Part shown: positions 1 to 64,000 of the stretch, one piece after another
How positions within the stretch are numbered: position 1 is the stretch's first letter
How the letters are laid out: every line of letters starts with the position of its first letter
Assembly: GCA_964415335.1 (NCBI GenBank)
Contig: CAYPZN010000006.1
Coordinates: 11,657-75,656 of the forward strand
Reading direction: 5' to 3'
From: an uncultured Crocinitomix sp.
GTDB taxonomy: Bacteria; Bacteroidota; Bacteroidia; Flavobacteriales_D; Crocinitomicaceae
DNA: 64,000 bases
The notes under the pieces: model-generated
What the model was told of the DNA's origin: nothing
Database searches by the model: none
The model's input: the letters and a program-made list of their open reading frames with translations, nothing else
Position numbers and translations under genes: made by a program

Positions 1-489
1 AAAATCAGCTTTTTTATAAGCTAAAATTGCGCGATTAAAGAAAGTGATCGCTTTTTTATGCTCTTCAAAATTTAAGTTGATTATCCCAATCTTATTATAC
101 GCTTGCGTTTTTTCTTGAAGGGATAATCCATCAGGAATAATTAATGCCTTATTAAGATAATCATTGGCCTCTAAGCCGTTCTCCAATTCATAAAATGAAA
201 TTCCTAAATAATATAGGCTTCGAGCTTGTCCAACAGTATTATTAGTTTGAATTGCATTTCTATTTACTTTATTAAAATAGTAGATTGCAGTATCGTAAAT
301 TTGATGATCAAGGAAGCAACGACCCTTTTCTAAGTTAATGTCTGTTAACAACCAACTGGCTTGATTTTTAACAACTCCTTTTTTTATGGAATCAATTGAG
401 CATATAGTTGTTTTTTGCCCGTAAGAATTGACCCCAAACATTATAAAAACCCCTATTAAATATATCGTTTTCAATCTTTTGAATGCCAT
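1..489 (-). CDS. TPR-repeat protein, N-terminal part (gene runs off the left edge of the window)
   Basis: My own minus-strand translation starts at the ATG at 487-489: MAFKRLKTIYLIGVFIMFGVNSYGQ (signal-like). The frame then stays open for 163 codons to position 1, with TPR-like repeats (..AIYYFNKV.., ..ARSLYYLGISFYELENGLEANDYLNKAL..). It is missing from the ORF track because it is truncated. Confidence 0.6.
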   Translation of the reverse strand, partial: MAFKRLKTIYLIGVFIMFGVNSYGQKTTICSIDSIKKGVVKNQASWLLTDINLEKGRCFLDHQIYDTAIYYFNKVNRNAIQTNNTVGQARSLYYLGISFYELENGLEANDYLNKALIIPDGLSLQEKTQAYNKIGIINLNFEEHKKAITFFNRAILAYKKADF

Positions 490-513
490 TTAAATTTGCA
501 ACAAAACACAAAA

Positions 514-545
514 AAACCCTGATTTGAAATAACAAATCAGGGTTT
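514..545 (-). terminator. Stem-loop that is a diverged copy of the icd terminator hairpin
   Basis: AAACCCTGATTT (514-525) pairs perfectly with AAATCAGGGTTT (534-545), and A/T runs flank both sides. It is nearly identical to the hairpin at 6631-6662. Confidence 0.6.
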
Positions 546-566
546 CGATAAAAATTACTAATTATC

Positions 567-764
567 TTAAATAGCGTCTATTATTTCATTTAATGTTTTA
601 CTTGGATGCATTGCTTTTGCAATCAAAATCTCATTTGGATGATAATACCCTCCAACATCTTCAGCAGCTCCTTGAGCTTTGTTTAACTCTTCTATAATAA
701 CTGCTTCCTTTTCATTTAGTTCTTTTGTAACTTTTCCAAATTTTTCTTTTAACTCAGCATCATT
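567..764 (-). pseudogene. Remnant of the 3' end of a monomeric isocitrate dehydrogenase gene (last ~65 codons only)
   Basis: The minus-strand translation [65 protein letters not shown] aligns colinearly with the C-terminus of the full icd at 6684-8912 ([65 protein letters not shown]). Upstream of 764 there is no start codon and no further homology. Confidence 0.8.
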
Positions 765-770
765 ACAAAA

Positions 771-795
771 AAGAGTCAGAATATACCTGACTCTT
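771..795 (-). terminator. Rho-independent terminator of the 820-2562 gene
   Basis: AAGAGTCAG (771-779) pairs with CTGACTCTT (787-795). On the minus-strand RNA the hairpin is followed by UUUUUUGU. It lies 25 nt downstream of the stop codon. Confidence 0.7.
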
Positions 796-819
796 TTAAA
801 TCTACAAGAACTGTTGATT

Positions 820-2562
820 TTAAATTTTTATCACTTTTTTGGTTAATTCAATTTCGCTATCATTTAATTTAAAACTTAAGAAATAGATCCCTTCATTTAA
901 ATTTTCAATGTCAACTTTGAATTGATGGTCACCTCTATCTTCAACAATTAGTGAATAAACAATTTGACCTAATGTATTTTTCATTACAAATTGACCGCTT
1001 AGATTATTCTCTCCTATTAATTCAATATTAAAAGCTGAAATGCTAGGGTTTGGATAAACTTGGAAATCAAAATTGTTCTTTACAATAGCATTGTCGTTTT
1101 CCAATTGATTATTATCATCAATAATATCTTGAGCTCTAATTGATGGGCAGATATTAAACGGAATTGATTCTTGTGATATAAGAGTTTGTTCAAAGTTAGA
1201 ACTCACTGCTTCATTTTGAATGATTGATACATTTACTGGAAATGAACTTAAAAAGCTTGAATTGAACGTCCATGGTTCAAAACAATCTGGTCCTACTGTA
1301 GATACAATATCTAAACCATAATTATCATTAATAGTTCTTGGCCCTAAAAACACAAATCCTCTTCTAGACACATTTTCTGTCAAAATTTCTTGTGTAAAAA
1401 GAAACGGATGCTCTCCAACAAAAGTTGATAAAACATTTCCTCCATGAAAACTAAATTCTGGAGCATCAGTTGTCCAAACACTTCCATCAATCATTCCTCC
1501 ACCATTTGCCTTAAAGCTAACAATCCAAGGTCTTGTATTACCTGAACCCGATATATCGTATGATCTGAAATAACCAGCAGCAGTCAAAACTCCTGCCCCT
1601 GAAAACTCCAATTGAAACCCAGCAGCATTAAATGCAGGTGCATTTTCGATAAGTAAGGCATACTCTAATGCAATTGTCGGATTCACACTTGCGTTATTGA
1701 TCATTGTGATAACGGGGTTATGTTGGATACTATTATTCGACATTAAAAAAATGCGATCAGCATTTTCATTATAAGCCAAGGAAACACCATTTTGTCGTAA
1801 ATTTGTTGATTCAAATGAAACGTCTCCGATTACTGAAAGGTCATAATCTAATGAAACCGCCAAAACTCCTTGAACTCCAAATCTCGACACGCCTTGCACA
1901 AACCTACCTAGTTCTGTAGATACCCCTCCTGTTACAAAATATCCATTATTTGTTTCAACAATATCATTTATAGCATCAAGATTCGAGGATACATCTCCAC
2001 GAAACTCTAAATGTTTTACATAGTTTAAATCATAATCAAATTCAGCTAAAATGCTATAATTATCGGACAAGGGTAATTCTAAATTATCTGCAACGAAACC
2101 ACCAACAATATAATGCTCGGTTCTTTCAGAAAAAATAACGTTTGTACCAACAGAAACAGGAAAATCAGATAGTATTGTATTACCTAATAAATTTCCATTC
2201 ATATCATATTTTGCAATAAATAATTTAGAACTGCCATCAATTGTAATATAACCTGTTAAAATAATATCTTGAGCAAGATCAATCGTTACGTCAAGTCCAC
2301 GATCGTCTGTTGATTCATCAATAAAAACTTCCCATAAAATGTTTCCTTCTAAATCCGTTTTAAATAAATGTATGTCAGTATCATTTTCATTGAAAATTGT
2401 TCCAGCACACACATATTCTTGTCTTTCTTCTAAACTTTCTATTGAATAGTGATTCATATCTCTTCCTTGAACATTCAAAGTTGTTTGAAAAAATTGACTG
2501 AATCCATTAAAAGAACTGAAATACAGTAACGTTAACATTAAGTAGATAATTGATTTTTTCAT
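820..2562 (-). CDS. Secreted repeat (beta-propeller-like) protein with a T9SS type-A C-terminal sorting domain
   Basis: 580-aa ORF. Signal peptide MKKSIIYLMLTLLYFSSFNGFSQ. C-terminal tail FQVYPNPSISAFNIEL...NLNEGIYFLSFKLNDSEIELTKKVIKI. Confidence 0.75.
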   Translation of the reverse strand: MKKSIIYLMLTLLYFSSFNGFSQFFQTTLNVQGRDMNHYSIESLEERQEYVCAGTIFNENDTDIHLFKTDLEGNILWEVFIDESTDDRGLDVTIDLAQDIILTGYITIDGSSKLFIAKYDMNGNLLGNTILSDFPVSVGTNVIFSERTEHYIVGGFVADNLELPLSDNYSILAEFDYDLNYVKHLEFRGDVSSNLDAINDIVETNNGYFVTGGVSTELGRFVQGVSRFGVQGVLAVSLDYDLSVIGDVSFESTNLRQNGVSLAYNENADRIFLMSNNSIQHNPVITMINNASVNPTIALEYALLIENAPAFNAAGFQLEFSGAGVLTAAGYFRSYDISGSGNTRPWIVSFKANGGGMIDGSVWTTDAPEFSFHGGNVLSTFVGEHPFLFTQEILTENVSRRGFVFLGPRTINDNYGLDIVSTVGPDCFEPWTFNSSFLSSFPVNVSIIQNEAVSSNFEQTLISQESIPFNICPSIRAQDIIDDNNQLENDNAIVKNNFDFQVYPNPSISAFNIELIGENNLSGQFVMKNTLGQIVYSLIVEDRGDHQFKVDIENLNEGIYFLSFKLNDSEIELTKKVIKI

Positions 2563-2832
2563 TGGGTAATAAATTTAATTTTGCCTACTCTATTTGATTT
2601 TCAGCTACCTCATTTATCAGCTAAATTAAAGTAAAAAGATAAGTGCTTTTGTGCAAATTCAATTGCGTTAACAGTTTATTCAAATGTGCTCATTTTTGGT
2701 TCAAATACGTTTTTTAAAAAAATCTAATCGACTTAATTTGATTGTTAAACTATAAATTGAATATCTTTGTCGTGGGTTTTCTGAAAAATGTTATTCATTG
2801 ATTTTACTAATTAACCCTACCACTCAGTTTAT

Positions 2833-5805
2833 ATGTTGCTAAAACGATCATTTATATTCTTTTTTTTGTTCTTTTTTTTTGGTTTTGCGTATGCTCAGAA
2901 ACCTATACCCCGAATTCAATTCGCCAAAGAATTAATTGGAAAGACAACGAATTTTAGTGTGATTGATATAGAGACCGACTCAACTGGAGCAGTCTATTTT
3001 GCAGGAAGTGGAGGTCTTGGAAGATCCAATGGTAATAGTCTAAATTTCGATTGGAAAAAAAAGGACCCTGATGGAATTAATGTATATCTCCAGATACACA
3101 AGGATTTTGGGGGTGAATTATGGTTGAGTAGTCCTTTAGGAATTAGTCATTTGAAAGGGGATAGTATTATTGAAATTCCTATTTCAGATAGTCTTGCAAA
3201 ATTAGGATCAAAAGGGTATGAATCCATCTATAGAGATCGTTCTGGAATTTTACATGTTGCCCCGCGAAGTTATGGCCACTACACGATTTCTCCTAATGGT
3301 GAAATCAATAATATAATCGGTCGTGAATCCAAAATCAATGGTTTTATAATTAGTCGCTTATCTGACGGAAAAATTTTTCACCAAAGTATTGCATCTGAAA
3401 CAGAAAATAAAATGAGCATTTATTATTTAGATAATAATGATGAACTTGTTAAAATTACAGATTTTAAGGATAATCGTTTCTTTTATGAATCCTCTATAAT
3501 TGAGCTTGAAGATGGCTCTCTATACTTATCAAAAGGAAGCAATGAAATAATTCATTTTAAAAATGAAAAGCATATCAAGACGTATGAATTTCCGCACAAA
3601 ATCTTAAATCTTTTCTTAGATAAAAATTTCGATTTATGGATTAGCACAACTACTTCAGGCTTTTTTAAAGCAAAAAATACTGAATTAACCGATTTTGAAC
3701 ATTACTGGAGAGGGAATGCTGCAGTTATGACTGAAACACCAGATGGAAACCTTTGGTTAAAGGCTGTTGATGGCAGTTTTGGTTATATCGCAGAGACAAA
3801 AACACCTCATTATTCTTATCAAAATGGTTATCCTGAGCTGGACGACATTGCACTATTGAATAAAAATGGAGGAAAAATTCTTGTTTTAAACACAAATAAC
3901 AGGTTATACGATTTTTCAGAAGATTCATTGATATATATTACTCCACCTGGAATAAGATATACCGAAGGAATGAATCAAGTAGACACTTTGGTAAGATCAT
4001 TTTGCTATGATTCAACTACCTCTAAAATCTGGGTTGCTTACAACCACGAAATTCAAGGTTGGGATGGAAAAAACTGGGTAAAAATTAAATTAGATAAAGA
4101 TGCATTTAAAAGTACTGATATTAAGTATTTAGTTCCGCAAAAAAATGGACGTCTTATTGGCACTACAAAGCGTGAATTGTTTGAGATTATCAACGACAGT
4201 TTAGTTATCATTTCAGAACCTCACTCTGCTCAAAGTGATTTACAGCATTTTGAAACCGATTATTCATCAGGAAAAATTTGGGTATCTGCTTATGATGGAT
4301 TATGGATTCTTGAAAACAAAAAATTTATTCGCCCCTTTGAAAACATGCCTAAAGAACTGACAAAGCATGCTTCTTCTCTATTTTATTATAATGATGCAAT
4401 TTGGTTCCAACCGCTAGTTGGCAGTCTATATAGAATTAAAAATGATACCGCTCAAACTCTTCCTGATCAATTTGGTAACCTCCTAAAGATATTCCACTTT
4501 TCAATCTCACTCGATAATGAACTTTGGGTAACAACAAACAAGGTAGGAAATCTAATCCAAGTGCAAGACAAAGGTGACTATATTCAATGTGACGAATATC
4601 AATTCAGTGATATTCCAAGATTAAATTCACGTCCTAATACTTTTATAGTCAAAAACAAATCTATTTATTGGGGTTCGACACAAGGTCTTTTTGTAGAAAA
4701 AACGGATGAATTAAGAACTATGCGAAAAAATCCTATTGTAAATTTTACCAAAATAAGCATTAACAATAAAGGAGTTACTGTTAAAAACGATTACAAATTA
4801 GCTCACAATGAAAATTACTTTCAGATAGAATATGAAGGTGTTAATTTTAGGAGATTTCCTTTTATTTTCTCCACTAAAATGGAAGGTGTAGATTCTTCAT
4901 GGACAGAAACTATCCATACAAATGTGCAATACACAAATCTAGATCCTGGAAAATATGTCTTCAACGTTAGAACTCAAGTTAAAGGAGATCCTTGGAGCGA
5001 ACCAACTTCGATTTCCTTCACTATAGCAAAACCTTATTGGGAAACATGGTGGTTTATTACGCTCTGTATTCTCACACTAATTTTTCTAGTATACCTTATT
5101 ATTGTGCTTAGAATAGGACAAGTTAGGAATAGAGAAAAAAATAAAGCAGCTATAAAAGTAGAGTTAGCACGTTTGGAATTAAAAGCATTGCGTGCTCAAA
5201 TCAACCCACATTTTATTTTCAATTCGATTACTTCGGTTTTATCGTATTTGTCTAAAAACAACAATGAAAAAGCAGAGGAATATCTTCAACGGTTTGCTCG
5301 ATTGATTCGGCAAGTACTTGAAAATTCTGACAAGCAATATGTATCATTAAAGGAAGAGCTTGAGTTGATGAAAGAATATATCATTCTAGAATCCGAACAT
5401 TATGACGGAGAAAAAATTAAGTTCACTACAAAATTCAACATTGCAGGTATCGAAAAGTTAAAAATCCCGCCAACATTACTTCAGCCTTATATTGAAAATG
5501 CGGTGAGACATGGCTTAAAAACAAAAGATGGAAGTCGGGAAATTATTATTAAAATAGGTGAAACCAATTCAGCCATTGAAGTTATTATTGAAGACAATGG
5601 AATTGGAAGAGCTGCTGCTGCTAAAAGCAATTTAAGATCAAATCATAAATCTATGGGAATATTAATTTCTTCTCAACGCATTGAATTGATGAATAAAAAC
5701 GAAGTTGATGTGCAGATTAATGATTTGACTAATGAAGAAGGAAAAGGCGTGGGAACACAAGTCGTATTTTTTATCCCATATACCTTAGAATCAACTGTTG
5801 CCTAA
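2833..5805 (+). CDS. Sensor histidine kinase of the LytS/YehU type, with a large periplasmic propeller/Y_Y_Y-like sensor region
   Basis: 990-aa ORF. N-terminal hydrophobic segment, a ~700-aa extracytoplasmic region, and a TM segment (WWFITLCILTLIFLVYLIIVL). It then carries the His_kinase (PF06580-type) motif RAQINPHFIFNSITSV and an HATPase block (PYIENAVRHGL...EDNGIG). Confidence 0.85.
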   Translation: MLLKRSFIFFFLFFFFGFAYAQKPIPRIQFAKELIGKTTNFSVIDIETDSTGAVYFAGSGGLGRSNGNSLNFDWKKKDPDGINVYLQIHKDFGGELWLSSPLGISHLKGDSIIEIPISDSLAKLGSKGYESIYRDRSGILHVAPRSYGHYTISPNGEINNIIGRESKINGFIISRLSDGKIFHQSIASETENKMSIYYLDNNDELVKITDFKDNRFFYESSIIELEDGSLYLSKGSNEIIHFKNEKHIKTYEFPHKILNLFLDKNFDLWISTTTSGFFKAKNTELTDFEHYWRGNAAVMTETPDGNLWLKAVDGSFGYIAETKTPHYSYQNGYPELDDIALLNKNGGKILVLNTNNRLYDFSEDSLIYITPPGIRYTEGMNQVDTLVRSFCYDSTTSKIWVAYNHEIQGWDGKNWVKIKLDKDAFKSTDIKYLVPQKNGRLIGTTKRELFEIINDSLVIISEPHSAQSDLQHFETDYSSGKIWVSAYDGLWILENKKFIRPFENMPKELTKHASSLFYYNDAIWFQPLVGSLYRIKNDTAQTLPDQFGNLLKIFHFSISLDNELWVTTNKVGNLIQVQDKGDYIQCDEYQFSDIPRLNSRPNTFIVKNKSIYWGSTQGLFVEKTDELRTMRKNPIVNFTKISINNKGVTVKNDYKLAHNENYFQIEYEGVNFRRFPFIFSTKMEGVDSSWTETIHTNVQYTNLDPGKYVFNVRTQVKGDPWSEPTSISFTIAKPYWETWWFITLCILTLIFLVYLIIVLRIGQVRNREKNKAAIKVELARLELKALRAQINPHFIFNSITSVLSYLSKNNNEKAEEYLQRFARLIRQVLENSDKQYVSLKEELELMKEYIILESEHYDGEKIKFTTKFNIAGIEKLKIPPTLLQPYIENAVRHGLKTKDGSREIIIKIGETNSAIEVIIEDNGIGRAAAAKSNLRSNHKSMGILISSQRIELMNKNEVDVQINDLTNEEGKGVGTQVVFFIPYTLESTVA

Positions 5806-5871
5806 GATTAAATGATTTTGAATTCACCACCTTACTTAAAATACTATATTTTTGTTTAAAAGTGACCCTTT

Positions 5872-6615
5872 ATGACCGCATTAATAATAGACGACGAATC
5901 TATCCACTCTGAATACCTTGAGAATCAACTTAAAAAATATTGTGCTTCTTTGGTAGAAGTAGAAGCTACTTTTCAGTCTCCTATCAAAGCCTATGAGTAT
6001 CTTAAAACAAATGCGGTAGATTTTATTTTTTTGGATGTAGAAATGGATGAAATGAATGCGTTTGAATTCATTGAAATAATTGGTACTGAAAATGTTCCTA
6101 AAATTATATTCACAACAGCATTTAGCACATATGCAGTAGACGCCTTTAAAGTAAATGCGATTGATTATTTACTAAAACCAATCGACAAAAAAGAATTGAT
6201 TACTGCAGTTGAAAAAATGGAAAAAACCTTGATTAGTAACCAAACTGACAAATTAAATCATGTACTACAAACTCCATTGGAAGCTGAAAATGATCGATTA
6301 ATACTTACTGAAACTCAAGGATACACTTTTGTGAAATTGAACAATATTATTCGGATAGAGGGAAATGGAAGTTACTCTGATTTCATTATGTTGGATGGGC
6401 AACGAATTACAACAAGTAAACGATTGAATTTTTATTGGAAAAAATTACAAAACTTAACTTTTATTCGCTCTCATCAATCACATGTTGTCAATATGAAATA
6501 CATTATGAAATATAGTAAAGCAGATGGTGGTGAGTTATGCTTAACAAATAATGAATGTGTTCCAATAAGCACTCGTTTAAAACAATCTACTAAACTAAAA
6601 TTAGGATTGGTTTAG
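5872..6615 (+). CDS. LytTR-family response regulator (REC + LytTR DNA-binding domain)
   Basis: 247-aa ORF. Receiver motifs (IIDDE, DFIFLDVEM, IIFTTA, DYLLKP). The C-terminal LytTR-like part reads FVKLNNIIRIEGNGSYSDFIM...FIRSHQSHVVNMKYI. It lies 66 nt downstream of the kinase. Confidence 0.88.
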   Translation: MTALIIDDESIHSEYLENQLKKYCASLVEVEATFQSPIKAYEYLKTNAVDFIFLDVEMDEMNAFEFIEIIGTENVPKIIFTTAFSTYAVDAFKVNAIDYLLKPIDKKELITAVEKMEKTLISNQTDKLNHVLQTPLEAENDRLILTETQGYTFVKLNNIIRIEGNGSYSDFIMLDGQRITTSKRLNFYWKKLQNLTFIRSHQSHVVNMKYIMKYSKADGGELCLTNNECVPISTRLKQSTKLKLGLV

Positions 6616-6630
6616 TTTTTTCGCATCAAA

Positions 6631-6662
6631 AAACCCTGATTCGTAATAGCAAATCAGGGTTT
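6631..6662. terminator. Bidirectional terminator between the LytTR regulator (+) and icd (-)
   Basis: AAACCCTGATT (6631-6641) pairs with AATCAGGGTTT (6652-6662). An A-run precedes it and a T-run follows, so it can terminate convergent transcription from both sides. Confidence 0.75.
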
Positions 6663-6683
6663 TAATAAAAAATCTAATCTCGA

Positions 6684-8984
<2,301 letters not shown>

Positions 8985-9048
8985 TTATTTTATCAAATTC
9001 TTAGTAAGAATTTGATTTTATTAAAAAACTTCAGGTCAAAAAGCAAGA

Positions 9049-9816
9049 TTAATAATCATTCCTATAATCTTCTTCTTTGAGCTTAGAATCGGGAATAAAA
9101 CGAATTCCAATGCTATTAAATTTTAAATTGGAAAATGGAATTCGCTTATCTGGAATTTCGAATTCGCTTGGTTTTGTAAACAATCCGATTGAAAATAAAT
9201 CAATACTTGCAAAATAAGTCATTGAAAAACCATTGTATTTTTCTGTCAACTGCGGTTGATATTGGATTTTTAACAGTGGATGATTTGTATTAATGATTGA
9301 ACCATCAAATTCAACAGCTTTCGATCTTGTTTTGACCAAAGCATTTAATCCTATTCCGACTGAATTTGTAATTTTTATTTTTTCTGAAGGATTAAAATGA
9401 ACATCAATAAAATGACTGAAGTTTATGCTGTGATATTGTGTTGAAAACTCGAAGCCATTAAAAGCATTTACAATCGAATCTCTGTTATTGGTTGAACTAT
9501 TATTATAGCGTAATTCTGCACTACTTGAAAAATAATTGTAGCCGATTCCTAAGGAATAACCAACAATCCATTTTTTATTGGCTAAAAATCGTCCACCTAA
9601 ACTTCTCAAACCAATTCCATTTGAAACGGCTCCTAAATCATTGTAAACTTCGTAAAAGTCTGTTGTTTCATTTTCATTAGCAACCACTATTTGGTATTGA
9701 AACCTTTCTTGGTTCGATCCTAATATTGCTAAGCTATATTCAAGCCCTGCCACAAATTGTGCTTGCAAAGAATTTGCACATAAAAAAACTATTATTGTAA
9801 TTATCCGAAAACCCAT
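9049..9816 (-). CDS. Hypothetical exported protein, probably an outer-membrane beta-barrel
   Basis: 255-aa ORF. Signal peptide MGFRIITIIVFLCANSLQAQ. The rest has an alternating hydrophobic, aromatic-rich beta-strand pattern. No recognised family. Confidence 0.55.
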   Translation of the reverse strand: MGFRIITIIVFLCANSLQAQFVAGLEYSLAILGSNQERFQYQIVVANENETTDFYEVYNDLGAVSNGIGLRSLGGRFLANKKWIVGYSLGIGYNYFSSSAELRYNNSSTNNRDSIVNAFNGFEFSTQYHSINFSHFIDVHFNPSEKIKITNSVGIGLNALVKTRSKAVEFDGSIINTNHPLLKIQYQPQLTEKYNGFSMTYFASIDLFSIGLFTKPSEFEIPDKRIPFSNLKFNSIGIRFIPDSKLKEEDYRNDY

Positions 9817-9900
9817 GATTTAAGAGATTGCTCTTTAAAATACGAAAAAAACATCTTTCAAATCTATTTCTAAGTTTTAATCTGATGAATTTATATTTCT

Positions 9901-10563
9901 CTAGTCTACCAAAACAGAAGCTATTTTCAAGTCCATTGGTGTTGTAATTTTGATATTTTCATCATTTCCTTCAACAAGCAGAACAGTTACATTATTGGCT
10001 TCAACCACACTCGCGTCGTCTGTATAAGTGTTTTTAAATTCAGTTTCATATGATTTTTTTAGTACAATAGAACTAAAACATTGTGGTGTTTGAACCAGCA
10101 TAAACGTAGACCTATCGATTGCTTTCGATTTTTCTTTATCCAATTTCCGAATGGATTCTTTTAGCGAAACTACCGGAATTGCAGCTCCATTTTCTTTTGC
10201 CTTTAAAAAAGTATTTGCGATTACATTTTTACTCACAAATGGTCTAACTGCATCATGTACTCCAACCCATTCTGTCGAAACTTTTGACAAGCCGTTTTTT
10301 ACTGAATGAAATCGCTCACTCCCTCCCTTAACTAATTGATGCTTGATTTTAAAATCATGTTCTTTACAAAGATTTTTCCAAAACTCGATTTGATCTTCAG
10401 GCAATACAACAATAATGGCTATGGAAGGATTGTATTGATAAAAACATTGAATGGTATGCATTAAAATTGGTTTTCCTTTCAACAGTAAAAACTGTTTTGG
10501 AATTGTTGCACCCATCCTCTTTCCTCTTCCGCCCCCAGTGATAATTATCGATTCGCTACTCAT
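9901..10563 (-). CDS. ispD: 2-C-methyl-D-erythritol 4-phosphate cytidylyltransferase
   Basis: 220-aa ORF. N-terminal IITGGGRGKRMGATIPKQFLLLKGKPIL nucleotide-binding signature, with a later VHDAVRPF block. Length is typical of IspD. Confidence 0.88.
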   Translation of the reverse strand: MSSESIIITGGGRGKRMGATIPKQFLLLKGKPILMHTIQCFYQYNPSIAIIVVLPEDQIEFWKNLCKEHDFKIKHQLVKGGSERFHSVKNGLSKVSTEWVGVHDAVRPFVSKNVIANTFLKAKENGAAIPVVSLKESIRKLDKEKSKAIDRSTFMLVQTPQCFSSIVLKKSYETEFKNTYTDDASVVEANNVTVLLVEGNDENIKITTPMDLKIASVLVD

Positions 10564-10570
10564 ATAAAAT

Positions 10571-10600
10571 AAAAACCGCCTTGGTTAATATCCAAGGCAG
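10571..10600 (-). terminator. Terminator-like hairpin after queA
   Basis: GCCTTGG (10578-10584) pairs with CCAAGGC (10592-10598). On the minus-strand RNA it is followed by UUUUUAUUUU. It starts 26 nt after the queA stop. Confidence 0.55.
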
Positions 10601-10625
10601 TTAAAAATAAGCATTATTTTATTGA

Positions 10626-11681
10626 TTAAATAATCAGCATTGCATCTCCATAAGAGTAAAAGTTATACTTTTCTTTTACTGCTTCATCATAAGCTCTCTT
10701 CACAAAATCAAGATCAGAAAATGCAGCAACCATCATCATTAATGTTGATTGCGGTGTATGAAAATTCGTAATCATACAATTTGCAATCGAAAATTCATAA
10801 GGAGGGAAAATAAATTTATTTGTCCATCCACTAAATGGTTTAAGATATCCATCAGTAGAAACACTTGATTCGATTGCGCGCATACTTGTTGTACCTACCG
10901 CACAGATTCGTTTTTTATTTTTCTTACCATTGTTCACAACATCTGCAATTTCTTGCGTGATTTCAGCTTGTTCTGAATCCATTTTGTGTTTTGTCAAATC
11001 TTCAACATCAACACTTCTGAATGTTCCTAAACCAACGTGTAGTGTTAGTTCTGCAAAATCAACTCCTTTAATTTCAAGACGTTTTAGTAACTCACGACTA
11101 AAGTGTAAACCTGCAGTTGGGGCAGCAACAGCTCCCTCTTTTTTTGCATAAATTGTCTGATAACGCTCTTCATCTTCTGGAACAACATCTCTCAATCCTT
11201 TAATGTAAGGAGGAATCGGTGTTTCTCCAAGTTGAGTTATTTTTTGCTTAAATTCTTCATAAGAACCATCAAATAGAAATCGGATTGTTCTACCTCTAGA
11301 GGTTGTATTATCAATTACTTCAGCCACTAAAGAATCATCCTCAGTAAAATAAAGTTTATTTCCTATTCTGATTTTACGTGCTGGATCTACTAAAACGTCC
11401 CAAAGTAAACTTTCTCTATTAAGTTCTCGCAATAAAAACACTTCAATTCTTGCTCCTGTTTTTTCTTTATTTCCATAAAGTCTTGCAGGAAAAACCTTTG
11501 TATTATTCATTATCAAAACATCCCCTTCATCAAAATAGTCTAAAACATCTTTAAATTGCTTGTGTTCAATCGTTTGTTTTTCACGATCTAAGACCATCAA
11601 TCGCGATTCATCTCTATTTTCATTTGGATGCTGTGCAATTAGATCTTCGGGTAGTTCAAAATTAAATGCTGATAATTTCAT
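10626..11681 (-). CDS. queA: S-adenosylmethionine:tRNA ribosyltransferase-isomerase
   Basis: 351-aa [34 protein letters not shown]..., ...[13 protein letters not shown]..., ...[11 protein letters not shown]...YSYGDAMLI are classic QueA blocks. Confidence 0.93.
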
Positions 11682-12164
11682 TTGCTTTTTAGTTTATTTC
11701 CAACAGTAAAATGTATCCTTACTGAATGGATTTCCAAAATTTATAAGTGGACAAAGGTAATATTTATTAATTTGAAATGAAACCTCAGAGAATTCAAAAT
11801 TAAATTCACAGTGATTTTTAGCAATTTTCTTAATTCAACCAAATGAAAACAAAGGAATTAAATCATTTCTTTTTTCTTTCTTTTTTGCGTACTTAAAAAA
11901 AATGATGAAGCCTATTCCTATCACTATAAAAGGCCACAAATTTGTTAAAATTATAAATTAAGCAATCCGTAACTTATGTTTTAAAACACGATTATATAAT
12001 AAATTCAATTAAAGAACTGAAGACAGACACAATAAATCTATCTAAAAAAAACAGACTCAATACGCGTAAAGCAAACCGGATGATTGCTAAAATTAGAGCC
12101 TATATTTTTGAAATTCATTAAACTCAACCTGTAATTTGTTTTTTAATTTTTCGACTAATCAACT

Positions 12165-12425
12165 ATGAAATACTTTATGGTTCATTTTAATCGTATATCA
12201 ACAACTGAATTAAATCGAGAGAGTTTTAAACAGGAGCAGCTTAGGTTTCGAGACTTAATGCACGAAAAATTATTACTTCAAGTGAATATCAATAAAACAA
12301 TGACACGTCTCTGGCTCATTTTTAATGTTAAAGGCCTTGAGACTATGCATGAAATCATAAAAACACTCCCTGTTTGCTCACAATTAAGTAGTAAAATTCA
12401 TGAGTTACAATGGAATCAGTACTAA
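12165..12425 (+). CDS. Hypothetical small protein
   Basis: 86-aa ORF standing alone in a ~900-bp AT-rich gap. No recognised motif. The codon usage looks coding but the evidence is weak. Confidence 0.35.
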   Translation: MKYFMVHFNRISTTELNRESFKQEQLRFRDLMHEKLLLQVNINKTMTRLWLIFNVKGLETMHEIIKTLPVCSQLSSKIHELQWNQY

Positions 12426-12590
12426 TTCTGATTGATTTTCACTTCCAGTAATAAATTCAACTACCAAGAGTTATCAAAATAAACCGTTTGAAAATAATTT
12501 CAGTTACTTTAACAAAAAAAAGTATTTCATGTAACTTTTTTGAGCGAAATTTGTCTAATTTAAATGGAGATCATCTAATTTGAACCTTTA

Positions 12591-15119
12591 ATGATAAAAA
12601 AAGCACATATTCTTCTTGTCTTCGCTATCCTGATTTTTTCAGGAAAATTAAATGCACAGGGAATTACCGGTTTTGTTTATGATGAAGATAATAATCCCAT
12701 TCCCTATGTGAAAGTTTATGTAAAGAACTTTGCCAATGTAGGAGGAATTACTGATTTAGATGGAAAGTACTTTTTCGGAACTGATTTTGGAACCTTTGAT
12801 GTCATTTATAAATGCATTGGTTTTGAAGATTTAGAGGTAAAAGTAACCGTTTCGAATGCGGTTGAACCCACAATAAACAACGTTTACTTAAAGCAATCAG
12901 ACAATCAGCTTTCAACTGTTGAAATTAAAACCAAGAAAAAAAATATTGGTTGGGCAATTGTTCAAAATGTCATTGATCATAAAAAAGAACTTATTCGTCA
13001 ATTTGACACATATACCTGCGACATATACATTAAGGGAGTTGAAACTTTTGACAAAAAAGAAAAGAAAAAACAAAAGGTTGAAAAAGAAGGAGAAACGAAA
13101 GATCCTTTTGCCCAGCAAAAGGAAGAAATCAGACGAAAGATTGAGGGAGATCAAAAGTTAAATTTTGTTGAAATCAATCTTACGAAGCACTTTGAATATC
13201 CGAAAAACATAAAAGAGATAAGAACAGGGTATGAGAAAATCGGGCAACCAGATCAAATCTATTTCCAGTCAACCGTTTCAGGAGATTTCAATTTTTATGA
13301 AAGTTTAATTCGTAAGGATGACTTACACCTTACTCCAATTGTATCTCCTCTTCACCCGTCAGGAATTTTATCGTACAAATACAAGTTGACAGAAATCAAT
13401 ACTGTAGGGGAAGACACAATTTATACAATTGCAATCTCTCCAAGATCTGTTGGTACCTCAACTATGGAAGGTGAATTGTATATTCTCAAAAATGATTGGG
13501 TGCTTACAAAGGTTGATGTCTCAATGCACAAAGGTAATCTGAAAAAGTATGACGATTTTAGAATTGTACAAGAATTTGAGCAAAAAGACGATTCGCTTTG
13601 GTTACTGAAAAGTCAAAATTTTGAATACAGTACGAAATATGGTAGAGAAACTGTAAAAGGAGCAACGCAAGTTGTTTATTCGAATTACATTGTTAATCCA
13701 ACATTTCCTAAGAAATTTTTCAGTAATGAAGTTGGAACGACAATCGAAGAAGCATATGAACGTGATTCTTCTTATTGGGATCAGATTAGACCAATTCCCT
13801 TATCTGAAGAAGAGCAACGAAAAAAATTCATCCAAGACAGTTTAACTGCTATTTACACGTCAGAGGTTTATTTAGATTCAGTTGATTCGATTTTTAATAA
13901 AATTACGTTTCTAAAAGTAGCCTGGGATGGAATTCAGCACAGAGATCGTCAAAAGAAGACACAGTGGTTTTTGTCATCAGTTGCACAAATAATAGAACCT
14001 GTTAATATTGGAGGAGCACGTTTTGGGCCAGGGTTTAGTATTTTCAAAAAATGGGAAGATGAACAATGGATTGATTTCGATCAAGACATTAGTATAGGTT
14101 TTAATAATGCAGACCTTAGGGGAAGATTGCGTTTTCAGCACAGATATAACCCTAAAAAATTTGGTACTTACGGTTTTCAATTTAATAGGGGAGCAAGTTT
14201 TATAAATTCTTTTGATGCCTTTTTTCAAACGTTTAATCGTCAAAACATTTTTCAAAATACGCAAGGTAGGGTCTGGCATAGTTTTGAAATTATAAATGGT
14301 TTATTTTTATCTACAACGGCTCGACTAGAAGATCGATCTCCGTTTGATTTAGATTATCGTTTTGTGACTTGGTTTGATGATGCGACAAATAATGGATTAC
14401 CTATACAATTTGAACGTTATAAAGCATTTAGAACAAATGTGTTTTTATCGTATACACCCGCTCAAAAATACATTACCGAACCCAACAAAAAAATCATTTT
14501 GGGTAGTTTATGGCCTACATTTACGGTAGGATGGGAAAAAGGATGGAACGGTCCATTCAATTCTATTGTTGATTTCGATTATATCAGCTTTTCTGCTACG
14601 CAAGATTTTCAAATTGGAACAATTGGGCAATCGCGTTATCGAATTAGTACAGGTAAATATGTCAACCAAGACAGTATTTTATTTATCGATCGAAAATTCT
14701 TTAGACAGTCAGATGAAAGTTTTTTCAGGTTTTTATTTAGCCCACCGCTTAACTCTTTCCAAAATTTAGATTCTTCTTATGAAACGCAAGATTTTTATCT
14801 TGAAGGACATTACATTCATCATTTCAATGGAGCATTAGTAAATAAAGTACCATTCTTGAAGAAAACAGGGATTAAAGTACTTACGGGAGGTGGATTTATC
14901 TTTCTTCCAGAACACAATAATTATTTTTATTCAGAACTCTATTTTGGGATAGAACGTATTTTCAAAGTAGCCAGAAGAAGAATCAGGATTGGAGGATACA
15001 CTATTTTTAGTGTTGCCAATAATCAATTTGCTTTACCAGATTCGGATCAACCTAAAAATATACAATTCAAAATCTCGTTTGACATTTTAAATGAACGAGA
15101 TCTCAAGTTTAATTTCTAA
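12591..15119 (+). CDS. CarboxypepD_reg-domain outer-membrane protein (resembles the DUF5686 family)
   Basis: 842-aa ORF. Signal peptide, then the carboxypeptidase-regulatory-like N-domain GITGFVYDEDNNPIPYVKVYVKN...TDLDGKYFF. A long C-terminal aromatic-rich region ends ...LKFNF, which looks like a beta-barrel terminal Phe. Confidence 0.7.
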   Translation: MIKKAHILLVFAILIFSGKLNAQGITGFVYDEDNNPIPYVKVYVKNFANVGGITDLDGKYFFGTDFGTFDVIYKCIGFEDLEVKVTVSNAVEPTINNVYLKQSDNQLSTVEIKTKKKNIGWAIVQNVIDHKKELIRQFDTYTCDIYIKGVETFDKKEKKKQKVEKEGETKDPFAQQKEEIRRKIEGDQKLNFVEINLTKHFEYPKNIKEIRTGYEKIGQPDQIYFQSTVSGDFNFYESLIRKDDLHLTPIVSPLHPSGILSYKYKLTEINTVGEDTIYTIAISPRSVGTSTMEGELYILKNDWVLTKVDVSMHKGNLKKYDDFRIVQEFEQKDDSLWLLKSQNFEYSTKYGRETVKGATQVVYSNYIVNPTFPKKFFSNEVGTTIEEAYERDSSYWDQIRPIPLSEEEQRKKFIQDSLTAIYTSEVYLDSVDSIFNKITFLKVAWDGIQHRDRQKKTQWFLSSVAQIIEPVNIGGARFGPGFSIFKKWEDEQWIDFDQDISIGFNNADLRGRLRFQHRYNPKKFGTYGFQFNRGASFINSFDAFFQTFNRQNIFQNTQGRVWHSFEIINGLFLSTTARLEDRSPFDLDYRFVTWFDDATNNGLPIQFERYKAFRTNVFLSYTPAQKYITEPNKKIILGSLWPTFTVGWEKGWNGPFNSIVDFDYISFSATQDFQIGTIGQSRYRISTGKYVNQDSILFIDRKFFRQSDESFFRFLFSPPLNSFQNLDSSYETQDFYLEGHYIHHFNGALVNKVPFLKKTGIKVLTGGGFIFLPEHNNYFYSELYFGIERIFKVARRRIRIGGYTIFSVANNQFALPDSDQPKNIQFKISFDILNERDLKFNF

Positions 15120-15187
15120 TCGTTTTTAGTTTAACGCTTGACTGGAAAGATTAATTTTATTAATTTAACTTTCACAAAACCAAGCTT

Positions 15188-15319
15188 ATGGACTTATACT
15201 TTAATATCTGGAAAATTCTGGGCATTGCATTTTTGCTCTTTCTTGCCTATACTTTTATTGTCGTTAAATTCGAAAAGAAACAAGGTTATCGCGAGGATGA
15301 TTTTGAGAAAAACAAGTAG
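15188..15319 (+). CDS. Possible 43-aa single-TM peptide
   Basis: My own translation is MDLYFNIWKILGIAFLLFLAYTFIVVKFEKKQGYREDDFEKNK*. It has one hydrophobic helix followed by a charged tail. It is too short to support firmly. Confidence 0.25.
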   Translation: MDLYFNIWKILGIAFLLFLAYTFIVVKFEKKQGYREDDFEKNK

Positions 15320-15355
15320 TATTTACGCTTTTCAAAACTTCTGTTCTTGGTGTCT

Positions 15356-16339
15356 CTATTTACTATAAATAAGTCGTTCTTGAAATACACTTCCAAATTC
15401 GTCTCTTATCATTAATAAGTATAGGCCTTCGCTTAACTGATAATCTTTTAAGTTTAGTGTGTTTGAATTTTTAATTGCCAAAAGCTGATTTCCTGAAAGG
15501 TCAAATAACTGCATTTCTTCAATCAAACTTTCTGTATCAATGAATACCATCCCTTTAGATGGGTTTGGATAGACTTGAACTTTTGACAGAGAATTCTCAA
15601 ATAAACCTGCCGGATTACTTTCATTGATTACCGCTACTCCGTCTAAATCAAATCCTCCACTTTCAAAACTAGTTGGGTATGGATCATTGATCAAGTTTCC
15701 TTCGCTATCTTGTGTTCCAAATGCCGGATCTATCGATCCAACGACATCAATTATTCGAACGTAATTTATTTGATTTAAATCAATTTCAGTTGAGTCAATA
15801 ATATCTTCTAAGTCAAATGGTGTTCCAAAACCGCCTCTATATTTTCCTGCTAAATTGTGAATAAGGGTTGCGTCCGTATCGGCAAAAGTTCCAGTTTGTG
15901 AATCAACTGGTGTATTAGAAATTGAAGGAATTCTCACAAAACGACTACCATCTGAGCTTACTTCAACATGGGCTAACTCAAGATAACTATCAGAAAAACT
16001 ATTTTCGAAAACAGCAAAATCAAACCCTTCTCCATTTCGAATTGGAAAAGGAAATGTCAATGTAATTGAACCTTGATCTCCTAAACTAACTACTGCAGTT
16101 GGAGAGCCATCTGCAACGCCTATTGCTTCACTTGAATCACCAAATGCCGCTAGACCATCACCTGAGCTTGCTATATCTGCAAATCCTCTTTCAAATGCAA
16201 TAACTTCAGATGCCCAATTAACAATTATACTAGAGTCTTTATCAATTGCAGTTGATCCTGGAAAACCAGCAGGAGGGGCAAATTGAGCCAAAAGTGAAGT
16301 GGATAAAAGAACAGTTATTATTCCTGTGAAAAGTTTCAT
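15356..16339 (-). CDS. Secreted protein with a T9SS type-A C-terminal domain; last gene of the riboswitch-controlled operon
   Basis: 327-aa ORF. Signal peptide MKLFTGIITVLLSTSLLAQ. Core motif FDFAVFENSFSDSYLELAHVEVSSDGSRFVRIP. Tail VQVYPNPSKGMVFID...LSEGLYLLMI. It starts 4 nt after the stop of the upstream gene. Confidence 0.7.
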   Translation of the reverse strand: MKLFTGIITVLLSTSLLAQFAPPAGFPGSTAIDKDSSIIVNWASEVIAFERGFADIASSGDGLAAFGDSSEAIGVADGSPTAVVSLGDQGSITLTFPFPIRNGEGFDFAVFENSFSDSYLELAHVEVSSDGSRFVRIPSISNTPVDSQTGTFADTDATLIHNLAGKYRGGFGTPFDLEDIIDSTEIDLNQINYVRIIDVVGSIDPAFGTQDSEGNLINDPYPTSFESGGFDLDGVAVINESNPAGLFENSLSKVQVYPNPSKGMVFIDTESLIEEMQLFDLSGNQLLAIKNSNTLNLKDYQLSEGLYLLMIRDEFGSVFQERLIYSK

Positions 16340-16343
16340 ATTT

Positions 16344-17402
16344 CTAATTGTTAAAAATTAAATTATTTGCATTCAACCCTCCTTGAAACTCAAACTGAAA
16401 AGTACCAGTTAAGTCGTATACTCTAATTGTAGAGGAATTAACATATCCATTAGCATCAACGCAATAGATTCTATTTTTTACGAGATCAATATGAATTCCA
16501 AAAAAAGTTTCAAAACCACTTCCATCAATCAACCTAGTTGGATCGGATACTTCGGTAATTGTATTTATTCTGAAAACTCCTTTTTCTTCAGTATCATAAT
16601 AATAAAGCCAATCACCGGCAGTGGTTATCGTAGAAATTGGTTTCTCTATTGTCTCTAATACATTTTCAGTAGAAGGATCTATCCGCATCAAAGCAGGACT
16701 AATATCTGAATGGTTTCCACGAGAAAGCAAATAAATTTCTCCTTCTGAATCTAGATCGATTTGAGCCGCATTAATTCGTGTTTCAAACGTTGAAATAACT
16801 GCTTTTGTGTCCATATCAATTACTGATATGGTTGAGTCGTAAACAGGAAAGTTTAATCCTCCAGAATTTACAACGTATAAACGATTATCAATCGTCAATA
16901 AACCATCTGGATTAGCACCAACCTCAACAATGGCTTCAATGGTATATGTATCTAAACTAATTACAGCAACTGTTCCATCAAAATTACAAACGAATGCGTT
17001 TCTTCCATATACTTTTACCCGGCGTGGAGACCGTCCATTTGCACCATTAAAAATAGGGATTTGAGCAACTGTTTTTAGCGTAAATCGCTCAATAATTTCT
17101 ACTTGACTAGAAACATCTACTGCAATGATTATATAATCTTCTCCATCAAGGCTATAGGCTTCAAAATCATTTGCCGTATCACCCAAGCCTCTTCCGTTTT
17201 CTGTTTGAAAAACTTGTTGAAATTCTTCCCCATTTTCATTTGAGTAAAAAGATAAAGTTGCATTGTTTTGCTCGAATAATCCCTCGTTAAGTGCAACAAT
17301 TCCATTTTCAAATTCAGCTGGATTTTCAGGTGGTTCTGGTGGTGTTTTTTTACAGCCTAAAATGACTATAACTACAAATATTATTAGTGTTTTTATTTTC
17401 AT
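16344..17402 (-). CDS. Surface lipoprotein, YncE/BtuG-like beta-propeller
   Basis: 352-aa ORF. Lipobox VILGC. The motif GIVALNEGLFEQNNATLSFYS is followed by repeated propeller-blade-like segments (..YVVNSGG.., ..ISVIDMDT..). Its start overlaps the TonB-receptor stop (ATGA at 17399-17402). The family assignment is from memory of the Bacteroides BtuG/DUF5074-type proteins. Confidence 0.65.
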   Translation of the reverse strand: MKIKTLIIFVVIVILGCKKTPPEPPENPAEFENGIVALNEGLFEQNNATLSFYSNENGEEFQQVFQTENGRGLGDTANDFEAYSLDGEDYIIIAVDVSSQVEIIERFTLKTVAQIPIFNGANGRSPRRVKVYGRNAFVCNFDGTVAVISLDTYTIEAIVEVGANPDGLLTIDNRLYVVNSGGLNFPVYDSTISVIDMDTKAVISTFETRINAAQIDLDSEGEIYLLSRGNHSDISPALMRIDPSTENVLETIEKPISTITTAGDWLYYYDTEEKGVFRINTITEVSDPTRLIDGSGFETFFGIHIDLVKNRIYCVDANGYVNSSTIRVYDLTGTFQFEFQGGLNANNLIFNN

Positions 17403-19393
17403 TTGTCAAAAAAGTATTTTAATCGCAATTGATAATGTCTCCCTGGAACAGGAAAGCTACGAATTGTCTGATAATTATTGTCTAAAATATTGTTTGCATT
17501 TAACGCTATTCTCAATTTTGATTTTTGCCAATTCACCGATTTTGCCAAACCGATATTTATATCTGTATACGAAGGAAGGTAATTCGCGAAAATATTTTCA
17601 TTCAAGGAGTATCTCCCACTACTATATAGGGCATTAATACTAAATTTATATCCACTTCGATCAATACTAATTCCACTGGTATTGGTATAAAATGGAGTAT
17701 AAGGAATTTGATCTCCAAAAGTAATCCCATTAATATCTGTGACATCAATGGAAGAGTTAAATGCTTGATTTGTAGTCAAATTAAATTTTGTTTTACCGCT
17801 TGAAAGCGTCAATAAAGCTCCAATATCAACCCCTCTAATTTCAGTTTCTCCGATATTTTGAATACTCCAATTAAATAAGTCCTTCGTTGGGATTGCAACT
17901 ATTTTGTTTTTAACTTCATTGTAATAGGCATCAACTGTAATTTCGAAAATTGCCTTTTTTCTTTTAACACCATAAGTCACTCCCAAATTAAATAGGTTTG
18001 CGTCTTCTGGTTTTACATCTGAATTTCCAATAAAGTTATAGTAGAGATCGTTAAAAGTCGGTAGTCTAAAGGTATTTTTGTAAAATGCTCTTATTCTAAA
18101 ATTTTGTTTCTTTATTGGAAGGTAAGCAAAGGATAAGAAAGGAGAAAATCTGAAAAAAGTTTGCTGATTGGATGTATTATTTTGAGTGAATTCATCAATG
18201 ACATATTGGGTTGAAAAATTTCCTTGAATTCTCAATTTTTTAATCCAGGTTCCGCCGCCCAAAACAGTATTACTTTGTAATCGAAACGGATTTGCACTTA
18301 CATCATTTCCAACCAATGTATTTTGTAAAAGATCAGATCCTAAAAAGACTTTCTCTGTTAAAAAACGAAATTTTCTGGTCAGAAAAAAACCTCCTCCAAC
18401 GTTTCTTTGATCGTATTCAGAATCAATAAAACCTTGTAAATTAAAGAAATTAGGATCTAAATAACGTGTATAGGTCGATTGATATTTAAAATTGGTATTC
18501 AACACCCATTTTTTGACAGTATAACTATGATTTAAATTGAATCGCCAGTCTGTATTCCACAATTGCTGATCGTTAGAAGGGTTGAATAAAACAGCAGCTC
18601 CAGGCAATTCTTGTGTATTTTCATTAAAAAATAAACTTGCAGTAACTTTATGCTGTTTCGATTGATAACCAACCAATCCTCTTAATCTATAATTAAACAG
18701 GCGTGTATTTTCTCGAATTAGGTCAGGAGAATCAACTGCCTGTTGAGGAATTCTAAAACGAAAAACACCATTTCCAAAACGGGTCAGGCCTTGAAAACCA
18801 ACATAGAATTTTTTTCCTATGTTCGTTTGAATATAACCTCCTTTTTCATAAGCATTAATTGTCGTTGAATTTGAATAGAGTCCTATCCGTAATGCTTTCG
18901 GTTTTTTTGAAAGCACAGAGTTCAATGAAATCGTATTGGCTTGTGTAAACGCAGATGCAGTTGCGTTTTTATCTAGGCTTTGTCCTGAAGAGAAAGCTAC
19001 TGATTCTAATCCAAACAATTCAAAAGAAGAGAGATTAACAATTCCACTTTGCACGTTTGGAATTTGGTTTCCATCCAATTCAACAGTGGTATGCCCAGCT
19101 CCTAAACTTCTGAAAGAAACGGTTTTGATTCCTCCTATTCCACCGTAATCTCGCAATTGAATTCCAGGAACGTATTTTAACGCTTCTCCAACATCAGTTG
19201 CTCCTAATTCATCAATCTTATCTGCGTTAAATTTAAAATGTGGAACCGGAGAAATGATTACTGCTATTCGTAAAACAGTATCTCTTTTGGCAAAAACGGG
19301 AATTTCTTTTAACGTTTTTGTCGAATCTTGCCCAAATAAAAAGGGCATAAAAAGGATACAAAAGCTACTAAATATGAGTAATCTTAATTGCAT
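17399..19393 (-). CDS. TonB-dependent receptor, BtuB-like (cobalamin/corrinoid receptor by context)
   Basis: 664-aa ORF. Signal peptide, a plug region (..ELGATDVGEALKYVPGIQLRDYGGIGGIKTVSFRSLGAGHTTVELDG..), and a C-terminal barrel ending ...RHYQLRLKYFFDK. It lies downstream of a cobalamin riboswitch. Confidence 0.8.
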   Translation of the reverse strand: MQLRLLIFSSFCILFMPFLFGQDSTKTLKEIPVFAKRDTVLRIAVIISPVPHFKFNADKIDELGATDVGEALKYVPGIQLRDYGGIGGIKTVSFRSLGAGHTTVELDGNQIPNVQSGIVNLSSFELFGLESVAFSSGQSLDKNATASAFTQANTISLNSVLSKKPKALRIGLYSNSTTINAYEKGGYIQTNIGKKFYVGFQGLTRFGNGVFRFRIPQQAVDSPDLIRENTRLFNYRLRGLVGYQSKQHKVTASLFFNENTQELPGAAVLFNPSNDQQLWNTDWRFNLNHSYTVKKWVLNTNFKYQSTYTRYLDPNFFNLQGFIDSEYDQRNVGGGFFLTRKFRFLTEKVFLGSDLLQNTLVGNDVSANPFRLQSNTVLGGGTWIKKLRIQGNFSTQYVIDEFTQNNTSNQQTFFRFSPFLSFAYLPIKKQNFRIRAFYKNTFRLPTFNDLYYNFIGNSDVKPEDANLFNLGVTYGVKRKKAIFEITVDAYYNEVKNKIVAIPTKDLFNWSIQNIGETEIRGVDIGALLTLSSGKTKFNLTTNQAFNSSIDVTDINGITFGDQIPYTPFYTNTSGISIDRSGYKFSINALYSSGRYSLNENIFANYLPSYTDINIGLAKSVNWQKSKLRIALNANNILDNNYQTIRSFPVPGRHYQLRLKYFFDK

Positions 19394-19412
19394 CCTTTTT
19401 GTATCTTGTAAT

Positions 19413-20954
19413 TTACTTAATAGTTAATTTTTGTTTCGAAATTTCACCATTAATTGTCGCATAGACAATGTAAACACCTGTATCAAACCTTGATACATCA
19501 ACAGTATTCATTCCTTGTGCAAAAGTTTCGTTTAATAGTACTCTTCCTCCTAAATCTACGATTTTCAAGATTGCTTCTCCTTCAAATTGTACATTAATAA
19601 ATGTACTCGCAGGATTTGGATAAATTGCTAGTTCATTTGCAATTTGTTCATCTATTGATTCAACAGCAGTTGCATTTACACTTAAACTTGGTGGTGTAGC
19701 TGGATTAAATCCAGTATACGAACAACCAAACCAATCACCATCCGACATTTCGGTTCCTATTCCAGTATTTGCATACCATCCACCAACATTCGTTGCACTC
19801 CAAGTTGACCAGAAATTTGGCATTCCTCCTAGGCCTTCAAATCCTAAAGCGTAGATAATATCATTTAAGAACCCTCCTGTTAAGTCAATGTCTAATCCGT
19901 AAGGTTCATAATCGTTCAATGCAATCAAAACATCTTCTGCGCTAATTGTTTCTTCATCAAAATTATATCCAAATGCAAACGACTCTCCAGGTAACCATTC
20001 ATTAAAATCAATTACAACTACTGCCCGATTTGTTCCTGTGCCAAATAAAAAATCGAGAGTACTAATTACTAAATCAGCAGAATCAATTGCAGGAATTGGA
20101 TAAAATGGTCTTCTTGGTGGCCATTCATCATAAGAAACACCAAACCAATCACCATCATTAATTGTCATTCCTAATCCTGTGTTCATTGTCCAATCTGACA
20201 AATTTGTTCCACTCCATGTCCCCCAAAAACCTGGCATTCCACCAATTCCTTCAAGCATATTGTATTCAATATCATTTAAGAACATATCTGCATCTACGTT
20301 TAAGTTTACATCTGCAGCATCAATATCTGCTATCATAGTTCCTGCATCTGTAGTTCCATCAAATCGATAACCCCATGCGTAAGTTGCTATTTCACCAAAA
20401 CTAGATGTAACAAAATCTGTAACAAAAACGGCTGTATTAGCACCTGTCCCCACCCAAAACTGGATGTCAGCTTCAGAAAAGCGACTTGATTCATAAGCAG
20501 GAATAGGTTCTCCAGGAATTAAAGGAGGCATAAAATCAGTGTAAGAAAATCCAAACCAATCTCCGTTATTTAAAACTTCTGGCAGTCCTGAATTTGCTAT
20601 CCAATCTGTATCAGCAGTTCTACTCCATGTGCCCCAAAAATTAGGCATCCCTCCGATTCCTTCATGTGCATTATAAGTAATGTCTGATAGAAAGCCCATA
20701 GCCGTTACAAAATCCAGCTGATCTTCATCTGCTGCCACTGCGGCAAGCATATCTCCTCCAGTTACAGTTGCCGAAGCATCAAAAAGAAATCCCCACGCAT
20801 AAGCAGAATCTGGTGTTCCATCAATAAAATCGATAACCATAACTGCTGTATCCGGCCCTGATCCTACATAATAAATTAAATCGTTTTGTGTGAATTGGGC
20901 TTTTCCCAATAATGAAATGAGTGCGAACACTCCTGTGAGTAAAATTTTTCTCAT
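19413..20954 (-). CDS. Secreted protein with three tandem ~115-aa repeats plus a T9SS type-A C-terminal domain; first gene after the cobalamin riboswitch
   Basis: 513-aa ORF. Signal peptide MRKILLTGVFALISLLGKAQ. The repeats fall at about residues 27-140, 165-277 and 301-416. They share G(S/T)G.(D/N).AV.V.DF...(Y/F)A(W/F)G(F/Y).FD...FL(S/N)DI.Y...EG(I/L)GGMP.FW(G/S)TWS...W..N(S/T)G......GDWFG.SY. Tail LAIYPNPASTFINVQF...FDTGVYIVYATI. Confidence 0.75.
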   Translation of the reverse strand: MRKILLTGVFALISLLGKAQFTQNDLIYYVGSGPDTAVMVIDFIDGTPDSAYAWGFLFDASATVTGGDMLAAVAADEDQLDFVTAMGFLSDITYNAHEGIGGMPNFWGTWSRTADTDWIANSGLPEVLNNGDWFGFSYTDFMPPLIPGEPIPAYESSRFSEADIQFWVGTGANTAVFVTDFVTSSFGEIATYAWGYRFDGTTDAGTMIADIDAADVNLNVDADMFLNDIEYNMLEGIGGMPGFWGTWSGTNLSDWTMNTGLGMTINDGDWFGVSYDEWPPRRPFYPIPAIDSADLVISTLDFLFGTGTNRAVVVIDFNEWLPGESFAFGYNFDEETISAEDVLIALNDYEPYGLDIDLTGGFLNDIIYALGFEGLGGMPNFWSTWSATNVGGWYANTGIGTEMSDGDWFGCSYTGFNPATPPSLSVNATAVESIDEQIANELAIYPNPASTFINVQFEGEAILKIVDLGGRVLLNETFAQGMNTVDVSRFDTGVYIVYATINGEISKQKLTIK

Positions 20955-21080
20955 CCTTTTAAAATTTTGCCTTTAATTTTTTGGCGTGTTAATAATAAAA
21001 AGGAATAGCAACGAAGTATAAGGGTGTCAAAAGCACCTCCTAAACTTTGCTTTTATCCCGAAAGCTTGTTTTATTAAGAA

Positions 21081-21236
21081 TTGGCAGGTCTTCTGACTTA
21101 CTCCTTAAGATTTAAACCCTTCCCGTCTAGATAACAGACAGTGGTAATGTTTAAACGTTTTGAAGCTTACAGCTGCGGGAACAGTTCAAGATTTTCACTT
21201 GATTCCCATTTTAATTCCGACAATGTCAGAAACCAA
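21081..21236 (-). promoter_or_regulatory. Cobalamin (B12) riboswitch
   Basis: The minus-strand RNA reads UUGGUUUCUGAC...GGGAAUCAAGUGAAAAUCUUGAACUGUUCCCGCAGCUGUAAGC...CCACUG...CGGGAAGG...AAGUCAGAAGACCUGCCAA. It contains the B12 box AGUCAGAAGACCUGCC (21083-21098) and the conserved GGGAA / GUGAAAAUC / CCCGCAGCUGUAA / CCACUG / GGGAAG core elements. P1 is formed by UUGG..UCUGAC pairing with GUCAGA..CCAA. It lies 126 nt upstream of the first operon ATG. Confidence 0.85.
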
Positions 21237-21245
21237 AACTTGGCG

Positions 21246-21253
21246 CAAAGATA
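21246..21253 (-). promoter_or_regulatory. Bacteroidota-type -7 promoter box (TAnnTTTG) for the riboswitch operon
   Basis: The minus strand reads TATCTTTG, about 10 nt upstream of the riboswitch P1 stem, with a TTG-containing stretch about 20-25 nt further upstream. Confidence 0.5.
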
Positions 21254-21420
21254 AGTCATTTTTTTGTTTAGAGCAAAATTGCTTGAACGATTGAGCTGTA
21301 TATGCAATTAACATGTTGGTTTACTAATTTAATCATGCTTCGAGAACATTAGTATTACACATTAATTAAAGCACTTTTTTCAATTTGATTTTATATGATG
21401 AAAAACGGAATGGCGTTAAT

Positions 21421-22047
21421 CTAAATAAATTTGTTTTTCAAAGCAAACTTTACCAAACCAGCCACATTCTTAACTCCAGTTTTACTCAATAAATTTTTAC
21501 GGTGTGTTTCAACTGTGTGTTTACTCACAAAAAGTTTATCTGCAATTTCATTTGTACTATATTCTTCACAAATGAGTTCTAAGATCTCTTTTTCACGACG
21601 CGTTAAATGAATAGACGTTGAAATTTGTTCAGCATTAAAACTGTTCATGAAAATTTGCTGTGTCTCTTGGCCATAATACTTTTCACCAGCCAAAACGGAA
21701 TCTATTCCTTTTAATAATTCTTGTTTTGAAGTCGTTTTAAGCAAATAACCATCTGCACCTATTTCGAGTGTTTTTCGAATGTAATTTTGGGTATCATGCA
21801 TGGTTAACATGATGATTTTAATGCCTGGAAAATTAGATTTAATTTTTTCTGTTGCAGCAATACCATCTAGCTCAGGCATGGTAATGTCCATTAAAATAAC
21901 ATCTACTGCTTTTTCGTTTAACAACTGGAGGAGTTCGTTCCCATTGCTTACTTCGGCAACAATTTCATATTTTTCGTCATTGTTAAAAAAAGAGCGAATT
22001 CCTTCTCTAAACAACACATGATCATCTGCTATGGCTAATCGAATCAT
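21421..22047 (-). CDS. NarL/LuxR-family response regulator (REC + LuxR HTH)
   Basis: 208-aa ORF. IRLAIADDHVLFREG, DVILMDITMPELDG, IIMLTMH, GYLLKT, and C-terminal LTRREKEILELICEEYSTNEIADKLFVSKHTVETHRKNLLSKTG. It overlaps the upstream kinase gene by 4 nt. Confidence 0.9.
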   Translation of the reverse strand: MIRLAIADDHVLFREGIRSFFNNDEKYEIVAEVSNGNELLQLLNEKAVDVILMDITMPELDGIAATEKIKSNFPGIKIIMLTMHDTQNYIRKTLEIGADGYLLKTTSKQELLKGIDSVLAGEKYYGQETQQIFMNSFNAEQISTSIHLTRREKEILELICEEYSTNEIADKLFVSKHTVETHRKNLLSKTGVKNVAGLVKFALKNKFI

Positions 22048-23861
22048 AAAGGCAAGTTAATAATGATGATTACTCCACGACCAATGACCGTATCATAATC
22101 AATTGTACCATTCAATTTGTTTATTCGGTTTTGTAAACTCTGCATTCCTAACCCATTATTTTTGACTTTTTCTAATTCAAATCCAATTCCATTGTCTTCG
22201 TAAATAATATTAAGGAGTTTTTCTTGTTCATTCAGTTGTAAATCAATTTGTGTAGCATTGGCGTGTTTTAATGTATTACTTATTAATTCTTGGATCATAC
22301 TGTAAACTTCTTGTTCTTGACTTGCATCCAATTCGTACAATGCTTTCGACATGAAAAAATCCATTTGAATCTTTCCGCTTTGATTTAATGTTTGCGTTAA
22401 ATCGGTCAACGCCCCTCTCAATCCTAAATCAGCTAATTTACCCGAAACAAGGTCATGCGAAATCCGCCTAACATCTGTAGCTGCTTCGGTTAATGTGCTC
22501 TTTAATTTTTCAAATAATGTTCTGTTTTCCGTTTTTAAATCGTCAATTTTTTGATTAATTGCATTAAAATGAATTTGCGCAGCTGCCAATGTTCCTCCCA
22601 AACGATCATGTAAATCTTGCGCGATTCTTTGGCGTTCAACATCTTGTCCTTCGAGCATAGCTGCATAAGATTTTGCTTCTTGCTCTTTCAGTAAACGATC
22701 AACTTCTTGGTTTTTAACATCTAATTCTAGCCCTTTCAATTTTCCTTTTTGACGAAGGTTTCGCAACCAAATAAATACAAGTATTGCAATTAAAATAATC
22801 CCAATGACTAAACCATAAATTGTTTTGGTTTTATTTTCATTTTGCAGTCCTATTTTGGCATTTTTTGCTTCCTCAAGATCTAGCTGTTGTTCTTTTGCAT
22901 TAGTATCGAATTTAACTTCAGCAGCAGCAATAGCTGCAGCTTTCTCAGCAGAAAAAACTGAATCTTTATAGGCGATATAATTTTGATACATGGCAATTAC
23001 AGAATCAGATTGCCCTTTAACTGTATAATTTTCAGCTAACCCTAAATAAATATTATCAAGGTATCGATTGTTTCCTCCTACGGTTGCAGAGTTTAGTGCT
23101 TTTTTATAATAATGGATTGAGGAATCTGTATTTTCTAGGTATTGGAAAACTGTTGCTATTCCAATTAATGGGACAGTTGCTTTAGGGAACAAATTCATTT
23201 GAAAAAAAGTAGTATATGATTTTTTATAAAACTCAATTGCTTCATTATTATAATCTTGATAGTATAATACTTCGGCAAGATTAGCATAGCTATCTGCAAT
23301 ACCTATAGAGTCATTTAAATCTAAATAGTCTTCTTTTGCTTTACTATAGTAAAAGTAGGCGCTATCATAGTTTTCTAAATCAATATACCTTGATCCAATT
23401 GCATGATAAACAACAGAAGTATATCTGGGATTATTTGATTCTTCTTTTAGTTCTTTAGCTAAAAGAAGATATTCAAGCGCTTTCTCATCTTCGCCTATCG
23501 TATGAAGTATTTTGTTCAATGTTTCATAACTAGAAGCCAAATAATAGGGGTAATTTCCTCTTTTTCTTAGATCAATCGCTTCTTCAATATATTTTTGTGC
23601 CTTTTTTATGTTGGCTCGCTTTATTTCTGCATTCGCTGCTAAATTAAGGAAAGAGGACTGAAAGAAATTAGACCTTTTGTATTTGTCTGCTAAAATTAGC
23701 GAAACATCCAATACACTATCCGGATTTGATTTTAACCTCTTGTTTAATTCGGAAATTTTTTCTTCCAGAAAAAGCGAATCTTTATTAAAATTAACAGCCT
23801 TTGCATCAATAAAATTTAATGCAAAAGCTGTTATCAAGAATATCTTGGTAAATCTTCTCAA
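22044..23861 (-). CDS. TPR-sensor histidine kinase (HisKA_3 + HATPase)
   Basis: 605-aa ORF. Signal/TM, TPR-like repeats, and a TM segment (IYGLVIGIILIAILVFIWL). It then carries RQRIAQDLHDRLGGTLAAA (HisKA_3 H-box) and an ATPase block (EDNGIGF...GLGMQSLQNRI). Confidence 0.85.
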   Translation of the reverse strand: MRRFTKIFLITAFALNFIDAKAVNFNKDSLFLEEKISELNKRLKSNPDSVLDVSLILADKYKRSNFFQSSFLNLAANAEIKRANIKKAQKYIEEAIDLRKRGNYPYYLASSYETLNKILHTIGEDEKALEYLLLAKELKEESNNPRYTSVVYHAIGSRYIDLENYDSAYFYYSKAKEDYLDLNDSIGIADSYANLAEVLYYQDYNNEAIEFYKKSYTTFFQMNLFPKATVPLIGIATVFQYLENTDSSIHYYKKALNSATVGGNNRYLDNIYLGLAENYTVKGQSDSVIAMYQNYIAYKDSVFSAEKAAAIAAAEVKFDTNAKEQQLDLEEAKNAKIGLQNENKTKTIYGLVIGIILIAILVFIWLRNLRQKGKLKGLELDVKNQEVDRLLKEQEAKSYAAMLEGQDVERQRIAQDLHDRLGGTLAAAQIHFNAINQKIDDLKTENRTLFEKLKSTLTEAATDVRRISHDLVSGKLADLGLRGALTDLTQTLNQSGKIQMDFFMSKALYELDASQEQEVYSMIQELISNTLKHANATQIDLQLNEQEKLLNIIYEDNGIGFELEKVKNNGLGMQSLQNRINKLNGTIDYDTVIGRGVIIIINLPL

Positions 23862-23877
23862 GATTGGTTTTAATTAT

Positions 23878-24309
23878 TTATAATTCTGGTAACACAAATG
23901 GGTGATTTTCCGGGTCAGTTGAAACCACTTTCTTCTTATCTATATTTCCACTTGAGTCAATTCTCAAAAATCGCAAAAAATAAATCTCATGATTACTTGT
24001 GATACTATCAAATTGTGCATTTCCTTTGAATGAACTTCTATTTCCAGAAGAAGAGTCGTTTCCAAAAACAACTTCAATTTCCAGAACATTATTTATTACT
24101 TGAGGATTATATTTAAAAGCTTCTAGTTTTTCACCTTGAGCTGCATCAACATGATAATCAAAACCATATGGTGGGTTTGATGATTGATACTGGCTTGTAG
24201 GAAAGTTTACTGTATCGCTAATTAAATGAATATCCCAACCATTTGGTGAAACAGTCCCTGCTTGTCTTGTAGGATTTTGAACTGGGATAACTACGGTCTT
24301 TACTGACAT
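23878..24309 (-). CDS. Hypothetical cytoplasmic protein; first gene of the kinase/regulator operon
   Basis: 143-aa ORF with no signal peptide and no motif I recognise. Its stop is 16 nt upstream of the kinase start. Confidence 0.5.
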   Translation of the reverse strand: MSVKTVVIPVQNPTRQAGTVSPNGWDIHLISDTVNFPTSQYQSSNPPYGFDYHVDAAQGEKLEAFKYNPQVINNVLEIEVVFGNDSSSGNRSSFKGNAQFDSITSNHEIYFLRFLRIDSSGNIDKKKVVSTDPENHPFVLPEL

Positions 24310-24525
24310 AATAATTGTTTTTAATTAATAATATATTTGTTTGTTCTTGACAAAATTAGGTCATAGAAACCCTTTACAACTAGCTACAAATCGCCAAACT
24401 GATATCCCTGAAAACAATGATGGTTTGAATTTTTGAACTATATATAATACCAAATATGGATATTTAAATTATGAATTGCAAGTTTATAATTACCCTTTAC
24501 TTTACAACTATTATACTGAATACAT

Positions 24526-25194
24526 CTACAGTTCTACAAATTTGTTGCGGAATGCAAAGCGAGCTAAGCCAATTGAGTTTCGAGCACCTGTTTTTGTAAG
24601 TAAGTTTTTGCGGTGAGAAGCTACAGTATGTTTACTAATGAATAGTTTTTCTGCAATTTCTTCTGTATTGTATTCTTGGCAAAGCAATTCTAATGTTTCT
24701 AATTCTCTCCGGGTTAATTGCACTGCACTAATCATATTATCGGCATTAAAGCTATGCATAAATGTTTTTTGAACGGCTTCTTGATAAAATTGATTTCCGC
24801 TTGATACTGCTTCTATTCCATTTAGTAATTCTTCTTTTGATACAGTTTTTAATAAGTAACCATTAATTCCTGCTTCTAATGATTTTCGAATATCATCATG
24901 GGCCTGATGCATGGTCAAAATAATGATGGATAATTTCTCCAATTTCCATTTTTCTAACAGCAATACCAATTCTTCTGTATCCAACGCCAAGTTGTTTAAG
25001 TCAATTAATAAAACATCAATTTGTTTTTCTGACAATTGATCAAATAGTTCTTTTTGAGTAGCCGCCTTAAAAACAATGTCGTATTGTGCTTGCTTCTGAA
25101 AAAATGCACAAATGCCTTCGTTATGAAGCCAATGATTGTCTGCAATTGCCAATTTAATTACATCTTCATTTTGATTCTCTTCTTCTATAACCAT
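24526..25194 (-). CDS. Orphan NarL/LuxR-family response regulator, paralog of 21421-22047
   Basis: 222-aa ORF. IKLAIADNHWLHNEG (DD becomes DN), DVLLIDLNN (acceptor Asp retained), IIILTMH, GYLLKT, and HTH LTRRELETLELLCQEYNTEEIAEKLFISKHTVASHRKNLLTKTG. No adjacent kinase gene. Confidence 0.85.
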   Translation of the reverse strand: MVIEEENQNEDVIKLAIADNHWLHNEGICAFFQKQAQYDIVFKAATQKELFDQLSEKQIDVLLIDLNNLALDTEELVLLLEKWKLEKLSIIILTMHQAHDDIRKSLEAGINGYLLKTVSKEELLNGIEAVSSGNQFYQEAVQKTFMHSFNADNMISAVQLTRRELETLELLCQEYNTEEIAEKLFISKHTVASHRKNLLTKTGARNSIGLARFAFRNKFVEL

Positions 25195-25428
25195 TTAATT
25201 TCTAGAATTATAACTTTCATTTGATAACATTGGATTAATTGAGCGTTGAATGTAAGTTGTCTCAAATACGAATTTAATTGAAGCGAATTCGTTAAAAATC
25301 ACTTGTATTAATGAAGTTTTACATCCCTTTTAATGAGGATACGATTTTGGTTGTTTTGAGTTAAATACGACTTGTTTCTTTTAGAGACATTTGCCTTAAC
25401 AAATTATTAATTGCTTAAAACCTACTAA

Positions 25429-25851
25429 ATGAAAATCCTATTTCTTTTCTTATCACTTTTTATAACCTCGTTCCAGCATAGTTTTTCTCAAAACAGAGAC
25501 TTTGATGGCTTATGGGAAGGGAAACTAAATAAAGATGATGGCACTACACTAGACATTCAATTATTTATTGATGACAATAACGTGTATGCTACTTATGTAG
25601 ATGAAGATGGTGATTTAGCGAAAGATTTATCTAAAGAAGTCGTTTGGAGCAAAGGTTATGGTGAACATTTAAACTTTGTATGGACGGATGCAGGAGGCGC
25701 TTGGACAGAAACACAAGTGTTTTCATTGGTTTGGATCTCATCCAGCAAATTGTCAGTCCATTTTTTACGACATGTCAGCAATGAATCTGACGATTATGAC
25801 GGTAATACTGATTGGGGATACACCGCAACAGGTTTTTTATATACCGATTAA
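25429..25851 (+). CDS. Hypothetical exported protein
   Basis: 140-aa ORF. Signal peptide MKILFLFLSLFITSFQHSFSQ. The mature part is small and beta-rich. Confidence 0.55.
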   Translation: MKILFLFLSLFITSFQHSFSQNRDFDGLWEGKLNKDDGTTLDIQLFIDDNNVYATYVDEDGDLAKDLSKEVVWSKGYGEHLNFVWTDAGGAWTETQVFSLVWISSSKLSVHFLRHVSNESDDYDGNTDWGYTATGFLYTD

Positions 25852-25882
25852 TAAAGTAATACGATTCAACAAAAATATTATC

Positions 25883-26710
25883 ATGCATAAAGGAAAACTA
25901 CTTGTATTCGTCATTTTAACGACCTTAACTTTCTTAACAGGGTGTCGTAAATCACGCTTTCAAAAATTTGAGAATATTATTGAAATTTTGATCCCAGAAG
26001 ATTGTAATTATTGCGCCGTTTATATTGGAAAAAACAGGGATGGAAATAAAGATATTTTAGTCGAAGAATTTGAAGCTTATTTCAGTAATTATAGTGTTTT
26101 TGACTATAATATTACTGCTTCTGGGAATCGTGAATTAAAAATTGATTGGAGCGAGCGCCCTTATTTTGATCCAACAGATAAACTTCGTTTTTTATTGGTT
26201 GATGAAGGAGGAATTCCTGGGGTGGACGGGTATTCTTCTGGTGGTCGAAAAATGATTATGCAAAATGTTAAGAAATTGAAGCCGAGGGGCTGGTACACCT
26301 GGCATATGGGGTTTTTCCCTGGAGAAGGTACGCAGTTTAATGAATTTGATAAAAAGGTTCCTAAACCTGAAGGTAACACAACATTTGGCGGGGGTGAACC
26401 TTCTAATCCATTAAGTGGTAAATGGAGCCAGATAGGTGGTTGTAATAATACTGCAGGAGAACGGAACTATTTTAATTTTTCTTCTTCCAATTCTGGTGAA
26501 ATTGGCCAAATCGATTGTGCTGACGCCTGTATTGGCGGAGGAGTTTATACTCAATTTGATTATTCCATTTCAGGAAATGATGTTACGATAACACCAAAAA
26601 GTGTGTCAGAGTATTGTGGTGTAGCACCAACTTTAGCATCTCCGTTTACTGTTCCTTTTTCAATTTCTGGAAATGTATTAACGTTAGATGGTCAAGATTT
26701 TGAAAAATAA
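25883..26710 (+). CDS. Hypothetical lipoprotein
   Basis: The track ORF 25676-26710 overlaps the previous gene. The internal ATG at 25883 gives MHKGKLLVFVILTTLTFLTGCRKS, a signal peptide with lipobox LTGC. That yields 275 aa. Confidence 0.6.
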   Translation: MHKGKLLVFVILTTLTFLTGCRKSRFQKFENIIEILIPEDCNYCAVYIGKNRDGNKDILVEEFEAYFSNYSVFDYNITASGNRELKIDWSERPYFDPTDKLRFLLVDEGGIPGVDGYSSGGRKMIMQNVKKLKPRGWYTWHMGFFPGEGTQFNEFDKKVPKPEGNTTFGGGEPSNPLSGKWSQIGGCNNTAGERNYFNFSSSNSGEIGQIDCADACIGGGVYTQFDYSISGNDVTITPKSVSEYCGVAPTLASPFTVPFSISGNVLTLDGQDFEK

Positions 26711-26754
26711 TATTGCACGCTACTAAATTATTTTCTAAAACATTCAACCAAAAC

Positions 26755-27039
26755 ATGAGCAAACTAATTAAAATTATTTGGATCGCATCCATTATTATAA
26801 CCTGTACGAGTTGTGCAACAATTTTTTGTGGAAAAGTGACTCCATATCAAAAAACAAAACCTGCACCTGGCGAACCTAGAAGAAAAATTAGGCCTGTAGC
26901 ATTAATTGCAGATATTGTAATCTTTTGGCCTGGCGCAATCATTGATTTTGCAACTGGTGCGATTTACAAACCATTAAAAAGTGGAGAAGAGACTCCTGAC
27001 CAATCAATAGACCCAAACGCAGATGAACGAATGTTCTGA
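26755..27039 (+). CDS. Hypothetical small lipoprotein/membrane protein
   Basis: The ATG at 26755 gives MSKLIKIIWIASIIITCTSCATIFCG, which looks like a signal/lipoprotein sequence. A second hydrophobic stretch follows (VALIADIVIFWPGAIIDFATGAIY). The track ORF begins at a TTG 14 codons upstream. Confidence 0.5.
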   Translation: MSKLIKIIWIASIIITCTSCATIFCGKVTPYQKTKPAPGEPRRKIRPVALIADIVIFWPGAIIDFATGAIYKPLKSGEETPDQSIDPNADERMF

Positions 27040-27069
27040 TTGAATAAACTTCTAAAACATAAATATCAA

Positions 27070-28035
27070 ATGAAAAAGATTTATACTATTCCTTTAATTG
27101 CATTATGTATTTCTTCTTGTGCATTAATTGATTCATTAGCGGAACCGCAAGCGATTAAATTATCAGCTCCTCAAGTTACCTCTAGTGCAAAAGAATTGGT
27201 TCGGATTACAAGTGATGTCGTTGCAGAATTTCAACCCAACTTATCTCCAGATGGAACAAAATTACTTTATGCCATTCGGGATGATAGTAAAAGAGGTGCA
27301 AAACGTTTTAGTTTAAGGCTCAAAAATGAGATCATGACTCCTGGTTTCACTCCGCTAATCGGCGACGGTACAGATGGAGCATCTTGGATGAATGATAAAG
27401 GTGATTTTATTTTTACTTACTGGGCGTCAAAACCAGTAATTGTTACTAGTAATGTAAAGCGACTTGGGATTACTTATGTTGGTCAAAATGCTTTTGGAGA
27501 TAGTGATAACTACCCTAAGTTATCTCCTAAAAAAGACAAAATCTTGTTGACAACTGCATTACAAGGAACTGATAATATCTGTTTAGTCAATAAAGATGGA
27601 AGTAGTTTTACTGTCCTCTCAAATGGAACCTCTCCAAGTTGGAGTCCTGATGGAAGTAACATCATTTATTCTAAAAAATCGGGTGATTATTCTCAACTAT
27701 TTGTTTTGGACTTAGAATCATACCAAAGTACTCAAATCACTACAGGAGAATATAATTCAACCCATGGGTCTTACTCTCCAGATGGAAAATACATTTGTTT
27801 TATCTCTTCTAAAGATAACGAATACAACCATTTATTCATTATGGACACCAAAACACGAGGCGTTTCACAATTGACAAGTGGTAATTCAAGCGAAACACAA
27901 CCTTTTTGGGGTGTTGACGGATACATTTACTTTAGTTCTAATGCTGGAGCGAGAACGCCAGAAAACGCTGTAATCAGCCCAAAAAGTTTACTTTATTCTG
28001 ACATTTGGAGGGTTAAACCTTTGTTGAGCAATTAA
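27070..28035 (+). CDS. TolB-like (PD40/WD40-like beta-propeller repeat) lipoprotein
   Basis: The ATG at 27070 gives MKKIYTIPLIALCISSCAL (lipobox ISSC). PD40-type repeats recur: LSPDGTKLLYA, LSPKKDKILLT, SWSPDGSNIIYS, SYSPDGKYICFIS. Confidence 0.7.
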   Translation: MKKIYTIPLIALCISSCALIDSLAEPQAIKLSAPQVTSSAKELVRITSDVVAEFQPNLSPDGTKLLYAIRDDSKRGAKRFSLRLKNEIMTPGFTPLIGDGTDGASWMNDKGDFIFTYWASKPVIVTSNVKRLGITYVGQNAFGDSDNYPKLSPKKDKILLTTALQGTDNICLVNKDGSSFTVLSNGTSPSWSPDGSNIIYSKKSGDYSQLFVLDLESYQSTQITTGEYNSTHGSYSPDGKYICFISSKDNEYNHLFIMDTKTRGVSQLTSGNSSETQPFWGVDGYIYFSSNAGARTPENAVISPKSLLYSDIWRVKPLLSN

Positions 28036-28151
28036 AAATTATTGTTTACTCCCTGAAAACCAGTAGAAAAAAATTCACTTGATCAAGTGAAGTTTTTTTT
28101 GTGCCATACTTTAATCTTTGTTTCAAACTTTTTAAATCAAAACTTATAATT

Positions 28152-29081
28152 ATGAGAAAAATTTTTCCTCTACTGCTATTTACATTGATTTGCTTTAATT
28201 TAACTGGGCAAAGCTTAAATAATGAATATCGTTCGCATCACGTGTTTAAAAAAAAATATCCATTGTTTACAAAAAACCAATTGATATACTACGAACTTGT
28301 TAAATCAAAGCGGATAAAAGAAATAAAAACTGAAACATTATACACCACTACAGATACAAATGGTGATTCATCTATCTCATTTAAAACGGATACTATTTGG
28401 CAACAAGACACCATTTTTTTTGAACTAGAAGAAAATATCGTTGGTAAAGTAATTAAGCAAAAAGGAAATCAACTTAATCTAAAATTTATTGGACCTAAGT
28501 ACTATAATTCCAGCGGAATCAGAGGTATTAAAGAAGACCAAAGTGAGCTAGAAATTGATACTTCAAAAATATATTACGCAAAACATAAATTAAGCAAAAG
28601 TCAAGAAACAAAGTCAAATGTCAGACTTCGAATTCCGATTAGATCTTTTCGAATTTCAACACTTGCTATCCCTATTAAGTATCGTGGTAGCCAAGATAGC
28701 ATTCCTGAAACAATTTCTACAAATATTTTCAACGGCGCTATTTCATTTTCATTTTCATATGGTAAAGAGTCTTATTTCATTAATAATGATAGAGAAAGAT
28801 CTCGTCAGCATTTTTTTGATACTGGTTTATTTTTTGGTTTCACACAAATCACACTTAATAAGTCTAATACTGATAATTCAAACGCAGATATTAGATTTGG
28901 AAATCAAGGCGCATTTAGCTTAGGAGTTTCTCATCATATTTCATTGAATAATGTGAATTTCACATTTGCAGCTGGTATTGATCATGGGATCACCTACGAA
29001 AGTCAGTTTTGGGTTTATCAAAATCGGCCCTGGATAGGAATTGGACTAGGTGTCGATATAACACGTCTTTTCTCTAATTAA
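28152..29081 (+). CDS. Hypothetical exported protein, possibly an outer-membrane beta-barrel
   Basis: The ATG at 28152 gives MRKIFPLLLFTLICFNLTGQS (signal peptide). The C-terminal half has alternating beta-strand-like segments (GAFSLGVSHHISL, FTFAAGIDHGITY, WIGIGLGVDITRLF). Confidence 0.55.
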   Translation: MRKIFPLLLFTLICFNLTGQSLNNEYRSHHVFKKKYPLFTKNQLIYYELVKSKRIKEIKTETLYTTTDTNGDSSISFKTDTIWQQDTIFFELEENIVGKVIKQKGNQLNLKFIGPKYYNSSGIRGIKEDQSELEIDTSKIYYAKHKLSKSQETKSNVRLRIPIRSFRISTLAIPIKYRGSQDSIPETISTNIFNGAISFSFSYGKESYFINNDRERSRQHFFDTGLFFGFTQITLNKSNTDNSNADIRFGNQGAFSLGVSHHISLNNVNFTFAAGIDHGITYESQFWVYQNRPWIGIGLGVDITRLFSN

Positions 29082-29419
29082 TCCAATCCAAGTTCAACTG
29101 CAGGGTCCCAAAAGGCTTCTTTAAAGTTGACAATTTTATCTTCTTTTATTACATGACCTTCTGCGGCAAGTCTTTCCTCCATTTCTGTTGGGGTTGGAAA
29201 ATGCATTTTTCCAGAAAGCATTCCTAGGCGATTTACTACACGGTGCGCGGGGATGTTTTCTGGGCTTTTAAAAGATGAATTAAGCGCCCAACCTACTGAA
29301 CGACTTGCTCTTTTTGCTCCTAAATAATTTGCTATTGCTCCGTATGAAGTTACTCGACCTTCAGGGATTAATTCGACGACTTGAAAGACATCACGGAAGA
29401 AATCTTTTTTTTGATCCAA
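29078..29419 (-). CDS. MGMT-family DNA-binding protein lacking the acceptor cysteine (alkyltransferase-like, ATL-type)
   Basis: 113-aa ORF. VVELIPEGRVTSYGAIANYLG.......VGWAL....IPAHRVVNRLG. The canonical PCHRV active site reads PAHRV here. Confidence 0.8.
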   Translation of the reverse strand: MDQKKDFFRDVFQVVELIPEGRVTSYGAIANYLGAKRASRSVGWALNSSFKSPENIPAHRVVNRLGMLSGKMHFPTPTEMEERLAAEGHVIKEDKIVNFKEAFWDPAVELGLD

Positions 29420-29910
29420 TTGAAAATTGTTAATGGGTTAAAACGACTATTTTTTTTCTTTTCAAGGAGGTAATCATTTAAGAGATAAAATGTATTTGGA
29501 CCTATTGCTGCATACAACAATGGCTCTCCTTTTAATTTACTTAAACCATTTGGCATTAATGTATAAAATCCATTAAACTGAAGGTTTAATCTTCGTTGCT
29601 CATTCTTAATTTCAAGAATTGTTTTAATCGAATAGTTGTCTTGGTACTTTGACGAATCAACCAAGCGATACCCGGCAAAAAGAAAGCCCTTTTCAATTTG
29701 TTTTCTTGAAAAAATTCGATCAATATTTAAACGATCATGATTAACTTTTGTTATTCCTTTTCCGTTAGGGCTGTATATTTCGAGCAGGATTTGCTCTTCG
29801 ATCAATTGGTCGTTGAAAAAAAGATTTTTTACCTCTCCTACTACCTCATCCGCACAAGAAAAGCGAATAGAAGACAACTTTCCTTCACTATTAAATCGTT
29901 TTAATTTCAC
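29368..29910 (-). CDS. Hypothetical protein
   Basis: 180-aa ORF with a GTG start and no recognised motif. Its 3' end overlaps the downstream ATL gene by 52 nt, so the boundaries are uncertain. Confidence 0.4.
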   Translation of the reverse strand: MKLKRFNSEGKLSSIRFSCADEVVGEVKNLFFNDQLIEEQILLEIYSPNGKGITKVNHDRLNIDRIFSRKQIEKGFLFAGYRLVDSSKYQDNYSIKTILEIKNEQRRLNLQFNGFYTLMPNGLSKLKGEPLLYAAIGPNTFYLLNDYLLEKKKNSRFNPLTIFNWIKKKISSVMSFKSSN

Positions 29911-29982
29911 AATTTCTATTTACAATAAATGACGTGTTTTGAATGAACAGCGTTGCCTAAATTTACGAAAAAAAAGCGTGTT

Positions 29983-30663
29983 TTAGCTAATTTTAAATTT
30001 GCAATATTTAATACAAAAGCCCTTCGCAGAAAAAATTTCTTCATAATGCGTTCGAATAGAGAGAATTTCGCGTGTATCTTGGTCTAAATCTTCTGGCATT
30101 TCTTTGTATAAATCCCATGATTTTTCGATCAATGCATAATTGTGTTCTGCAATTTCATCAAGGGTAGATTCGAACAGGATATCACTGTCTGTTTTGAGAT
30201 GAATAATTCCTCCTGGTTTAAGAAATTTTCTATACTTATCAATAAAGATTTTTGAGCTCAATCGTTTATTCGGTTTATTCGGTTGAGGGTCTGAAAAAGT
30301 GAGCCAAATTTCGTCCACTTCATTTTCCGCAAAAAAAGTATCTACAAAATCAATCCGAGATCGAACAAAACCAATATTCTTCAAACTACCTTCTCTAACT
30401 TGATTTGCACCTTCCCAAATTCGGGCGCCTTTAATGTCAATTCCGATATAATTGTTTTTGACGTATTTTTTACCCAAACCAACTGCATATTCCCCTTTTC
30501 CGCAACCTAATTCAACAATAATTGGGTTATCATTTTTAAAGTAATCTGTTTTCCACTTTCCTTTTAATGGAAATTTATCATTAACGACAGTCTCTAGATC
30601 TGGTTGAAAAACACAATTCATTGTCTCCATATCCGCAAACCGTTTTAACTTATTTTTGGCCAT
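29983..30663 (-). CDS. trmB: tRNA (guanine-N7)-methyltransferase
   Basis: MAKNKLKRFADMETM... starts at the ATG at 30661-30663, which is M12 of the track ORF. SAM-binding block IVELGCGKGEY, plus IGIDIKGARI and EIWLTFSDPQPNKP. Confidence 0.88.
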   Translation of the reverse strand: MAKNKLKRFADMETMNCVFQPDLETVVNDKFPLKGKWKTDYFKNDNPIIVELGCGKGEYAVGLGKKYVKNNYIGIDIKGARIWEGANQVREGSLKNIGFVRSRIDFVDTFFAENEVDEIWLTFSDPQPNKPNKRLSSKIFIDKYRKFLKPGGIIHLKTDSDILFESTLDEIAEHNYALIEKSWDLYKEMPEDLDQDTREILSIRTHYEEIFSAKGFCIKYCKFKIS

Positions 30664-30664
30664 G

Positions 30665-31222
30665 TTACAGCAGGTTATTTCTATTCTGTAAATCAATCGT
30701 GATCTCTTTAAGCAAATCTACCTTAGCGCTTTTTTCATCTTTATTATTTGCCAAGTATTCACGTAAAACAATGAGTGGCTCAAAAATTTCATCTTCAGTT
30801 AATGCGCCTTCTATATTTTCAATAATCGTAATGCATTCTAATGCGTCCATCATTTCTCCTTGCGTTGCTGCGGAAACAATTTCTTTCAAATAGGGTCTAT
30901 AATCTAATCCTGAGTTCCAAATTGAAGCCAATAAGGTTTGACGTATGGTACTAAAACGTTTATCAATAAGTGCATCCGCAATTTTTTCAGGAACTCTTGT
31001 TGATTTAATTGTGTTTAACAAATCACTAATTTCATAGCTTAGCTCTTCATTTTCTGTCGTTGACAGTTTTATTAATAGCGGTTCTATTACAGTTTCATTT
31101 CCATGAATTTTTAGCGATTTAACTGCTTTCAATTGTCGTTTAATATCTGAGTTTGATAACTCTGAAAGTAATTCTTTGACTTTCTTTTCTTTTAAGCTTT
31201 CTTTTTTAGCCATTTTTAGCAT
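30665..31222 (-). CDS. Hypothetical HEAT/armadillo-like helical repeat protein
   Basis: 185-aa ORF, all-helical with HEAT-like repeats (LKAVKSLKIHGNETVIEPLLIKL). Its stop lies 1 nt before the trmB start. A TATCTTTG -7 box (minus strand, 31231-31238) suggests the real start may be the ATG at 31213. Confidence 0.55.
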   Translation of the reverse strand: MLKMAKKESLKEKKVKELLSELSNSDIKRQLKAVKSLKIHGNETVIEPLLIKLSTTENEELSYEISDLLNTIKSTRVPEKIADALIDKRFSTIRQTLLASIWNSGLDYRPYLKEIVSAATQGEMMDALECITIIENIEGALTEDEIFEPLIVLREYLANNKDEKSAKVDLLKEITIDLQNRNNLL

Positions 31223-31263
31223 TTGATTTGCAAAGATAAGTGTTTGCTTTGTAAAGAAAAAAT

Positions 31264-31300
31264 GAGGCTCTCAAGAAAGGCATGCTTTATTGAAAGCCTC
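31264..31300 (-). terminator. Terminator hairpin downstream of rnpB
   Basis: The minus-strand RNA GAGGCUUUCAA...UUGAGAGCCUC forms an ~11-bp stem with one G:U pair, followed by AUUUUUU. Confidence 0.7.
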
Positions 31301-31304
31301 AAAA

Positions 31305-31690
31305 TACAGTAAATCTATAAGCCGGATTCTGTTTTTCAATCAAATGATTAAAAATCTTGTCATTTATCTCGTTCTAAAATCACTTTTAGAATCAATCCAT
31401 CTACCCTCCAAGATTGGCCGAGTAAGCCTCAAACCTTGGTATACATGATGTTTCAACTCATGAGGTTTACCATGCCTTTTAAATCACTTTAAAAGCGGTG
31501 AGCTCTTACCTCACCTTTTCACCTTTTCCTAATAATTCATATCCATAAGGAAATGTATTGTTAGGTAGTCTATTTTCTGTGGCACTTTCTGTTTCTATTT
31601 TATCAATAGAACCTTCCAGTTAGGAAGCATGTTACTCTGTGTTGCCCAGACTTTCCTCTATTAAAAAATAGCGACAAGACGATTTACATT
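31305..31690 (-). ncRNA. rnpB: RNase P RNA (bacterial type A)
   Basis: The minus strand contains P4 5' GAGGAAAGUCUGGGC (revcomp of 31646-31660 region), GUGCCACAGAAA, GGUGAAAAGGUGAGGUAAGAGCUCACCGC, GGUAAACCUCAUGAG, GGGUAGAUGGAUUG, and P4 3' ACAGAAUCCGGCUUAU. P1 is GUAAAUC (31681-31687) paired with GAUUUAC (31309-31315). A TATCTTTA near-consensus -7 box sits just upstream (31695-31702). The ends are approximate to within ±10 nt. Confidence 0.9.
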
Positions 31691-31739
31691 AGCATAAAGA
31701 TAATTGAAATTGAATGGATTTTAATTTCTGAAGAAAATA

Positions 31740-32822
31740 TTACTTTAATCCTGCAGCAAAAGTTCCTTCTACATTATCCAAAACAAGAGAATCTGTTTGA
31801 GAAGTATTATATAAAACAGCACCTAATTTAAACTTATAAGCAAGTAAAACGGGATCATTAGGAAGGGTTTCTTCTGAAACGGAACGAATGCTGTCCACAG
31901 AGAAAAAAGAATCATGGATATTTGATACAGCTTCTTTAGAGGTATACCATTCTCCATTTTTGTACATGGAAACAATTACATTTCCAAACCGTTGAGGAGT
32001 AAGCGCTTTATCTTCATATTTAACATCCATTCTCCAAAATTCTTTCCCTCCTTTAAATCGCATTATTTCTGTTTCTTCGGCTATATTTCCATACTCGTCC
32101 TCAACTGAGTGAACAATGCAATGAATCCCATCTTCTAGTGTCCATGTACACATATTTGTTTCATTAACCAATACATCATTAAGATACCATTTATGGGCCA
32201 TTGCTTCTCCATCTGCAGTAAGGTAAAGCATTTTATTTCCACTTTCTGAAGTAAAACTAGGATTTAAGTTTTGAGGAGCATAACCATAATTTATTGTAAA
32301 CCTATAAACTCTCTCTGGAGTATTGTGATCTGAAAATCTAACTCGAATCGGAATCAAACCGTATTCTTTTAGTTCTATTGCATTTGTTGTTAAAAAAGGA
32401 ATGCTATCGCTTTTACTAATTGACACATAACTGGTTTGATTTCCTACTCCTCCAAAATCTAAAGTAGCACTCACTTGCTCATGTACTAAATACGGCACCG
32501 TAAAGTCATTAAAAACTCTTGTTTCATTTGCTGTTTCCGGTCTTTCTTGTTGAATAAATTCAATTCTGAATTTTTCGTTTTTATTTGGTGCATCTATTTC
32601 TCCAAAATGTGTGATAAGTCCATTCTCTTCAGATAATCCATAATTTAATTTCGTCCCATCTAATCCTACACTTAAATCAACAGAATCACTATTTACATTT
32701 CCATTTAAAGTATAGATTGGTGAATTACCTTCAGGCAAATCTGGTAAAGGCTCTTTTTTACATGAAGCCAATACTGCAACGGTTACCATCACTACTATTT
32801 TCCAGCTCGTTATACGTTTCAT
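31740..32822 (-). CDS. Hypothetical lipoprotein; third gene of the ECF sigma operon
   Basis: 360-aa ORF. Signal and lipobox MVTVAVLASCKK. Its start overlaps the upstream stop (ATGA at 32819-32822). Confidence 0.6.
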   Translation of the reverse strand: MKRITSWKIVVMVTVAVLASCKKEPLPDLPEGNSPIYTLNGNVNSDSVDLSVGLDGTKLNYGLSEENGLITHFGEIDAPNKNEKFRIEFIQQERPETANETRVFNDFTVPYLVHEQVSATLDFGGVGNQTSYVSISKSDSIPFLTTNAIELKEYGLIPIRVRFSDHNTPERVYRFTINYGYAPQNLNPSFTSESGNKMLYLTADGEAMAHKWYLNDVLVNETNMCTWTLEDGIHCIVHSVEDEYGNIAEETEIMRFKGGKEFWRMDVKYEDKALTPQRFGNVIVSMYKNGEWYTSKEAVSNIHDSFFSVDSIRSVSEETLPNDPVLLAYKFKLGAVLYNTSQTDSLVLDNVEGTFAAGLK

Positions 32823-34552
32823 ATTTTTCTAAAAATGGTATATTTCAATCCGATCATAACGTTTGTTTCACGATCGAAAATACTCTGACCAAAGTTTGCG
32901 TTTTCAAAAAATAAATCGTCGGTGCGATCTAATAATCCAAAATTCCCATCCAATTGCAAAGACAATTGATTTGAGATTTTATATTCGTATCCCAAAGATA
33001 CACGAAAATCATTGTTATTGAAGCCTTCTTCAACGCCCCAATTATTATTCACTGTTCTAATTCCATCCTCTTCTGGAATGAAGTATGCTGTATTTGATTT
33101 AATTCCAACTAAACGTTCTATTCCAAAACCTAATTTTAATTTGTTTTTATCACTGAGTTTATAATGAGTTAAAAAGTTTGCGTTTGCATAAAAAATATCA
33201 GTAAACTGAACTTTACTCCAAGATCCAATTACTTTTCCTAAGTCAGTAAACGTACTTGAGCGATATTCTACACCTAGGTCTTCTATTGCCGTATGATTGA
33301 CTCCAAAACTTCCGCCAAATTCAAAATTTCTCAATTTACCAGTACCATTCATAGTGTAAGAAATCCCTCCAGAATAGCGTCTTAACAACAATCCATCTGA
33401 CAATCCATCTGACAATCCGTAATTTTGTCCTAAACCAGCACTTGCGATTAATGAAATTGAATGCGTAGGTCGTAGTTTTATCGGCTCTATTTTACTTGAT
33501 TCAATACGGTTAATTTCAGGAAAAGGAATTGCTGTTTGAATCAACGCTATATCAGACTCAATTGGTGTTAACGCATAATCAAATATTTCTTCTTGAAAGT
33601 TTTTTTCTTCCTTAACTTCCTCTTCAAGGGATGTTATTAATAATGCATTACCAATGGCATCTTTATCATCAACGTATTCTATTTGCTCTGAATCATTTTC
33701 TTTTTCATCAACAAAATTACTATTCTCTATTTCCAATTCTTGTTGATTATTTATCAGGTCATCTTCCGAATCTTGATTAGATAGCGTAATTTGATCTTCT
33801 GTTACTCTCACGTTTTGATTCAATTGAACTGCATCTTGTTCTATATTTATAACGTCTTCAATTTTATCTGAAAGATCAATCAAAGAAACTACATTGTTAT
33901 TCGCTATTTCTTGTTCATTAATTGGACTCACACTGTTAAAATTTCTTTCAACATTATCAACACCTCTATACGATTTTGTTGTTTTTATTTCGCTAATTCT
34001 AACTTGAGAAATGTTCAAGCTATTTGCTCCAACAAACGAAATTAATAAGAGGATCGCAGCAACTCCTGCCCATTTCATAAAGAAAGTGCTTCGATCTGCC
34101 TTATCTAAAAGTGATTTAGCTTCATCCCAGTAAGCTGCTTTATACTCGTAGTGTAATCCTTCTTTTTCTAGTGCAACATTTGCATCTCCCCAAAAAATCG
34201 GATTATAATTTGCTTTTACTTTTTTTGATGCAGCAAAAAACGCATCATCAATTTCCATAGTTGCTCTTGAAGCTTCTAAATCTTTCCAATGAGCGGGATC
34301 ATATGTTACTGCCATTTGAGATGAAACATCTTTAAACGCATCATCCATAAAGGCATCAGACACATCTGCAGAATCAAACTTTATTTCATCTAATGGCACG
34401 ACAGTTTCAGCAGCCAATTTAAATGCATTATCTAATGAAGCATCATCTAGTTTTGCTGCAGCTTCATTCCAAAAAGATTTGTCATAAGAGGCTTTAAACT
34501 CTTGACTCATTTTTTTGAAACTATCGTCCATATATTTATTCTCCTCTGCCAT
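32819..34552 (-). CDS. Membrane protein, putative anti-sigma factor with a beta-barrel-like C-terminal domain
   Basis: 577-aa ORF 3 nt downstream of the ECF sigma gene. The cytoplasmic N-region carries repeated ..Y(D/N)(K/P)..W..a motifs. A single TM follows (WAGVAAILLLISFVGA), then an acidic linker and a C-terminal alternating beta-pattern ending ...IGLKYTIFRKI. The anti-sigma role is inferred from position only. Confidence 0.5.
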   Translation of the reverse strand: MAEENKYMDDSFKKMSQEFKASYDKSFWNEAAAKLDDASLDNAFKLAAETVVPLDEIKFDSADVSDAFMDDAFKDVSSQMAVTYDPAHWKDLEASRATMEIDDAFFAASKKVKANYNPIFWGDANVALEKEGLHYEYKAAYWDEAKSLLDKADRSTFFMKWAGVAAILLLISFVGANSLNISQVRISEIKTTKSYRGVDNVERNFNSVSPINEQEIANNNVVSLIDLSDKIEDVINIEQDAVQLNQNVRVTEDQITLSNQDSEDDLINNQQELEIENSNFVDEKENDSEQIEYVDDKDAIGNALLITSLEEEVKEEKNFQEEIFDYALTPIESDIALIQTAIPFPEINRIESSKIEPIKLRPTHSISLIASAGLGQNYGLSDGLSDGLLLRRYSGGISYTMNGTGKLRNFEFGGSFGVNHTAIEDLGVEYRSSTFTDLGKVIGSWSKVQFTDIFYANANFLTHYKLSDKNKLKLGFGIERLVGIKSNTAYFIPEEDGIRTVNNNWGVEEGFNNNDFRVSLGYEYKISNQLSLQLDGNFGLLDRTDDLFFENANFGQSIFDRETNVMIGLKYTIFRKI

Positions 34553-34555
34553 TCC

Positions 34556-35125
34556 TTAAGCCCACATTTCTCTATTTTCTGATTGCCTTAATTTATTGAC
34601 CATTTCACGCAATAGTCTTCTTGCATTTGATAAATGCCATTTAGATGTTCCATCAGAAATTTCCAATAAATTTCCAATTTCTTTGTGTGTGTATCCATCA
34701 ATTACATAAAGATTAAATACTTTTCTTGATACTTCTGGTAGTTTTTTGAGCAAGCCCATTAAAACATCCATTTCTAATTTAGACCACACATTATTTTCAA
34801 CAGAAGTAACGTGAATTTCCAATTCTCTATCTGTTTCTTTCGCTTCTACAAGTTGAAGGTAATTTTTATTTTTTCTGAATTCGTCAATGATCGTATTCAT
34901 TGTTATTCTTCTAACCCAAGCTTCAAACGGTGTTGACTCTTTAAGTTTATCCAGGTTTTTACAGATTTTCACAAAACTCAGATTAAGAATAGCTCTTGCG
35001 TCTTCTTCATTTTTATGATAGCGCATACAAGTAGGCATTAATTTGACATAACACCATTCATATAATTTTTCTTGTGCTCGTCTGTCGTTTTTGCGACAGG
35101 CTTCTATTATTTTGTGATCAATCAT
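34556..35125 (-). CDS. ECF-type RNA polymerase sigma-70 family factor
   Basis: 189-aa ORF. Region 2 (..YEWCYVKLMPTCMRY...FEAWVRRITMNTIIDEFRK). Region 4 HTH (..VFNLYVIDGYTHKEIGNLLEISDGTSKWHLSNARRLL). Confidence 0.85.
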   Translation of the reverse strand: MIDHKIIEACRKNDRRAQEKLYEWCYVKLMPTCMRYHKNEEDARAILNLSFVKICKNLDKLKESTPFEAWVRRITMNTIIDEFRKNKNYLQLVEAKETDRELEIHVTSVENNVWSKLEMDVLMGLLKKLPEVSRKVFNLYVIDGYTHKEIGNLLEISDGTSKWHLSNARRLLREMVNKLRQSENREMWA

Positions 35126-35289
35126 ACACGTCTATTTGACAAAAGGACCAGTTGAACAAAGTCCAACTGGTCTGAATAAGTAGTTTGATTCACTTTATTA
35201 CAGCAAACCCTAACTGCAATAAACTTCTCAATCATATAACGGGAATTATTAATTTAGGGTTGGTAAAAAAACTCATTTTTTTAAAAATT

Positions 35290-35763
35290 ATGTTAAAACT
35301 ACTGATAATCAGGCATGGAAATGCGTTAAAATCAAAAAAAAATGAAGTTGATTTTGAGCGAAAATTAAGTAACAAAGGAATAACACAGGTCAATCATGTT
35401 GGTTCTGTCTTGAAAAATGAAGGATTGTTTTTGGAAAAAATTATTTCCTCTAGCGCTATTAGAACAAAAGAAACTACAGAAATTATTAATCAGTACTTAA
35501 CCATTGGAAATGTTCAATTTGAAGATAAACTTTATTTGGCTGATCGCGATCATATTTTAGATCGGATCATTAGAAACGGAAATTCAGTTAAAACGTTGTT
35601 GTTAGTTGGTCATAATTTCGGTTTAAGTGATTTCGTTAATCACCTTTCTGGTAGTAGTTTATTAATGTCTACTTCAATGCTGATCGAAATTCATTTTAAT
35701 TTTGACAATTGGGCAATGTTAAATTGGAATACTGGAGTTATTAATCGTATTATTGAACCTTAA
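35290..35763 (+). CDS. Histidine phosphatase family protein (SixA-like)
   Basis: The ATG at 35290 gives MLKLLIIRHGNA (RHG catalytic motif). Later blocks are ...SSSAIRTKETTEII and LLVGHNFGLSDF. The track ORF carries a 35-codon upstream extension. Confidence 0.7.
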   Translation: MLKLLIIRHGNALKSKKNEVDFERKLSNKGITQVNHVGSVLKNEGLFLEKIISSSAIRTKETTEIINQYLTIGNVQFEDKLYLADRDHILDRIIRNGNSVKTLLLVGHNFGLSDFVNHLSGSSLLMSTSMLIEIHFNFDNWAMLNWNTGVINRIIEP

Positions 35764-35775
35764 AATTTACTCTTT

Positions 35776-36351
35776 TTGAAAAAGATTAATACAACTGATA
35801 AAATAATTCTTGGAATTGATCCCGGAACTTCAATAATGGGGTATGGAATTATTCATGTGAAAGGCTCTAAATTAAGTTTGATCACACATGGTGTAATTCA
35901 CTTAAATAAATTAGCCACCCATCCAGACAAGTTGAAACGTATTTTTGACCGTGTTGATCAATTAATTTTATCGTATAAACCTGATGAAATGGCTATTGAA
36001 GCTCCATTTTTTGGAAAGAATGTACAATCTATGTTAAAATTGGGTCGTGCACAAGGTGTTTCGATAGCAGCAGCTTTACAACGAAGTATTCCTTTTGAAG
36101 AGTACACACCAAAAAAAATAAAGCAGTCTATAACGGGGAATGGAAATTCATCTAAAGAACAAGTTGCTGCTATGCTAATGCGTATGTTCAACATTAAAGA
36201 AGTTCCTAAATATTTGGATGCAACAGATGGTTTAGCTGCAGCGGTTTGTCATCACTTTCAAGGAGGAATTGGGGAGCATAATAAAACGAAGTCGAGTTCT
36301 TGGAAAGCTTTTCTTTCAGATAATCCTGATCGTCAAAAAAAACAGAAGTAA
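35776..36351 (+). CDS. ruvC: Crossover junction endodeoxyribonuclease RuvC
   Basis: 191-aa ORF with a TTG start. ILGIDPGTSIMGYGII..., ...MAIEAPFFGKNVQSMLKLGRAQGV..., ...GNGNSSKEQV..., ...DATDGLAAAVCH. Confidence 0.88.
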   Translation: MKKINTTDKIILGIDPGTSIMGYGIIHVKGSKLSLITHGVIHLNKLATHPDKLKRIFDRVDQLILSYKPDEMAIEAPFFGKNVQSMLKLGRAQGVSIAAALQRSIPFEEYTPKKIKQSITGNGNSSKEQVAAMLMRMFNIKEVPKYLDATDGLAAAVCHHFQGGIGEHNKTKSSSWKAFLSDNPDRQKKQK

Positions 36352-36443
36352 ACAATCTTGGTACGGCAATTGCAAATAGGGTAACTGTAAGAGAGCTCAT
36401 TTTATGCGGTCTTAAGTATTTTAATTATCTTCGAAAAAAATAA

Positions 36444-37508
36444 ATGAAAATGAAAAAATTATTCGTTGCTTTAGTATTTACTGCTTTATCTTTATCAGTA
36501 AATGCGCAAGTTGTAGAATCATATGGAGGTGGTATAGTTTCTGAAAATTCGGTTTTGGATAAAATTGACCTTAAAGAAATCGGTCGATCTATCCATGTTG
36601 CGAGCATTGAAGAAGGAAATGTTGTTGTTCGTCGTTTTTATAGAGGCAAATGGGAGGAATTTGATCCTACTCCATTAAAAGGTATTTCTAAAGTAAAAAC
36701 ACTAAAGTTGTTTGCTTATCGCGCTGTTCCATATTTATTTTGTCAATATGATGATAAAATGTCGGTAATCAGGGCAATTGGCGATAAGTGGGAATTTGTT
36801 GGAGAAGAAACTTTTGGTGAAGGTAGTGTTGTAGACCCTCAATTTTCTGTGGTTGGTGAAAATCCATTTATTTTATATAAGGACGAAGAATTTGAAGTAA
36901 TTCGAATGATTTCTTTGTTAGATGATTCTTGGTATGATGTTGATTTAGTTGCAAGCGAAGGAATCCGTTCTCATAAGTTAGCTTCAAGTGCAAGAGGGGA
37001 TCTTTTCGCTGCATTCTTAAGTGAAATTGGTATTACAATAAAAAAGGTAAATCAAACTACAGAATATGATACTTGGTCTGATCTTACTAAAAAAATAAAA
37101 TTAGAAAACATTAGTTATATTGGTGATTTTAAATTTGTTGAAAACGTAGCATACATCACTTACCCGAATGAATTAGGATCTCCAGTAATTACTTCTCTCG
37201 CTGATGGAGGAAAGAAATGGGAAACTTTAGAAGAGATGGAGACAGCTCTTGTTTTTGGAAAAAAGGATTATAATTTAAATATATCTGAATATTATTTCTT
37301 CACTTCACTGAGTGATGGAGGTATTCCTCAATTTTTGAAAAATAATAAGAAAGGAAATTGGGGAGATGTAACAGATTTGTCTGATAAAAAAGCCAAAGCA
37401 ATTGCTTCTGATGACTATAGAAATATTATTTACATTGGTTTCGTAAACAGTTCTTCGAAATTAATGGTTAAAAAAATTGAAAAGGGAGAAAATGACGAGG
37501 ACAATTAG
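36444..37508 (+). CDS. Hypothetical exported protein
   Basis: 354-aa ORF. Signal peptide MKMKKLFVALVFTALSLSVNAQ. No recognised domain. Confidence 0.55.
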   Translation: MKMKKLFVALVFTALSLSVNAQVVESYGGGIVSENSVLDKIDLKEIGRSIHVASIEEGNVVVRRFYRGKWEEFDPTPLKGISKVKTLKLFAYRAVPYLFCQYDDKMSVIRAIGDKWEFVGEETFGEGSVVDPQFSVVGENPFILYKDEEFEVIRMISLLDDSWYDVDLVASEGIRSHKLASSARGDLFAAFLSEIGITIKKVNQTTEYDTWSDLTKKIKLENISYIGDFKFVENVAYITYPNELGSPVITSLADGGKKWETLEEMETALVFGKKDYNLNISEYYFFTSLSDGGIPQFLKNNKKGNWGDVTDLSDKKAKAIASDDYRNIIYIGFVNSSSKLMVKKIEKGENDEDN

Positions 37509-37591
37509 ACTCTGACTTACTTCTTAATTAATCGCATTAAAAAAGTCGAAAATTATCATTTTCGGCTTTTTACTTTTTATTCTTTTTTTGG

Positions 37592-37981
37592 CTAAGCGTT
37601 TTTAATTTTCTCTGAAATTTCTAGAAATTCATCTTGACTTAGTACTAGTTTCTTTTCTGCAAAATTCATATCAGCCATCTGATTAATCGGAACTAAATGA
37701 ATATGAGCATGTGGAACTTCTAACCCTATTACAGTTATTCCGATTCTATCACAAGGGAATACTTTCTTAATTTTGCCAGCAATTTGTTTTGAGAAGAGTA
37801 TCATTTCACTCAACAAATTATCCTCAAGATCAAAAATATAATCTACTTCTACTTTTGGTATAACTAACGTATGTCCTTTTTGAAGTGGGGAAATATCTAA
37901 AAAGGCTAGAAATTTATCATTTTCCGCGATTTTGTGCGCGGGTATTTCTCCGCTAATAATTTTTGAAAAGATTGTACTCAT
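37592..37981 (-). CDS. HIT-family (histidine triad) protein
   Basis: 129-aa ORF. MSTIFSKIISGEIPAHKI...FLDISPLQKGHTLVIPK...PHAHIHLVP (HxHxHxx triad). Its start overlaps the greA stop by 1 nt. Confidence 0.85.
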   Translation of the reverse strand: MSTIFSKIISGEIPAHKIAENDKFLAFLDISPLQKGHTLVIPKVEVDYIFDLEDNLLSEMILFSKQIAGKIKKVFPCDRIGITVIGLEVPHAHIHLVPINQMADMNFAEKKLVLSQDEFLEISEKIKNA

Positions 37982-38454
37982 TATCTAGAGATTTCAACAA
38001 TTTCAAATTTCATAACACCATTAGGCACTTGAATATCTGCAATATCTCCAATTTCCTTTCCTAACAATCCTTTTCCAATCGGTGAATCTACTGAAATCTT
38101 TTTTGCTTTTAAATCTGCTTCATTCTCTGCAACAAGTGTATAGGTAACTTCCATCCCATTGTCTACATTTTTGATTTTTACTTTACTTAAAATCAATGCT
38201 TTTGAATTATCAAGGTCAGAGTCATCCAATACACGTGCATTTGATAATGAAGTCTCAAGTTTACTTATTTTTGCTTCTAGCAAGCCTTGTGCTTCTTTTG
38301 CGGCATCATATTCAGCATTCTCTGAAAGGTCACCCTTATCTCTTGCTTCAGCAATTTGCTCAGAAATACTTGGTCTTTCCACCGTTTTCATGTGATTTAA
38401 TTCTGCCTTAAGTTTATCTAACCCCTCTTTTGTATAGTAATTTATATTTGACAT
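37981..38454 (-). CDS. greA: Transcription elongation factor GreA
   Basis: The ATG at 38452-38454 (M20 of the track ORF) gives MSNINYYTKEGLDKLKAELNHMKTVERPSISEQIAEARDKGDLSENAEYDAAKEAQ..., ending ...SPIGKGLLGKEIGDIADIQVPNG. Confidence 0.92.
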   Translation of the reverse strand: MSNINYYTKEGLDKLKAELNHMKTVERPSISEQIAEARDKGDLSENAEYDAAKEAQGLLEAKISKLETSLSNARVLDDSDLDNSKALILSKVKIKNVDNGMEVTYTLVAENEADLKAKKISVDSPIGKGLLGKEIGDIADIQVPNGVMKFEIVEISR

Positions 38455-38508
38455 AACTTGTGTATTTAAACATAACAAGAGAGCCTTATTCAAAGCTCTC
38501 TTGAGTAA

Positions 38509-38516
38509 CAAATATA
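38509..38516 (-). promoter_or_regulatory. TAnnTTTG -7 promoter box upstream of greA
   Basis: The minus strand reads TATATTTG, about 55 nt upstream of the greA ATG. Confidence 0.45.
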
Positions 38517-38574
38517 TTAAAAAAATTTACTTTTTCCTATAGATAATATTTGCAATCAATTGGTTAACACTGTA

Positions 38575-38610
38575 AATAAAAAAACCAGCAAAGTGATACT
38601 TTGCTGGTTT
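38575..38610 (-). terminator. Rho-independent terminator of the 47684-38654 operon
   Basis: CCAGCAAAG (38585-38593) pairs with CTTTGCTGG (38599-38607). On the minus-strand RNA a U-run of at least 7 follows. A second perfect palindrome, GATGAATTAGGAA/TTCCTAATTCATC (38621-38648), lies between it and the stop codon. Confidence 0.75.
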
Positions 38611-38653
38611 TAAAATTCTGATGAATTAGGAATTTCCTAATTCATCAAGTCTT

Positions 38654-39733
38654 CTATTTAATTTCAATTGATAGTCCAATTGAATGTACTCCATTAAATA
38701 ATCTTGTTTGACGGTATGCATACTGAATTCCAAGTAAACTTTTGCTTTTTCCAGCAATTGCATCTACAGAAACACCAGCAGTTAATCCGCTTAAGGCAGT
38801 AACTCTTGATCCAAAATCGAATTCATCAGAGAATAACCCTTGTTCATAAACATAACCAGCCATCAAATTAAATTTTGCTTTTTCTAACTCCATTCCATAG
38901 TTCAATCCTATTCTGAACTGATCATTTGAGAAAGAGTTTGCAGAGAAAGCAAGCGCTAAGATTAATTTATTTGTTTCAGTGAAGTTAAAATCATAAGAAC
39001 CTCCAATTGACAATAAAGATGGTAATTCAAATGTAGCAGAACGTTGCTCTAATGTAGCTACATCTCCTGAATTAGGATACTGTACTTGAAAACTTAATCC
39101 ATCTCCTTGGAAATTGATTGTAGGACCAACGTTTTTAAGAGCAATACCAAATTTTACTTGATCTTCTTCTCCTGTAACGTATCTAATTCCTGCATCAACA
39201 GCTACTCCTGTACCTCTGATATCAGCAATTGATTCAGAAATTACTTTGAAGTTAATTCCACCATAAATAGAGTTTGAAAATTCTCTTGCATATCCAATAT
39301 TAAAGTTTGAATATGTTGGAGAAAATGTTCCATTTCCACCTTCTGGTAAATTTTCTGTTGTAATATCAATTTCACCAAAGTTCATTGCCATTACTGTTAC
39401 AGAAATAACACCACTTTCGGAAACTCTTTGGGCTAAACCAGCAGAGTTAATGTTAATCCCTGATCCACCTAACCAGTTAGTACGGTCAAAGCGAACCTGC
39501 GTTTTATCCGTAAAAGCTAATCCAGCAATGTTCGTATAAACTGCATCTAGACCAGTTGCGCTAGAAATTCCAGCATCCGCCCAAGCAGCACTTCTTGCCC
39601 AAGGGTTAATTAATAATTCTGTAGCTCCAGCGGAACCAACTCTATCACCATTTCCAGCGAAAGAAGTTGTCCCTAGGCTCAATGCCATACTAGCTAAAAC
39701 TGTTTTTCTAATTAATTTATTTAATCTCATCAT
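38654..39733 (-). CDS. PorV/PorQ-family-like outer-membrane beta-barrel protein
   Basis: 359-aa ORF. Signal peptide, then GSAGATELLINPWARSAAWADAGISSATGLDAVYTNIAGLAF. This resembles the PorV/PorQ N-terminal signature (..fL.i...aRaaamGgAgvA......NPAgla). The barrel ends ...HSIGLSIEIK. It starts 27 nt after the upstream gene's stop. Confidence 0.65.
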   Translation of the reverse strand: MMRLNKLIRKTVLASMALSLGTTSFAGNGDRVGSAGATELLINPWARSAAWADAGISSATGLDAVYTNIAGLAFTDKTQVRFDRTNWLGGSGININSAGLAQRVSESGVISVTVMAMNFGEIDITTENLPEGGNGTFSPTYSNFNIGYAREFSNSIYGGINFKVISESIADIRGTGVAVDAGIRYVTGEEDQVKFGIALKNVGPTINFQGDGLSFQVQYPNSGDVATLEQRSATFELPSLLSIGGSYDFNFTETNKLILALAFSANSFSNDQFRIGLNYGMELEKAKFNLMAGYVYEQGLFSDEFDFGSRVTALSGLTAGVSVDAIAGKSKSLLGIQYAYRQTRLFNGVHSIGLSIEIK

Positions 39734-39760
39734 TGAGTGAATTTCAAATTAATACTAATC

Positions 39761-42700
39761 CTATAGGTTCTGTAAATCAGGTTGTCTTAACACACCAAAC
39801 CATTTGAGAATTCTTTCTTCTTTGGTTCCGTCAGGAAGGTCAACTTCAACGTGAATAATATAAACACCTCCAGCGATAGGAATACCTCTATGATTTTGAA
39901 GATCCCAATCTAATGATGTTAATGGATCATCTTTTTCAAATGTTCTTACTAATGCACCCTGCATATTAAAGATAGTAACTGTACATCTTTCAGGAAGATT
40001 TGTAATCTTAACTCTGTTGTCCAATCTACTTGTCTCGTATTCAGAATAAGCATAGTAAGGATTAGGTACAACATTAATGTTATCTAATACCGATACTAAA
40101 CGATCTGTATCTGCTGTTCTTGATGGCTCATCAAAACTGAACTCATATAACGGATAACCTTCGTTTGAATTATTTACTTCACGTTCTTCATAAGGCTTGT
40201 TAATACGAGCACTAATCTTAACATCAGTATCTAACAATGGTGAGTTTTCCTCTAACATTGGTTCCATTACCCAGAAACAAGTTTCCCAAGCAGATCTGAA
40301 GTTTGTGTTACGAGTACCAGGGCTAGCTACATCATCTACCTCGAACATTTCTCTTAACCAAGCTCCATTATCATAAGGTCTTTCACCTTCATCAGTTCCA
40401 AAAACATATACATAATGCATTCCTCCAAACAATGGCACAAACGAGTTGTCAGCAAAACTTGATGTTGGATTCCAGATCATATCGTCTCCATTATCTCCAG
40501 TTAACCAAGAGTTTTCTGAGAACATCATATTTAATCTTTCTCCTGTATTTACATCTATTGCATATCCAGGGAACCATCCCATACCTGTTGCGTTAACTAG
40601 GTCTCCTTCGGCAGCGTTATAACCTTGTTCACCTGCGCTCAATCCGTTTTTATCAACAGATAAGTCACCTCTAGGCTCAAGAATAACGTCTCCGTGTTCA
40701 GTTTGATCTAAGATATCGTTAATCTCGATTACAGGGCATCTTGACCATAGTGATTTGTCATTTGTAATGATAATATCCACATCATGTAAGAGTGAAAATC
40801 TTGATTGACTTTGTGCCGTTCCTGCAGAAGTAAACCAAGTTTGATTTGATTCATACCAAGGTGTAGCTGTATTTTCTCCTGGGAATCCGTAAGGACTTCC
40901 ATAAGGACCTTTTCCAACTAATGAGAATGGTGCAATTCCTCCGTTCAATAATTGCTCATAAAGTGAGTTCTCTTGATCAAGTGGGAAATCATCATAATGA
41001 CATGGTTGTCTAAACCACATATCCGCAACACAACCTGGATTAGGTGTAGTAGGATGATCTGCCCCCTCACTAGAGTTTCCTGAACGAATCCAGTTTGTAG
41101 GATAAAATTGATCATCATCTTCTACAAAAGTTAACCATCTTTTTCCAGGATCAGCAAATGTCATAGAAGCTCCAATTGGTTCTGTAAATGTGCCAACACC
41201 AAAACCTTCATATTGTTGCTGCCTTACAGTAATCGAAAGTCCCCATTCAAGAATCAATTGTTCTCTAACAATAGAGATAGAAGTATCACTCCAAACAGTA
41301 TCAATAGCTCCTTCAAATGTTCTTTCTAACCACCATCTTGAATCATCTAAGTCACTCTCGCTATTGTCAAATCCAAGTCTATAGTTACCACCTTGAAGAT
41401 TTAACGGGTCAACTACTTTAACTTCAACAGGACCAGAACCACTTTGGTAAGTAGGACTATCATCTTTTCCTGTTGATAAAATTGTATTTACAGTTTCATC
41501 TGTTAATTCTAAGAAAACTCCTCCATTTCCTTCACCTTCAATTTGTGTAATTTCCGGTTGGAATCCATAAGTTGTAGTAAATACTCGTCCATCAGCTTCA
41601 GGAGATGGATCATGTGGAATACCAACAACAGCCTCAATTCCTCCATTAATAGAAGCACGAGATCTTAAGTATGGTCTTCTTTGTCCATCAAGAGCAGTAG
41701 GATCATTAGGATCAAACGTTTTGAAGTTATTATGTGCATAAGAAACTGCGATATAATAATACTTTCTATGATTTACTAAAGTTCTATCTCCGTTTGCAAA
41801 AAGGTCTTCAGTAACAACGAAAGATCTTCTGATTCCTTCATCTAAACCAAATGCACCTGCTGGTTCTACAACAACTTCAGGAATAGAAATATTAAGTTCT
41901 TCATCAAATGTGTAGTTTACTAATTTCCCAACTCCATTTTGAATATCAGTTTGAGCAATTAATCTTGCTTTAGATAAATCTCCAATATCAGATATAGATG
42001 CATTTTCATCTACCATTTGGAAAATTTGGAATCCTTCAAATCTGAATAAATCATCATAAACAATTCCCATTTCTAATAGTTCATCCGGCGTAATAATGTT
42101 AATTCTGTCTCTTTCTGTATAATTTTCAAGTCCAATTGGTCCTGGAGGATCAGATAAGAATAATACAAGTTCGTTTTCTAATTCTTGAATTGTCATAACT
42201 GGCGCCAATGGTGGCTCAACTAATTCGAAACAGTTATCAAAAAGAGCTTGTGCTTTTGTATCTGCAGTTTTTAGTGCTCTAATAGGTGCTTCAATATCTG
42301 ACTCTGTACTTCTTGCTACTACAACACCAACAGTAATATTATTTACTGCTCCAGGTCTTAAGACAAAAGGACCAGCTGATTGAAGGAATCGTCTATCTCC
42401 AGAAGGATTCATTTCAGTTAATTCAGACCAAGGATCTGTTGAAGGAAGTGCATTTGGAAAAGTACCCCATCCTAATGGATCAGAATCATCAGGGAACATA
42501 AATCTAGTTGGAACACCTGAACCGGTTGTATTACCATTACCACCAAATTGCATTGGCAATCCATCTAACCATATTCCTCTTAAATAACTATAAAAATCTG
42601 CAGCTGTATTTGGATCATTATATGGTCCAGGTCCAATTCCATGGAAAACAAATCGTTGCATTCCATAACGTTCATTATCTACTACACCATCTCCATAACC

Positions 42701-43924
42701 AATTCCATTTAATGCTTCTCCATCTGCAATACCTTCTGCATTATCAATACCATCATTATCTTGATAAGGCCCTTCAAAGAAATCGACACCTACTGCTGGA
42801 GGATTAGCTCCATAACCTGGTTGCCCTGCTTGTCCAGCATCAGTTAAATCTCCATTATAACAAAATCCTAATCCACGCCCAACATCACAACCGACAAGGT
42901 CATTAGCTGCAAATCCTACATCTGGATCCACCCATTGACCAAAGAATGTATTTTGAAGTGTTTGTGTACCTCTATTAATTAACTCATAATTATAGAATGT
43001 CATGTCATTTACCTCATCATCAGTAGCAAAAGTAAATGCTTGTGCTCTTACTTCCATTCCAATTGGATCACCACCAGTTTCAGTGTGAATATTTCCACGA
43101 TCATTAAAAACCCACCAATGCGTTTCATCTCCAAATAAAGTAACGCGGCGATCATTTCTACAATCTACTACATCTTCAATATCATACCAAGGGTAATCAC
43201 CGTCAGCAATTGGATCATAAACACCATTTCCAGTTTCTCCTGGTAATGCGTTATCGAAGAATGGTGCTAAATAAAAATCTTCACCTATAGACTCATCACC
43301 ATGTGCTGGCCATTCTTGAATTCTTCTAAAAACATCTTCAGATGGTCTGATAATGTCTCCACAATCTGCTGGATCAGTTACACCGTTTTCACAGTTCCAC
43401 CAAGCAATAAATTGAAGTACTTCACTTTTTCTGATTGTAAAGAATTGATCGTAAAAACTACACGTTGCAGGTAAAATTTCAGCCGCACCACTGTTTCTCA
43501 CAAGATTTAATTCTGCAGATTGTGGAATAAACGGATCATAATTTCCTGTTCCTGGGATTAGACTGTTTAGAGGGCCAGCCCAGAAATCGTTTCCTTGTCT
43601 AAATAGATGTGCAGCCAATTTTAACTGACCGTTAACATCTTCACCACCCATCCAAAGTGCTCCTGAGAATAGAACGTGATTACCACTTCCTTTAGGGAAC
43701 TCATAAGACGCTGCTGTATTTGCACGATCTTGCCACAACGACCCACCTGTTTCGACTAAGGCTCTAATATTGTTAAACTCTACGAATAATCTTTCATTTG
43801 AAGGAGCACAATCAGCCGCTCTCGACTCAATTGTTTCCGACACTGGATGAAGATTTTCGTAGTAGTAACCGAACATTGTGTTCGCTACTCCTAACATTAA
43901 AATATTCAATAATAACTTTTTCAT
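39761..43924 (-). CDS. Very large (1387 aa) secreted protein of unknown function with a FlgD-Ig/PorU-like C-terminal domain
   Basis: Signal peptide MKKLLLNILMLGVANTMFG. I recognise no catalytic motif. The C-terminal ~100 aa read VVPNPYYAYSEYE...VKITNLPERCTVTIFNMQGALVRTF...LDWDLQNHRGIPIAGGVYIIHVEV...KWFGVLR. Confidence 0.7.
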   Translation of the reverse strand: MKKLLLNILMLGVANTMFGYYYENLHPVSETIESRAADCAPSNERLFVEFNNIRALVETGGSLWQDRANTAASYEFPKGSGNHVLFSGALWMGGEDVNGQLKLAAHLFRQGNDFWAGPLNSLIPGTGNYDPFIPQSAELNLVRNSGAAEILPATCSFYDQFFTIRKSEVLQFIAWWNCENGVTDPADCGDIIRPSEDVFRRIQEWPAHGDESIGEDFYLAPFFDNALPGETGNGVYDPIADGDYPWYDIEDVVDCRNDRRVTLFGDETHWWVFNDRGNIHTETGGDPIGMEVRAQAFTFATDDEVNDMTFYNYELINRGTQTLQNTFFGQWVDPDVGFAANDLVGCDVGRGLGFCYNGDLTDAGQAGQPGYGANPPAVGVDFFEGPYQDNDGIDNAEGIADGEALNGIGYGDGVVDNERYGMQRFVFHGIGPGPYNDPNTAADFYSYLRGIWLDGLPMQFGGNGNTTGSGVPTRFMFPDDSDPLGWGTFPNALPSTDPWSELTEMNPSGDRRFLQSAGPFVLRPGAVNNITVGVVVARSTESDIEAPIRALKTADTKAQALFDNCFELVEPPLAPVMTIQELENELVLFLSDPPGPIGLENYTERDRINIITPDELLEMGIVYDDLFRFEGFQIFQMVDENASISDIGDLSKARLIAQTDIQNGVGKLVNYTFDEELNISIPEVVVEPAGAFGLDEGIRRSFVVTEDLFANGDRTLVNHRKYYYIAVSYAHNNFKTFDPNDPTALDGQRRPYLRSRASINGGIEAVVGIPHDPSPEADGRVFTTTYGFQPEITQIEGEGNGGVFLELTDETVNTILSTGKDDSPTYQSGSGPVEVKVVDPLNLQGGNYRLGFDNSESDLDDSRWWLERTFEGAIDTVWSDTSISIVREQLILEWGLSITVRQQQYEGFGVGTFTEPIGASMTFADPGKRWLTFVEDDDQFYPTNWIRSGNSSEGADHPTTPNPGCVADMWFRQPCHYDDFPLDQENSLYEQLLNGGIAPFSLVGKGPYGSPYGFPGENTATPWYESNQTWFTSAGTAQSQSRFSLLHDVDIIITNDKSLWSRCPVIEINDILDQTEHGDVILEPRGDLSVDKNGLSAGEQGYNAAEGDLVNATGMGWFPGYAIDVNTGERLNMMFSENSWLTGDNGDDMIWNPTSSFADNSFVPLFGGMHYVYVFGTDEGERPYDNGAWLREMFEVDDVASPGTRNTNFRSAWETCFWVMEPMLEENSPLLDTDVKISARINKPYEEREVNNSNEGYPLYEFSFDEPSRTADTDRLVSVLDNINVVPNPYYAYSEYETSRLDNRVKITNLPERCTVTIFNMQGALVRTFEKDDPLTSLDWDLQNHRGIPIAGGVYIIHVEVDLPDGTKEERILKWFGVLRQPDLQNL

Positions 43925-43955
43925 ACTTTCTTTTTTAACTTCTAAGTTTTAAGGA

Positions 43956-46900
43956 TTAAAAGTCGAATTTTACACCTAATCGAATTGTTCTTGGAATACC
44001 ATAGTTAAATGGATTTTGAACTTTCAACGTATAATAATCTCTGAATGATTGCTCATCCAACTGGTTTTGAATTGAAGCTTGGAATTGAGATGCTGCTAAA
44101 TATCCATCATCCCCAGGGTTACCAGTAGCCCTGTATACATTTAACACGTTAATGATATTAAATAGGTTGGTTGCACGAACATATACATTCAAGTAAGCAG
44201 CTTTCTTTTTGTTTTCATCATCTCCAAATTGAAGTGTGAAATTTCTATCCAATTGAAGATCTACTCTATATTGCCAAGGTTTTCTTGATCCATTCAACGA
44301 TCCATCTAAAGGAGCAGAACCTCCAGCTAATAAAGCTTCTCCTGCTGCTTGTGTAAATCCAGAATAAGGTGAACCTGAACCTAATTGAGTTACAACATTC
44401 AATCCTGTATTTTCAAGAACTCCAAATCGACCTATAGATGGCCCGTTATAATCTTTTCCTCCTCCATAACGATAATCAAGTACTACGTTGATAACGTGTC
44501 TTTGATCAAAAGAGAATGGGAAAATTGTTCTTAAGTTTGGTTCTCCTGAGTTAACTAAACTTGCAGCAGATGTTGCATCTGTTCCAGTTCCTTCAGCAAA
44601 TTGCAATGTATAAGAAGCTGTCATTCTAATGTTACCTGTTCTTCTTAAATCATAAGAAACTGTTAACCCTTTTACTGTTCCGAAATCTCTATTTCCAAAA
44701 GAACGATACGTATTAGGGAAAGCAGAGAACACGTTAATTAACTGAACTTGATCTCTTTGTTCTTTATAAAAAGCAGAGATTTTTAAAGAAGATGTTTTTG
44801 TTAAAACCTGTTGGAAACCTAATTCATAATCAATTGTTTTCTCTGGTCTTAAGTTAGGGTTGTTAATTACAACGTTCCTATCTTCAATAAACTGGTATTG
44901 AATAGGATCAAATCTATTTCCTGTTGTTGGTCTCTTTGTTAAGATATCGTAATGAGCGAAGAAAGAAGCTTCATCAGAAATCGGGAAAGAGAAAGCAACT
45001 CTTGGAGATACATTTATCTGAGGTTTATAGTCTTCAAAAGACTCAGCCGTTGGTGTATCTAATGTAGGGTCTAATAACCAAGGAGCAATTCCTGAACTTC
45101 CTTCAAGAATACTTGGATCTGCGATTTCAACACCATCAGCATTAAACCAAGTTTCTCCATTTCTATAACCATTAATTGCAGTTGGATTATCAACATCATT
45201 TACATATACAATAAAATCATCTCCAATATTTTCTGGGTGAGTAATTGGAGCACCATTGTCAAATTCTGTTGCCTCTCTAGCTGTTCTAGCTTCATATAAC
45301 AAGAAAGGATCTTTTAACACTGGTTGATTCGCATCAAAGATATCAACACGTACACCTACGTTAAAGATAATATCATCAAAGGCAAATTTATCAATTAAAT
45401 AACCCGCTGTATAGATTGGTTGGAAAGCTCCAATTGTTCTAGAGAAGTTTTGATCTTCATTAAAATCATTGAAATAAGCATTAATATCTGTATTTCCTCT
45501 AATTTTATTTCCAGTATGATCATAGCCAAACCATGTAAACAACGTGTTTCCAGAGTTTAATAACTCATCAGCACTAAACTGATCTAATGTAAAGAAGTCT
45601 GGATCTAATGCATCAATATCAATAAAATCTGTTCCATCTGGATCTAATCCTAACTTTCTTCTTAAGTTGTAATCAAAGAAGAATTGTGCATCTCCGTTTT
45701 CTTGCCCACCAAATTCACCTTTAGAAGCGTTCAAACGATCAAAAGTTACTCTTGGGAAGGTACCGAAGAAATCAAATGTTGCCTCTTCTCTGTCTAACTC
45801 AGTAATATGGTTATTTGTTAACTGTCTAGCAATTGTCCAAATTCCTAATGGATTCCCTCCAAATGATCTATCCCATCTTTGCTCATATTCGAAACCTAAA
45901 GATATTGCGTGATCATTTAAGTTAACTGTACCTGAACCTGTAATTCTGAATTGATCAGCTTGACTGAATCCGTAGAAGTTAAATGGAGTTCCTAAGTTAT
46001 TCCAAATACCATATACACTTTGAGGAGCATCTCCATTTCTTAATCCATTTCCTTGCTCAATTTGAAATAAGTTTTCGAAGTTTCCTACTGGCTGACCAGC
46101 AAAGATATCGAAGTACTGACTTGTAATTGCTGCAAAAGCTTCGTTTGTTGCAGAAGGAGTAAACTCAACTAAAGTATCTCTAAATCCATTGTGAATTAAA
46201 CTATCTCCTGCGTCATTGAATTCATAAGTTATTTCTCTAAACGTTTCAAATGTACCAACATGTCCATAGTTAAATATGCGATCTTCATGTTTTGCATCCC
46301 ATGTTCTTCCGTGGGTTTGAGAATAATCCACCTGAAGTGAATAGAAAGCACTTTTAATTTTAGAAGTAGAACCTTCTTGATTGTTATTAAATCGTTGTGT
46401 AAAACGTCCATAAACTCTCCAATCATAGTTTCTTGATTCACCAAAATTATCAAAGTTCAATAATGAATTATTATAATTATAGTTTCTTCCGTTATTATAT
46501 GCAAACGATCCTCCAAATGTTAAATTCACATTTGGCCCAGCATTAACATCAATTTTACCTGCTGCTGAAACTGATCTATTTCTTGCATTTTGTCTCCAAG
46601 CCACTTGTTCAAAATCAGACAATGCTGGATCCTCATTATCTCGTAAAAAATCTGTATTAAAGAAAGCTCCTGTCCCAAGTCCTGTAGGTCGAAGTGGGTT
46701 CGCCAAAAGCTCATCTCGCACCTCTCTTTTTACTCGGTAAGCACCACCATTTGCTAGTGGTCTTCCATCTAATACATCTTGATAATTAACAGAAAGGAAG
46801 AAACCTAAAATAGGTTTTGATGTCTTATTCCCTAATGAATCTTTTTTTAACAATAACGGCCCAGAGATTAATCCCTCTGTAAGGTTATACGCATATTGAT

Positions 46901-47684
46901 CTAAACCGAAAACTCTTCCATCATATCCTAATGGATCTTCACCATTAACATAAAAACCAGAAGTTACACCTTCAAAAGAACCAAAGTACTTCGCAGAAGG
47001 TCCTCTTGTTGTAATTGAGATAATCCCCCCTGTTATATCACCATAATTTGCAGGAACTCCCCCTGTAATTACAGCAACCTCTTGAATTGCCGATTTAGGA
47101 AGTGCTGACGACCCTCTTACTTTAATCCCATCTATATAAAAGAAGTTAGCATCTGATCGAGCACCACGGATATTTAATCCGCCCCCACCTTCTTGGCTTA
47201 TTACACCACCAACTGTAGCTGCAATACCTTGAGCCGAACGAAGTGGTAATTTTTTAATATCTTCTCTTGTCACAGTAGCACCTGAAGCACCTCCATCTTT
47301 ATCAATTAATGGAACTTCATAGTAAGTTACCTCTACCACATCCAATAACTCAGATGAAGGAGACAAGTCTAAAGGTAAAATTGTTAGTTTATCTGAATTG
47401 ACAACAACTCCTTCTTTACGAATAGAGGTGTACCCAACGAACCTAACCTCTACTGCGTATTCTCCAGGAGGAAGTGAACTAACTAAGAATTTACCGTCAA
47501 AATCTGTCGCTGCAAAACCTTTTTGCTGACCAGATTGAAAAACAACAACCTTAACGAAAGGCAGCGGTTCTCCAGAACTTTTATCGGTTACTGACCCCTT
47601 AATGGATCCGTTACCGGTTTGTGCAAAACTAAAACTTGCTGAAAACAAGAGCATTACACATAATAATTTTAGATGTTTAAGCAT
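43956..47684 (-). CDS. Oar-like giant TonB-dependent outer-membrane receptor (CarboxypepD_reg + plug + ~1000-aa barrel)
   Basis: 1242-aa ORF. Signal peptide, then GSIKGSVTDKSSGEPLPFVKVVVF...TDFDGKFLVSSLPPGEYAVEVRFVGY (CarboxypepD_reg). The plug reads TREDIKKLPLRSAQGIAATVGGV...LNIRGARSDANFFYIDGIKV. The C-terminal barrel ends ...RTIRLGVKFDF. No SusD-like gene follows it. Confidence 0.8.
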   Translation of the reverse strand: MLKHLKLLCVMLLFSASFSFAQTGNGSIKGSVTDKSSGEPLPFVKVVVFQSGQQKGFAATDFDGKFLVSSLPPGEYAVEVRFVGYTSIRKEGVVVNSDKLTILPLDLSPSSELLDVVEVTYYEVPLIDKDGGASGATVTREDIKKLPLRSAQGIAATVGGVISQEGGGGLNIRGARSDANFFYIDGIKVRGSSALPKSAIQEVAVITGGVPANYGDITGGIISITTRGPSAKYFGSFEGVTSGFYVNGEDPLGYDGRVFGLDQYAYNLTEGLISGPLLLKKDSLGNKTSKPILGFFLSVNYQDVLDGRPLANGGAYRVKREVRDELLANPLRPTGLGTGAFFNTDFLRDNEDPALSDFEQVAWRQNARNRSVSAAGKIDVNAGPNVNLTFGGSFAYNNGRNYNYNNSLLNFDNFGESRNYDWRVYGRFTQRFNNNQEGSTSKIKSAFYSLQVDYSQTHGRTWDAKHEDRIFNYGHVGTFETFREITYEFNDAGDSLIHNGFRDTLVEFTPSATNEAFAAITSQYFDIFAGQPVGNFENLFQIEQGNGLRNGDAPQSVYGIWNNLGTPFNFYGFSQADQFRITGSGTVNLNDHAISLGFEYEQRWDRSFGGNPLGIWTIARQLTNNHITELDREEATFDFFGTFPRVTFDRLNASKGEFGGQENGDAQFFFDYNLRRKLGLDPDGTDFIDIDALDPDFFTLDQFSADELLNSGNTLFTWFGYDHTGNKIRGNTDINAYFNDFNEDQNFSRTIGAFQPIYTAGYLIDKFAFDDIIFNVGVRVDIFDANQPVLKDPFLLYEARTAREATEFDNGAPITHPENIGDDFIVYVNDVDNPTAINGYRNGETWFNADGVEIADPSILEGSSGIAPWLLDPTLDTPTAESFEDYKPQINVSPRVAFSFPISDEASFFAHYDILTKRPTTGNRFDPIQYQFIEDRNVVINNPNLRPEKTIDYELGFQQVLTKTSSLKISAFYKEQRDQVQLINVFSAFPNTYRSFGNRDFGTVKGLTVSYDLRRTGNIRMTASYTLQFAEGTGTDATSAASLVNSGEPNLRTIFPFSFDQRHVINVVLDYRYGGGKDYNGPSIGRFGVLENTGLNVVTQLGSGSPYSGFTQAAGEALLAGGSAPLDGSLNGSRKPWQYRVDLQLDRNFTLQFGDDENKKKAAYLNVYVRATNLFNIINVLNVYRATGNPGDDGYLAASQFQASIQNQLDEQSFRDYYTLKVQNPFNYGIPRTIRLGVKFDF

Positions 47685-47853
47685 AAGTAAGCGTGTTTGT
47701 TAAAAAATCTTAAAACAATAGCCCGTAAATATAGGCATTAATTTAATTTATCTACCAAAAAAAAATAACAAAATTTAACAGTATAAATTCAATTCCAAAT
47801 TTACGATTACAATAAGTGATTAGAAAGTGTAAGACGCAACAATTTACTTCAAA

Positions 47854-48144
47854 TTATACAAGTCTATTGTTCTTTTGAGGTTTCCCCCTTTGTCTTCTTC
47901 GAGCATTCTTTGCTGCTCGTTTCATTCTTTTACGAGTTGCCTTATCTTGATTACGCCACGTTTTTCTTCGGCTTCTCTTTTGTCTTTTGTAAGTACTCTT
48001 TACTTGTTTATTTCTCCCCCCTTTGTTTCCTGACTTAACACTCTTCGCTCCTTTATCTTGCACAAAGCCAACTTGAGGTGTCACAACAAGGGATACAATA
48101 ATTATTAGTAATTTCGTTATTAAAGTACGTAACAGATTAATCAT
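47854..48144 (-). CDS. Possible small, extremely basic exported protein
   Basis: 96-aa ORF. The N-terminus is hydrophobic (LITKLLIIIVSLVVTPQVGFVQ). By my count, 29 of the last 67 residues are K or R. Its start codon overlaps the divergent ATG at 48143, so whether it is a real gene is uncertain. Confidence 0.3.
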   Translation of the reverse strand: MINLLRTLITKLLIIIVSLVVTPQVGFVQDKGAKSVKSGNKGGRNKQVKSTYKRQKRSRRKTWRNQDKATRKRMKRAAKNARRRQRGKPQKNNRLV

Positions 48145-48577
48145 GCAACAAATATATTTAAGATACTTTTTAATATCTACACTTTTAACAACTTTCTTAT
48201 TAACATCTTGTGAAGAACGGAACTATCCTATTCCTAACCTGCCTGTTAACAGAACATTAAACCTTGATTTGCCCGCATATGTGGCACTTAATTCTCCAGG
48301 AGGATACGCATATGTTAATGGAGGATCGAGAGGAATAGTCGTTTATCGTAATTTCGACGAGTTTATCGCTTTGGATCGACATTCAACAATTAATTCTGAT
48401 ATGGAATGTGCTGTAGTTGACGTTAATCCTGACAATCCATTTGAACTTATTGATACCTGCTCTAATACAACATACAGCATCCTTACTGGAGTTGTTTTAA
48501 GCGGATCTGCTCAGTTTGCATTAAGACGCTATAATGCACAATGGGACGGGGCTTTCACCGTCAATATTATAAACTAA
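48143..48577 (+). CDS. Hypothetical lipoprotein
   Basis: 144-aa ORF. Signal and lipobox LLTTFLLTSCEE. Small beta-rich domain; no family assigned. Confidence 0.55.
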   Translation: MQQIYLRYFLISTLLTTFLLTSCEERNYPIPNLPVNRTLNLDLPAYVALNSPGGYAYVNGGSRGIVVYRNFDEFIALDRHSTINSDMECAVVDVNPDNPFELIDTCSNTTYSILTGVVLSGSAQFALRRYNAQWDGAFTVNIIN

Positions 48578-48580
48578 AAA

Positions 48581-48605
48581 AAGGGTAACTCAATGAATTA
48601 CCCTT
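48581..48605. terminator. Bidirectional terminator between the 48143-48577 gene (+) and ahcY (-)
   Basis: AAGGGTAA (48581-48588) pairs with TTACCCTT (48598-48605). It is preceded by AAAAAA and followed by TTAATTT. Confidence 0.7.
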
Positions 48606-48630
48606 TTAATTTCATCATTACTAATTTATT

Positions 48631-49944
48631 CTAATATCTGTAGTGTTCTGGCTTGTAAGGCCCTTCAACTTTCACACCGATATAATCAGCTTGATCTTTA
48701 GAAAGCTCTTCTAATTCAACTCCAATTTTAGCCAAGTGTAGTTTAGCCACCTTTTCATCAAGATGTTTTGGCAACATATACACATCATTTTCGTAATCAG
48801 CAGAGTTCTTCCAAAGTTCTATTTGTGCTAGAGTTTGGTTGGTAAATGAATTAGACATTACAAAAGATGGATGTCCAGTTGCGCAACCTAGATTCACTAG
48901 CCTACCTTCTGCGAGTAAAATAATGTCATTTCCATTTACATTGTAAATATCAACCTGCGGTTTAACTTCAACTTTTGAAGCTCCAAAGTTATCATTTAAC
49001 CAAGCAACATCAATTTCATTGTCAAAGTGGCCAATATTACATACAATCGTTTTGTCTTTCATTTTTTCAAAATGTTTTCCAACGATAATGTCTTTATTTC
49101 CAGTTGTTGTAACAACAATATCAGCTTCACCAACTGCGTTAGCCATAGTTTTCACTGCAAAACCATCCATAGCTGCTTGTAACGCGCAAATTGGATCGAT
49201 TTCAGTAACAACTACTCTAGCACCAGCACCTCTTAAAGAAGCAGCAGAACCTTTTCCAACATCTCCATATCCAGCAACAACAGCAACTTTACCTGCCATC
49301 ATTGTATCTGTTGCTCTTCTAATTGCATCAACTAAAGATTCTTTACAACCATATTTGTTATCGAATTTAGATTTTGTAACAGAATCATTCACATTGATTG
49401 CAGGCATCACTAAAGTGCCATTCTTAACTCTTTCATATAATCTATGTACACCCGTCGTTGTTTCCTCAGACAATCCTTTAATGTCTTTTGTCAATTCAGG
49501 ATAACGATCAAAAACCATATTCGTTAAATCTCCTCCATCATCTAGGATCATATTTAAAGGCTTACCTCCTTCAAAAGCAAACAAAGTTTGTTCAATACAC
49601 CAATCAAATTCCTCTTCATTCATACCTTTCCAAGCATAAACCGGAATTCCAGCATTTGCAATTGCTGCTGCTGCTTGATCTTGCGTTGAAAAGATGTTAC
49701 AAGAAGACCAAGTAACCTCAGCTCCAAGCTCGATCAATGTTTCAATTAAAACAGCTGTCTGAATTGTCATGTGAAGACAACCAGCGATTCGAGCTCCAGC
49801 CAAAGGTTTAGAAGCTCCATACTCTTCTCTTAAAGACATTAAACCTGGCATTTCTGCTTCAGCAAGTCTTATTTCTTTTCTTCCCCAATCTGCTAAGCTA
49901 ATATCCTTAACTTTGTACTTTAATTTTTCTTGTGTATTACTCAT
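48631..49944 (-). CDS. ahcY: Adenosylhomocysteinase
   Basis: 437-aa [51 protein letters not shown]-binding [12 protein letters not shown], and IGHFDNEID are unmistakable SAH hydrolase blocks. Confidence 0.96.
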
Positions 49945-50021
49945 TTTTAATATTTTTTCCTTAAAGTTGATGCAAAAGTACGAAACAACTTTCTAATTTG
50001 CATCATTAAAACCTGAAAGCC

Positions 50022-50642
50022 TTGAATTTTGAAATTAAAAACATCATTAATGAGAATGATTTAGAAATCAAACTTCTCAACTATCAAAATCATTCCATTG
50101 ATAAATTAAATCTCAACATTCTTACAAAGAATGAACTCAAAAAACTTAATTCGTTTAAAAGTAAAAAAAGAAAATTAGAGTTCTTTTTCACAAGAATACT
50201 ATGGCAAAAATTTGGCAAAGGCATAACGATTGAATACAATGAAAATGGGAAACCAATTTTATCCATGGGCTACATTAGTATCTCTCATTCAAAGAACACT
50301 ATTGCCATTGGTTTTTCTGACAAGGAAAAGATTGGTTTGGATATCGAACATTATAATTCAAAAATTAACCGAATTAAAGAAAAATTCTTGTCTCGACAAG
50401 AACTGGACTCATTTGACTTGACAAATACAGAAACAATTACAACACTTTGGAGTGTAAAAGAGGCTACATATAAATTGGTTGATATTCCTGGGTTAAGTTA
50501 CAAAGATTCTATTAAAGTGACAGATATTGGTGAAATCAACCGTGTACAGTTAATTACCAAAAATAAATCCACTTTTTTTTCGTTTAGAAGGATCGTATTT
50601 AAGGATTTTATTTTGACTCATTGCGACAGCTCTCAAAGCTAG
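50022..50642 (+). CDS. 4'-phosphopantetheinyl transferase (Sfp-type)
   Basis: 206-aa ORF with a TTG start. ...NGKPILSMGYISISHSKNTIAIGFS..IGLDIE... and ...WSVKEATYKL are the PPTase motif blocks. Confidence 0.72.
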   Translation: MNFEIKNIINENDLEIKLLNYQNHSIDKLNLNILTKNELKKLNSFKSKKRKLEFFFTRILWQKFGKGITIEYNENGKPILSMGYISISHSKNTIAIGFSDKEKIGLDIEHYNSKINRIKEKFLSRQELDSFDLTNTETITTLWSVKEATYKLVDIPGLSYKDSIKVTDIGEINRVQLITKNKSTFFSFRRIVFKDFILTHCDSSQS

Positions 50643-50762
50643 CGATCTAATTATCAAATAATTAAGAATTCATTAAATTTACTTAACTTTGTTAGTTAGC
50701 GTTTAAATTGTCATTTTCTGTGTTGATTCTCGTCTATTTAAATGCATTTGATTTTATAATTT

Positions 50763-51992
50763 ATGAATAAAGTTTTACGATTTGCATTCTTAGCGGTATT
50801 AGTTTTCTCAGTTAATCCCGAAATATATGCAGGAAGATCATGGTACCAAAAAGCTTCTGTTGGTGGTGATGGCAGACATAGATCAACCGCCTTTTCAATT
50901 GGGAATAAAGGTTACTATGGAGGTGGTCATATTAATTCAGGATCTCTTATAACTTATCAAGACTATTGGGAATATGATCCCGCTACAAATTCTTGGACTC
51001 AAATTGCTGATTATGGAGGTGGGCAAAGGTATCATGCAACAGGTTTTACGATTGGTAAAGTAGCCTATGTTGGTTGCGGTGAAAATGGCACACATGATTA
51101 TACCAATGATATTTGGAAATATGTTCCGGAAGTTAACACATGGTTTCCTATTGCGGATTTTCCTGGTGTTCCAAGAAGAGGAGCCGCGGCCTTTGTCATT
51201 GATGATATCGCTTATTTTGGAACAGGGCAATGCGAAGACTGTGAAGAAGGATACGAAATTGATTTTTTCAAATATGACCCTGTAGAAGATCTTTGGACAC
51301 CCATCTCAGACTTTATCGGTAATTCGCGAAGTGCATCTGTTTGCTTTGCTTATGATGGAAAAGGTTATCTTGGAACTGGACATAAAGTCGGAGAAGCCCT
51401 TAATGATTTTTACATGTACGATCCTCTAATTGATGAGTGGTTTGTAAAAACAAGTGTTGGAGGATCTATACGTCAAGAAGCAATTGGTTTTTGTATTGAT
51501 GGAAAAGGATATATTGGAACTGGTGATGATAATTTAGGTACTGATTTTAAAGACATGTGGGAATATGATTTTGATGCAGACACATGGACTCAGGTAGAAG
51601 ATTTTAAAGGTCAAAAAAGACGCTATGCTGTTAACTTTATCATAAATGACGTTGTATATGTTGGTGGTGGAACTGACGGTACTAACTTTAAAGATTTTTG
51701 GGCATTTGCTCCTACTTTATCAATAGACGAACAAAAACAGGGTGAATTTAACTTTTCGCTTTATCCCAACCCTTCAAATGATATTATTACGGTTTCTGTA
51801 AACTTACCCTCTTCCGTTTCACAAAATATCTCTTTATCCATTTCTGACATTTCAGGAAGAATCATTCAAAACGTTCCCTTTAATAATGAAACCTTTACAC
51901 TTCATAAAAACGATTTTGAAAAAGGTATTTATTTTTTGAACGTGAGTGTAGAAAATCAGCTATTAAACAGTTATAAATTCATCTTTAATTAG
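50763..51992 (+). CDS. Kelch-repeat beta-propeller protein with a T9SS type-A C-terminal domain
   Basis: 409-aa ORF with a signal peptide. Six or more kelch-like blades recur (..GYYGGG...D.WEYDP..N.W..I.DF.G..R..A..F...). Tail FSLYPNPSNDIITVSV...FEKGIYFLNVSV. Confidence 0.8.
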   Translation: MNKVLRFAFLAVLVFSVNPEIYAGRSWYQKASVGGDGRHRSTAFSIGNKGYYGGGHINSGSLITYQDYWEYDPATNSWTQIADYGGGQRYHATGFTIGKVAYVGCGENGTHDYTNDIWKYVPEVNTWFPIADFPGVPRRGAAAFVIDDIAYFGTGQCEDCEEGYEIDFFKYDPVEDLWTPISDFIGNSRSASVCFAYDGKGYLGTGHKVGEALNDFYMYDPLIDEWFVKTSVGGSIRQEAIGFCIDGKGYIGTGDDNLGTDFKDMWEYDFDADTWTQVEDFKGQKRRYAVNFIINDVVYVGGGTDGTNFKDFWAFAPTLSIDEQKQGEFNFSLYPNPSNDIITVSVNLPSSVSQNISLSISDISGRIIQNVPFNNETFTLHKNDFEKGIYFLNVSVENQLLNSYKFIFN

Positions 51993-52732
51993 TGGATGAT
52001 TCGTTTTATAACATATTAATAAGTAATGAACGAAATGTTGCCATTTTAGTTGATCCAGATAAGAAAAATGAGACTGAAGACCTCATTCCTTTAGTTGAAA
52101 GAATCAACCTCTTAAGTCCATCTGCAATATTTATAGGTGGTAGCACAGTTAATTCACAAGATTTTAAACATTGTATTACAAAAGTTAGAGAGCTAACAAG
52201 TACTCCAATAGTACTATTTCCAGGTTCTCACCTGCAGATTGATGATCAAGCTGATAGTATATTATTTCTTTCTCTTATTTCAGGTAGAAACCCAGATTTT
52301 TTAATTGGTCACCAAGTAGAGGCGGCGCATATCTTAAAGAAAATGGATTTAGAAGTAATTCCTACAGGATATATGTTAATTGATGGTGGAAAAACATCTG
52401 CGGTTTCCTATGTTAGTCAAACCACGCCCATTCCGTCCGATCAAACAGTTATTGCAGTAAAAACAGCTATCGCCGGTGAAATGCTTGGTTTAAAAGCCAT
52501 TTTTATGGATGCTGGAAGTGGGGCTAAAAAAAGTATTCCAACACAACTCATTTCTGATGTAAAAGAAAGCATTTCCATTCCACTAATTGTTGGTGGAGGA
52601 ATTCGTACAATTGACGAAATAGATGCTGCCTTTAATTCTGGGGCCAATTTGGTTGTAATTGGAAATAAAATTGAAGAAAACATTGATTTTTTACTCGACA
52701 TAAAGAATTCAATAAAAAAAACGAACAAATGA
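51992..52732 (+). CDS. Geranylgeranylglyceryl/heptaprenylglyceryl phosphate synthase family protein (GGGPS/PcrB)
   Basis: 246-aa ORF with a GTG start overlapping the preceding stop (TAGTG). Blocks are IFIGGST, VLFPGS, LSLISGRNP, IFMDAGSGA, LIVGGGIRT and VVIGN, which fit the TIM-barrel PcrB/GGGPS pattern. Confidence 0.8.
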   Translation: MDDSFYNILISNERNVAILVDPDKKNETEDLIPLVERINLLSPSAIFIGGSTVNSQDFKHCITKVRELTSTPIVLFPGSHLQIDDQADSILFLSLISGRNPDFLIGHQVEAAHILKKMDLEVIPTGYMLIDGGKTSAVSYVSQTTPIPSDQTVIAVKTAIAGEMLGLKAIFMDAGSGAKKSIPTQLISDVKESISIPLIVGGGIRTIDEIDAAFNSGANLVVIGNKIEENIDFLLDIKNSIKKTNK

Positions 52733-55347
52733 TAAGAAAAATAGCCCTTTTCCTACTTATTGCATTATTGCAAACATCATTATTTGCACAAGTATTGACT
52801 ACTCCTACTTCTAATAGAGAAGCTGGAATTTACACAGATGCAATTTTACTTAGTTTATTCCATGAAGAGGAAGATGTATCCATTTTTTATACTTTGAATG
52901 GAGATGAACCAACGGTAGCCGATTTTTTATATACAGGCCCAATAACACTTGATAACATTCCTGAAGGAGCAAGCCCACTTTCGTTAATTCCGACAAATCC
53001 TTCTTTAGTATTTCCATTCGGTAGTTATAGCACGGTAAGAGCCAATTCAAGGGGTTGGGTTCCTCCGTATAGCCCCGGAAAAAAAGTAAATGTTGTCCGT
53101 TACCGTGCATTTAAATCAGGATTTGCGCCGAGTAAAACGATTACTCAAACATTTGTTGTTGATCCTAGCGGTGCCGATTTGTACACAATGCCTATTATTT
53201 CAATAGCAATGGATTATTCGGACATTTTTTCGGACGAATCTGGAATTTATGTTTATGGAAATCACCCTGATGGCAATTATGAACAGAAAGGAGCTTTATG
53301 GGAGCGGATTATGAGCATAGAGTTTTTTGATAAAAACGGTGACTTGGTGCTTGCTCAAAACGCACGAACTAGAATGCATGGTGGAGGAAGTAGACATGCT
53401 CCAAAAAAAACATTTCGAATTTATGCAGAAACAGAAGGGAAAAAGAATTTTAAGTATAACTTTTTTGATGACACGGAACTCAGTCAATTTAAGCGAATTT
53501 TATTAAAGGCTGGAGGGCATAGACCTGATTGTTTTCCTAGAGATGATTTAGCGAATATGATTACTAAAGGGTTGGATGTCGAGCAGCAACATTTTAAACA
53601 TGTTATTGTTTTCGTCAACGGAGAGTACTGGGGAATACATTCAATAAAAGAACGATTGGATAAATACATGATTCAAAATCTTTACGGAATAGATGATGAT
53701 GAGATAACACTCTTAGATCAAGAATTTGATGTACAAAATGGTCATGCTGTAGATAGCATGAAAATGAAAAATTTAGAAAGCTTTATCATTGTTAATGATA
53801 TGGCAATTCCTTCAAATTACAAATACGTGACAGATCGAATTGATGTTGACAATTATATTGATTACATGTGTGCTGAAATATTTTTAAGTAATGAAGATTG
53901 GGTGTATTCAAATGTTAATATTTGGCGTAGAACTGGAGAACTTTCTCCTGAAGAAGGACCAGGATACGACGGAAAATTTAGATGGGCACTTTATGATTTA
54001 GATGGTGCCTTTGGCGGTTCTTGTGCAAACGCTTTTTTCACTGCAACAACGCTAAACAAAGCAACTATTGAAGGTGGTACTTTTGCTTCTTACACACGTT
54101 TTTTTAGAGGTCTTTTAGAAAACATTGGTTTTAGAGAACAATTCATCCGAAGAATGGATGATTTGAGTAATTCATGGTTTCGCCCAGAAGTAGTTCAGCA
54201 AAAAATGGATTCGATTTACAATTTATTAACTCCAGAAATTCTAGAAAATGCAAATAGATGGCGTTATCCAACTTTCTCTTCTTCATTAGAAGATCGATAT
54301 GAAGAAGAACCGTCAATTGACCGTTGGAATGATCTATGGGATTTACTTCACAATTTTGCCAAAAACAGAGCAAGAAAGGTCAACGAGCAAATTATGGATA
54401 AATGGGGTTATTCGGACACTAGTAATTTATCAATTGATGTAAATGATCCATCAATGGGAAGAGTCAAAGTAAACTCTATTTTAATTAATGAAAATCTTCC
54501 AGGTGTAACAGAAAGTTTATATCCTTGGTCAGGTTATTATATGAATGATGTGCAATTACCACTTATTGCTAAGCCTCTTCCTGGCTATCGATTTGTAGAA
54601 TGGTTAGAAACTGGAGAAACAAATGACACTGTATTTTGGGATCCGACTGACGACATCAGCTATACGGCAATTTTTGAAGAAGAAGATGATTATCAACCGA
54701 TTCTGATTAATGAAGTTATGCTGTCCAACAAAGGTTTTGATTTTGTTGACAATTTTAACGACAATGACGATTGGCTTGAGCTTTATAATCCAAATAATTA
54801 CCCTGTTGATTTATCTGCTTCAAAATTAGTTAGAGATGGCATTGAATGGAATATTCCAAATGGTTTTGTCATCCCAGCAAACGAGTATATGGTTTTTTGG
54901 CATGATAGCGAGACCTATCAAGGAAGTAATCATGTCAATTTCAACCTAAAAAATGGCATTGACACCGTATTTTTAGTTTCTCCAACTGGAATAGAAATTG
55001 ATCAAATTCGTTATCCAATAACTCCTTCTGACAACTCATTTGGAAGGTTTCCGAATGGAAGTGAAACGTTTTCGATTTTTTCTCATCCAACACCAGTAGG
55101 AAATAATGATTTAGCAAGTTTAAATGAAGATGTTGTAATCCTAACACCATTGGTTGCTTATCCCAATCCTTCCTCTTCGAATATCCAATTGAATAAAACT
55201 GTAAGTTTCACGCTCTATGACCTTAAAGGTGCTGTTGTGATGAAGTCTTCTTTACAGAATAATTCTTTTGATGTCTCTCTGCTTAAAAAAGGCATTTATA
55301 TTTTATTAACTGCGGAGGATGAAACTCTTAAAATTGTTGTAAATTAA
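52729..55347 (+). CDS. CotH-family protein with a lamin-tail domain and a T9SS type-A C-terminal domain
   Basis: 872-aa ORF whose start overlaps the GGGPS stop (ATGA). CotH-like core (..KKTFRIYAE...FKRILLKAGGHRPD...HVIVFVNGEYWGIHSIKERLD..). LTD (ILINEVMLSN...DDWLELYNPNNYPVDLS). Tail LVAYPNPSSSNIQLN...LKKGIYILLTA. Confidence 0.75.
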   Translation: MIRKIALFLLIALLQTSLFAQVLTTPTSNREAGIYTDAILLSLFHEEEDVSIFYTLNGDEPTVADFLYTGPITLDNIPEGASPLSLIPTNPSLVFPFGSYSTVRANSRGWVPPYSPGKKVNVVRYRAFKSGFAPSKTITQTFVVDPSGADLYTMPIISIAMDYSDIFSDESGIYVYGNHPDGNYEQKGALWERIMSIEFFDKNGDLVLAQNARTRMHGGGSRHAPKKTFRIYAETEGKKNFKYNFFDDTELSQFKRILLKAGGHRPDCFPRDDLANMITKGLDVEQQHFKHVIVFVNGEYWGIHSIKERLDKYMIQNLYGIDDDEITLLDQEFDVQNGHAVDSMKMKNLESFIIVNDMAIPSNYKYVTDRIDVDNYIDYMCAEIFLSNEDWVYSNVNIWRRTGELSPEEGPGYDGKFRWALYDLDGAFGGSCANAFFTATTLNKATIEGGTFASYTRFFRGLLENIGFREQFIRRMDDLSNSWFRPEVVQQKMDSIYNLLTPEILENANRWRYPTFSSSLEDRYEEEPSIDRWNDLWDLLHNFAKNRARKVNEQIMDKWGYSDTSNLSIDVNDPSMGRVKVNSILINENLPGVTESLYPWSGYYMNDVQLPLIAKPLPGYRFVEWLETGETNDTVFWDPTDDISYTAIFEEEDDYQPILINEVMLSNKGFDFVDNFNDNDDWLELYNPNNYPVDLSASKLVRDGIEWNIPNGFVIPANEYMVFWHDSETYQGSNHVNFNLKNGIDTVFLVSPTGIEIDQIRYPITPSDNSFGRFPNGSETFSIFSHPTPVGNNDLASLNEDVVILTPLVAYPNPSSSNIQLNKTVSFTLYDLKGAVVMKSSLQNNSFDVSLLKKGIYILLTAEDETLKIVVN

Positions 55348-55348
55348 T

Positions 55349-57664
55349 ATGAGAATTCTCTTTCTAATTTCATCCTTCTTGATTTCCTTTTTAGGCTTTG
55401 GTCAAGATTTTTCAGAACTCATTAAGGTGGTAGCTTCTGACCGTGGCCTATCCGATAATTTTGGTTATTCTGTTGATGTTTCTGGAAATTATGCAATTGT
55501 GGGTGCTTATAGTGATGATTTTGGCACTTCTAACCCGAATATGGGTTCTGCTTATATTTTTGAAAAAGAAGGAATCGCCGACTGGGAATTGGTTCAAAAA
55601 ATCAATAATTCTGATCAAGATGATTACGATCGTTTTGGATGGTCAGTAGCAATAGACGGAAACAGAATTGTTGTAGGAGCCTATGCCGAAGATCATGATG
55701 AATTTGATTCAGGCATTCTTTCCAGAGCAGGATCTGCTTATGTTTTTGAACGTAATTTAAGTGGGGTATGGAATCAAACTCAAAAAATAGTCGCTTCTGA
55801 CCGAGATATAGATGATGAATTTGGTTGGTCTGTAGATATTTCAGGAACTACCATTGCAATTGGTGCACATCAAGAAAATCATGATGAAGACGGTTTAAAT
55901 TTTATTTATCATTCTGGTTCGGTATACCTTTTTGATTTATCTGGCGGAACATGGAGTCAAACTCAAAAAATCGTGGCAAGTGATCGATCTGCTGACATTG
56001 ACTTTCCAGACGGTGCTAGTGGCGAAGATGTATCTGATCTTTTTGGAGGAGACTTATCTCTTTCAGAAGATTACTTAATTGTAGGAGCACATCATCATGA
56101 TTATGACGCATCTGGAGGAGCTCCTTTAAATGAGGCTGGCGCGGCATATATTTTTGAACGAACGGGTAGTACTTGGACGGAGGTTGAAAAACTTCAAAAT
56201 TCTGATCGCGCAACGGAAGATCGTTTCGGTTTTTCTGTCGCTATCAGTGGAAACTATGCTTTAGTTGGTGCGCATACCGAAGACCATAACTTAACTGGAG
56301 GGGGAACTTTGAATAATGCTGGATCTGTTTATGCTTTCGAACGCAATTTAGCAGGAAATTGGAATCAAATCCAAAAAGTTTTACCAGATGATAGGCATAC
56401 AGGAGACCGTTTTGGATGGGATATTGCAATGGACGATACATTAGCTATTATTGGCGCTTATCGAGCAAATACGGATGAATTTAATACAGCCTCTCTTTCT
56501 GATGCTGGAGCAGCTTACGTTTTTTACTATAATACGACTGATGATTGGATGCAACTAAACAAATTAGATGCTTCTGATCGAAAAGCTGAAGATGAACTTG
56601 GCGTTAGTGTTTCAATATCTGGCAACGAAATATTAATTGGTGCTTATCAACAAAGTTTTAATGTTTCTGGAACAGATGAATTGAGTGAAGCTGGAGCTGC
56701 ATATTTTTATGGTCAAGAAGAATGTGTATCTTCTTCAAGTGCTCAAACACTAACCCTTTGTTCAGGACAATCTGTTATTGTAGGTCCTTTTGAGCATACA
56801 ACAACAGGAATTTATACAGATATTCTTTTTTCTGAAAGTGGTTGTGACAGTACAGTTACAACTAATTTAACTATCATTCCACCTCCTACTTCTTCTCAAG
56901 AAATCGAAAGATGCTTTGGGCATCCATTTACCATTGGATCATCTTCTCATACTGAATCTGGAGTTTACTCTGATACCATCACTGCAATTTCCGGCTGTGA
57001 TAGTATTGTTATTACAACATTAACCTTTTCACCTGAAAATTCTATTATACAAGATAAAGCTATTTGTTGGGGAGAAACTTATACCATTGGTTCCTCTACC
57101 TACAGTTTCCCTGGTACATATACGGATGTAATTACTTCATCAACGTTATGTGATTGCACAATTACAACCAATTTAACGGTTCAACTTCCAATCGATAATT
57201 CAATTAGTCAAGATTTAAATTTACTAAAAGCTGGCGCAGTAGACGCCTCTTATCAATGGATCAAATGTGATCCGTTTCAAGAGATTATAGGAACTGGAGC
57301 AAACGAACAAACTTACCTTGCCCCTCTGGAAGGTGCCTATGCTGTAATTGTAACTGATGGAGCTTGTGTAGACACTTCTTCTTGTGTTCTTGTTACTACA
57401 TTAGAAACTGCAGAAGAAACTTTTGATCAATTATTCAATGTCTATCCAAATCCGAATAAGGGAGATTTTACGTTAGTCTATAAATTAAACGATATTCCAG
57501 ATTTTAATGCTGTGCTTAGAAACAGTGTTGGTCAAATCGTGCATGAAGAAAACATTAACAGTTATGCAAATCATATAAATGTAAACAACCTTCCTAAAGG
57601 AGTTTACGTATTAAGTGTTAGGAATTTGGAGTCTGTCCGTGTAAAAAGATTAGTTATAAACTAA
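55349..57664 (+). CDS. FG-GAP-like beta-propeller repeat protein with 3 Cys-bracketed modules and a T9SS type-A C-terminal domain
   Basis: 771-aa ORF starting 1 nt after the CotH stop. Seven or more repeats follow the pattern D.FG.SV.I.G...(I/V)(V/I)GA...D.......AGSAY(V/I)FE......W...QK(I/L).ASDR. Three C.G.....G.S.(Y/H)...G.Y.D.....(S)GCD..(V/I).T.LT modules follow. Tail FNVYPNPNKGDFTL...LPKGVYVLSV. Confidence 0.8.
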   Translation: MRILFLISSFLISFLGFGQDFSELIKVVASDRGLSDNFGYSVDVSGNYAIVGAYSDDFGTSNPNMGSAYIFEKEGIADWELVQKINNSDQDDYDRFGWSVAIDGNRIVVGAYAEDHDEFDSGILSRAGSAYVFERNLSGVWNQTQKIVASDRDIDDEFGWSVDISGTTIAIGAHQENHDEDGLNFIYHSGSVYLFDLSGGTWSQTQKIVASDRSADIDFPDGASGEDVSDLFGGDLSLSEDYLIVGAHHHDYDASGGAPLNEAGAAYIFERTGSTWTEVEKLQNSDRATEDRFGFSVAISGNYALVGAHTEDHNLTGGGTLNNAGSVYAFERNLAGNWNQIQKVLPDDRHTGDRFGWDIAMDDTLAIIGAYRANTDEFNTASLSDAGAAYVFYYNTTDDWMQLNKLDASDRKAEDELGVSVSISGNEILIGAYQQSFNVSGTDELSEAGAAYFYGQEECVSSSSAQTLTLCSGQSVIVGPFEHTTTGIYTDILFSESGCDSTVTTNLTIIPPPTSSQEIERCFGHPFTIGSSSHTESGVYSDTITAISGCDSIVITTLTFSPENSIIQDKAICWGETYTIGSSTYSFPGTYTDVITSSTLCDCTITTNLTVQLPIDNSISQDLNLLKAGAVDASYQWIKCDPFQEIIGTGANEQTYLAPLEGAYAVIVTDGACVDTSSCVLVTTLETAEETFDQLFNVYPNPNKGDFTLVYKLNDIPDFNAVLRNSVGQIVHEENINSYANHINVNNLPKGVYVLSVRNLESVRVKRLVIN

Positions 57665-57742
57665 TCTAGATACTAGACTTACTTTAAATAAATTTGTATT
57701 TAAGCTATTTACGACAATTATTAAATTGTAGAATTTATAAAA

Positions 57743-60229
57743 ATGAAAAGATTACTTTTTTTCGCATTATCGTTCTCTATTGCGCATACGTATGCTCAAA
57801 CGCATGAAGAAATTTTTAAAGCAGCGGGATTTGACCGTGAAAGTGAAGACCGTTTTGGTTATTCAGTAGCTGTATCTGAAGATTACGCTATTATTGGTGC
57901 TTATGCTGATGATTTTGGTGGATCAAATCCAAATATGGGTTCTGCTTATATTTTTGAAAAAACAGGATTAGCAGATTGGGAATTTGTTCAAAAAATAAAC
58001 AATTCTGATCAAGATGATTATGATCGTTTCGGATGGTCTGTTTCTATTAACGGAAACTATGCTGTTATTGGAGCTGTTGGAGAAGATCATGATTTAGATG
58101 ATGACAACTCAATGTCTAAAGCAGGGTCTGCCTATATTTTTCAAAGAGATGTAGATGGTACTTGGACTGAAATGCAAAAAATTATTGCTTCTGATCGAGA
58201 TGAAGATGATGAATTTGGATGGTCTGTAGATATTGATGGAAATACACTTGTTGTTGGAGCCCATCAAGAAGACCACAATGTTTCTGGAGCAGGTTTTATT
58301 CATAATGCAGGAGCTATTTATGTTTTTGACCTTTCAGATGGCATGTGGAGTGAAACACAAAAAATTGTCGCTTCTGATCGTTCAGCTGACGGCGTTCACC
58401 CAATGGGAAGACCTGATCCTGATGATGAAGATTTTTCTGATTTATTTGGAGGAAGCGTTGCTATTTCAGGAGATTATATCATTGCTGGATCACATATGCA
58501 TGATTATGGCCCATTTGGTGTTGGAACAGGTTACTCATGGAATGCAGGTACTGCTTATGTTTTTGAACGTTCTGCTGGAACTTGGACTGAAGTTGAAAAA
58601 TTACTTCCGACTATTAGAAATCCATATGATCGATTTGGATATGTAGTGGATGTAGATGGTGAAAATATTATTGTTGGTGTTTATACAGAAGATGAAAATG
58701 AAACTGAAGGAGCTTCATTGATGAATGCGGGAGGTGCTTATGTTTTTGAACGTAACATGAGTGGAGATTGGCTTCAAACTCAAAAATTAGATGCAAGTGA
58801 CCGAACTACAGGTGATCATTTTGGTCGTGACGTAGCAATTGATGGTGATTATATTATCATTGGTGCTGAGCAAGAAGATTTAGATGAGAATTCAGAAAAT
58901 AGTTTAAGCAATGCCGGTGGCGCATACATTTTTGAAAAAGAAATGTCTGGAACCTGGACTGAAGTTAGAAAAATTGATGCTTCAGATCGTGACGCTATGG
59001 ATTTGTTTGGTGAATCTGTTGCCATTTCTGAAAATACCATTATCGTTGGCGCTTGGCAGCAAGATTTAAATGAATCAAGTGAGGATTTCTTGGAAGATGC
59101 TGGAGCAGCTTATTTCTATAGTCCTTTTGAATGTATGACTTCTTTTATGGAAGAAGATGTCACCATTTGTTTTGGTGATGCTTACAGTATTGGCGAAAGT
59201 ACATATACTACTGCAGGAACTTATGAAGATATTATTTCAGATGAAGATGGGTGTGATGTTGTTGTTACAACGAACCTAAGTATTCTTTCAGAAATTGCAG
59301 AAAGTCAGACGGTATCCATTTGTTCAGGAACAAGTTATTCTATTGGAACAAGTACTTATGACGAAACAGGAACGTATGAAGATGTTTTAATTTCAACTGT
59401 TTCAGGTTGCGATAGTACTGTAACTACAATTTTAACTGTTGAAGATCCTATTACATTTGAGCAAGACATTACGTTGTGCTTTGGTGAAATTTATGAAATT
59501 GGACTTTCGTCTTATGATGAAACCGGCGTTTATGAAGACTTATTAGTTACTGATGATGGTTGTGATAGTATTGTTCAAACAAACTTGACTATCCGAGAAG
59601 AAATAATCAATGAACAGGATATAAATTTATGTGAAGGACAATCTGTAGAAGTAGGAAGTTCAACATATGACGAAGCTGGTGTGTATGAAGATTTATTGAC
59701 TTCTGAAGCTGGCTGTGATAGTATGGTTATCACAACTGTTGAAATTCTTCCAGCAATTGATGTCAGTGTAACATTTGAAGATGTTATCACACTTTCTGGT
59801 GGAGACCCAACTGTTGAAACAAGCACCTATCAATGGATTAAATGTGATCCATTTGAAGAAATTGATGGGGCGACTGATCAAACCTTTACAGCAATAGAAA
59901 ATGGTTCTTATGCGGTTATAATAACAGATGGTTGTACGGACACTTCTGATTGTGTTACAATCGAAGCAGTTGGGATTGATGAATTTGAAGCAAATATCAT
60001 AGGTATTTATCCAAATCCTAATAACGGTCAGTTTACTGTAGAATTAGATGAATTTAAAGGAGAACCGGTTTCGATTCAAGTTATAAATAATCTTGGTGCA
60101 TTGGTATATGATTCTAGATTAACGCAATCGAAAACATTAATTGATCTAAACAACATCTCTGACGGGATTTATATTTTACAAATTATTGATGGAGAAAAGA
60201 CCTATAAAGAACGCCTTGTTATTCATTAA
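57743..60229 (+). CDS. FG-GAP-like beta-propeller repeat protein (tandem paralog) with 4 Cys-bracketed modules and a T9SS type-A C-terminal domain
   Basis: 828-aa ORF with the same architecture as 55349-57664. Stretches of near-identical nucleotides occur, for example AATATGGGTTCTGCTTATATTTTTGAAAAA in both genes. Tail IGIYPNPNNGQFTVEL...ISDGIYILQI. Confidence 0.8.
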   Translation: MKRLLFFALSFSIAHTYAQTHEEIFKAAGFDRESEDRFGYSVAVSEDYAIIGAYADDFGGSNPNMGSAYIFEKTGLADWEFVQKINNSDQDDYDRFGWSVSINGNYAVIGAVGEDHDLDDDNSMSKAGSAYIFQRDVDGTWTEMQKIIASDRDEDDEFGWSVDIDGNTLVVGAHQEDHNVSGAGFIHNAGAIYVFDLSDGMWSETQKIVASDRSADGVHPMGRPDPDDEDFSDLFGGSVAISGDYIIAGSHMHDYGPFGVGTGYSWNAGTAYVFERSAGTWTEVEKLLPTIRNPYDRFGYVVDVDGENIIVGVYTEDENETEGASLMNAGGAYVFERNMSGDWLQTQKLDASDRTTGDHFGRDVAIDGDYIIIGAEQEDLDENSENSLSNAGGAYIFEKEMSGTWTEVRKIDASDRDAMDLFGESVAISENTIIVGAWQQDLNESSEDFLEDAGAAYFYSPFECMTSFMEEDVTICFGDAYSIGESTYTTAGTYEDIISDEDGCDVVVTTNLSILSEIAESQTVSICSGTSYSIGTSTYDETGTYEDVLISTVSGCDSTVTTILTVEDPITFEQDITLCFGEIYEIGLSSYDETGVYEDLLVTDDGCDSIVQTNLTIREEIINEQDINLCEGQSVEVGSSTYDEAGVYEDLLTSEAGCDSMVITTVEILPAIDVSVTFEDVITLSGGDPTVETSTYQWIKCDPFEEIDGATDQTFTAIENGSYAVIITDGCTDTSDCVTIEAVGIDEFEANIIGIYPNPNNGQFTVELDEFKGEPVSIQVINNLGALVYDSRLTQSKTLIDLNNISDGIYILQIIDGEKTYKERLVIH

Positions 60230-60248
60230 TAGCTAAGGGAATTTCACT

Positions 60249-61361
60249 TTATTCTTGCAACATTTGATCCCAGCCTTTAAAAATAGGCTCGTAGCCTTGT
60301 GCTCTAATTGCTTGAATAAAGTCTGAAGTTGAGCGCTTGTCATGAATCTCAAATTGCTCAAGATTAGTGTTTGGATTCGCATACCCGCCTGGGTCCGTCT
60401 TTGAATCTGCACTAATGGATGTAATACCAAGCTTTATAACATTGTTGCGAAATGTTTCTGACTCTCTGGTTGACATTGAAAGTTCAATCTCTTGATTAAA
60501 AATTCGGTAAGCACAAATCAATTGAACCAATTGTTTATCCGTCATCACAGACTTTAATTCTACTCCTCCTGCACAAGGTCTTAAACGCGGAAAAGAAATT
60601 GAATAGTTCGCTTTCCAATATTTTTTTTCTAAATAATCCAAGTGCGCAGCAGCAAAGAAAGAATCTGTCCTCCAATCTTCCAATCCGATCAAAACACCAA
60701 CACCCATCTTATGAATTCCAGCACGGCCCAATCGATCATGCGTATCTAATCGATAATTAAAATTGGACTTCTTTCCCTTGGGGTGATGTTTTTTATAATT
60801 GTCACGGTTATAGGTTTCTTGATAAACTAATACCGTATTCAATCCTGTTTCGATTAATCGTTCATATTCGTTTTGTTCTAACGGTTGTACTTCAATTGAA
60901 ATATGAGAAAAATGTGGTTTAATCAAACGAATGGCATTTTCAATATAATCTACGCCTACTGTTTTGTTTGCTTCTCCTGTTACGATTAAAACATGATCGT
61001 ACCCGTATGATTTAAGCACCTCGACTTCGGCCAAAATTTCTTTATCTGTTAATGTTTTTCTTGGAATTTTGACGTCTAAACTAAATCCACAATACGTACA
61101 TATATTTTGGCATTCGTTCGATAAATATAATGGTGCATACATCTGAATTGTTTTTCCAAAACGTTGTTGCGTCAATGCATGACTTTTTTGTGCCATTTCC
61201 TCCAAAAAAGGTTCCGCGGCTGGTGAAATCAAAGCCATAAAATCATTGAGTGTAGGCTGTTTTGAATCCATTGCTATTTGCACATCATTCGCTGTCATCT
61301 CATAAATCCGTTTTGAGATGTCATTCCATTTATATTTTTCGAATTTCTTTAAGTAACTCAT
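60249..61361 (-). CDS. thiH: 2-iminoacetate synthase ThiH (radical SAM)
   Basis: 370-aa ORF. Radical-SAM cluster motif ECQNICTYCGF. Its position directly after thiG and its length fit ThiH. Confidence 0.88.
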   Translation of the reverse strand: MSYLKKFEKYKWNDISKRIYEMTANDVQIAMDSKQPTLNDFMALISPAAEPFLEEMAQKSHALTQQRFGKTIQMYAPLYLSNECQNICTYCGFSLDVKIPRKTLTDKEILAEVEVLKSYGYDHVLIVTGEANKTVGVDYIENAIRLIKPHFSHISIEVQPLEQNEYERLIETGLNTVLVYQETYNRDNYKKHHPKGKKSNFNYRLDTHDRLGRAGIHKMGVGVLIGLEDWRTDSFFAAAHLDYLEKKYWKANYSISFPRLRPCAGGVELKSVMTDKQLVQLICAYRIFNQEIELSMSTRESETFRNNVIKLGITSISADSKTDPGGYANPNTNLEQFEIHDKRSTSDFIQAIRAQGYEPIFKGWDQMLQE

Positions 61362-61367
61362 GTCGTT

Positions 61368-62132
61368 TTAGCTTAAAAAATTCGTTAAAGGACTGCTTGC
61401 TTCTGCCTGATTTGAAATTGATCCAAGTTGCGCTTCATATGCTTTTCTTCCTGCAATTACTGCAAGTTTAAATGCTTCTGCCATAGCAATTGGATTAGGA
61501 GAAACAGCTATTGCTGTATTAACCAAAACAGCGTCTGCTCCTAACTCCATAGCATAAGCCGCATGAGATGGAGCTCCAATACCTGCATCAACAATAACAG
61601 GAACAGTTGCTTGCTCAATTATAATCTGTAAAAAATCTTCTGTTTTTATTCCTTTATTACTCCCAATAGGCGACCCTAAAGGCATTACAGCTTGAGTTCC
61701 CACTTCCTGTAATCTTTTTGAAAGAACTGGATCAGCATGAATGTATGGCAAAACAACAAAACCTAATTTCACCAATTCTTCAGCTGCTAATAATGTTTCG
61801 ATAGGATCGGGCATAAGGTATTTGGGATCGGGATGAATCTCCAACTTTATCCAGTTTGTTTCAAGTGCTTCTCTAGCTAATTGCGCTGCAAAAATAGCTT
61901 CTTTTGCTGATCTAACCCCTGAGGTATTTGGTAGCCAATTGAATTGATCAAGGCTCAAATGTTTTAAAATATCGTCATTTTCATCTTTAACATCTACACG
62001 TTTCAATGCCATTGTCACCAATCCAGATCCAGAAGCTTTGAGCGCTTTCCCCATTTCTTCGTTCGACTTGAATTTTCCAGTACCTGTAAATAAACGCGAA
62101 TCAAATTCGCGTTCTGCAATCTTTAATTTCAT
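61368..62132 (-). CDS. thiG: Thiazole synthase ThiG
   Basis: The ATG at 62130-62132 gives [21 protein letters not shown].... Other blocks are ...LPNTSG..., [20 protein letters not shown] and [13 protein letters not shown]. The track ORF starts at a TTG 7 codons upstream. Confidence 0.92.
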
Positions 62133-62245
62133 CCGTCTATAATTTATTTCCAATGGTCAGATGGAACTCGCAAATCACACCCGTTCCGTTATCTATCAAA
62201 CGTATTGTCATACTCATTTTATTTTAATTCTTGAAAAGTGCTTAG

Positions 62246-62884
62246 TTAATTCTTTTCAACCATTTCTAAGCTTTTGTTAATTCTTTCTATTAGTTGTTTC
62301 TTTTCTTGCGATTTCTCAATCAAACCTGCTACTGCTATGCCAAAAATGCTTGTTTCTTTTACTAGAGTCTCAATATCATCTTCTTCAATTCCTCCTATCG
62401 CGATTACTGGAACCGATATTTCTTTCGCTGATAAAATATCTTGATATCCTTTTAACCCAAGAATTGGACTCAGTTTTTTCTTTGTTGTTGTTGTACGATA
62501 AGGTCCTAAACCAATATAATCAATCCCATCATTAATCCGTTGAAAGCAATCCTCTCGTGTATTCGCAGTTCCTCCAATTATTTTATGTTCTCCCAATATG
62601 TTTCTTGCCTCAGCAATAGGCATATCCTCTAAACCTAAATGGACACCATCAGCATCAATTTTTTTTGCAATTTCTACATGATCATTGATAATCAGTTTTG
62701 CCTTTCCAGCACATTTTTCTTTAACTATTTTAGCAGTATCTAGAAAGTTAATATCCTGTTGTTTAATTCTTAATTGAATCCATTTTCCACCAGCCTTTAT
62801 AAACGTATCAACTTGAAGAATTATTTCATCAACCGTAGTTGCGTTAGTGATATAGTGTAGCCTATCTATCTTCATTCCCCTCAT
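62246..62884 (-). CDS. thiE: Thiamine-phosphate synthase ThiE
   Basis: 212-aa ORF. LHYITN..., WIQLRIK, LIINDHVEIA...DGVHLG, IIGGTAN, DYIGLGPYRTTTTK, VIAIGGI. Confidence 0.85.
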   Translation of the reverse strand: MRGMKIDRLHYITNATTVDEIILQVDTFIKAGGKWIQLRIKQQDINFLDTAKIVKEKCAGKAKLIINDHVEIAKKIDADGVHLGLEDMPIAEARNILGEHKIIGGTANTREDCFQRINDGIDYIGLGPYRTTTTKKKLSPILGLKGYQDILSAKEISVPVIAIGGIEEDDIETLVKETSIFGIAVAGLIEKSQEKKQLIERINKSLEMVEKN

Positions 62885-63281
62885 TTAAATCGTCTAAAAT
62901 ATTTGGGTTAGATTCTGGCAATGTTCGGTCTAAAACAAATGACAACAAATAGCTTAGTAATACCATGCATGAACCGACCAAAAAGAAAAAAATCACATAA
63001 GGCCAATGCATTATTTTAAACAAAACACCTAAGACTATAATCCCAAAACCAGCATTAAAAAGCATATTGGTTATTTTATTTTCTCTTAGCGGATCTGAAA
63101 CATTATTGGCTATTTCAATCCAACTTTTAAGTCCATAAACAACCACCAACACTATCGCTAAATGATACACTTTTATTGGATTAAGAAAAGCAAACAGGTG
63201 CAAAATCTTAACCAAAAAAACAACCATTAGAATTCCATTCAATAGGTTTAAAATTTTAATAATTAGTCTTGGATTTGTCAT
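62862..63281 (-). CDS. Small polytopic membrane protein embedded in the thi operon
   Basis: 139-aa ORF with about 4 TM segments arranged as two hairpins (..MVVFLVKILHLFAF.. and ..VLGVLFKIMHWPYVIFFFLVG..), followed by an acidic tail. It overlaps thiE by 14-23 nt. Confidence 0.6.
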   Translation of the reverse strand: MTNPRLIIKILNLLNGILMVVFLVKILHLFAFLNPIKVYHLAIVLVVVYGLKSWIEIANNVSDPLRENKITNMLFNAGFGIIVLGVLFKIMHWPYVIFFFLVGSCMVLLSYLLSFVLDRTLPESNPNILDDLNEGNEDR

Positions 63282-63297
63282 AGCACTCTTTTCTTTT

Positions 63298-64000
63298 TTA
63301 TATCATATGATATCCTAGTAGTCCTGTATTGCTTTTTAAAAATTGCTCAATGTATCGTTTCGATCGAAGAATTGCTTTTTTTTCAGGGTAACCCCGTGCT
63401 AAATTCGCTGCTAAAGCAGATGAAAACACACACCCGCTTCCGTGCTTATCAGAATAATTACCCGGTTTCGGATTAAACACATTTATTTGCTTTTCAACAA
63501 TAAAATAATCTTTCCCTTTTGCCTTTAGATTATGCCCTCCTTTAAGATATACTTTGGTCAACTGACTTAACTCAACTGCTCCTTCTAGTGCATCTGAATT
63601 TTTAGTTAGCTGAGTTACCTCATTCCAATTTGGAGTTAAGATGTCTATTCCTTTAAGTACGCTTTCTAAATCGTCAAGGTTTTGATTAAAATCAAAACCG
63701 GCACTTGCTGATAAAACCGGATCCCAAATTATTTTCAAATTTGATTGCTCACTTTTTAATCGCTCAATCAATTCGAACAAAAATGCGGTAGATTGAATCA
63801 AACCAATCTTAACCAAAGGGATTTTGTACTTTTTTAGTAACAAGGTTAGCTGTTCAAAGACAAATGTTTTGTCAACCCAACTTGTATTAAGGAATTGATC
63901 TTCTACTTGAATCGTGTTTGCCGTAACAACTGCTAAACCGTTACATTTATTTGCTTCAAACGTTTTTATATCTGCTAAAACGCCTGCACCTCCTGAAGGG
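63298..64000 (-). CDS. thiD: Hydroxymethylpyrimidine/phosphomethylpyrimidine kinase ThiD (5' end lies beyond the right edge)
   Basis: The frame stays open from 64000: PSGGAGVLADIKTFEANKCNGLAVVTANTIQ... continues into the track ORF (...IGLIQS..., ...LKGGH..., HGSGCVFSSALAANLARG). The track start at 63843 is an internal TTG. Confidence 0.85.
   Translation of the reverse strand, partial: PSGGAGVLADIKTFEANKCNGLAVVTANTIQVEDQFLNTSWVDKTFVFEQLTLLLKKYKIPLVKIGLIQSTAFLFELIERLKSEQSNLKIIWDPVLSASAGFDFNQNLDDLESVLKGIDILTPNWNEVTQLTKNSDALEGAVELSQLTKVYLKGGHNLKAKGKDYFIVEKQINVFNPKPGNYSDKHGSGCVFSSALAANLARGYPEKKAILRSKRYIEQFLKSNTGLLGYHMI

Follow-up and report, generated by a model that had tools for sequence, protein, structure and literature searches.

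Organization of the locus

The stretch of DNA analysed, hereafter the window, comprises 64 kb of contig CAYPZN010000006.1 from an uncultured Crocinitomix sp. On its minus strand, a cobalamin riboswitch with a Bacteroidota-type -7 box is followed by four closely packed genes, with intergenic gaps of 19, -4 and 4 nt between proteins 1 and 2, 2 and 3, and 3 and 4, respectively. The features are listed below together with the evidence for them.

21246-21276, minus strand: candidate Bacteroidota-type promoter (read from the sequence)
21066-21252, minus strand: cobalamin riboswitch aptamer (RF00174)
20991-21059, minus strand: candidate expression platform (MFE and centroid folds)
19413-20954, minus strand: protein 1 gene, 513 aa
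20484-20897, minus strand: protein 1 repeat 1, aa 20-157 (repeat analysis)
20076-20483, minus strand: protein 1 repeat 2, aa 158-293 (repeat analysis)
19656-20075, minus strand: protein 1 repeat 3, aa 294-433 (repeat analysis)
19419-19625, minus strand: protein 1 T9SS C-terminal domain, aa 444-512 (PF18962 / TIGR04183)
17399-19393, minus strand: protein 2 gene, 664 aa
16344-17402, minus strand: protein 3 gene, 352 aa
15356-16339, minus strand: protein 4 gene, 327 aa
15605-16285, minus strand: protein 4 BtuH-like jelly-roll domain, aa ~19-245 (hhalign, Foldseek)
15368-15574, minus strand: protein 4 T9SS C-terminal domain, aa 256-324 (PF18962 / TIGR04183)

Protein 1 is composed of a Sec signal peptide, three DUF4430-like repeats and a type A T9SS C-terminal domain (CTD), while protein 4 is composed of a Sec signal peptide, a BtuH-like jelly-roll domain and a CTD of the same type. 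The first-pass annotation had described four minus-strand genes with this spacing, a B12 box at 21083-21098 and a -7 box at 21246-21253; the gaps agree on re-reading, and both boxes were found again on the minus strand. Its observation that the window holds no btuFCD genes also stands: none is present among the 34 ORFs scanned with Pfam, the remaining ORFs all being shorter than ~215 aa.

Promoter, riboswitch and leader

The candidate promoter consists of a TTG at 21274-21276, a 20-nt spacer and the -7 box TATCTTTG (21253->21246, minus strand), which we take to match the TAnnTTTG consensus of the Bacteroidota -7 box. Seven aligned riboswitch loci share the CTTTG that lies at the aptamer's 5' edge. 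A sigma-70 scan was uninformative, with 25 sites against 25.1 expected.

The search with RF00174 yielded 109.7 bits (gathering score 31.5) and an E-value of 1.4e-26 with positions 1-189 of the 189 in the model covered, bearing out the riboswitch that had first been recognized from the sequence alone. With covariance model R1, built in this analysis, the aptamer scores 170 bits. The B12 box, AGTCAGAAGACCTGCC at 21098->21083 on the minus strand (AGUCAGAAGACCUGCC at 21083-21098), is invariant in seven aligned homologues.

In the MFE and centroid folds of the leader (z = -2.4), the candidate expression platform takes the shape of a long hairpin with imperfect pairing (21002-21059), after which comes UUUUUAUUAUU (20991-21001). 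In a predicted alternative fold, the 5' arm of this hairpin pairs with the B12-box strand (21086-21097). Transcription would start at the Bacteroidota-type promoter and run into the riboswitch. With an intracellular cobamide bound, the B12-box strand would be held in the aptamer, and the hairpin and U-tract would form and most likely terminate transcription; when B12 is scarce, this strand would pair with the 5' arm of the hairpin and the four genes would be transcribed. It is doubtful that the riboswitch controls translation instead, or that the hairpin is incidental. The predicted alternative pairing argues against this, as does the presence of the stem GGGAUAAAAGC...UAUUCC plus U-tract in the leaders of L003, L005, L006 and L009, where the interior of the stem varies and its closing pairs are conserved, even though the hairpin is imperfect and was not flagged by a simple terminator scan, and the start codon, closely preceded by an AAAAGG purine tract, lies ~37 nt past the U-tract.

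The BtuB-BtuG core

Protein 2 presents the Pfam domains Plug and TonB_dep_Rec_b-barrel, and its closest solved relative is BtuB1 of B. thetaiotaomicron (8blw_A, E 2.4e-78, residues 46-657). All ten of its ten PDB matches are BtuB-type chains, eight of them so named and two (8bmx_C and 8p97_A) with generic names only. Among NCBIfam models, TonB-B12 ranks first, far under the equivalog cut-off; protein 2 is not in the proteobacterial BtuB equivalog (TIGR01779 / NF007926), with 74.2 against 599.7 bits and 52.8 against 836. By homology, protein 2 is a Bacteroidota-type BtuB TonB-dependent transporter.

Protein 3 matches DUF5074 (PF16819) with an E-value of 1.3e-14 and 54.5 bits (gathering score 27.2). 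Against BtuG1 (8blw_B) it yielded an E-value of 1.2e-41 over residues 23-351, and against other BtuG structures (8p97_B, 8bmx_D, 8okv_B and others) E-values of 1e-8 to 1e-11. It carries the motif NEGLFEQNNATLSFY, and the pattern NEG..N..LS.Y is common to protein 3, BtuG1 and BtuG2 (L113). Its lipobox is ILGC, with Cys17, in the sequence MKIKTLIIFVVIVILGC; a lipobox-like pattern is present in most protein 3 homologues of related operons. From these matches, protein 3 is a BtuG-type seven-bladed propeller and a predicted surface lipoprotein. The original reading of a BtuB-type receptor beside a BtuG-type propeller is confirmed by these matches to the BtuB1-BtuG1 pair, and proteins 2 and 3 would form an outer-membrane importer of the kind known from the solved structures of Bacteroides BtuB-BtuG.

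T9SS tails of proteins 1 and 4

The Por_Secre_tail of protein 1 (residues 444-512) is matched by PF18962 (E 2.5e-10) and TIGR04183 (41.6 bits, cut-off 23), and that of protein 4 (residues 256-319) by TIGR04183 (38.7 bits, cut-off 23). The CTD profiles and models of both proteins match solved T9SS CTDs, among them 8glk_D, 8gl8_D and 8qb1, the models with TM values of 0.75-0.83. N-terminal Sec signal peptides are visible in both, which thus have the make-up of type A T9SS substrates. Protein 4 has no lipoprotein anchor: its signal is of SPI type (...SLLAQ/FAPP), with no cysteine, and the protein ends in the T9SS CTD. Type A sorting domains in place of lipoboxes had been proposed for both proteins at the outset, and the profile matches above cut-off agree with this.

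There are seven Por_Secre_tail proteins in the window, i.e., five besides proteins 1 and 4. Genes of the T9SS machinery were not identified in it, save for a weak, sub-threshold PorV-like ORF match. Guided by their type A CTDs, proteins 1 and 4 would cross the inner membrane via Sec and the outer membrane via the T9SS, and would then be either surface-tethered or released.

Protein 1 repeats and DUF4430

The triple repeat already noted in protein 1 consists of three copies of ~138 aa, which share 40-49% identity and 44 invariant columns; the AF2 model of the protein has a pLDDT of 89.7. The repeat profile matches 1165 clusters (50% identity). Distant repeats are matched with library E-values of 1e-38 to 1e-64, and the hhalign comparison of close and distant repeats yielded 99.7% and an E-value of 1e-26. 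DUF4430 matches above the gathering score (27-58 bits, cut-off 23.8) lie collinearly inside these homologous distant repeats. In P0319, for instance, DUF4430 covers residues 89-162 with 57 bits within the repeat at 42-179; P0293 scores 57.6 bits, and P0274, P0311, P0324 and P0335 match as well. Transcobalamin-type binders have DUF4430 as their C-terminal domain (PMC4350170).

Neither protein 1 nor any of its 38 close homologues matched DUF4430 directly (Pfam, E <= 10). A solved DUF4430, 3u7z_A, was twice the top PDB sequence match for the repeat, at non-significant E-values of 0.39 and 0.062. Among the Foldseek matches listed for the full-length model, there were only CTD matches and multi-Ig-like noise. 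Linked through the intermediate sequences, the protein 1 repeat is, at the profile level, an extended DUF4430 (transcobalamin beta-domain) module. In comparison with DUF4430 (PF14478; the beta-domain of transcobalamin, intrinsic factor and haptocorrin; bacterial PDB 3U7Z), the repeats share the signature W-x-Y/W...N-G...G-D-x-hydrophobic, yet they escape direct Pfam detection, are extended by ~45 residues at the N-terminus, contain an insertion in the W...N segment as well as a Pro-rich linker, and stand in three tandem copies on a T9SS substrate. As distant relatives of corrinoid-binding domains, they may bind corrinoids themselves. Some very large multidomain proteins that contain cadherin/Ig domains have repeats of this type, too.

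The first-pass annotation had suggested comparing the accessory proteins with DUF4465/BtuH as if these were one family. This does not hold, since DUF4465 is BtuJ and BtuH has a different fold (PMC13616437). DUF4465 was matched neither by proteins 1 and 4 nor by their 39 and 46 family members (Pfam, E <= 10), and the repeat HMM of protein 1 does not match the DUF4465-CTD proteins. Across all family members, the cargo domains of both proteins match no Pfam cargo family at E <= 10.

Protein 4 and BtuH

The AF2 model of protein 4 has a pLDDT of 82. In Foldseek, it matches the BtuG-BtuH fusion 8blw_B with an E-value of 1.6e-3 and a probability of 0.99; the top matches are carbohydrate-enzyme jelly-roll and Ig modules, and BtuH2 (7BIZ) is absent among the 50 matches listed. 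HMM-to-PDB searches with protein 4 found no BtuH structure. The hhalign comparison of the protein 4 family (A2) with the BtuH family (A8) yielded a probability of 89% and an E-value of 2.3e-6 over 75 columns, aligning residues 42-116 of protein 4 with residues 320-402 of BtuH2. Domain-trimmed profiles scored 47.3, well above all 61 controls: the reversed profile reached 20.1 and the best of 60 shuffles 28.8. The similarity spans only ~50-75 columns of a ~225-aa domain; the global alignment is poor (probability 13%), and BLASTP on the pair gives an E-value of 0.19.

Ten corrinoid/metal-site residues of BtuH were compared: Q333, F334, N399, F401, E406, H476, Y510, D522, S582 and E584. N399 and F401 of BtuH2 correspond to N113 and F115 of protein 4, both invariant in the protein 4 family, while Q333 aligns with D55 and F334 with I56; the remaining six are outside the reliable alignment. 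In BtuH2, N399 and F401 contact the nucleotide loop and the metal site (PMC13616437; PMC8941943).

Protein 4 resembles the BtuH domain (BT1956/BtuH2, PDB 7BIZ; BT1488; and the BtuG-BtuH fusion BT1490, 8blw_B) at the profile level over the segment VSLG..G.I...F...I.N..G.DF.V..N.F, and shares with it a fold of the jelly-roll/CBM-like class and a gene beside BtuB and BtuG. It differs in that its domain is ~65 residues shorter, with only the N-terminal third to half aligning confidently, in the lack of PKD spacer domains, and in having a T9SS CTD after the domain instead of a lipobox before it. The comparison suggests that protein 4 is distantly related to the BtuH B12-binding domain, and we infer that it may bind corrinoids. 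Its homologues occupy more than 524 loci in species-representative genomes.

Related loci

Similarity to protein 4, CTD included, was the basis for choosing 80 related loci; the frequencies below are therefore not descriptive of B12 operons in general. A cobalamin riboswitch is present in 58 of the 80, always upstream and on the same strand, and none was seen in ~11 loci with ample upstream sequence. Among the 58 riboswitch-led loci, 57 have a T9SS-tailed protein 4 homologue, across several orders, 49 have at least two T9SS-tailed proteins, 42 have BtuB and 42 have BtuG. The first slot is occupied by a DUF4465 (BtuJ)-CTD protein in 25, a protein 1-type-CTD protein in 17 and a propeller-CTD protein in 12; the DUF4465 and Por_Secre_tail matches of first genes in sister operons have E-values of 1e-28 to 1e-54. 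DUF4465 proteins retain B12 experimentally, one of them from the Crocinitomicaceae member Fluviicola taffensis (PMC13398666). In L070 and L082, the riboswitch is directly followed by a protein 4-type gene and by no other classified gene, and neither BtuB nor BtuG is adjacent.

The modules are also found fused. Protein 1 repeat, protein 4 domain and CTD are joined in L044, L058, L077 and the A6 consensus, DUF5074, protein 1 repeats and CTD in P0287, and DUF5074 and CTD in L052. Among the relatives of the locus are marine and freshwater Flavobacteriales, Chitinophagales, Cytophagales and many Bacteroidales. The arrangement of riboswitch, T9SS cargo and BtuB/BtuG recurs across many environmental Bacteroidota. 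A survey of relatives for the four-gene order had been suggested at the outset; the layout recurs in the 58 loci, with a first slot that varies.

Comparison with known uptake systems

As in Btu operons 1-3 of B. thetaiotaomicron, the locus combines a cobalamin riboswitch, a BtuB-type TBDT, a BtuG propeller lipoprotein and additional extracellular binders (predicted here) in the same operon, one of them BtuH-like in our case. In B. thetaiotaomicron, the BtuB-BtuG core is surrounded by the surface lipoproteins BtuJ, BtuH and BtuK. Here, in contrast, a Sec signal and a type A T9SS CTD take the place of the lipobox and lipoprotein export signal in the accessory proteins, the first slot is filled not by DUF4465 (BtuJ) but by a protein with three DUF4430-like repeats, and no btuFCD or BtuK genes were found in the operon or the window. 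This comparison suggests that the locus is a variant of the known Btu uptake system, with T9SS tails replacing the lipid anchors on the accessory proteins. No paper describing a layout with T9SS-tailed B12 accessory proteins was found in the searched literature.

In the HasA-HasR and Porphyromonas HmuY-HmuR systems, an extracellular or surface tetrapyrrole binder feeds a TonB-dependent receptor from the same operon. The present locus differs from such hemophore systems in ligand (corrinoid, not heme), binding folds and export route, and release of protein 1 or 4 into the medium is hypothetical.

Proposed function of the accessory layer

The locus is probably a corrinoid (vitamin B12) scavenging operon, in which a riboswitch-led BtuB/BtuG core is complemented by an outer capture layer delivered by the T9SS. 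The outer layer would be made up of the three transcobalamin-beta-domain-like (DUF4430-like) modules of protein 1 and the single BtuH-like module of protein 4, and would bind corrinoids and hand them to BtuG and BtuB. Such a layer would be the functional equivalent of the BtuJ/BtuH lipoproteins of gut Bacteroides, reached by a different export route. The first-pass annotation had proposed that corrinoid capture at this surface depends on T9SS-delivered proteins. This can be kept for the accessory layer but not for capture as a whole, because BtuG is here a lipoprotein.

Proteins 1 and 4 might instead be T9SS cargo unrelated to corrinoids (adhesins, glycan-binding jelly-rolls or structural surface proteins), merely co-transcribed with BtuB and BtuG. 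The window is indeed rich in unrelated T9SS cargo, neither cargo domain is covered by any Pfam family, the jelly-roll and Ig modules lead the structural matches of protein 4, and protein 1-type repeats are shared with the cadherin/Ig proteins. Chance co-transcription is nevertheless hard to reconcile with a protein 4-type gene behind the riboswitch in 57 of 58 operons of several orders, let alone as the sole classified gene in L070 and L082. With the two domains occurring in fusions with one another and with BtuG-type propellers, both related at the profile level to B12-binding families, and the slot of protein 1 held in sister operons by the B12-binding DUF4465, we regard this explanation as very unlikely.

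The proteins could also bind corrinoids mainly as a store or competitive sequestration layer, keeping a reservoir or withholding B12 from neighbours, rather than as an obligatory relay to BtuG-BtuB. BtuJ1 of B. thetaiotaomicron is reported to serve as an extracellular reservoir of the vitamin (bioRxiv 10.1101/2025.07.01.662609), three tandem modules in protein 1 would raise capacity and not transfer rate, and L070 and L082 do without an adjacent BtuB/BtuG. We judge a main role of this kind unlikely: 42 of the 58 operons put the T9SS proteins on one transcript with BtuB and with BtuG, and the covalent fusions to BtuG-type propellers (P0287, L052) argue for physical nearness to the transporter. 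A further and rather speculative option, to which we attach low probability, is that the T9SS removes the CTDs and releases proteins 1 and 4 as soluble 'corrinophores', protein 1 being a trivalent transcobalamin-like carrier that catches cobamides away from the cell and brings them back to BtuG-BtuB. If so, protein 1 would be a bacterial, hemophore-style secreted B12 shuttle, and the transcobalamin beta-domain fold would serve extracellular B12 transport in both bacteria and animals.

Implications

To our knowledge, work on B12 capture in Bacteroidota has dealt almost wholly with gut Bacteroides, in which every accessory binder is a lipoprotein. The locus and its relatives suggest that T9SS-bearing Bacteroidota export the same binding modules as T9SS cargo, namely DUF4465 (BtuJ), BtuH-like domains, BtuG-like propellers and a transcobalamin-like repeat that had no earlier annotation. 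About 30% of DUF4465 proteins are currently read as 'periplasmic' (PMC13398666); if the modules are indeed exported in this way, these might be re-read as T9SS cargo. Two large unannotated families, those of protein 4 and of the protein 1 repeat, would likewise gain a functional annotation. The T9SS would also be tied to how vitamins are acquired and, in aquatic microbial communities, to the cross-feeding of B12. The passage of B12 between surface binders becomes testable in organisms with a different anchoring chemistry.

Riboswitch and leader

The cobalamin riboswitch proposed in the first-pass annotation was borne out by Rfam: RF00174 matches the minus strand of the window at 21066-21252 over the entire model, with 109.7 bits against a gathering score of 31.5 and an E-value of 1.4e-26. 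The B12 box and the -7 box reported with it are also present. The leader features are as follows:

21246-21253 (-): -7 box TATCTTTG, with TTG 20 nt upstream
21083-21098 (-): B12 box AGUCAGAAGACCUGCC, read from the sequence
21002-21059: long imperfect hairpin, then UUUUUAUUAUU, between the aptamer and the start codon

Given this leader hairpin and its U-tract, the centroid fold in which the 5' arm of the hairpin pairs with the B12-box strand instead, and the recurrence of the stem base GGGAUAAAAGC...UAUUCC with the U-tract in the leaders of four related loci (L003, L005, L006 and L009, whose stem interiors differ), the riboswitch would most likely act by ligand-induced transcription termination. 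The hairpin is not flagged by a simple terminator scan, and a sigma-70 promoter scan was uninformative, with 25 sites found and 25.1 expected.

Operon and core importer

Downstream of the riboswitch, the four minus-strand genes were reproduced in the order first described, with spacings of 19, -4 and 4 nt:

19413-20954 (-): protein 1, 513 aa, triple-repeat protein with T9SS tail
17399-19393 (-): protein 2, 664 aa, BtuB-type receptor
16344-17402 (-): protein 3, 352 aa, BtuG-type lipoprotein
15356-16339 (-): protein 4, 327 aa, BtuH-like protein with T9SS tail

Identical copies of protein 4 are encoded by a contig from JGI metagenome sample 3300000976 and by a Logan assembly, the latter with gene order unchanged, and the nearest named relatives are MAGs of Crocinitomix and other Crocinitomicaceae.

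The identity suggested for the receptor and the propeller holds in comparison with solved structures. Plug and TonB barrel domains are present in protein 2. Among solved structures it is closest to BtuB1 of B. thetaiotaomicron (8blw_A, E 2.4e-78, almost full length); all ten of its PDB matches are BtuB-type chains, eight named BtuB and two with generic labels only. It falls below the NCBIfam equivalog cut-off for proteobacterial BtuB, and groups with the Bacteroidota BtuB proteins. Protein 3 has a DUF5074 match and the lipobox ILGC, and is closest to BtuG1, the partner chain in the same complex (8blw_B, E 1.2e-41), with other BtuG structures next in rank. A siderophore or heme receptor, the competing reading for this pair, is ruled out, since the nearest relatives of the two proteins are BtuB1 and BtuG1.

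The genes flanking the operon are unrelated to it (a DUF5686 protein, two-component regulators, queuosine, IspD and isocitrate dehydrogenase). As had been noted, no btuFCD-like transporter was detected in the window: no FecCD, ABC or periplasmic-binding gene was found among the 34 scanned open reading frames. The inner-membrane step must be encoded outside the window.

Accessory proteins

Proteins 1 and 4 both end in type A T9SS sorting domains, as the first-pass annotation had it, with Por_Secre_tail/TIGR04183 matches exceeding the curated cut-offs. Pfam gave no family for either cargo domain at E <= 10 with every member of each family scanned. PDB sequence and profile searches with both cargo domains returned T9SS CTDs only. 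AlphaFold models built from the family alignments are confident (pLDDT 82 for protein 4 and 90 for protein 1). The Foldseek queries were full-length multidomain models, and the match lists were swamped by Ig-like and jelly-roll multidomain noise; nothing informative was obtained for the protein 1 repeat.

Protein 1 contains three repeats of ~138 aa, mutually 40-49% identical. With a profile of the repeat alone, an exhaustive HMMER search yielded 1165 clusters, with 1-7 repeats per protein. Among 43 diverse sampled members, 38 have T9SS tails and eight match Pfam DUF4430, which in transcobalamin-type B12 carriers is the C-terminal beta-domain (PMC4350170). In all cases examined the DUF4430 matches are collinear and lie within the repeats; in one relative, P0319, a near-full-length match of 57 bits (cut-off 23.8) lies inside a full-length repeat. 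Given these collinear matches in distant repeats and an alignment probability of 99.7% between window-type and distant repeats, sequence comparison identifies the protein 1 repeat as a divergent DUF4430 module with an N-terminal extension. The solved DUF4430 structure 3U7Z is the top match, at E 0.06-0.4, and this direct tie is only suggestive.

For protein 4, Foldseek returned jelly-roll and Ig modules, T9SS CTDs, and chain 8blw_B at E 1.6e-3, described in a 2026 review as a BtuG-BtuH fusion (PMC13616437). The gene of BtuH2 (BT1956) was recovered from human-gut contigs via a published primer sequence, its family was gathered, and the profiles were compared. With hhalign, residues 42-116 of protein 4 align to residues 320-402 of BtuH2 (Prob 89%, E 2.3e-6), and the domain-trimmed score is 47.3, versus 20.1 for a reversed profile and maxima of 28.8 among 60 shuffled and 18 among unrelated profiles. 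Within the aligned block, N399 and F401 of BtuH2, located at the nucleotide-loop and metal site in the published structure (PMC13616437, PMC8941943), fall on N113 and F115, which do not vary across the protein 4 family. Under permissive hhalign the resemblance is not reliable across the entire domain; therefore, protein 4 is labelled on sequence grounds as BtuH-like, not as a member of the BtuH family. Two further residue correspondences were set aside. A guess from primer-derived C-termini, equating the BtuH2 metal ligands S582/E584 in 'SFEDL' with 'GFDLD' of protein 4, was dropped, as the real BT1956 has them in 'EVSTEV'; a pairing of BtuH2 E406 with E121 is not claimed, given that permissive hhalign places an insertion there.

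Related operons

Scanning one genome per species produced more than 524 loci with relatives of protein 4, of which the best 80 by similarity to protein 4 were examined with a covariance model derived from seven riboswitches that Rfam had confirmed. The survey called for in the first-pass annotation showed that the combination of riboswitch, BtuB/BtuG and T9SS-tailed proteins recurs. A cobalamin riboswitch is present in 58 of the 80 loci, invariably upstream on the same strand, with a median distance of 112 nt to the first gene; given how the loci were picked, this count and those tabulated show that the family is linked to B12 operons, and do not measure how common it is among them.

Table. 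Composition of the riboswitch-led operons.
T9SS-tailed protein 4 homologue: 57/58
BtuB: 42/58
BtuG, mostly with lipobox: 42/58
At least two T9SS-tailed proteins: 49/58
Other T9SS-tailed protein, DUF4465 + CTD: 25 operons (five examples with Pfam E 1e-28 to 1e-54)
Other T9SS-tailed protein, protein 1-type repeats + CTD: 17 operons
Other T9SS-tailed protein, propeller + CTD, no family assigned: 12 operons

Reading the unlabelled T9SS-tailed first-slot proteins as divergent relatives of protein 1 was rejected by the repeat HMM, and the ~330-aa class is DUF4465 according to Pfam. In Putridiphycobacter, Fluviicola and several MAGs, the nearest Crocinitomicaceae, the order is DUF4465-CTD, BtuB, BtuG, protein 4-CTD. 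Since DUF4465 (BtuJ) comes first in these relatives, gene order places protein 1 in the BtuJ slot. A DUF4465 protein from Fluviicola taffensis has been shown experimentally to retain B12 (PMC13398666).

A T9SS-tailed family of ~420-450 aa, whose N-terminal region is propeller-like, holds the first slot behind the riboswitch in twelve operons (L025:7655-8962, L075:6199-7545 and ten more). Pfam and PDB match nothing in it except its CTD, and it is a candidate further corrinoid binder. At two loci (L070:8736-9957 and L082:8779-9969), the riboswitch immediately precedes a protein 4-type T9SS gene, and BtuB/BtuG were not detected nearby.

Fusions tie the protein 1-type, protein 4-type and BtuG-type modules physically. 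Single polypeptides of 789-1080 aa in Bacteroidales MAGs combine protein 1-type repeats, a protein 4-type domain and a CTD (L044:973-3342, L058:634-3876, L077:7078-9894); a relative found with the repeat profile (P0287) joins a BtuG-type propeller (DUF5074) to two protein 1-type repeats and a CTD, and L052:7655-8947 joins such a propeller to a CTD.

Other features of the window

The window encodes five Por_Secre_tail proteins besides proteins 1 and 4; the organism is thus rich in T9SS cargo. Four of five successive genes at 50763-60229 (+) are T9SS-tailed (a Kelch-repeat protein of 409 aa, a CotH kinase + lamin-tail protein of 872 aa, and FG-GAP-repeat proteins of 771 and 828 aa), with a PcrB-family gene at 51992-52732 (+) between the Kelch and CotH genes. 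A DUF805b RNA motif (RF02914; 2582-2614, -; 40.8 bits vs 35.6) lies ~20 nt upstream of a 580-aa reading frame (820-2562, -) whose sole Pfam match is Por_Secre_tail, an unusual partner gene for this motif. At 38654-47684 (-), a CarboxypepD_reg-Plug (SusC-like) receptor of 1242 aa is followed by a 1387-aa reading frame without Pfam match and a 359-aa one with weak, sub-threshold PorV/DUF5723 similarity.

A class A bacterial RNase P RNA lies at 31302-31690 (-), with 239 bits. As locus L003 of a Crocinitomicaceae MAG also carries one (1441-1805), close to its B12 operon, this suggests partial synteny. Vitamin B1 biosynthesis genes share the window, given that thiG (thiazole synthase) adjoins a radical-SAM/BATS (ThiH-like) gene at 60249-62153 (-), where Rfam reported no TPP riboswitch.

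Comparison with known B12 systems

The operon is likened in its working to the Bacteroides Btu relay, in which BtuJ and BtuH pass to BtuG and then to BtuB (PMC13616437), and would operate in the same way, with the roles of proteins 1 and 4 predicted by analogy. It differs from that relay in the export and anchoring route of its accessory binders, in a first binder made of transcobalamin-like repeats, and in a shortened BtuH-like module.

A survey of DUF4465 proteins found more than 70% to be lipoproteins, and read the remainder, with 'periplasmic targeting signals', as periplasmic (PMC13398666). Given that all five ~330-aa first-slot proteins tested with Pfam are DUF4465 with a T9SS tail, part of that remainder may, judging by sequence, be T9SS cargo. 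Full-text literature searches combining T9SS with DUF4465, BtuB, BtuG or cobalamin riboswitch found no paper that reports T9SS-sorted corrinoid binders or connects the T9SS with Btu accessory proteins. The T9SS-tailed variant of the B12 operon is of real interest for both B12 ecology and the T9SS field.

Follow-up and report, generated by a model that had tools for sequence, protein, structure and literature searches.

A riboswitch-controlled triple-repeat protein with a predicted transcobalamin beta-domain-like fold as a probable corrinoid-capture protein of an uncultured Crocinitomix

The window, a stretch of 64,000 nucleotides of DNA from an uncultured Crocinitomix sp. that was analysed as a whole, contains a gene (19413..20954, (-)) for a 513-aa protein. 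The protein consists of a signal peptide, three repeats predicted to resemble the transcobalamin (TC) beta domain (SLBB/DUF4430-like) and a T9SS C-terminal sorting domain (CTD). We propose that it is probably a B12-repressible, T9SS-exported corrinoid-capture protein that would hand its ligand to BtuG-BtuB; a surface protein capturing B12 for the neighbouring outer-membrane transporter is the most likely role. B12 is a keystone shared nutrient, and the competition of Bacteroidota for it is an active field whose basis so far has been BtuG, BtuH, BtuJ, BtuK and BtuL of gut Bacteroides. The locus points to a further class of accessory binder, common in environmental Flavobacteriales.

Results

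The N-terminus of the 513-aa protein is hydrophobic. Residues 1-19 (20898..20954, (-)) read as a predicted Sec signal peptide, with the putative cleavage site between MRKILLTGVFALISLLGKA and QF, and in most homologs the domain begins at AQF. The N-terminus MRKILLTGVFALISLLGKAQF contains no Cys, so the lipobox of an SPII lipoprotein signal is absent. The T9SS tail noticed in the preliminary description is real. A type A sorting domain occupies residues 444-513 (19416..19625, (-)) and is matched by PF18962 at residues 444-512 (E = 2.5e-10, 40.9 bits, threshold 27) and by TIGR04183 (E = 8.7e-11, 41.6 bits, threshold 23). The protein thus combines the CTD and the N-terminal Sec signal of T9SS type A cargo. 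Judged from its sequence, it is anchored or exported via this CTD instead of a lipobox.

The three repeats lie between these signals: repeat 1 at residues 19-156 (20487..20900, (-)), repeat 2 at residues 157-292 (20079..20486, (-)) and repeat 3 at residues 293-431 (19662..20078, (-)). All three were delimited by HMM envelopes; repeat 1 is further backed by its AF2 model and its Foldseek matches to TC beta, and repeats 2 and 3 by their similarity to repeat 1. Each is about 137 aa long. By BLASTP, repeat 1 is 48% identical to repeat 2 (E = 5e-38) and 42% identical to repeat 3 (E = 7e-29), so the three colinear repeats described earlier are genuine, and the bounds then given (27-140, 165-277 and 301-416) are the cores of the present ones. 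A MAFFT alignment of the three has 44 invariant columns, which reproduce the shared motif of that description. Of 32 positions conserved across the family, 31/32 are kept in repeat 1, 29/32 in repeat 2 and 26/32 in repeat 3. Across species, each of the three repeats is orthologous to the repeat at the same position.

A cobalamin riboswitch stands ahead of the gene, which is the first ORF behind it, as the preliminary description had stated. The aptamer (RF00174) forms the operon leader at 21066..21252, (-), and was matched over the full model by cmscan (109.7 bits, E = 1.4e-26); the covariance model R1 built in this analysis scores it at 190 bits. Downstream lies a BtuB-type TonB-dependent transporter of 664 aa (17399..19393, (-)) with plug and barrel domains, whose best PDB match is BtuB1 of B. 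thetaiotaomicron (8blw_A, E = 2.4e-78). Its stop codon is overlapped by 4 nt by the start of the gene for a BtuG-type beta-propeller lipoprotein of 352 aa (DUF5074, PF16819; 16344..17402, (-)). This protein has a lipobox-like LGC at its N-terminus and matches BtuG1 in the PDB (8blw_B, E = 1.2e-41), with BtuG2 and BtuG3 at about 1e-9. The window gene therefore belongs to a cobalamin-riboswitch-controlled operon with btuB and btuG. The last gene of the operon (15356..16339, (-)) encodes a T9SS-tailed 327-aa protein with an unclassified domain of about 230 aa. In Pfam, NCBIfam and the PDB (including a profile search of the PDB), its CTD alone is matched. Proteins of this type co-occur in about 37/79 related genome loci, and their domain is fused to repeat arrays in P0099, P0104, L082 and L083.

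For structure prediction an alignment was required, since AF2 run on the whole protein as a single sequence gave a useless model (pLDDT 32). With a 54-sequence alignment as input, repeat 1 was modelled with a pLDDT of 94.7 and a pTM of 0.90. In a Foldseek search of the PDB with this model, ranks 1-19 are all beta domains of TC, intrinsic factor (IF) or haptocorrin, or the bacterial DUF4430 structure 3u7z (ranks 12 and 19). These matches have probabilities of 0.97-1.00, modest E-values of 2.6e-3 to 2.5e-2 and sequence identities of 9-16%, and the next fold follows at E >= 0.39. Foldseek aligns 111-118 columns to TC beta domains, and normalisation to the isolated domain (5np4, 5no0) gives a TM-score of 0.68. 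The preliminary description had named a match to a well-characterised non-corrinoid domain as counter-evidence, and these 19 leading matches include none. A likeness to BtuH, also raised there, was not seen. Among the 50 Foldseek matches listed there is no BtuH, BtuJ or BtuK entry and no BtuG/BtuK propeller, and neither these propellers, the BtuH domain nor BtuJ (DUF4465, PF14717) gave a Pfam or PDB sequence match. Homology to BtuH or BtuJ was rejected on the basis of fold.

The elements of the model are strands E17-24 and E33-40, helix H48-58, the hairpin strands E62-67 and E70-76, and strands E79-82, E87-94 and E114-121. Within the SLBB superfamily, the transcobalamin-like clade is marked by a beta-hairpin inserted straight after the helix (Burroughs et al. 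2007, PMC1796856). The order strand-strand-helix-hairpin-strand-strand-strand matches the definition of that clade, and repeat 1 as modelled has both its strand order and its hairpin insert, the latter assigned from the order of elements and not from a residue-level superposition.

At the sequence level, the connection runs through intermediates. Neither the window protein nor any single repeat matches PF14478 (DUF4430), even at E <= 10. This family does match 13/56 long members of the repeat family (best E = 1.5e-15), and in 7/7 proteins checked the match falls within a repeat instance. The gathering threshold of 23.8 bits is exceeded by a single repeat of P0117 (26.4 bits) as well as by human TC beta (29.1 bits). 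As relatives are matched inside their repeats and the window repeats are not, the latter are divergent relatives through intermediates and not direct members. Sequence and model together thus support the assignment of the window repeats to a divergent branch of DUF4430, in the transcobalamin-like clade of the SLBB superfamily. Of the likeness to DUF4430 and TC beta suggested earlier, the predicted fold and the matches of divergent members stand; a direct match does not, the window repeats being below the PF14478 threshold. Searches of Pfam, NCBIfam and PDB sequences (by HMMER) with the protein, single repeats and profiles found nothing besides the T9SS CTD, and the HMMER profiles of the repeat family found no PDB sequence. 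Profile-profile comparison by hhalign with mammalian TC beta, run with the diverse alignment A3 or with a profile of 364 instances, gave no significant match (probability about 1%); the template was very shallow, at two sequences (Neff 1.27).

The repeat family is large. An exhaustive HMMER scan found at least 1136 clusters at 50% identity; a word-indexed homolog search had badly under-reported the family, with 12 and then 62 proteins. Most members are undetected by Pfam and NCBIfam. Proteins carry 1 to 7 repeats, and copy number has expanded independently in other lineages. The three-fold array had been described as unusual; with a family of this size and range of copy number it is recurrent, and the idea of a rare family with a unique triple array was dropped. 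The T9SS domain is also present in 50/56 long homologs. Single-domain versions with just a T9SS or PEP-CTERM anchor are common, and some family proteins also bear fn3, Big_9 or cadherin-like domains.

The association with B12 riboswitches, which the preliminary description had put forward as a check, was found in the great majority of the relatives collected. In 75/79 related genome loci and 4/4 metagenome loci, the homologous gene or operon lies behind a cobalamin riboswitch; of the four genome loci with no match, two have no upstream DNA. A btuB homolog adjoins in 70/79 genome loci, usually with btuG next. The 79 loci were collected with a narrower alignment than A3, are limited by the search patterns and biased to Flavobacteriales, and, being mostly orthologous operons, are not independent observations. 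RF00174 also precedes the PEP-CTERM relatives P0053 and P0063, the latter from Phycisphaerales, in another phylum, and monocistronic giants of Bacteroidales have kept the riboswitch in the absence of btuBG. No riboswitch was found at the PEP-CTERM relative P0061 (L087) or at locus L075, so the association is strong and not absolute.

Discussion

The probable mode of action can be outlined as follows. Low intracellular cobamide would permit expression of the operon through the riboswitch. Sec would carry the protein over the inner membrane and the T9SS over the outer membrane by means of the C-terminal sorting domain, and the exported protein might be either tethered to the surface or released. 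Each of the three predicted beta-grasp repeats would bind one corrinoid, giving up to three sites per molecule. The ligand would be contacted by the same elements as in transcobalamin, where cobalamin meets the hairpin that follows the helix, strands 3 and 4, and the connector leading to strand 5. The captured corrinoid would then pass to the BtuG lid lipoprotein and be imported by BtuB, the transporter whose gene comes next. In transcobalamin, high affinity requires the alpha domain too, and no alpha-toroid partner is encoded at the window locus. The isolated human TC beta domain alone binds CNCbl and cobinamide (PMC5599065).

A wider proposal has, in our estimate, about an even chance of being correct. 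The module would be a TC-beta-like domain that binds corrinoids by itself, without an alpha domain. In arrays of 1-7 sites, displayed or released through the T9SS or, in relatives such as the Phycisphaerales protein, through PEP-CTERM/exosortase, it would form a multivalent "corrinophore" or reservoir feeding BtuG-BtuB, a distinct Gram-negative class of B12 capture, with the domain of the 327-aa protein as a second relay component.

The repeats could instead have a structural or docking role and bind no ligand, perhaps as a stalk or as a surface tether for BtuG-BtuB or the 327-aa protein. Riboswitch control would then stem from the gene's place in the operon, with no ligand binding behind it. 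Repeated Ig/PKD domains do serve as stalks in other Btu proteins (review PMC13616437), the fn3, Big_9 or cadherin-like domains of some family proteins would fit such a role, and there is no alpha domain to complete a transcobalamin-type site. We consider this unlikely, however. The predicted fold is not Ig but matches the TC beta domain in particular, which binds ligand, and the conserved residues sit in the hairpin, strands 3/4 and the connector, where transcobalamin contacts cobalamin. A stalk or docking partner is also hard to reconcile with the common single-domain versions that have a T9SS or PEP-CTERM anchor alone, or with the versions of the protein that occur singly after a riboswitch, away from any btuBG.

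That the domain has a soluble ligand other than cobamides, for example heme or another tetrapyrrole, or a corrinoid precursor lacking cobalt, is rather improbable. Diverse ligands are bound across the SLBB superfamily (PMC1796856), the reviewers of that paper (Burroughs et al. 2007) cautioned that other ligands are possible for the TC-like clade, and heme scavenging has been proposed for a TC-like pair of L. sakei (bioRxiv 10.1101/864751). Against this, family members with either type of anchor, from at least two phyla, are almost always associated with a cobalamin riboswitch, and the adjoining transporter and lid resemble BtuB1 and BtuG1. A carbohydrate-binding or adhesin repeat protein placed next to a B12 locus by chance is very improbable and was rejected: T9SS cargo often comprises glycoside hydrolases or adhesins with repeated domains, and the domain is rich in aromatics, but no CBM or adhesin family is matched in Pfam, NCBIfam or the PDB, no CBM fold occurs among the 50 Foldseek matches listed, and riboswitch synteny is kept in about 95% of loci.

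For the favoured reading of corrinoid capture, the closest comparison is with the beta domains of TC, IF and haptocorrin, which are likewise extracellular and B12-associated and share the predicted beta-grasp fold with a hairpin inserted after the helix. The order of motifs relative to TC beta is the same in PF14478 coordinates, with the helix (T..dML) first. By these coordinates and reading of the sequences, GFLxDIxY of the family corresponds to PYLTSVMG of TC beta, YWxTW to EFWQLL and NGDWFGxSY to KDGETIELRL. The window protein differs in having no alpha6/alpha6 toroid partner. At about 137 aa, its repeats exceed TC beta (about 100 aa) in length; strands 4 and 5 are joined by a longer connector, and a Pro-rich linker is conserved. 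Identity of the window repeats to TC is 9-16%, and the domain occurs in tandem arrays of 1 to 7.

TC-like SLBB/DUF4430 proteins are already known from bacteria and archaea (RUMGNA_00854, PDB 3u7z; Lsa1839), and 3u7z is among our fold matches. They are secreted or surface proteins and predicted B12 scavengers (Burroughs et al. 2007, PMC1796856). Most come from Firmicutes and archaea, with Gram-positive anchoring, and their genes accompany those for CbiO/CbiQ or ECF-type importers, often together with a toroid domain (PMC1796856). In contrast, the window protein is coupled to a TonB-dependent BtuB-BtuG pair, ends in a T9SS CTD and carries its domains in tandem, and distant relatives in its family, one of them from Phycisphaerales, use PEP-CTERM.

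The repeat family would then represent a Btu accessory class without description in the B12-uptake literature searched, sharing its predicted fold with the proteins that transport B12 in the blood and gut of animals. If the proposal is correct, the animal transcobalamin/intrinsic-factor fold would be linked to TonB-dependent B12 uptake in environmental Bacteroidota, and the finding would bear on the bacterial origin of transcobalamin-type binders. Metagenomes from marine and freshwater habitats could also be annotated better for B12 acquisition, and small, modular B12-binding domains would become available. The proposal is open to direct testing in strains that are in culture, such as Crocinitomix catalasitica ATCC 23190 and C. 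algicola.

The niche of the window protein, a riboswitch-controlled btuB-btuG operon, is that of BtuG, BtuH, BtuJ (DUF4465) and BtuK of Bacteroides, and the presumed job of extracellular capture and hand-off to BtuG-BtuB is the same (review PMC13616437). The predicted fold is unrelated to theirs, which is a propeller in BtuG and BtuK, a jellyroll in BtuJ and a distinct globular fold in BtuH. These proteins are lipoproteins, whereas the window protein has a T9SS sorting domain and no lipobox. As in BtuGH, fusion to a BtuG-type propeller (DUF5074) also occurs in one member of the repeat family.

Operon organization and the repeat protein

The gene at 19413..20954 (−) encodes a 513-aa protein. 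A cobalamin riboswitch (RF00174, 109.7 bits; 21066..21252, −) sits about 110 nt before its ATG on the same strand. The N-terminus is a hydrophobic signal peptide without a lipobox cysteine, and residues 444–512 match the T9SS type A C-terminal sorting domain (PF18962, 40.9 bits; TIGR04183, 41.6 bits). HMM envelopes place three repeats, R1, R2 and R3, at residues 19–156, 157–292 and 293–431. R1 aligns with R2 at E = 5e-38 (48% identity) and with R3 at E = 7e-29 (42% identity), a similarity far beyond chance. The alignment of R1–R3 has 44 invariant columns and reproduces the motif written in the preliminary description; each repeat keeps 26–31 of the 32 positions conserved in the family. Three colinear repeats with a T9SS tail, encoded by the first gene behind a B12 riboswitch, were proposed there and are fully confirmed.

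Three further genes follow on the same strand. The TonB-dependent transporter (17399..19393, −) has B. thetaiotaomicron BtuB1 as its best solved relative (8blw_A, E = 2.4e-78). The DUF5074 beta-propeller lipoprotein (16344..17402, −) is closest to BtuG1 (8blw_B, 1.2e-41), BtuG2 and BtuG3; the PDB identities of these structures were checked against PMC10404256. Because of these two sets of relatives, the locus is assigned as a BtuB1G1-type B12 uptake operon. The btuB stop and btuG start overlap by 4 nt (17399..17402), which suggests translational coupling of transporter and lid, in keeping with the stable complexes that BtuB and BtuG are described to form in Bacteroides.

The last gene (15356..16339, −) encodes a T9SS-tailed protein of 327 aa. 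Its conserved domain of ~230 aa carries the motifs GxGxDFAVFENSF..LELAFVEVSSDG..FVRFP, NLAGKYR..YGTPFDL and NDPYPT..SGGFDLD, and has no match in Pfam, NCBIfam or the PDB. Such a gene is present in about 37 of 79 related genome loci, and repeat arrays are fused to this domain in the family proteins P0099 and P0104 and at loci L082 and L083. It may be a second B12-locus surface domain of unassigned family.

Predicted fold and relation to transcobalamin

AlphaFold2 gave a pLDDT of 32 on a single sequence and, for repeat 1 on the 54-sequence domain alignment A3, a pLDDT of 94.7 with a pTM of 0.90. Counted from the first residue of repeat 1, this model has strands at 11–13, 17–24 and 33–40, a helix at 48–58 and a strand at 62–67, followed by strands at 70–76, 79–82, 87–94 and 114–121. 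All of the first 19 Foldseek hits in the PDB (probability 0.97–1.00, E 2.6e-3 to 2.5e-2) are beta domains of transcobalamin (TC; human, bovine, rat), intrinsic factor or haptocorrin, or the Ruminococcus gnavus DUF4430 protein 3u7z. They include the isolated human TC beta domain (5np4, 5no0; target-normalised TM-score 0.68). From rank 20 onward the hits are generic ubiquitin-like beta-grasp folds (E ≥ 0.39). The elements come in the order that defines the transcobalamin-like clade within the SLBB superfamily, namely a beta-grasp whose helix is followed by an inserted hairpin. A role of this clade in bacterial B12 scavenging was predicted in 2007 (PMC1796856). The likeness to the TC beta/DUF4430 fold, suspected earlier from the sequence pattern, is supported.

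The DUF4430 model PF14478 does not match the window repeats even at E ≤ 10. It matches 13 of 56 long family members (best E = 1.5e-15), and in all seven proteins examined (P0099, P0104, P0117, P0125, P0129, P0136 and P0141) the match falls within the last two thirds (C-terminal side) of a repeat. Against a gathering threshold of 23.8 bits, one P0117 repeat alone scores 26.4 and the human TC beta domain 29.1 (the query matches 5no0 and 2bb5 at 100% identity). Compared directly by hhalign with a TC beta alignment of just two sequences, the family profile gave no significant match, so the tie to the animal proteins depends on the predicted structure and on the Pfam model as intermediate.

When family and TC are both placed by PF14478 coordinates, four elements line up in order: the family helix T..dML..I with STVEDVLKKA, GFLxDIxY with PYLTSVMG, YWxTW with EFWQLL, and NGDWFGxSY with KDGETIELRL. 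The near-invariant family residues (F70, L71, Y76, G81, G84, P86, W89, T91, N103, G105 and W115) map, by element order rather than 3D superposition, to the hairpin, to strands 3 and 4 and to the connector that leads into strand 5. According to Burroughs et al., these same elements make the cobalamin contacts in transcobalamin (PMC1796856).

The repeat family belongs, as a divergent member, to the transcobalamin-like SLBB/DUF4430 superfamily. Described bacterial and archaeal members come from Firmicutes and archaea and are associated with ECF or CbiOQ importers, often with a toroid partner. In contrast, the window family has a TonB-dependent partner system, is anchored by T9SS or PEP-CTERM and occurs in tandem arrays, the window repeats falling below the Pfam threshold. 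Searches of Pfam, NCBIfam and PDB sequences with the protein, single repeats and repeat profiles found nothing for the repeat, and literature searches on DUF4430, on transcobalamin-like proteins and on T9SS with B12 turned up no account of the family.

Family size and repeat history

When 1.84 billion cluster representatives were scanned exhaustively with HMMER, 1136 proteins matched at E ≤ 1e-3 (383 at ≤ 1e-10, 146 at ≤ 1e-30), with 1 to 7 matched stretches each and lengths up to 2235 aa. A word-indexed search had given 12, then 62 proteins; the tiny, rare family that it implied is wrong. Most members have one or two domains between a signal peptide and a T9SS tail, and PF18962 is present in 50 of 56 long members. 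Distant members terminate in PEP-CTERM-like anchors, one being named so in a Phycisphaerales MAG. One of the 56 members of alignment A6 is fused to a DUF5074 (BtuG-type) propeller (E = 8.2e-101), a parallel to the fused BtuGH protein in B. thetaiotaomicron.

Among the 79 species-level loci, the repeat is present once in 14, twice in 49, three times in 14 and four times in 2. The three-repeat loci are L022 and the 13 nearest to the window, which are Crocinitomix/Crocinitomicaceae MAGs and isolates with a few MAGs whose names go no further than order or class. Three-repeat proteins of ~510 aa recur (P0065, P0066, P0069, P0070, P0072), and the array is not the unusual device first supposed; it is a common architecture within a large family. 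The best matches to the window protein are from Crocinitomix genomes (62–71% identity), which makes the Crocinitomicaceae the probable origin of the window. R1, R2 and R3 are 68%, 65% and 61% identical to the same-position repeats of orthologs and 40–47% identical within the protein; the triplication is therefore old, with each copy maintained. Duplications in other lineages are more recent and independent, as in P0079 (R1 and R2 69% identical).

Association with B12 riboswitches

RF00174 lies immediately upstream in all four contigs retrieved from metagenomes for early homologs. With a covariance model based on these four riboswitches and that of the window, 75 of the 79 genome loci show a full-length riboswitch that precedes the gene or its operon on the coding strand; the 79 loci are largely orthologous and hence not independent observations. 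L036 and L080 have no upstream DNA, L054 is cut within the upstream btuB, and the scan found no riboswitch at L075. A btuB homolog adjoins the gene in 70/79 loci, with btuG usually next.

More independent evidence of B12 association comes from the PEP-CTERM relatives, the Bacteroidales giants and the DUF5074 fusion. The PEP-CTERM-type relatives P0063 (Phycisphaerales; two contigs) and P0053 (last gene in a unit of three) stand behind RF00174 (L084 6190..8582; L085 7765..8579; L086 740..1554); none was found ahead of P0061. At L084 the relative's gene is preceded by genes for a prepilin-type N_methyl/faint SBP_bac_10 protein and a 284-aa unknown, which hints at a different uptake partner. The giants, with four detected repeats and the 327-aa-type domain (L082 5017..7773, 918 aa; L083 709..7410, 2233 aa), are monocistronic and keep the cobalamin riboswitch with no adjoining btuB or btuG. 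A CobW-family gene lies downstream of the L083 giant. The proximity of homologs to RF00174, proposed earlier as a check, is therefore borne out.

Proposed role

The predicted fold, homology, export signal, regulation and synteny are shown here, and they are best read as an array of three putative corrinoid-binding modules that is repressible by B12 and exported by the T9SS. It would capture corrinoids outside the cell and supply them to BtuG–BtuB. The interpretation in the preliminary description is supported; corrinoid binding and its stoichiometry, whether the protein stays on the surface or is released, and hand-off to BtuG are the parts that we infer. When isolated, the human TC beta domain keeps its cobalamin during purification, and crystals were grown with CNCbl and with cobinamide (PMC5599065), a precedent for binding by a beta domain that lacks the alpha domain. 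Affinity may be lower without the alpha domain; tandem copies could offset this by avidity or capacity, which would account for copy number having expanded repeatedly and independently.

The repeats could instead be a non-binding structural or docking element. The near-invariant residues map to the elements with which TC contacts cobalamin, and we consider it improbable. Binding of another ligand such as heme is less probable still, given a riboswitch at 75 of 79 loci. A carbohydrate or adhesin role is very improbable, no carbohydrate-binding fold being among the 50 Foldseek matches listed.

The array is proposed to work like the Btu accessory binders. It differs from them in fold, and it is no lipoprotein. 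Gut Bacteroides are known to have the lipoproteins BtuH, BtuJ and BtuK (PMC13616437), whereas the window operon encodes other accessory proteins.

Just upstream of the riboswitch (21421..25194, −) are a TPR/HisKA_3 sensor kinase (22044..23861), two paralogous LuxR/GerE-type response regulators (21421..22047 and 24526..25194, −) and, between members of this cluster, a 143-aa unknown protein. The closely related contig L002 likewise has one kinase–regulator pair upstream of the riboswitch. Elsewhere in the window are a DUF805b RNA motif (RF02914; 2582..2614, −; 40.8 bits) and a bacterial RNase P class A RNA (RF00010; 31302..31690, −; 239 bits).

Follow-up and report, generated by a model that had tools for sequence, protein, structure and literature searches.

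A conserved outer-membrane gene trio in Crocinitomicaceae and allied Flavobacteriales: a TonB-dependent transporter, a large predicted T9SS-type surface protein and a PorV/PorQ-family barrel

Gene organisation of the locus

The window analysed here is a 64,000-nucleotide stretch of DNA from an uncultured Crocinitomix sp., in which ORF calling placed three minus-strand genes, hereafter g1, g2 and g3, at 38654-47684. They lie head-to-tail in one apparent operon with intergenic gaps of 31 nt (g1/g2) and 27 nt (g2/g3), and a hairpin with a T-run, at 38611-38581, follows the last of them; coordinates, gaps and hairpin were all recovered as described in an earlier note on this DNA. The features of the locus, in window positions, are the following.

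43956-47684, minus strand: g1, 1242 aa; TonB-dependent transporter (TBDT); signal peptide and N-terminal CarboxypepD_reg extension, then plug and large barrel
39761-43924, minus strand: g2, 1387 aa; signal peptide, mostly beta, large family without Pfam coverage
39764-40078, minus strand: g2 C-terminal domain, residues ~1283-1387; T9SS-type Ig-like tail
38654-39733, minus strand: g3, 359 aa; PorV/PorQ-family outer-membrane barrel
about 38571-38611, minus strand: intrinsic-terminator-like hairpin, 14-bp stem, 3-nt loop and T-run; closes the operon
47685-47810, minus strand: g1 leader, with a TAnnTTTG box and a near-invariant stretch before the ATG
47854-48144, minus strand: 96-aa ORF in the orientation of g1; hydrophobic N-terminus, then a very Lys/Arg-rich tail
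48143-48577, plus strand: gene for a 144-aa predicted lipoprotein, divergent to the trio; lipobox LLTSC

Measured against the published -33/-7 promoter consensus of Bacteroidota, the g1 leader carries an exact TAnnTTTG box, TAAATTTG, at about 47796-47803 and a second arrangement of the form TTTG-N22-TATATTTA, both of which may be promoter elements. The ~55 nt ahead of the g1 ATG are nearly invariant among relatives in a DNA alignment of 10 loci. No riboswitch, known RNA or Rfam family was found in the 458 nt upstream of g1, nor any conserved RNA structure in 10 orthologous g1 leaders (RNAalifold -0.83 kcal/mol, no covariation); a search for known regulator sites upstream of g1 was also negative, hence this region offers no clue to a substrate.

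The start codons of the 96-aa ORF and the divergent lipoprotein gene overlap in a CATG at 48142-48145. Codon-like conservation of the ORF is seen in the same 10-locus alignment, and BLAST located homologues at the same position in loci L087 (E 4e-9), L080 and L085, in a search run without composition correction, where low-complexity sequence may inflate significance. Orthologues of the 144-aa lipoprotein, 35-45% identical, adjoin the trio in these three loci as well. From these comparisons, the lipoprotein and the basic 96-aa protein travel with the trio, and the module includes them as two further conserved upstream genes, which the earlier note did not list. The lipoprotein has no Pfam match. 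It shows a degenerate Rieske-like sequence pattern, and a Rieske protein is the weak top PDB match (E 0.026) of a profile built from nine orthologues, with the cluster ligands mostly replaced; a Rieske assignment was rejected, as Pfam support stays sub-threshold.

Seven other proteins within the window bear type-A tails of type IX secretion system (T9SS) cargos with clear scores of 33-48 bits, as the earlier note had counted. The window also holds a second pairing of a T9SS cargo with a TBDT, which lies beneath a cobalamin riboswitch in an operon of a T9SS cargo, BtuB, DUF5074 and another T9SS cargo.

Families and predicted folds of the three proteins

In Pfam, g1 matches CarboxypepD_reg (PF13620, 58.5 bits, residues 27-101) and Plug (PF07715, 35.2 bits), while a profile of its orthologues matches the plug of Cir, the colicin I receptor (E 6.5e-10). 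The PF00593 barrel model is matched by g1 orthologues but not by the g1 of the window itself. On these grounds we assign g1 as a TonB-dependent transporter. The NCBIfam matches of g1 include no SusC/RagA model and no SusD-like gene follows it, the next gene being g2, which has no SusD family match in Pfam; the earlier description of g1, an extension and plug without a SusD-like partner, is thus borne out. An importer role is favoured by the homology of the plug to classical importers and by a candidate TonB-box-like motif, DVVEVTYY, noted by inspection only.

The earlier note had instead likened g1 to Oar and suggested a dedicated secretion or assembly module in which g2, carried by g3, would leave through g1. 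Oar of Myxococcus xanthus is a TBDT required for secretion of PopC (PMC6434023), and the architecture of its subclass, an N-terminal extension (PF13620) before plug and barrel, is present in g1. This says little on function, because the same architecture is reported as the dominant one among Bacteroidetes TBDTs (PMC6434023), and g1 shows no other link to Oar, which leaves the export-channel reading unsupported. Moreover, g2 already has a way out in its T9SS C-terminal signal and PorV-family partner, so a second exit route is not needed; a folded, beta-rich protein of 150 kDa would hardly pass a plugged 22-strand barrel; and both g2 and the g2-g3 pair exist without g1 (see below). We therefore consider export of g2 through g1 highly improbable.

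For g2, the earlier label of "orphan giant" was mistaken. Its family runs to thousands of members (5,292 homologue matches; 6,996, or ~7,000, representatives), with several paralogues per genome. No Pfam domain is found at E<=0.01 over the entire protein, Pfam and NCBIfam give neither Peptidase_C25 nor any other catalytic or binding domain, and none of the ~240 g2 homologues among the matches listed has a precomputed Pfam domain. A sequence search of the PDB returned a single non-significant match to an unrelated protein (E 0.41), and the claim that g2 lacks a catalytic signature accordingly held in all these searches. Some 7,000 representative clusters without Pfam coverage amount to a sizeable annotation blind spot. 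Modelled by AF2 as two overlapping pieces, g2 reached a pLDDT of 88.3 for residues 1-760 and 85.4 for residues 700-1387. The first piece has a weak likeness (TM about 0.17, 10% identity) to the non-catalytic beta-supersandwich of GH15/GH94/GH116-type enzymes. Foldseek searches with the C-terminal half against the PDB and BFVD gave no convincing structural relative for the middle ~500 residues.

For the tail of g2, the best Foldseek match is PorZ (5m11, E 9.8e-6), and PorU (6za2) was matched too; the C-terminal half aligns with PorZ over 142 of 688 columns and with PorU over 175 columns, at the tail. Profile matches are weak: 23.8 bits for PorZ, 20.8 for TIGR04183 (cut-off 23), 18.7 for PorU, 18.2 for FlgD and 14.8 for PF18962 (cut-off 27). 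A PorU-like C-terminal domain, as the earlier note proposed, is therefore upheld by structure, with PorZ ahead of PorU. Its further statement that this is not an ordinary type-A tail survives in part: the domain misses the type-A cut-off by ~2 bits, but the type-A motifs PNP...G.Y are present and many g2 homologues are named type-A sorting-domain proteins by NCBI. By these features g2 would be exported as a T9SS cargo. Conservation within g2 is also highest in the tail (entropy 1.15 vs 1.62 in the rest), which carries a conserved extension KWFGxxRxxDLDN[LF] past its last strand and is 74-90% identical between g2 paralogues of the same genome, compared with 65-76% for the rest. This conservation could merely reflect constraint from the general T9SS.

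The third protein, g3, scores above the cut-off of NF033709, the PorV/PorQ family model (138.7 bits vs 90, model positions 3-325/326), confirming its proposed PorV/PorQ-like nature, and a profile of its orthologues matches F. johnsoniae PorV (6h3i_F, E 1.3e-13). It falls far below the equivalog models for PorV (NF033710, 64.3 bits vs 250; orthologues 22-70) and PorQ (NF033711, 73.7 bits vs 220; orthologues 42-75), and below the PorP/SprF model TIGR03519 (18 bits vs 90.6). Against PorV2 (NF052325, cut-off 325), g3 orthologues reach 47-59 bits and the g3 of the window has no match at E<=0.01. Judged by these scores, g3 belongs to a clade separate from both PorV and PorQ, and the g3 orthologues are distinct from the PorV2 of NCBI as well.

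These values bear on two readings of the locus as T9SS machinery. The first sees in the trio no more than the known porU-porV pair and an adjacent transporter, as the gene order (a large cargo-like protein, then a PorV-family barrel) and the weak PorU and PorV matches might suggest. However, g2 reaches 18.7 of the 420 bits asked for PorU (NF033707), over model positions 995-1090 of 1095 only, the absence of Peptidase_C25, the gingipain-type domain with the His/Cys dyad, and the unrelated PDB match tell against PorU, and g3 stays at 64.3 of the 250 bits asked for PorV. We give this reading practically no chance, and the HMM scores rule out a canonical PorU/PorV pair, in keeping with the earlier view that the module differs from it.

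The second reading takes g2 and g3 as an accessory, particular to this lineage, of the T9SS or of the biogenesis of outer membrane and cell surface, for instance a replacement of or addition to the PorZ/PorQ arm, that serves other cargos and not nutrient uptake. PorZ is the best HMM match of g2 and the best structural match of its tail, the best equivalog match of g3 is PorQ, and the module is single-copy and core-like within a housekeeping synteny (ahcY ... greA-HIT-ruvC). Yet the PorZ likeness is confined to the tail: PorZ NF052228 gives 23.8 bits against a cut-off of 260 at positions 666-740 only, leaving unmatched the two-beta-propeller body that the whole-protein assignment includes, and g2 is twice the size of PorZ. 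Multiple g2 paralogues per genome are typical of cargo, not of machinery, and the TBDT would be left without a role. Fluviicola taffensis, which we take to be a member of the Crocinitomicaceae, also speaks against an accessory of this kind. Homologues of T9SS components have been reported from it, including PorU in the expected clade (PMC7323717). An accessory role thus seems improbable to us.

Conservation of the trio

Among the first 84 loci retrieved, 71 carry g1, g2 and g3 in this order, with g2 identity down to ~40%, in Crocinitomicaceae, Salibacteraceae and other Flavobacteriales. The trio also occurs in L085 and, with unrelated genes on its flanks, in L087, and the g1-g2 gap stays at about 20-40 nt across loci. 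Such adjacency is far beyond chance, so the earlier suggestion of a genuine unit conserved across genomes proved sound; the module is vertically inherited in Crocinitomicaceae and allied Flavobacteriales. It occurs in cultivable Crocinitomix, Paracrocinitomix and Salibacter. In the literature on modules of TBDT, T9SS cargo and PorV-like barrel, on links between BtuG and T9SS and on T9SS and TBDTs of Crocinitomicaceae, we did not find this module described.

The exceptions show how the three genes hang together. One lineage (L086) has g2-g3 without g1, and another locus (L006) has a duplicated g2'-g3' pair in which g3' is a borderline member of the PorV family (89 bits vs the cut-off of 90); from these two cases, g2 and g3 form the tighter pair. 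Solo g2 paralogues without g1 or g3 occur in unrelated contexts and, together with L086, indicate that g2 is not strictly dependent on g1. A check for co-divergence in L006 found the second g2 tail 86% identical to the first and g3' 42% identical to the g3 of the window, identities that would count against co-divergence of the g2 tail with g3, a result we regard as negative or inconclusive.

This pattern gives weight to the view that g2 acts at the surface as an adhesin, a coat protein or an enzyme, displayed by its own barrel g3, and that g1 is an ordinary importer which shares the operon but does not act together with g2 physically. Besides the g2-g3 pair of L086 and the solo g2 paralogues, g2 is duplicated singly or with g3' and never with g1, and cargo-adjacent cognate shuttles are established for type-B tails (PMC12618676), the analogy extending to PorP/SprF. 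On the other hand, g1 lies directly before g2 in the 71 ordered loci, even with different flanks, it is conserved more than g2 (57-82% identity across most loci), and linkage of this degree across roughly 40% divergence of g2 is unusual for functionally unrelated genes. We weigh this view as a serious contender, albeit an unlikely one.

A possible surface-capture function and its relation to known systems

Of the possible roles of the module, the most likely is to bring a secreted protein for substrate capture close to an importer, ahead of a role as a new secretion channel. In the model that we tentatively favour, while giving it somewhat less than an even chance, g2 would leave the cytoplasm via Sec and cross the outer membrane through the general T9SS translocon. 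Its PorZ/PorU-like tail would then stay uncut and docked on g3, as PorZ on PorQ and PorU on PorV, and g2 would thereby be exposed on the cell surface alongside g1. There it could capture a large substrate, perhaps a polymer such as a glycan, for g1 to import with TonB energy. Together, g2 and g3 would be the counterpart of the surface lipoproteins (SusD, BtuG and similar) of other Bacteroidota transporters.

Several observations are in line with this model. Among them are the conserved order of the trio, the place of g3 in the PorV family outside PorV and PorQ, and a g2 tail that scores below the type-A cut-off cleared by seven cargos of the window. The tails of PorU and PorZ are reported to be uncleaved, and PorZ to be anchored on PorQ (PMC10947112), while a review has put forward the hypothesis that cognate PorV-like barrels shield tails from cleavage (PMC10202324). 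The conserved tail of g2, its PorZ-like fold and the persistence of g2-g3 without g1 make g3 plausible as a dedicated carrier or anchor, and to this extent the earlier proposal of a private carrier stands, unlike its export channel. Stable complexes of surface proteins with TBDTs have been described as ubiquitous in Bacteroidota (PMC12578637). Capture is further favoured by the beta-supersandwich of g2 residues 1-760, a weak fold match seen in carbohydrate-active enzymes, and by the cargo-TBDT pairing under the cobalamin riboswitch, an operon which hints that such a design may be general in these bacteria. Against the model count the negative searches for a substrate clue upstream of g1 and among the domains of g2, the weakness of the carbohydrate-enzyme fold match, the co-divergence check in L006, the g2 genes that occur without g1, and the general T9SS as another possible source of the tail conservation.

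A bolder form of the proposal is that the module is a new way to equip a TBDT, with a capture or lid subunit that is no lipoprotein, is exported by the T9SS and is clamped through its uncleaved tail by a private PorV paralogue. We hold this to be possible but rather unlikely. If true, it would add a fourth functional clade to the PorV/PorQ family and provide a direct mechanistic link from type IX secretion to TonB-dependent import. Should g2 work with g1, abundant aquatic Flavobacteriales would build nutrient-capture complexes with secreted instead of lipid-anchored partners, which would bear on how marine and freshwater metagenomes are read, with their many unannotated genes of the "TonB-dependent receptor" and "T9SS sorting-domain" kinds. 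In the present picture of the T9SS, PorV is the general shuttle, PorQ serves PorZ, and type-B cargos have barrels of the PorP/SprF type. Another conserved PorV-family clade, dedicated to a single cargo family, would carry the concept of cognate shuttles and anchors over to type-A-like tails, and a module of three to five genes is genetically simple enough to examine what determines whether a tail is cleaved or kept.

Among known systems, the PorZ-PorQ and PorU-PorV pairs of Porphyromonas gingivalis are alike in combining a T9SS-type Ig-like tail on a large surface protein with a PorV/PorQ-family barrel, and their tails, structurally the closest to that of g2, reportedly stay in place and serve as anchors (PMC10947112, PMC10202324). 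They differ in that the body of g2 is unrelated and has no C25 peptidase domain, that g3 fails both equivalog models, that g2-g3 share an operon with a TBDT, and that a genome carries several g2 paralogues; for g2, tail retention would be a property carried over from these pairs. The "putative type IX sorting system protein PorV2" of NF052325 offers a precedent for g3 as a curated, non-canonical clade of the PorV/PorQ family, from which g3 is separated by the scores given above. SprB-SprF and the PorP/SprF-like shuttles of Flavobacterium johnsoniae (PMC12618676) also set a specialised barrel gene next to a presumed cargo, and the joint duplication in L006 recalls the type-B cargo/shuttle pairs; g3, however, belongs to the PorV/PorQ and not the PorP/SprF family, and the tail of g2 is type-A-like, not type B. 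With Oar, g1 has in common an architecture alone, the commonest in Bacteroidetes TBDTs, and g2 has its T9SS signal already. SusCD, RagAB and BtuB-BtuG (PMC12578637, PMC10404256) resemble the module in encoding an importer together with a large surface-exposed partner, and also in the N-terminal CarboxypepD_reg extension of the transporter, as in g1. In contrast to SusCD and RagAB, g1 has no SusC/RagA match and no SusD follows. In contrast to TBDT-lipoprotein complexes at large, g2 lacks a lipobox; it would come to the surface via the T9SS, putatively associated with g1 and held there by a barrel, not by a lipid anchor.

The three-gene module and its conservation

Three closely spaced genes, here called g1, g2 and g3, form the trio:

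43956-47684, minus strand: g1, ORF of 1242 aa, predicted TonB-dependent transporter (TBDT)
[quoted passage not shown]
38654-39733, minus strand: g3, ORF of 359 aa, barrel of the PorV/PorQ family
38611-38581, minus strand: hairpin with a 14-bp stem and then a T-run, ending the trio

The coordinates, strand, intergenic gaps (31 and 27 nt) and closing terminator described in the earlier note match these ORFs and the hairpin, and only 142 nt, terminator included, separate g3 from greA. On inspection, each of the three sequences has a plausible Sec signal peptide at its N-terminus, and none contains a lipobox. The trio is a solid observation, while its function is reached by inference.

The description of g2 as an orphan no longer holds, given 5,292 significant matches in a word-indexed search and 6,996 among cluster representatives in an exhaustive one (1,703 at E<=1e-30). 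Named carriers of the family are Crocinitomix, Paracrocinitomix, Putridiphycobacter, Fluviicola, Salibacter, Salibacteraceae, Cryomorphaceae and unclassified Flavobacteriales. The trio is conserved as a unit across genomes: 71 of the first 84 homologous loci have it in order, as a rule with greA and a gene of the HIT family coming next, and most of the other loci are interrupted by contig ends. Even at a g2 identity of only about 40%, the synteny (ahcY, small ORFs, g1-g2-g3, greA, HIT, ruvC) is that of the window, and locus L087 keeps the whole trio, small upstream ORFs included, although its flanks are unrelated, with an NAD kinase to one side and a Mur ligase to the other. Several loci of Flavobacteriales type (L026, L059, L052, L075, L071, L022, L028) bear the MAG titles Akkermansia, Chryseobacterium gleum, Candidatus Planktophila, Arenicella or Chitinophaga pinensis, probably through binning or labelling errors in public records.

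Locus L086 retains g2-g3-greA-HIT-ruvC with no TBDT upstream of g2-g3, and L006 reads g1-g2-g3-g2'-g3', where g3' is a divergent, borderline PorV-family protein (89 bits, cut-off 90). In many relatives a second g2 of full length stands in the g3-greA interval or after HIT (L003, L005, L006, L008, L013, L016, L017, L080), solo g2 paralogues are found too, and the window, unlike several close relatives, has no second g2 after g3. Because of these arrangements g2-g3 is the tightest link, with g1 usually, not always, attached, and g2 behaves like a cargo family growing by duplication. A surface-display pair of g2 and g3, with g1 merely sharing the operon, would fit L086 and the solo paralogues; we regard it as unlikely, though the nearest competitor, and it leaves the persistent linkage of g1 unexplained.

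One further gene lies between HIT and ruvC:

36444-37508, plus strand: 354-aa signal-peptide protein with no Pfam match

Several Crocinitomix loci keep it in the same place, at 55-65% identity, and in other lineages this slot holds a second g2 paralogue.

Kinship of the three proteins

The HMM signals of g2 are confined to its last ~100 residues, the tail, and all fall under cut-off, with NCBIfam scores (score/cut-off) of 23.8/260 for PorZ, 18.7/420 for PorU, 20.8/23 for TIGR04183 and 18.2 for FlgD, and Pfam scores of 16.7 for FlgD_ig and 14.8 for Por_Secre_tail (cut-off 27 for both). Because seven other window proteins have clear type-A tails of 33-48 bits, we take the g2 tail to be a divergent type-A-like domain. 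The earlier contrast with ordinary type-A tails is thus real, but one of degree only, since NCBI names many g2 homologues type-A sorting-domain proteins. The top structural match of the tail is PorZ (5m11, E 9.8e-6, 25% identity), with PorU (6za2) and FlgD matched too. It is also the best-conserved region of g2 (column entropy 1.15 versus 1.62 for the rest), is 74-90% identical among same-genome paralogues whose bodies share 65-76%, and has past its last strand a conserved extension that at least one solo paralogue lacks.

On the PorV/PorQ family model the barrel g3 scores 138.7 bits, clearing the cut-off of 90 and bearing out the kinship first proposed, and its orthologue profile matches F. 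johnsoniae PorV (E 1.3e-13). Since it fails the equivalog models for PorQ (73.7/220) and PorV (64.3/250), and its orthologues fail the NCBI PorV2 model (47-59, cut-off 325), g3 is best placed as a further clade of the family. The PorU and PorV scores rule out a canonical porU-porV pair, which has practically no chance of being correct, and the trio differs from that pair as originally suggested. A lineage-specific T9SS or outer-membrane accessory resembling PorZ/PorQ would fit the top HMM matches and the synteny with housekeeping genes; it is improbable, the PorZ likeness being limited to the tail, g2 being multi-copy, and T9SS component homologues having been reported in Fluviicola (PMC7323717).

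No Pfam domain was found in g2, with which the module includes a large protein family lacking Pfam coverage; a PDB sequence search with g2 gave no meaningful match, and a viral structure library added nothing. AlphaFold2 models built from a 106-sequence alignment are confident (pLDDT 88.3 for residues 1-760, 85.4 for residues 700-1387). In structure searches the N-terminal model shows a weak likeness to the non-catalytic beta-supersandwich of GH15, GH94, GH116 and GH63 enzymes (best match E 3e-6, but TM about 0.17 and identity 10%), and the tail is the only meaningful match of the C-terminal part. In those enzymes the supersandwich precedes the catalytic barrel, whereas g2 lacks their alpha/alpha barrel.

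In Pfam, g1 scores 58.5 bits on CarboxypepD_reg, which forms an N-terminal extension, and 35.2 bits on the Plug domain; its NCBIfam matches include no SusC/RagA model. When 24 orthologues are combined in a profile, solved structures are matched via the plug only (best, colicin I receptor, E 6.5e-10), and the orthologues match the PF00593 barrel model. On these domain matches, g1 is a genuine TBDT. The label Oar-like stands for its architecture, which predominates in Bacteroidetes transporters (PMC6434023) and therefore gives no pointer to export. The export channel envisaged in the earlier note is accordingly very improbable, the architecture being non-diagnostic and the T9SS signal of g2 making such a channel redundant.

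Upstream genes and possible regulators

The 458 nt 5' of g1 are not empty:

47854-48144, minus strand: 96-aa ORF, conserved, with a hydrophobic N-terminus and a Lys/Arg-rich (basic) tail
48143-48577, plus strand: 144-aa predicted lipoprotein gene, diverging from the 96-aa ORF
47685-47740, minus strand: g1 leader, about 55 nt nearly invariant in ten loci with coding regions 20-25% different

The start codons of the two genes overlap on opposite strands (CATG, 48142-48145). Conservation of the 96-aa ORF is codon-like in ten loci, with positional homologues in distant ones; lipoprotein orthologues adjoining the trio, that of L087 included, share 35-45% identity, and the lipoprotein has a weak, ligand-poor likeness to Rieske domains. 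Both genes accompany the trio in distant loci, and judged by this conservation the module is larger, by two small upstream genes, than the version that had left them unlisted. An exact TAnnTTTG box lies between the 96-aa ORF and g1. Neither a conserved RNA structure nor an Rfam match accounts for the invariance of the leader, which could serve to bind a protein or an sRNA, or act as a promoter or translation element.

Several loci (L079, L082, L009, L021, also L004, L007, L019) have a sensor histidine kinase gene of the Y_Y_Y/Reg_prop type, LytTR response regulator genes, or both, adjoining g2-family genes in three arrangements: 5' of the Salibacter trio, next to a solo paralogue, and 3' of HIT in Crocinitomix. 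The equivalent position in the window lacks these genes, which may be the regulators.

A possible capture role and its analogue

The reading we tentatively prefer, with somewhat less than even confidence, is that g2 would leave the cell via the general T9SS, stay bound to g3 by a tail that is not cleaved, and act outside the cell as the partner that captures for the importer g1. It combines the tail conservation with reports that PorU and PorZ retain their tails and that PorZ is anchored on PorQ (PMC10947112), a review hypothesis that cognate PorV-like barrels shield tails from cleavage (PMC10202324), dedicated shuttles encoded beside their cargo, established for type-B tails (PMC12618676), and stable surface protein-TBDT complexes, described as ubiquitous in Bacteroidota (PMC12578637). 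Counting against it are a negative co-divergence test in L006, the occurrence of g2 without g1, and the fact that no substrate clue was found beyond weak hints of a glycan, these being the supersandwich fold and the recurrent kinase/LytTR genes. Our literature search returned no description of a g1-g2-g3 module; its parts are of known kinds (TBDT, T9SS cargo, PorV-family barrel), in an arrangement so far undescribed.

A four-gene operon (15356-21252) provides a second T9SS cargo/TBDT pairing in the window:

21066-21252, minus strand: cobalamin riboswitch (RF00174, 109.7 bits), heading the operon
19413-20954, minus strand: 513-aa T9SS type-A cargo
17399-19393, minus strand: BtuB-like TBDT
16344-17402, minus strand: DUF5074 protein
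15356-16339, minus strand: 327-aa T9SS cargo

Other RNAs in the window are a class A RNase P RNA (31302-31690, minus strand, 239 bits) and a DUF805b motif (2582-2614, minus strand, 40.8 bits). The cobalamin operon lends the proposed capture by g2 for g1 the support of an analogy: in it, T9SS-secreted proteins take the place that surface lipoproteins such as BtuG occupy in Bacteroides.

Follow-up and report, generated by a model that had tools for sequence, protein, structure and literature searches.

Bacterial enzymes of the geranylgeranylglyceryl phosphate synthase (GGGPS/PcrB) family include PcrB of Bacillus subtilis, a group Ib heptaprenylglyceryl phosphate synthase, and the group IIb enzyme of Flavobacterium johnsoniae. 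In B. subtilis, pcrB belongs to the same operon as ligA and pcrA, which encodes a DNA helicase, a precedent for unrelated operon partners in this family. With regard to T9SS, the sortase PorU of Porphyromonas gingivalis attaches type A cargo to anionic lipopolysaccharide, not to an ether lipid. The product of B. subtilis PcrB is a minor, non-bulk ether lipid according to excerpts of two publications (PMC9385802, PMC9179154), and the excerpt of the former, a review, covers the F. johnsoniae GGGPS structure, citing Peterhoff et al. 2014, with I90 as the proposed C20 chain-length limiter. Among FCB-group bacteria, Ca. Cloacimonetes and others have gene sets of GGGPS plus DGGGPS (Villanueva et al. 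2021, PMC7852524). For Bacteroidetes, PMC7888582 describes the role of these lipids as "still unknown", in line with an earlier note on the DNA studied here, which had called their role in Bacteroidota unresolved.

Here, we analyzed a 64,000-nucleotide stretch from an uncultured Crocinitomix sp. (the window), in which a GGGPS gene is set between genes for T9SS cargo; the comparison with F. johnsoniae concerns the enzyme. A gene for an Sfp-type 4'-phosphopantetheinyl transferase (PPTase; 50022 to 50642, plus strand; Pfam ACPS 37.1 bits, cut-off 25) is followed by a spacer of 120 nt (50643 to 50762) and, on the same strand, by genes for a Kelch beta-propeller protein (50763 to 51992; Pfam Kelch families), a group II GGGPS (51992 to 52732, GTG start), a CotH kinase-family protein with CHB_HEX_C, Fn3_assoc, and lamin-tail domains (52729 to 55347), and an FG-GAP protein with 7 repeats (55349 to 57664; Pfam FG-GAP_2 302.5 bits). 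The Kelch and GGGPS genes overlap by 1 nt, the G common to the stop codon TAG (51990 to 51992) and the start codon GTG (51992 to 51994), while the CotH ATG (52729 to 52731) lies over the GGGPS stop TGA (52730 to 52732) in a 4-nt overlap, and the FG-GAP ATG follows the CotH stop after a single base (55348). The open reading frames and all three junctions confirm the earlier description of four plus-strand genes joined by overlapping or nearly abutting stops and starts. A fifth gene of the group, left out of that description, lies 78 nt behind the first FG-GAP gene and encodes its paralogue (57743 to 60229, plus strand; FG-GAP_2 291 bits; 45% identity between the two). The convergent genes thiH and thiG (60249 to 62153, minus strand; TIGR02351 548 bits and Pfam ThiG 355.7 bits) come next. 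The GC content is even (0.34 to 0.37) from the Kelch through the second FG-GAP gene.

The product of 51992 to 52732 is a genuine GGGPS-family member, as previously read from the motif blocks IFIGGST, IFMDAGSGA, LIVGGGIRT, and VVIGN, all four of which are present in the translation. It passed the curated cut-offs of Pfam PcrB (117.8 bits, cut-off 23.9), NCBIfam NF003198 (259.6 bits, cut-off 247), and TIGR01769 GGGP (167.9 bits, cut-off 161.55), and the next unrelated TIM-barrel family, His_biosynth, scored only 38 bits. The NCBIfam HepGP synthase model gave 38.4 bits (cut-off 260) and sets the enzyme apart from B. subtilis PcrB, a group I enzyme with a C35 substrate, a product that is dephosphorylated and acetylated, and different gene neighbors. 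Among relatives of solved structure, the top match is chain 4jej_A (E 3.6e-61, aligned over residues 12 to 233), which we take to be the F. johnsoniae structure of the review mentioned above. Ile83 of the window GGGPS pairs with position 90 of this chain; the Ile proposed to limit chain length is thus kept in an enzyme of the same family and group, as are the glycine-rich blocks that bind glycerol-1-phosphate (G1P). In contrast, two of the three residues named as strictly conserved in the excerpt of PMC9385802 are altered, with Phe at the MtGGGPS Y178 position and Asp at the E180 position, so that YLE (Tyr, Glu) of the F. johnsoniae and M. thermautotrophicus enzymes reads FMD, and their Thr in the last phosphate-binding block (IGT) is Asn (VIGN). 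The Asp is found in 112 and the Phe in 34 of 117 aligned Bacteroidota GGGPS sequences. By homology, the soluble group II enzyme would join geranylgeranyl diphosphate and G1P to the ether lipid precursor GGGP. In line with the earlier note, which saw no signal peptide in it, inspection revealed no basic-then-hydrophobic N terminus.

Like the Ca. Cloacimonetes and other FCB-group sets, the genome encodes the archaeal-type first ether-bond enzyme together with a DGGGPS-like UbiA prenyltransferase (NF009512 153.8 bits, below the cut-off of 278). However, the gene for the latter is unlinked (C23:42272-43270 of this genome), and a dedicated G1P dehydrogenase was not found with PF13685, for which the two hits were AroB and an alcohol dehydrogenase. 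Of the 40 sampled genomes with such a UbiA gene, 39 also encode PcrB.

The Kelch, CotH, and both FG-GAP proteins carry a T9SS type A C-terminal domain (CTD) as known from P. gingivalis, and this genome likewise encodes PorU (1276.6 bits). All four exceed the Por_Secre_tail/TIGR04183 cut-off (Por_Secre_tail, 44.5 bits for Kelch, 38.4 for CotH, and 44.9 for the first FG-GAP protein; TIGR04183, 39.2 bits for Kelch; CotH also matched Pfam CotH with 137.9 and LTD with 59.8 bits), and on inspection all have a short basic, then hydrophobic N terminus, which fits the view of the neighbors as T9SS-tail proteins with signal peptides. The 4.05-Mb genome contains 118 T9SS CTD matches, and our own profile found the domain in 135 of 3522 open reading frames; T9SS cargo thus makes up ~3 to 4% of its genes. 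Kelch and CotH paralogues elsewhere in the genome do not adjoin lipid genes.

Furthermore, we analyzed 40 relatives and found a GGGPS orthologue (E < 1e-40) in 37, of which 14 keep the order Kelch-GGGPS-CotH-FG-GAP with its tight junctions. These carriers comprise 12 of 13 same-genus genomes and two sister genera, and named members are titled Crocinitomix. Orthologues of Kelch (46 to 63% identity) and CotH (53 to 68%) were found in 14 relatives and only at the GGGPS locus. With start codons picked by our own heuristic, the Kelch-to-GGGPS gap was -4 to +5 nt in all 13 fetched loci with the arrangement; the GGGPS orthologues of eight have an ATG start at the same position in a TAATG overlap, and an FG-GAP gene follows CotH in 12. 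Because they are kept in relatives, the junctions are more than chance, and their retention at 46 to 68% identity is compatible with selection for co-expression. The synteny check set beforehand showed a conserved order, but within one clade only: all Kelch/CotH-bearing relatives group together (support 100 in the tree of the neighboring TonB-receptor), so that the 14 carriers count as one evolutionary event and owe the arrangement to one common origin. Among 80 named loci of a second sample, Kelch separates PPTase and GGGPS in only three, all titled Crocinitomix.

Of 23 loci from relatives without the cassette (Flavobacteriales, about 15 families), 20 have the PPTase gene immediately before GGGPS in the same orientation. 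Seventeen of these 20 pairs are spaced by -26 to +20 nt, and 12 overlap. PPTase is also the direct upstream gene in 28 of the 80 named loci. The thiH gene is directly convergent on GGGPS in three genomes without cargo genes (G008, G015, and G021), of which G008 belongs to the same genus and has PPTase-GGGPS with thiH-thiG convergent downstream. From these loci, we infer that PPTase was the ancestral upstream and thiH/thiG the ancestral downstream neighbor. The GGGPS tree tracks taxonomy (family clade at 98). Since GGGPS lies equally tight behind PPTase outside the clade, its tight coupling does not support a role of the lipid for cargo; close linkage to any upstream gene appears to be a habit of GGGPS and gives no hint of a common function.

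The Bacteroidota -7 promoter motif has the consensus TAnnTTTG. A match, TAACTTTG (50684 to 50691), is located in the spacer before the Kelch gene. The window and 10 of 13 related loci (11/14) have the motif 72 to 85 nt ahead of the Kelch start codon, which makes this spacer the probable site of the operon promoter. All 14 loci lack a match in the final 200 nt of Kelch. GGGPS seems to be without its own promoter, and the one ahead of Kelch probably drives its transcription. Among cassette-less loci, the last 200 nt of PPTase contain a match in 12 of 21. A further match at 57689, in the 78-nt spacer, suggests that the second FG-GAP gene may have its own promoter.

Across 201 sampled Bacteroidota genomes, 90 had a PcrB match and 145 had PorU above the cut-off; by hand cross-tabulation, 64 of these 145 are without a PcrB match. 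Families with PorU and without GGGPS are common (in one, PorU was present in 28 and GGGPS in 0 of 33 genomes). Hence, T9SS does not depend on GGGPS in general. In 117 cassette-less loci, the T9SS domain occurred in 14 of 224 open reading frames adjacent to GGGPS and in 21 of 723 non-adjacent ones, an excess of about two-fold by sequence cluster with ~five events behind it. Eleven of the 14 represent one common arrangement, in which an M43 peptidase cargo gene lies 273 nt downstream of GGGPS (9 loci titled Fluviicola); SprB-repeat cargo is a neighbor in G016, and two further single loci have cargo of other families.

The earlier note had taken the tight coupling to mean that the lipid acts in biogenesis, anchoring, or modification of the surface proteins. 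Such a role within the clade, with a GGGP-derived ether lipid as anchor, modifying group, or local membrane component of T9SS cargo, would fit the overlapping junctions kept in all 14 carriers with Kelch down to 46% identity, the apparent reliance of GGGPS on the Kelch promoter, and the cargo of other families beside GGGPS in about four further lineages, and no known lipid role contradicts it ("still unknown" in the excerpt of PMC7888582). We nevertheless regard it as very unlikely: the carriers amount to one event instead of 14, the 23 fetched cassette-less relatives keep GGGPS without these cargo genes, and 64 PorU genomes do without GGGPS. Moreover, the enzyme is predicted to be soluble and cytoplasmic whereas the cargo is exported, the catalytic columns are alike in cassette-bearing genomes and G008, the Kelch and CotH paralogues are not beside lipid genes, and the candidate second-step prenyltransferase neighbors cargo in one of 30 loci, that of this genome. 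With the single origin and the coupling to PPTase elsewhere, the functional interpretation is weakly supported.

Alternatively, PPTase could be the meaningful partner of GGGPS, for example in a carrier-protein-dependent lipid step, with Kelch having merely split the pair. Despite its frequency in the relatives and in the named loci, the pair was not found in 18 GGGPS loci sampled outside this order in the phylum, where the neighbors are other housekeeping genes, among them those of alanyl-tRNA synthetase (AlaRS), an SIS-domain protein, and RsgA. PPTase homologues also persist without an adjacent GGGPS in both inspected GGGPS-lacking genomes (in G030 beside an adenosylhomocysteinase gene, and in G138), and several lineages tolerate unrelated genes in the gap (EamA transporter in two loci, MBOAT, NHL propeller, SprB-repeat cargo). 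We know of no chemistry connecting the two enzyme types, a literature search gave no paper joining them, and we consider this partnership improbable. Least credible is mere adjacency of separately transcribed genes, with overlaps that result from genome compaction and leave expression unaffected. Overlaps of stop and start codons are indeed common in compact genomes, but the junctions of -1, -4, and +1 nt leave no space for a promoter or terminator, and the -7 motif precedes Kelch in 11 of 14 loci and is missing from the end of Kelch in all 14.

We consider it likely that a core group II GGGPS became enclosed in a cargo operon and has expression, not function, in common with its neighbors. The gene is near-universal in Flavobacteriales and vertically inherited. 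Its old place is in a block of TonB-dependent receptor, adenosylhomocysteinase, PPTase, and GGGPS, where it usually overlaps PPTase and, in several relatives, is followed by thiH-thiG. The common ancestor of the window's genus and its two sister genera would have acquired T9SS cargo genes by insertion on both sides, Kelch between PPTase and GGGPS, and CotH and FG-GAP between GGGPS and thiH. The Kelch promoter would now drive transcription of GGGPS, and ribosomes would re-initiate at the Kelch stop to translate it. If, as the relatives suggest, cargo was inserted around an ancient housekeeping gene in a single lineage, a shared function is unlikely; this and the apparent lack of a GGGPS promoter point to coupling of expression instead. 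The coupling would thus be operon hitch-hiking, with GGGPS doing the same job as in relatives without the cargo genes.

Six consecutive genes lie on the plus strand at 50022-60229 of the window and encode an Sfp-type 4'-phosphopantetheinyl transferase (PPTase; 50022-50642), a Kelch propeller protein (50763-51992), a geranylgeranylglyceryl phosphate synthase of the PcrB family (GGGPS; 51992-52732), a CotH-family protein (52729-55347), and a pair of FG-GAP repeat proteins (55349-57664 and 57743-60229). The four genes from Kelch to the first FG-GAP gene are joined as the earlier note described, with a 1-nt overlap (TAGTG), a 4-nt overlap (ATGA), and a single spacer base at 55348. A fifth gene, again for a cargo protein, follows 78 nt past position 57664, where the operon had been taken to end. 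The operon is real as a gene arrangement, and it probably forms one transcription unit. The GC content is even across the row, and for want of a compositional signal a recent horizontal transfer of the cassette was set aside.

The assignment of the GGGPS neighbors as type IX secretion system (T9SS) cargo held up, as all four score above the cut-offs for type A C-terminal domains. For Kelch, CotH, and the first and second FG-GAP proteins, respectively, Por_Secre_tail gave 44.5, 38.4, 44.9, and 53.3 bits (cut-off, 27) and TIGR04183 gave 39.2, 33.7, 43.5, and 48.2 bits (cut-off, 23), with the sorting domain at the extreme C terminus in each case. By inspection, their N termini are signal-like, with a short basic and then a hydrophobic stretch. 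GGGPS itself has neither a signal-like N terminus nor a T9SS C-terminal domain. The same genome encodes the T9SS sortase PorU (NF033707, 1276.6 bits; G000:C119:734-4105). In its 4.05 Mb, 118 matches to TIGR04183 were found, and a second C-terminal-domain profile, built from the genome's own sequences, detected 135 of 3522 ORFs. Among the 118 matches are tandem paralogues of Kelch (C15:30504-32248) and of CotH (C68:1504-5250).

The GGGPS-family identity proposed in the earlier note was borne out by curated models, with 117.8 bits for Pfam PF01884 (PcrB; cut-off, 23.9), 259.6 for NF003198 (cut-off, 247), 167.9 for TIGR01769 (cut-off, 161.55), and 151 for TIGR01768 (cut-off, 113.25). The heptaprenylglyceryl phosphate (HepGP) synthase model NF003197 reached 38.4 bits against a cut-off of 260, and a search for a better-scoring unrelated TIM barrel placed the other barrel families far below the GGGPS models. 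The closest solved structures, 4jej_A (E = 3.6e-61) and 4mm1_A (1.1e-40), belong to group II GGGPS and not to group I/PcrB or another TIM-barrel family, HisF reaching only 5.5e-08. The gene adds one more member to the bacterial group II GGGPS already known.

The active site was compared with that of the Methanothermobacter enzyme (MtGGGPS), in which D25, near the N terminus, is described in a passage of PMC9385802 as the Asp binding Mg2+ and diphosphate. This Asp is kept (VDPDK, residues 20 to 24, aligned with IDPEE of 4mm1), and DP is invariant among the most frequent listed variants of the block in 117 aligned Bacteroidota sequences. The first catalytic Tyr (Y134 of MtGGGPS) is kept as well (PTGYML, residues 124 to 129, aligned with PMGYLV of 4mm1). 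The second (Y178) is replaced by Phe171, and the E180 position is occupied by Asp173, which keeps the acid one carbon shorter. Residues 171 to 173 (window positions 52502-52510) thus read FMD versus YLE in the M. thermautotrophicus and F. johnsoniae enzymes, a difference at two of three positions described as strictly conserved. We considered a catalytic-site change specific to the cassette-bearing genomes and rejected it: Asp is the rule at the E180 position in the Bacteroidota alignment (112/117; Glu in 5/117) and Phe stands at the Y178 position in 34 of 117 sequences, including that of G008, a genome of the window's genus without the cargo genes, so the variants are not tied to the cargo. 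The glycine-rich blocks binding the phosphate of glycerol-1-phosphate (G1P) are present (AGSGA, GGGIRT, and VVIGN). The last of them ends in Asn, like group I; Thr is given for group II in a passage of PMC9385802. Ile83 aligns with I90 of FjGGGPS, which the same source proposes as the limiter of chain length to C20. Together with a short-chain-type polyprenyl synthase in the genome, this alignment indirectly predicts transfer of a C20 prenyl group to G1P. In genome G115, a single ORF of 379 residues directly behind gldD (L080:3974-5113) joins GGGPS to a C-terminal cytidine/MafB19-like deaminase domain, and PcrB open frames in G183 (512 aa) and G042 (393 aa) may be further fusions.

Of 40 relatives drawn from across the order, 37 have a GGGPS orthologue (E < 1e-40), and for 36 of these loci the 8-kb flanks were compared with the window proteins. 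Kelch directly precedes and CotH directly follows GGGPS at 13 loci, with FG-GAP genes following at 12 of them; at the remaining one the contig breaks off. In one more genome (G013) the order is the same but divided between two small contigs. These 14 genomes comprise 12 of the 13 same-genus genomes and one each from a further two genera in the family. Named records, scanned separately, yielded three loci with this order; all bear the title Crocinitomix, and two are the same contigs as in genomes G004 and G010 of our sample. The junctions are tight as well, at -4 to +5 nt for Kelch-GGGPS (13/13 related loci), -20 to +20 nt for GGGPS-CotH (13/13), and -1 to +25 nt for CotH-FG-GAP (12/12), where the relatives' gap lengths rest on start codons picked by a heuristic; in 8 of the 13 loci Kelch and GGGPS overlap by TAATG. 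Identities to the window proteins are 46 to 63% for Kelch, 53 to 68% for CotH, and 58 to 65% for GGGPS. Order and coupling are thus conserved, within one clade.

The 23 other loci contain no orthologue of Kelch, CotH, or FG-GAP. At 20 of these cassette-less Flavobacteriales loci (L043-L065), PPTase directly precedes GGGPS on the same strand, with a gap of -26 to +20 nt in 17 of the 20 pairs and an overlap in 12. Farther upstream than PPTase lie adenosylhomocysteinase and a TonB-dependent receptor, as in the window, and in three genomes (G008, G015, and G021) convergent thiH and thiG genes lie right after GGGPS; in the window, thiH and thiG come after the second FG-GAP gene. Because this block is shared, the window locus looks like the common arrangement into which one gene has been inserted ahead of GGGPS and three behind it. 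In G008 the block is uninterrupted. Among 80 named loci, PPTase stands directly upstream in 28 (from Fluviicola, Brumimicrobium, and many unclassified Flavobacteriales), is parted from GGGPS by Kelch in 3, and lies 1.2 to 2.9 kb upstream in 4 and elsewhere in 1; 39 loci (mostly of other orders by title) gave no PPTase match, and in 5 the upstream DNA was too short to judge. Between the receptor and adenosylhomocysteinase genes of the window lie two small ORFs (47854-48144 and 48143-48577; 96 and 144 aa) without a Pfam match; they show 58 to 79% identity across the genus, and the 144-aa ORF is kept across the order too.

Full-length orthologues of CotH (at least 53% identity) and Kelch (at least 46%) occur at the GGGPS locus only, the next best matches being paralogues (39% and 44%, respectively). 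A tree of the neighboring TonB-dependent receptor unites every cassette-bearing genome with G008 in a single clade (support, 100), whose sister is a clade of the same family without the cassette, and the GGGPS tree follows taxonomy (family clade support, 98). The Kelch-GGGPS-CotH order therefore has a single origin, and the 14 genomes count as one observation of maintained linkage, not as 14 independent ones. Since G008 is unplaced within the clade in both trees, its lack of cargo genes may reflect either loss or primary absence. The history of the arrangement points to a core GGGPS gene that would have been captured by inserted accessory genes.

Promoter motifs were also considered. A sigma-70 scan was discarded, since it gave 34 sites versus a shuffle mean of 41.6 and the model is ill-fitted to Bacteroidota. 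The Bacteroidota -7 promoter consensus is TAnnTTTG. The window (50684) and 10 of 13 related loci have a match 72 to 85 nt ahead of the Kelch start, against a same-strand background of 0.78 matches per kb. The last 200 nt of Kelch contain no match in any of the 14 loci, and the last 200 nt of PPTase contain one in 12 of 21 cassette-less loci. Judged by this motif, the GGGPS promoter may once have lain inside the PPTase gene, with reliance now on the Kelch promoter, and GGGPS expression in the Crocinitomix clade probably depends on the promoter of a cargo gene.

Kelch is not the only gene found between PPTase and GGGPS. Four named loci carry an EamA transporter (two loci), an MBOAT acyltransferase with an unknown gene, or an NHL propeller on the opposite strand, and in genome G016 the insert, with gaps of about 76 nt, is a SprB-repeat protein of 1231 residues that bears a T9SS C-terminal domain (L066:970-4665), so that cargo has entered this position a second time, apparently independently of the first. 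The GGGPS of G016 forms a long branch outside its own family in the tree. Given several unrelated inserts, the gap between PPTase and GGGPS is a recurrent insertion point, which T9SS cargo has entered at least twice.

We also asked whether cargo genes are enriched around GGGPS across lineages. At 117 cassette-less loci, 14 of 224 ORFs adjoining GGGPS carry the C-terminal domain, versus 21 of 723 other ORFs of these loci. Eleven of the 14 represent one arrangement (Fluviicola is the title of 9 of the 11), with a gene on the same strand for an M43 metallopeptidase that has PKD and T9SS C-terminal domains (e.g., L102:5991-8198), which at 273 nt downstream is not tightly coupled to GGGPS; the other three are that of G016 and two single loci of yet other cargo types. 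By sequence cluster the excess is about 2-fold and varies with the clustering threshold, and with only about five events it is indistinguishable from chance, so this enrichment was set aside. There are many cargo genes, and mobile genes probably include more than their share of them.

No linkage found goes deeper than the overlapping PPTase-GGGPS pair, but it too is probably not functional: the pairing is missing outside the order, the gap tolerates unrelated inserted genes, and a PPTase homologue stays in two inspected genomes lacking GGGPS (G030 and G138, of four searched), in G030 adjoining the adenosylhomocysteinase gene. A search for literature joining GGGPS with phosphopantetheinyl transferase in Bacteroidetes found none. 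A better candidate partner than any neighbor gene is a putative DGGGPS-like UbiA prenyltransferase of the window's genome (C23:42272-43270; L096:10273-11271), which scores below the NCBIfam cut-offs, because its distribution tracks GGGPS within the class: homologues occur in 40 of 201 sampled genomes, all within the class, and 39 of the 40 also have PcrB. In the same genome maf follows this gene at 4 nt. A cargo gene 435 nt upstream of it was considered as a second lipid-cargo link and rejected as coincidence, since this adjacency is unique to the window's genome and absent from the loci of all 29 relatives. The genome further encodes two polyprenyl synthases, one of them, the short-chain-type enzyme, nearest to GGPP synthase models (255 bits, below the cut-off of 500). 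No G1P dehydrogenase (PF13685) was found in it, the matches being AroB and an alcohol dehydrogenase.

In the wider phylum, PcrB-family genes are present in 90 of 201 sampled genomes. At 18 loci from other families, in other orders of the phylum, GGGPS is preceded by alanyl-tRNA synthetase in five (L087, L088, L089, L092, and L095) and followed by a SIS_2-domain sugar-phosphate isomerase-like protein in five (L086, L087, L089, L091, and L092) or by RsgA in two; the remaining neighbors varied, and none of the 18 has Kelch, CotH, FG-GAP, or PPTase beside GGGPS. With no G1P dehydrogenase found by PF13685, this SIS protein may deserve attention as a possible supplier of glycerol phosphate to the enzyme. 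GGGPS is habitually tight to whichever gene lies upstream (PPTase, alanyl-tRNA synthetase, or Kelch), so its neighbors are not to be read as pathway partners. PorU exceeds its cut-off in 145 of the 201 genomes; by a hand-made cross-table, in which related genomes are not independent, PcrB is present in 81 and absent from 64 of these, and present in 9 and absent from 47 of the genomes without PorU. Whole families have PorU without GGGPS (28/33 and 0/33, respectively, in family f40), so T9SS cargo handling in general does not need a GGGPS lipid.

The earlier note had read the tight coupling as a sign that the lipid serves the biogenesis, anchoring, or modification of the surface proteins. The operon arrangement on which this rested is confirmed, but it has a single origin, and other lineages have different or no cargo neighbors. 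Nor do the genes co-occur across genomes, with GGGPS found without the cargo genes in 23 relatives and PorU without GGGPS in 64 of 145 genomes. We therefore consider it very improbable that the Crocinitomix clade has recruited an ether lipid made from GGGP to work with the co-transcribed T9SS cargo, be it as an anchor, covalent modification, or required membrane partner. In the literature searched, no paper links GGGPS or Crocinitomix to type IX secretion.

In a passage of PMC7888582 the function of GGGP lipids in Bacteroidetes is called "still unknown", and the portions consulted of that paper and of PMC9385802, PMC7852524, and PMC9179154 leave it without an answer. An operon partner that is conserved would have counted as a rare clue to the use of GGGP in Bacteroidota; the clue that this operon offers is weak. 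Within the genus, G008 provides a natural comparison genome without the insertions. Were the recruitment to cargo nonetheless true, archaeal-type ether lipids would have their first physiological role in Bacteroidota.
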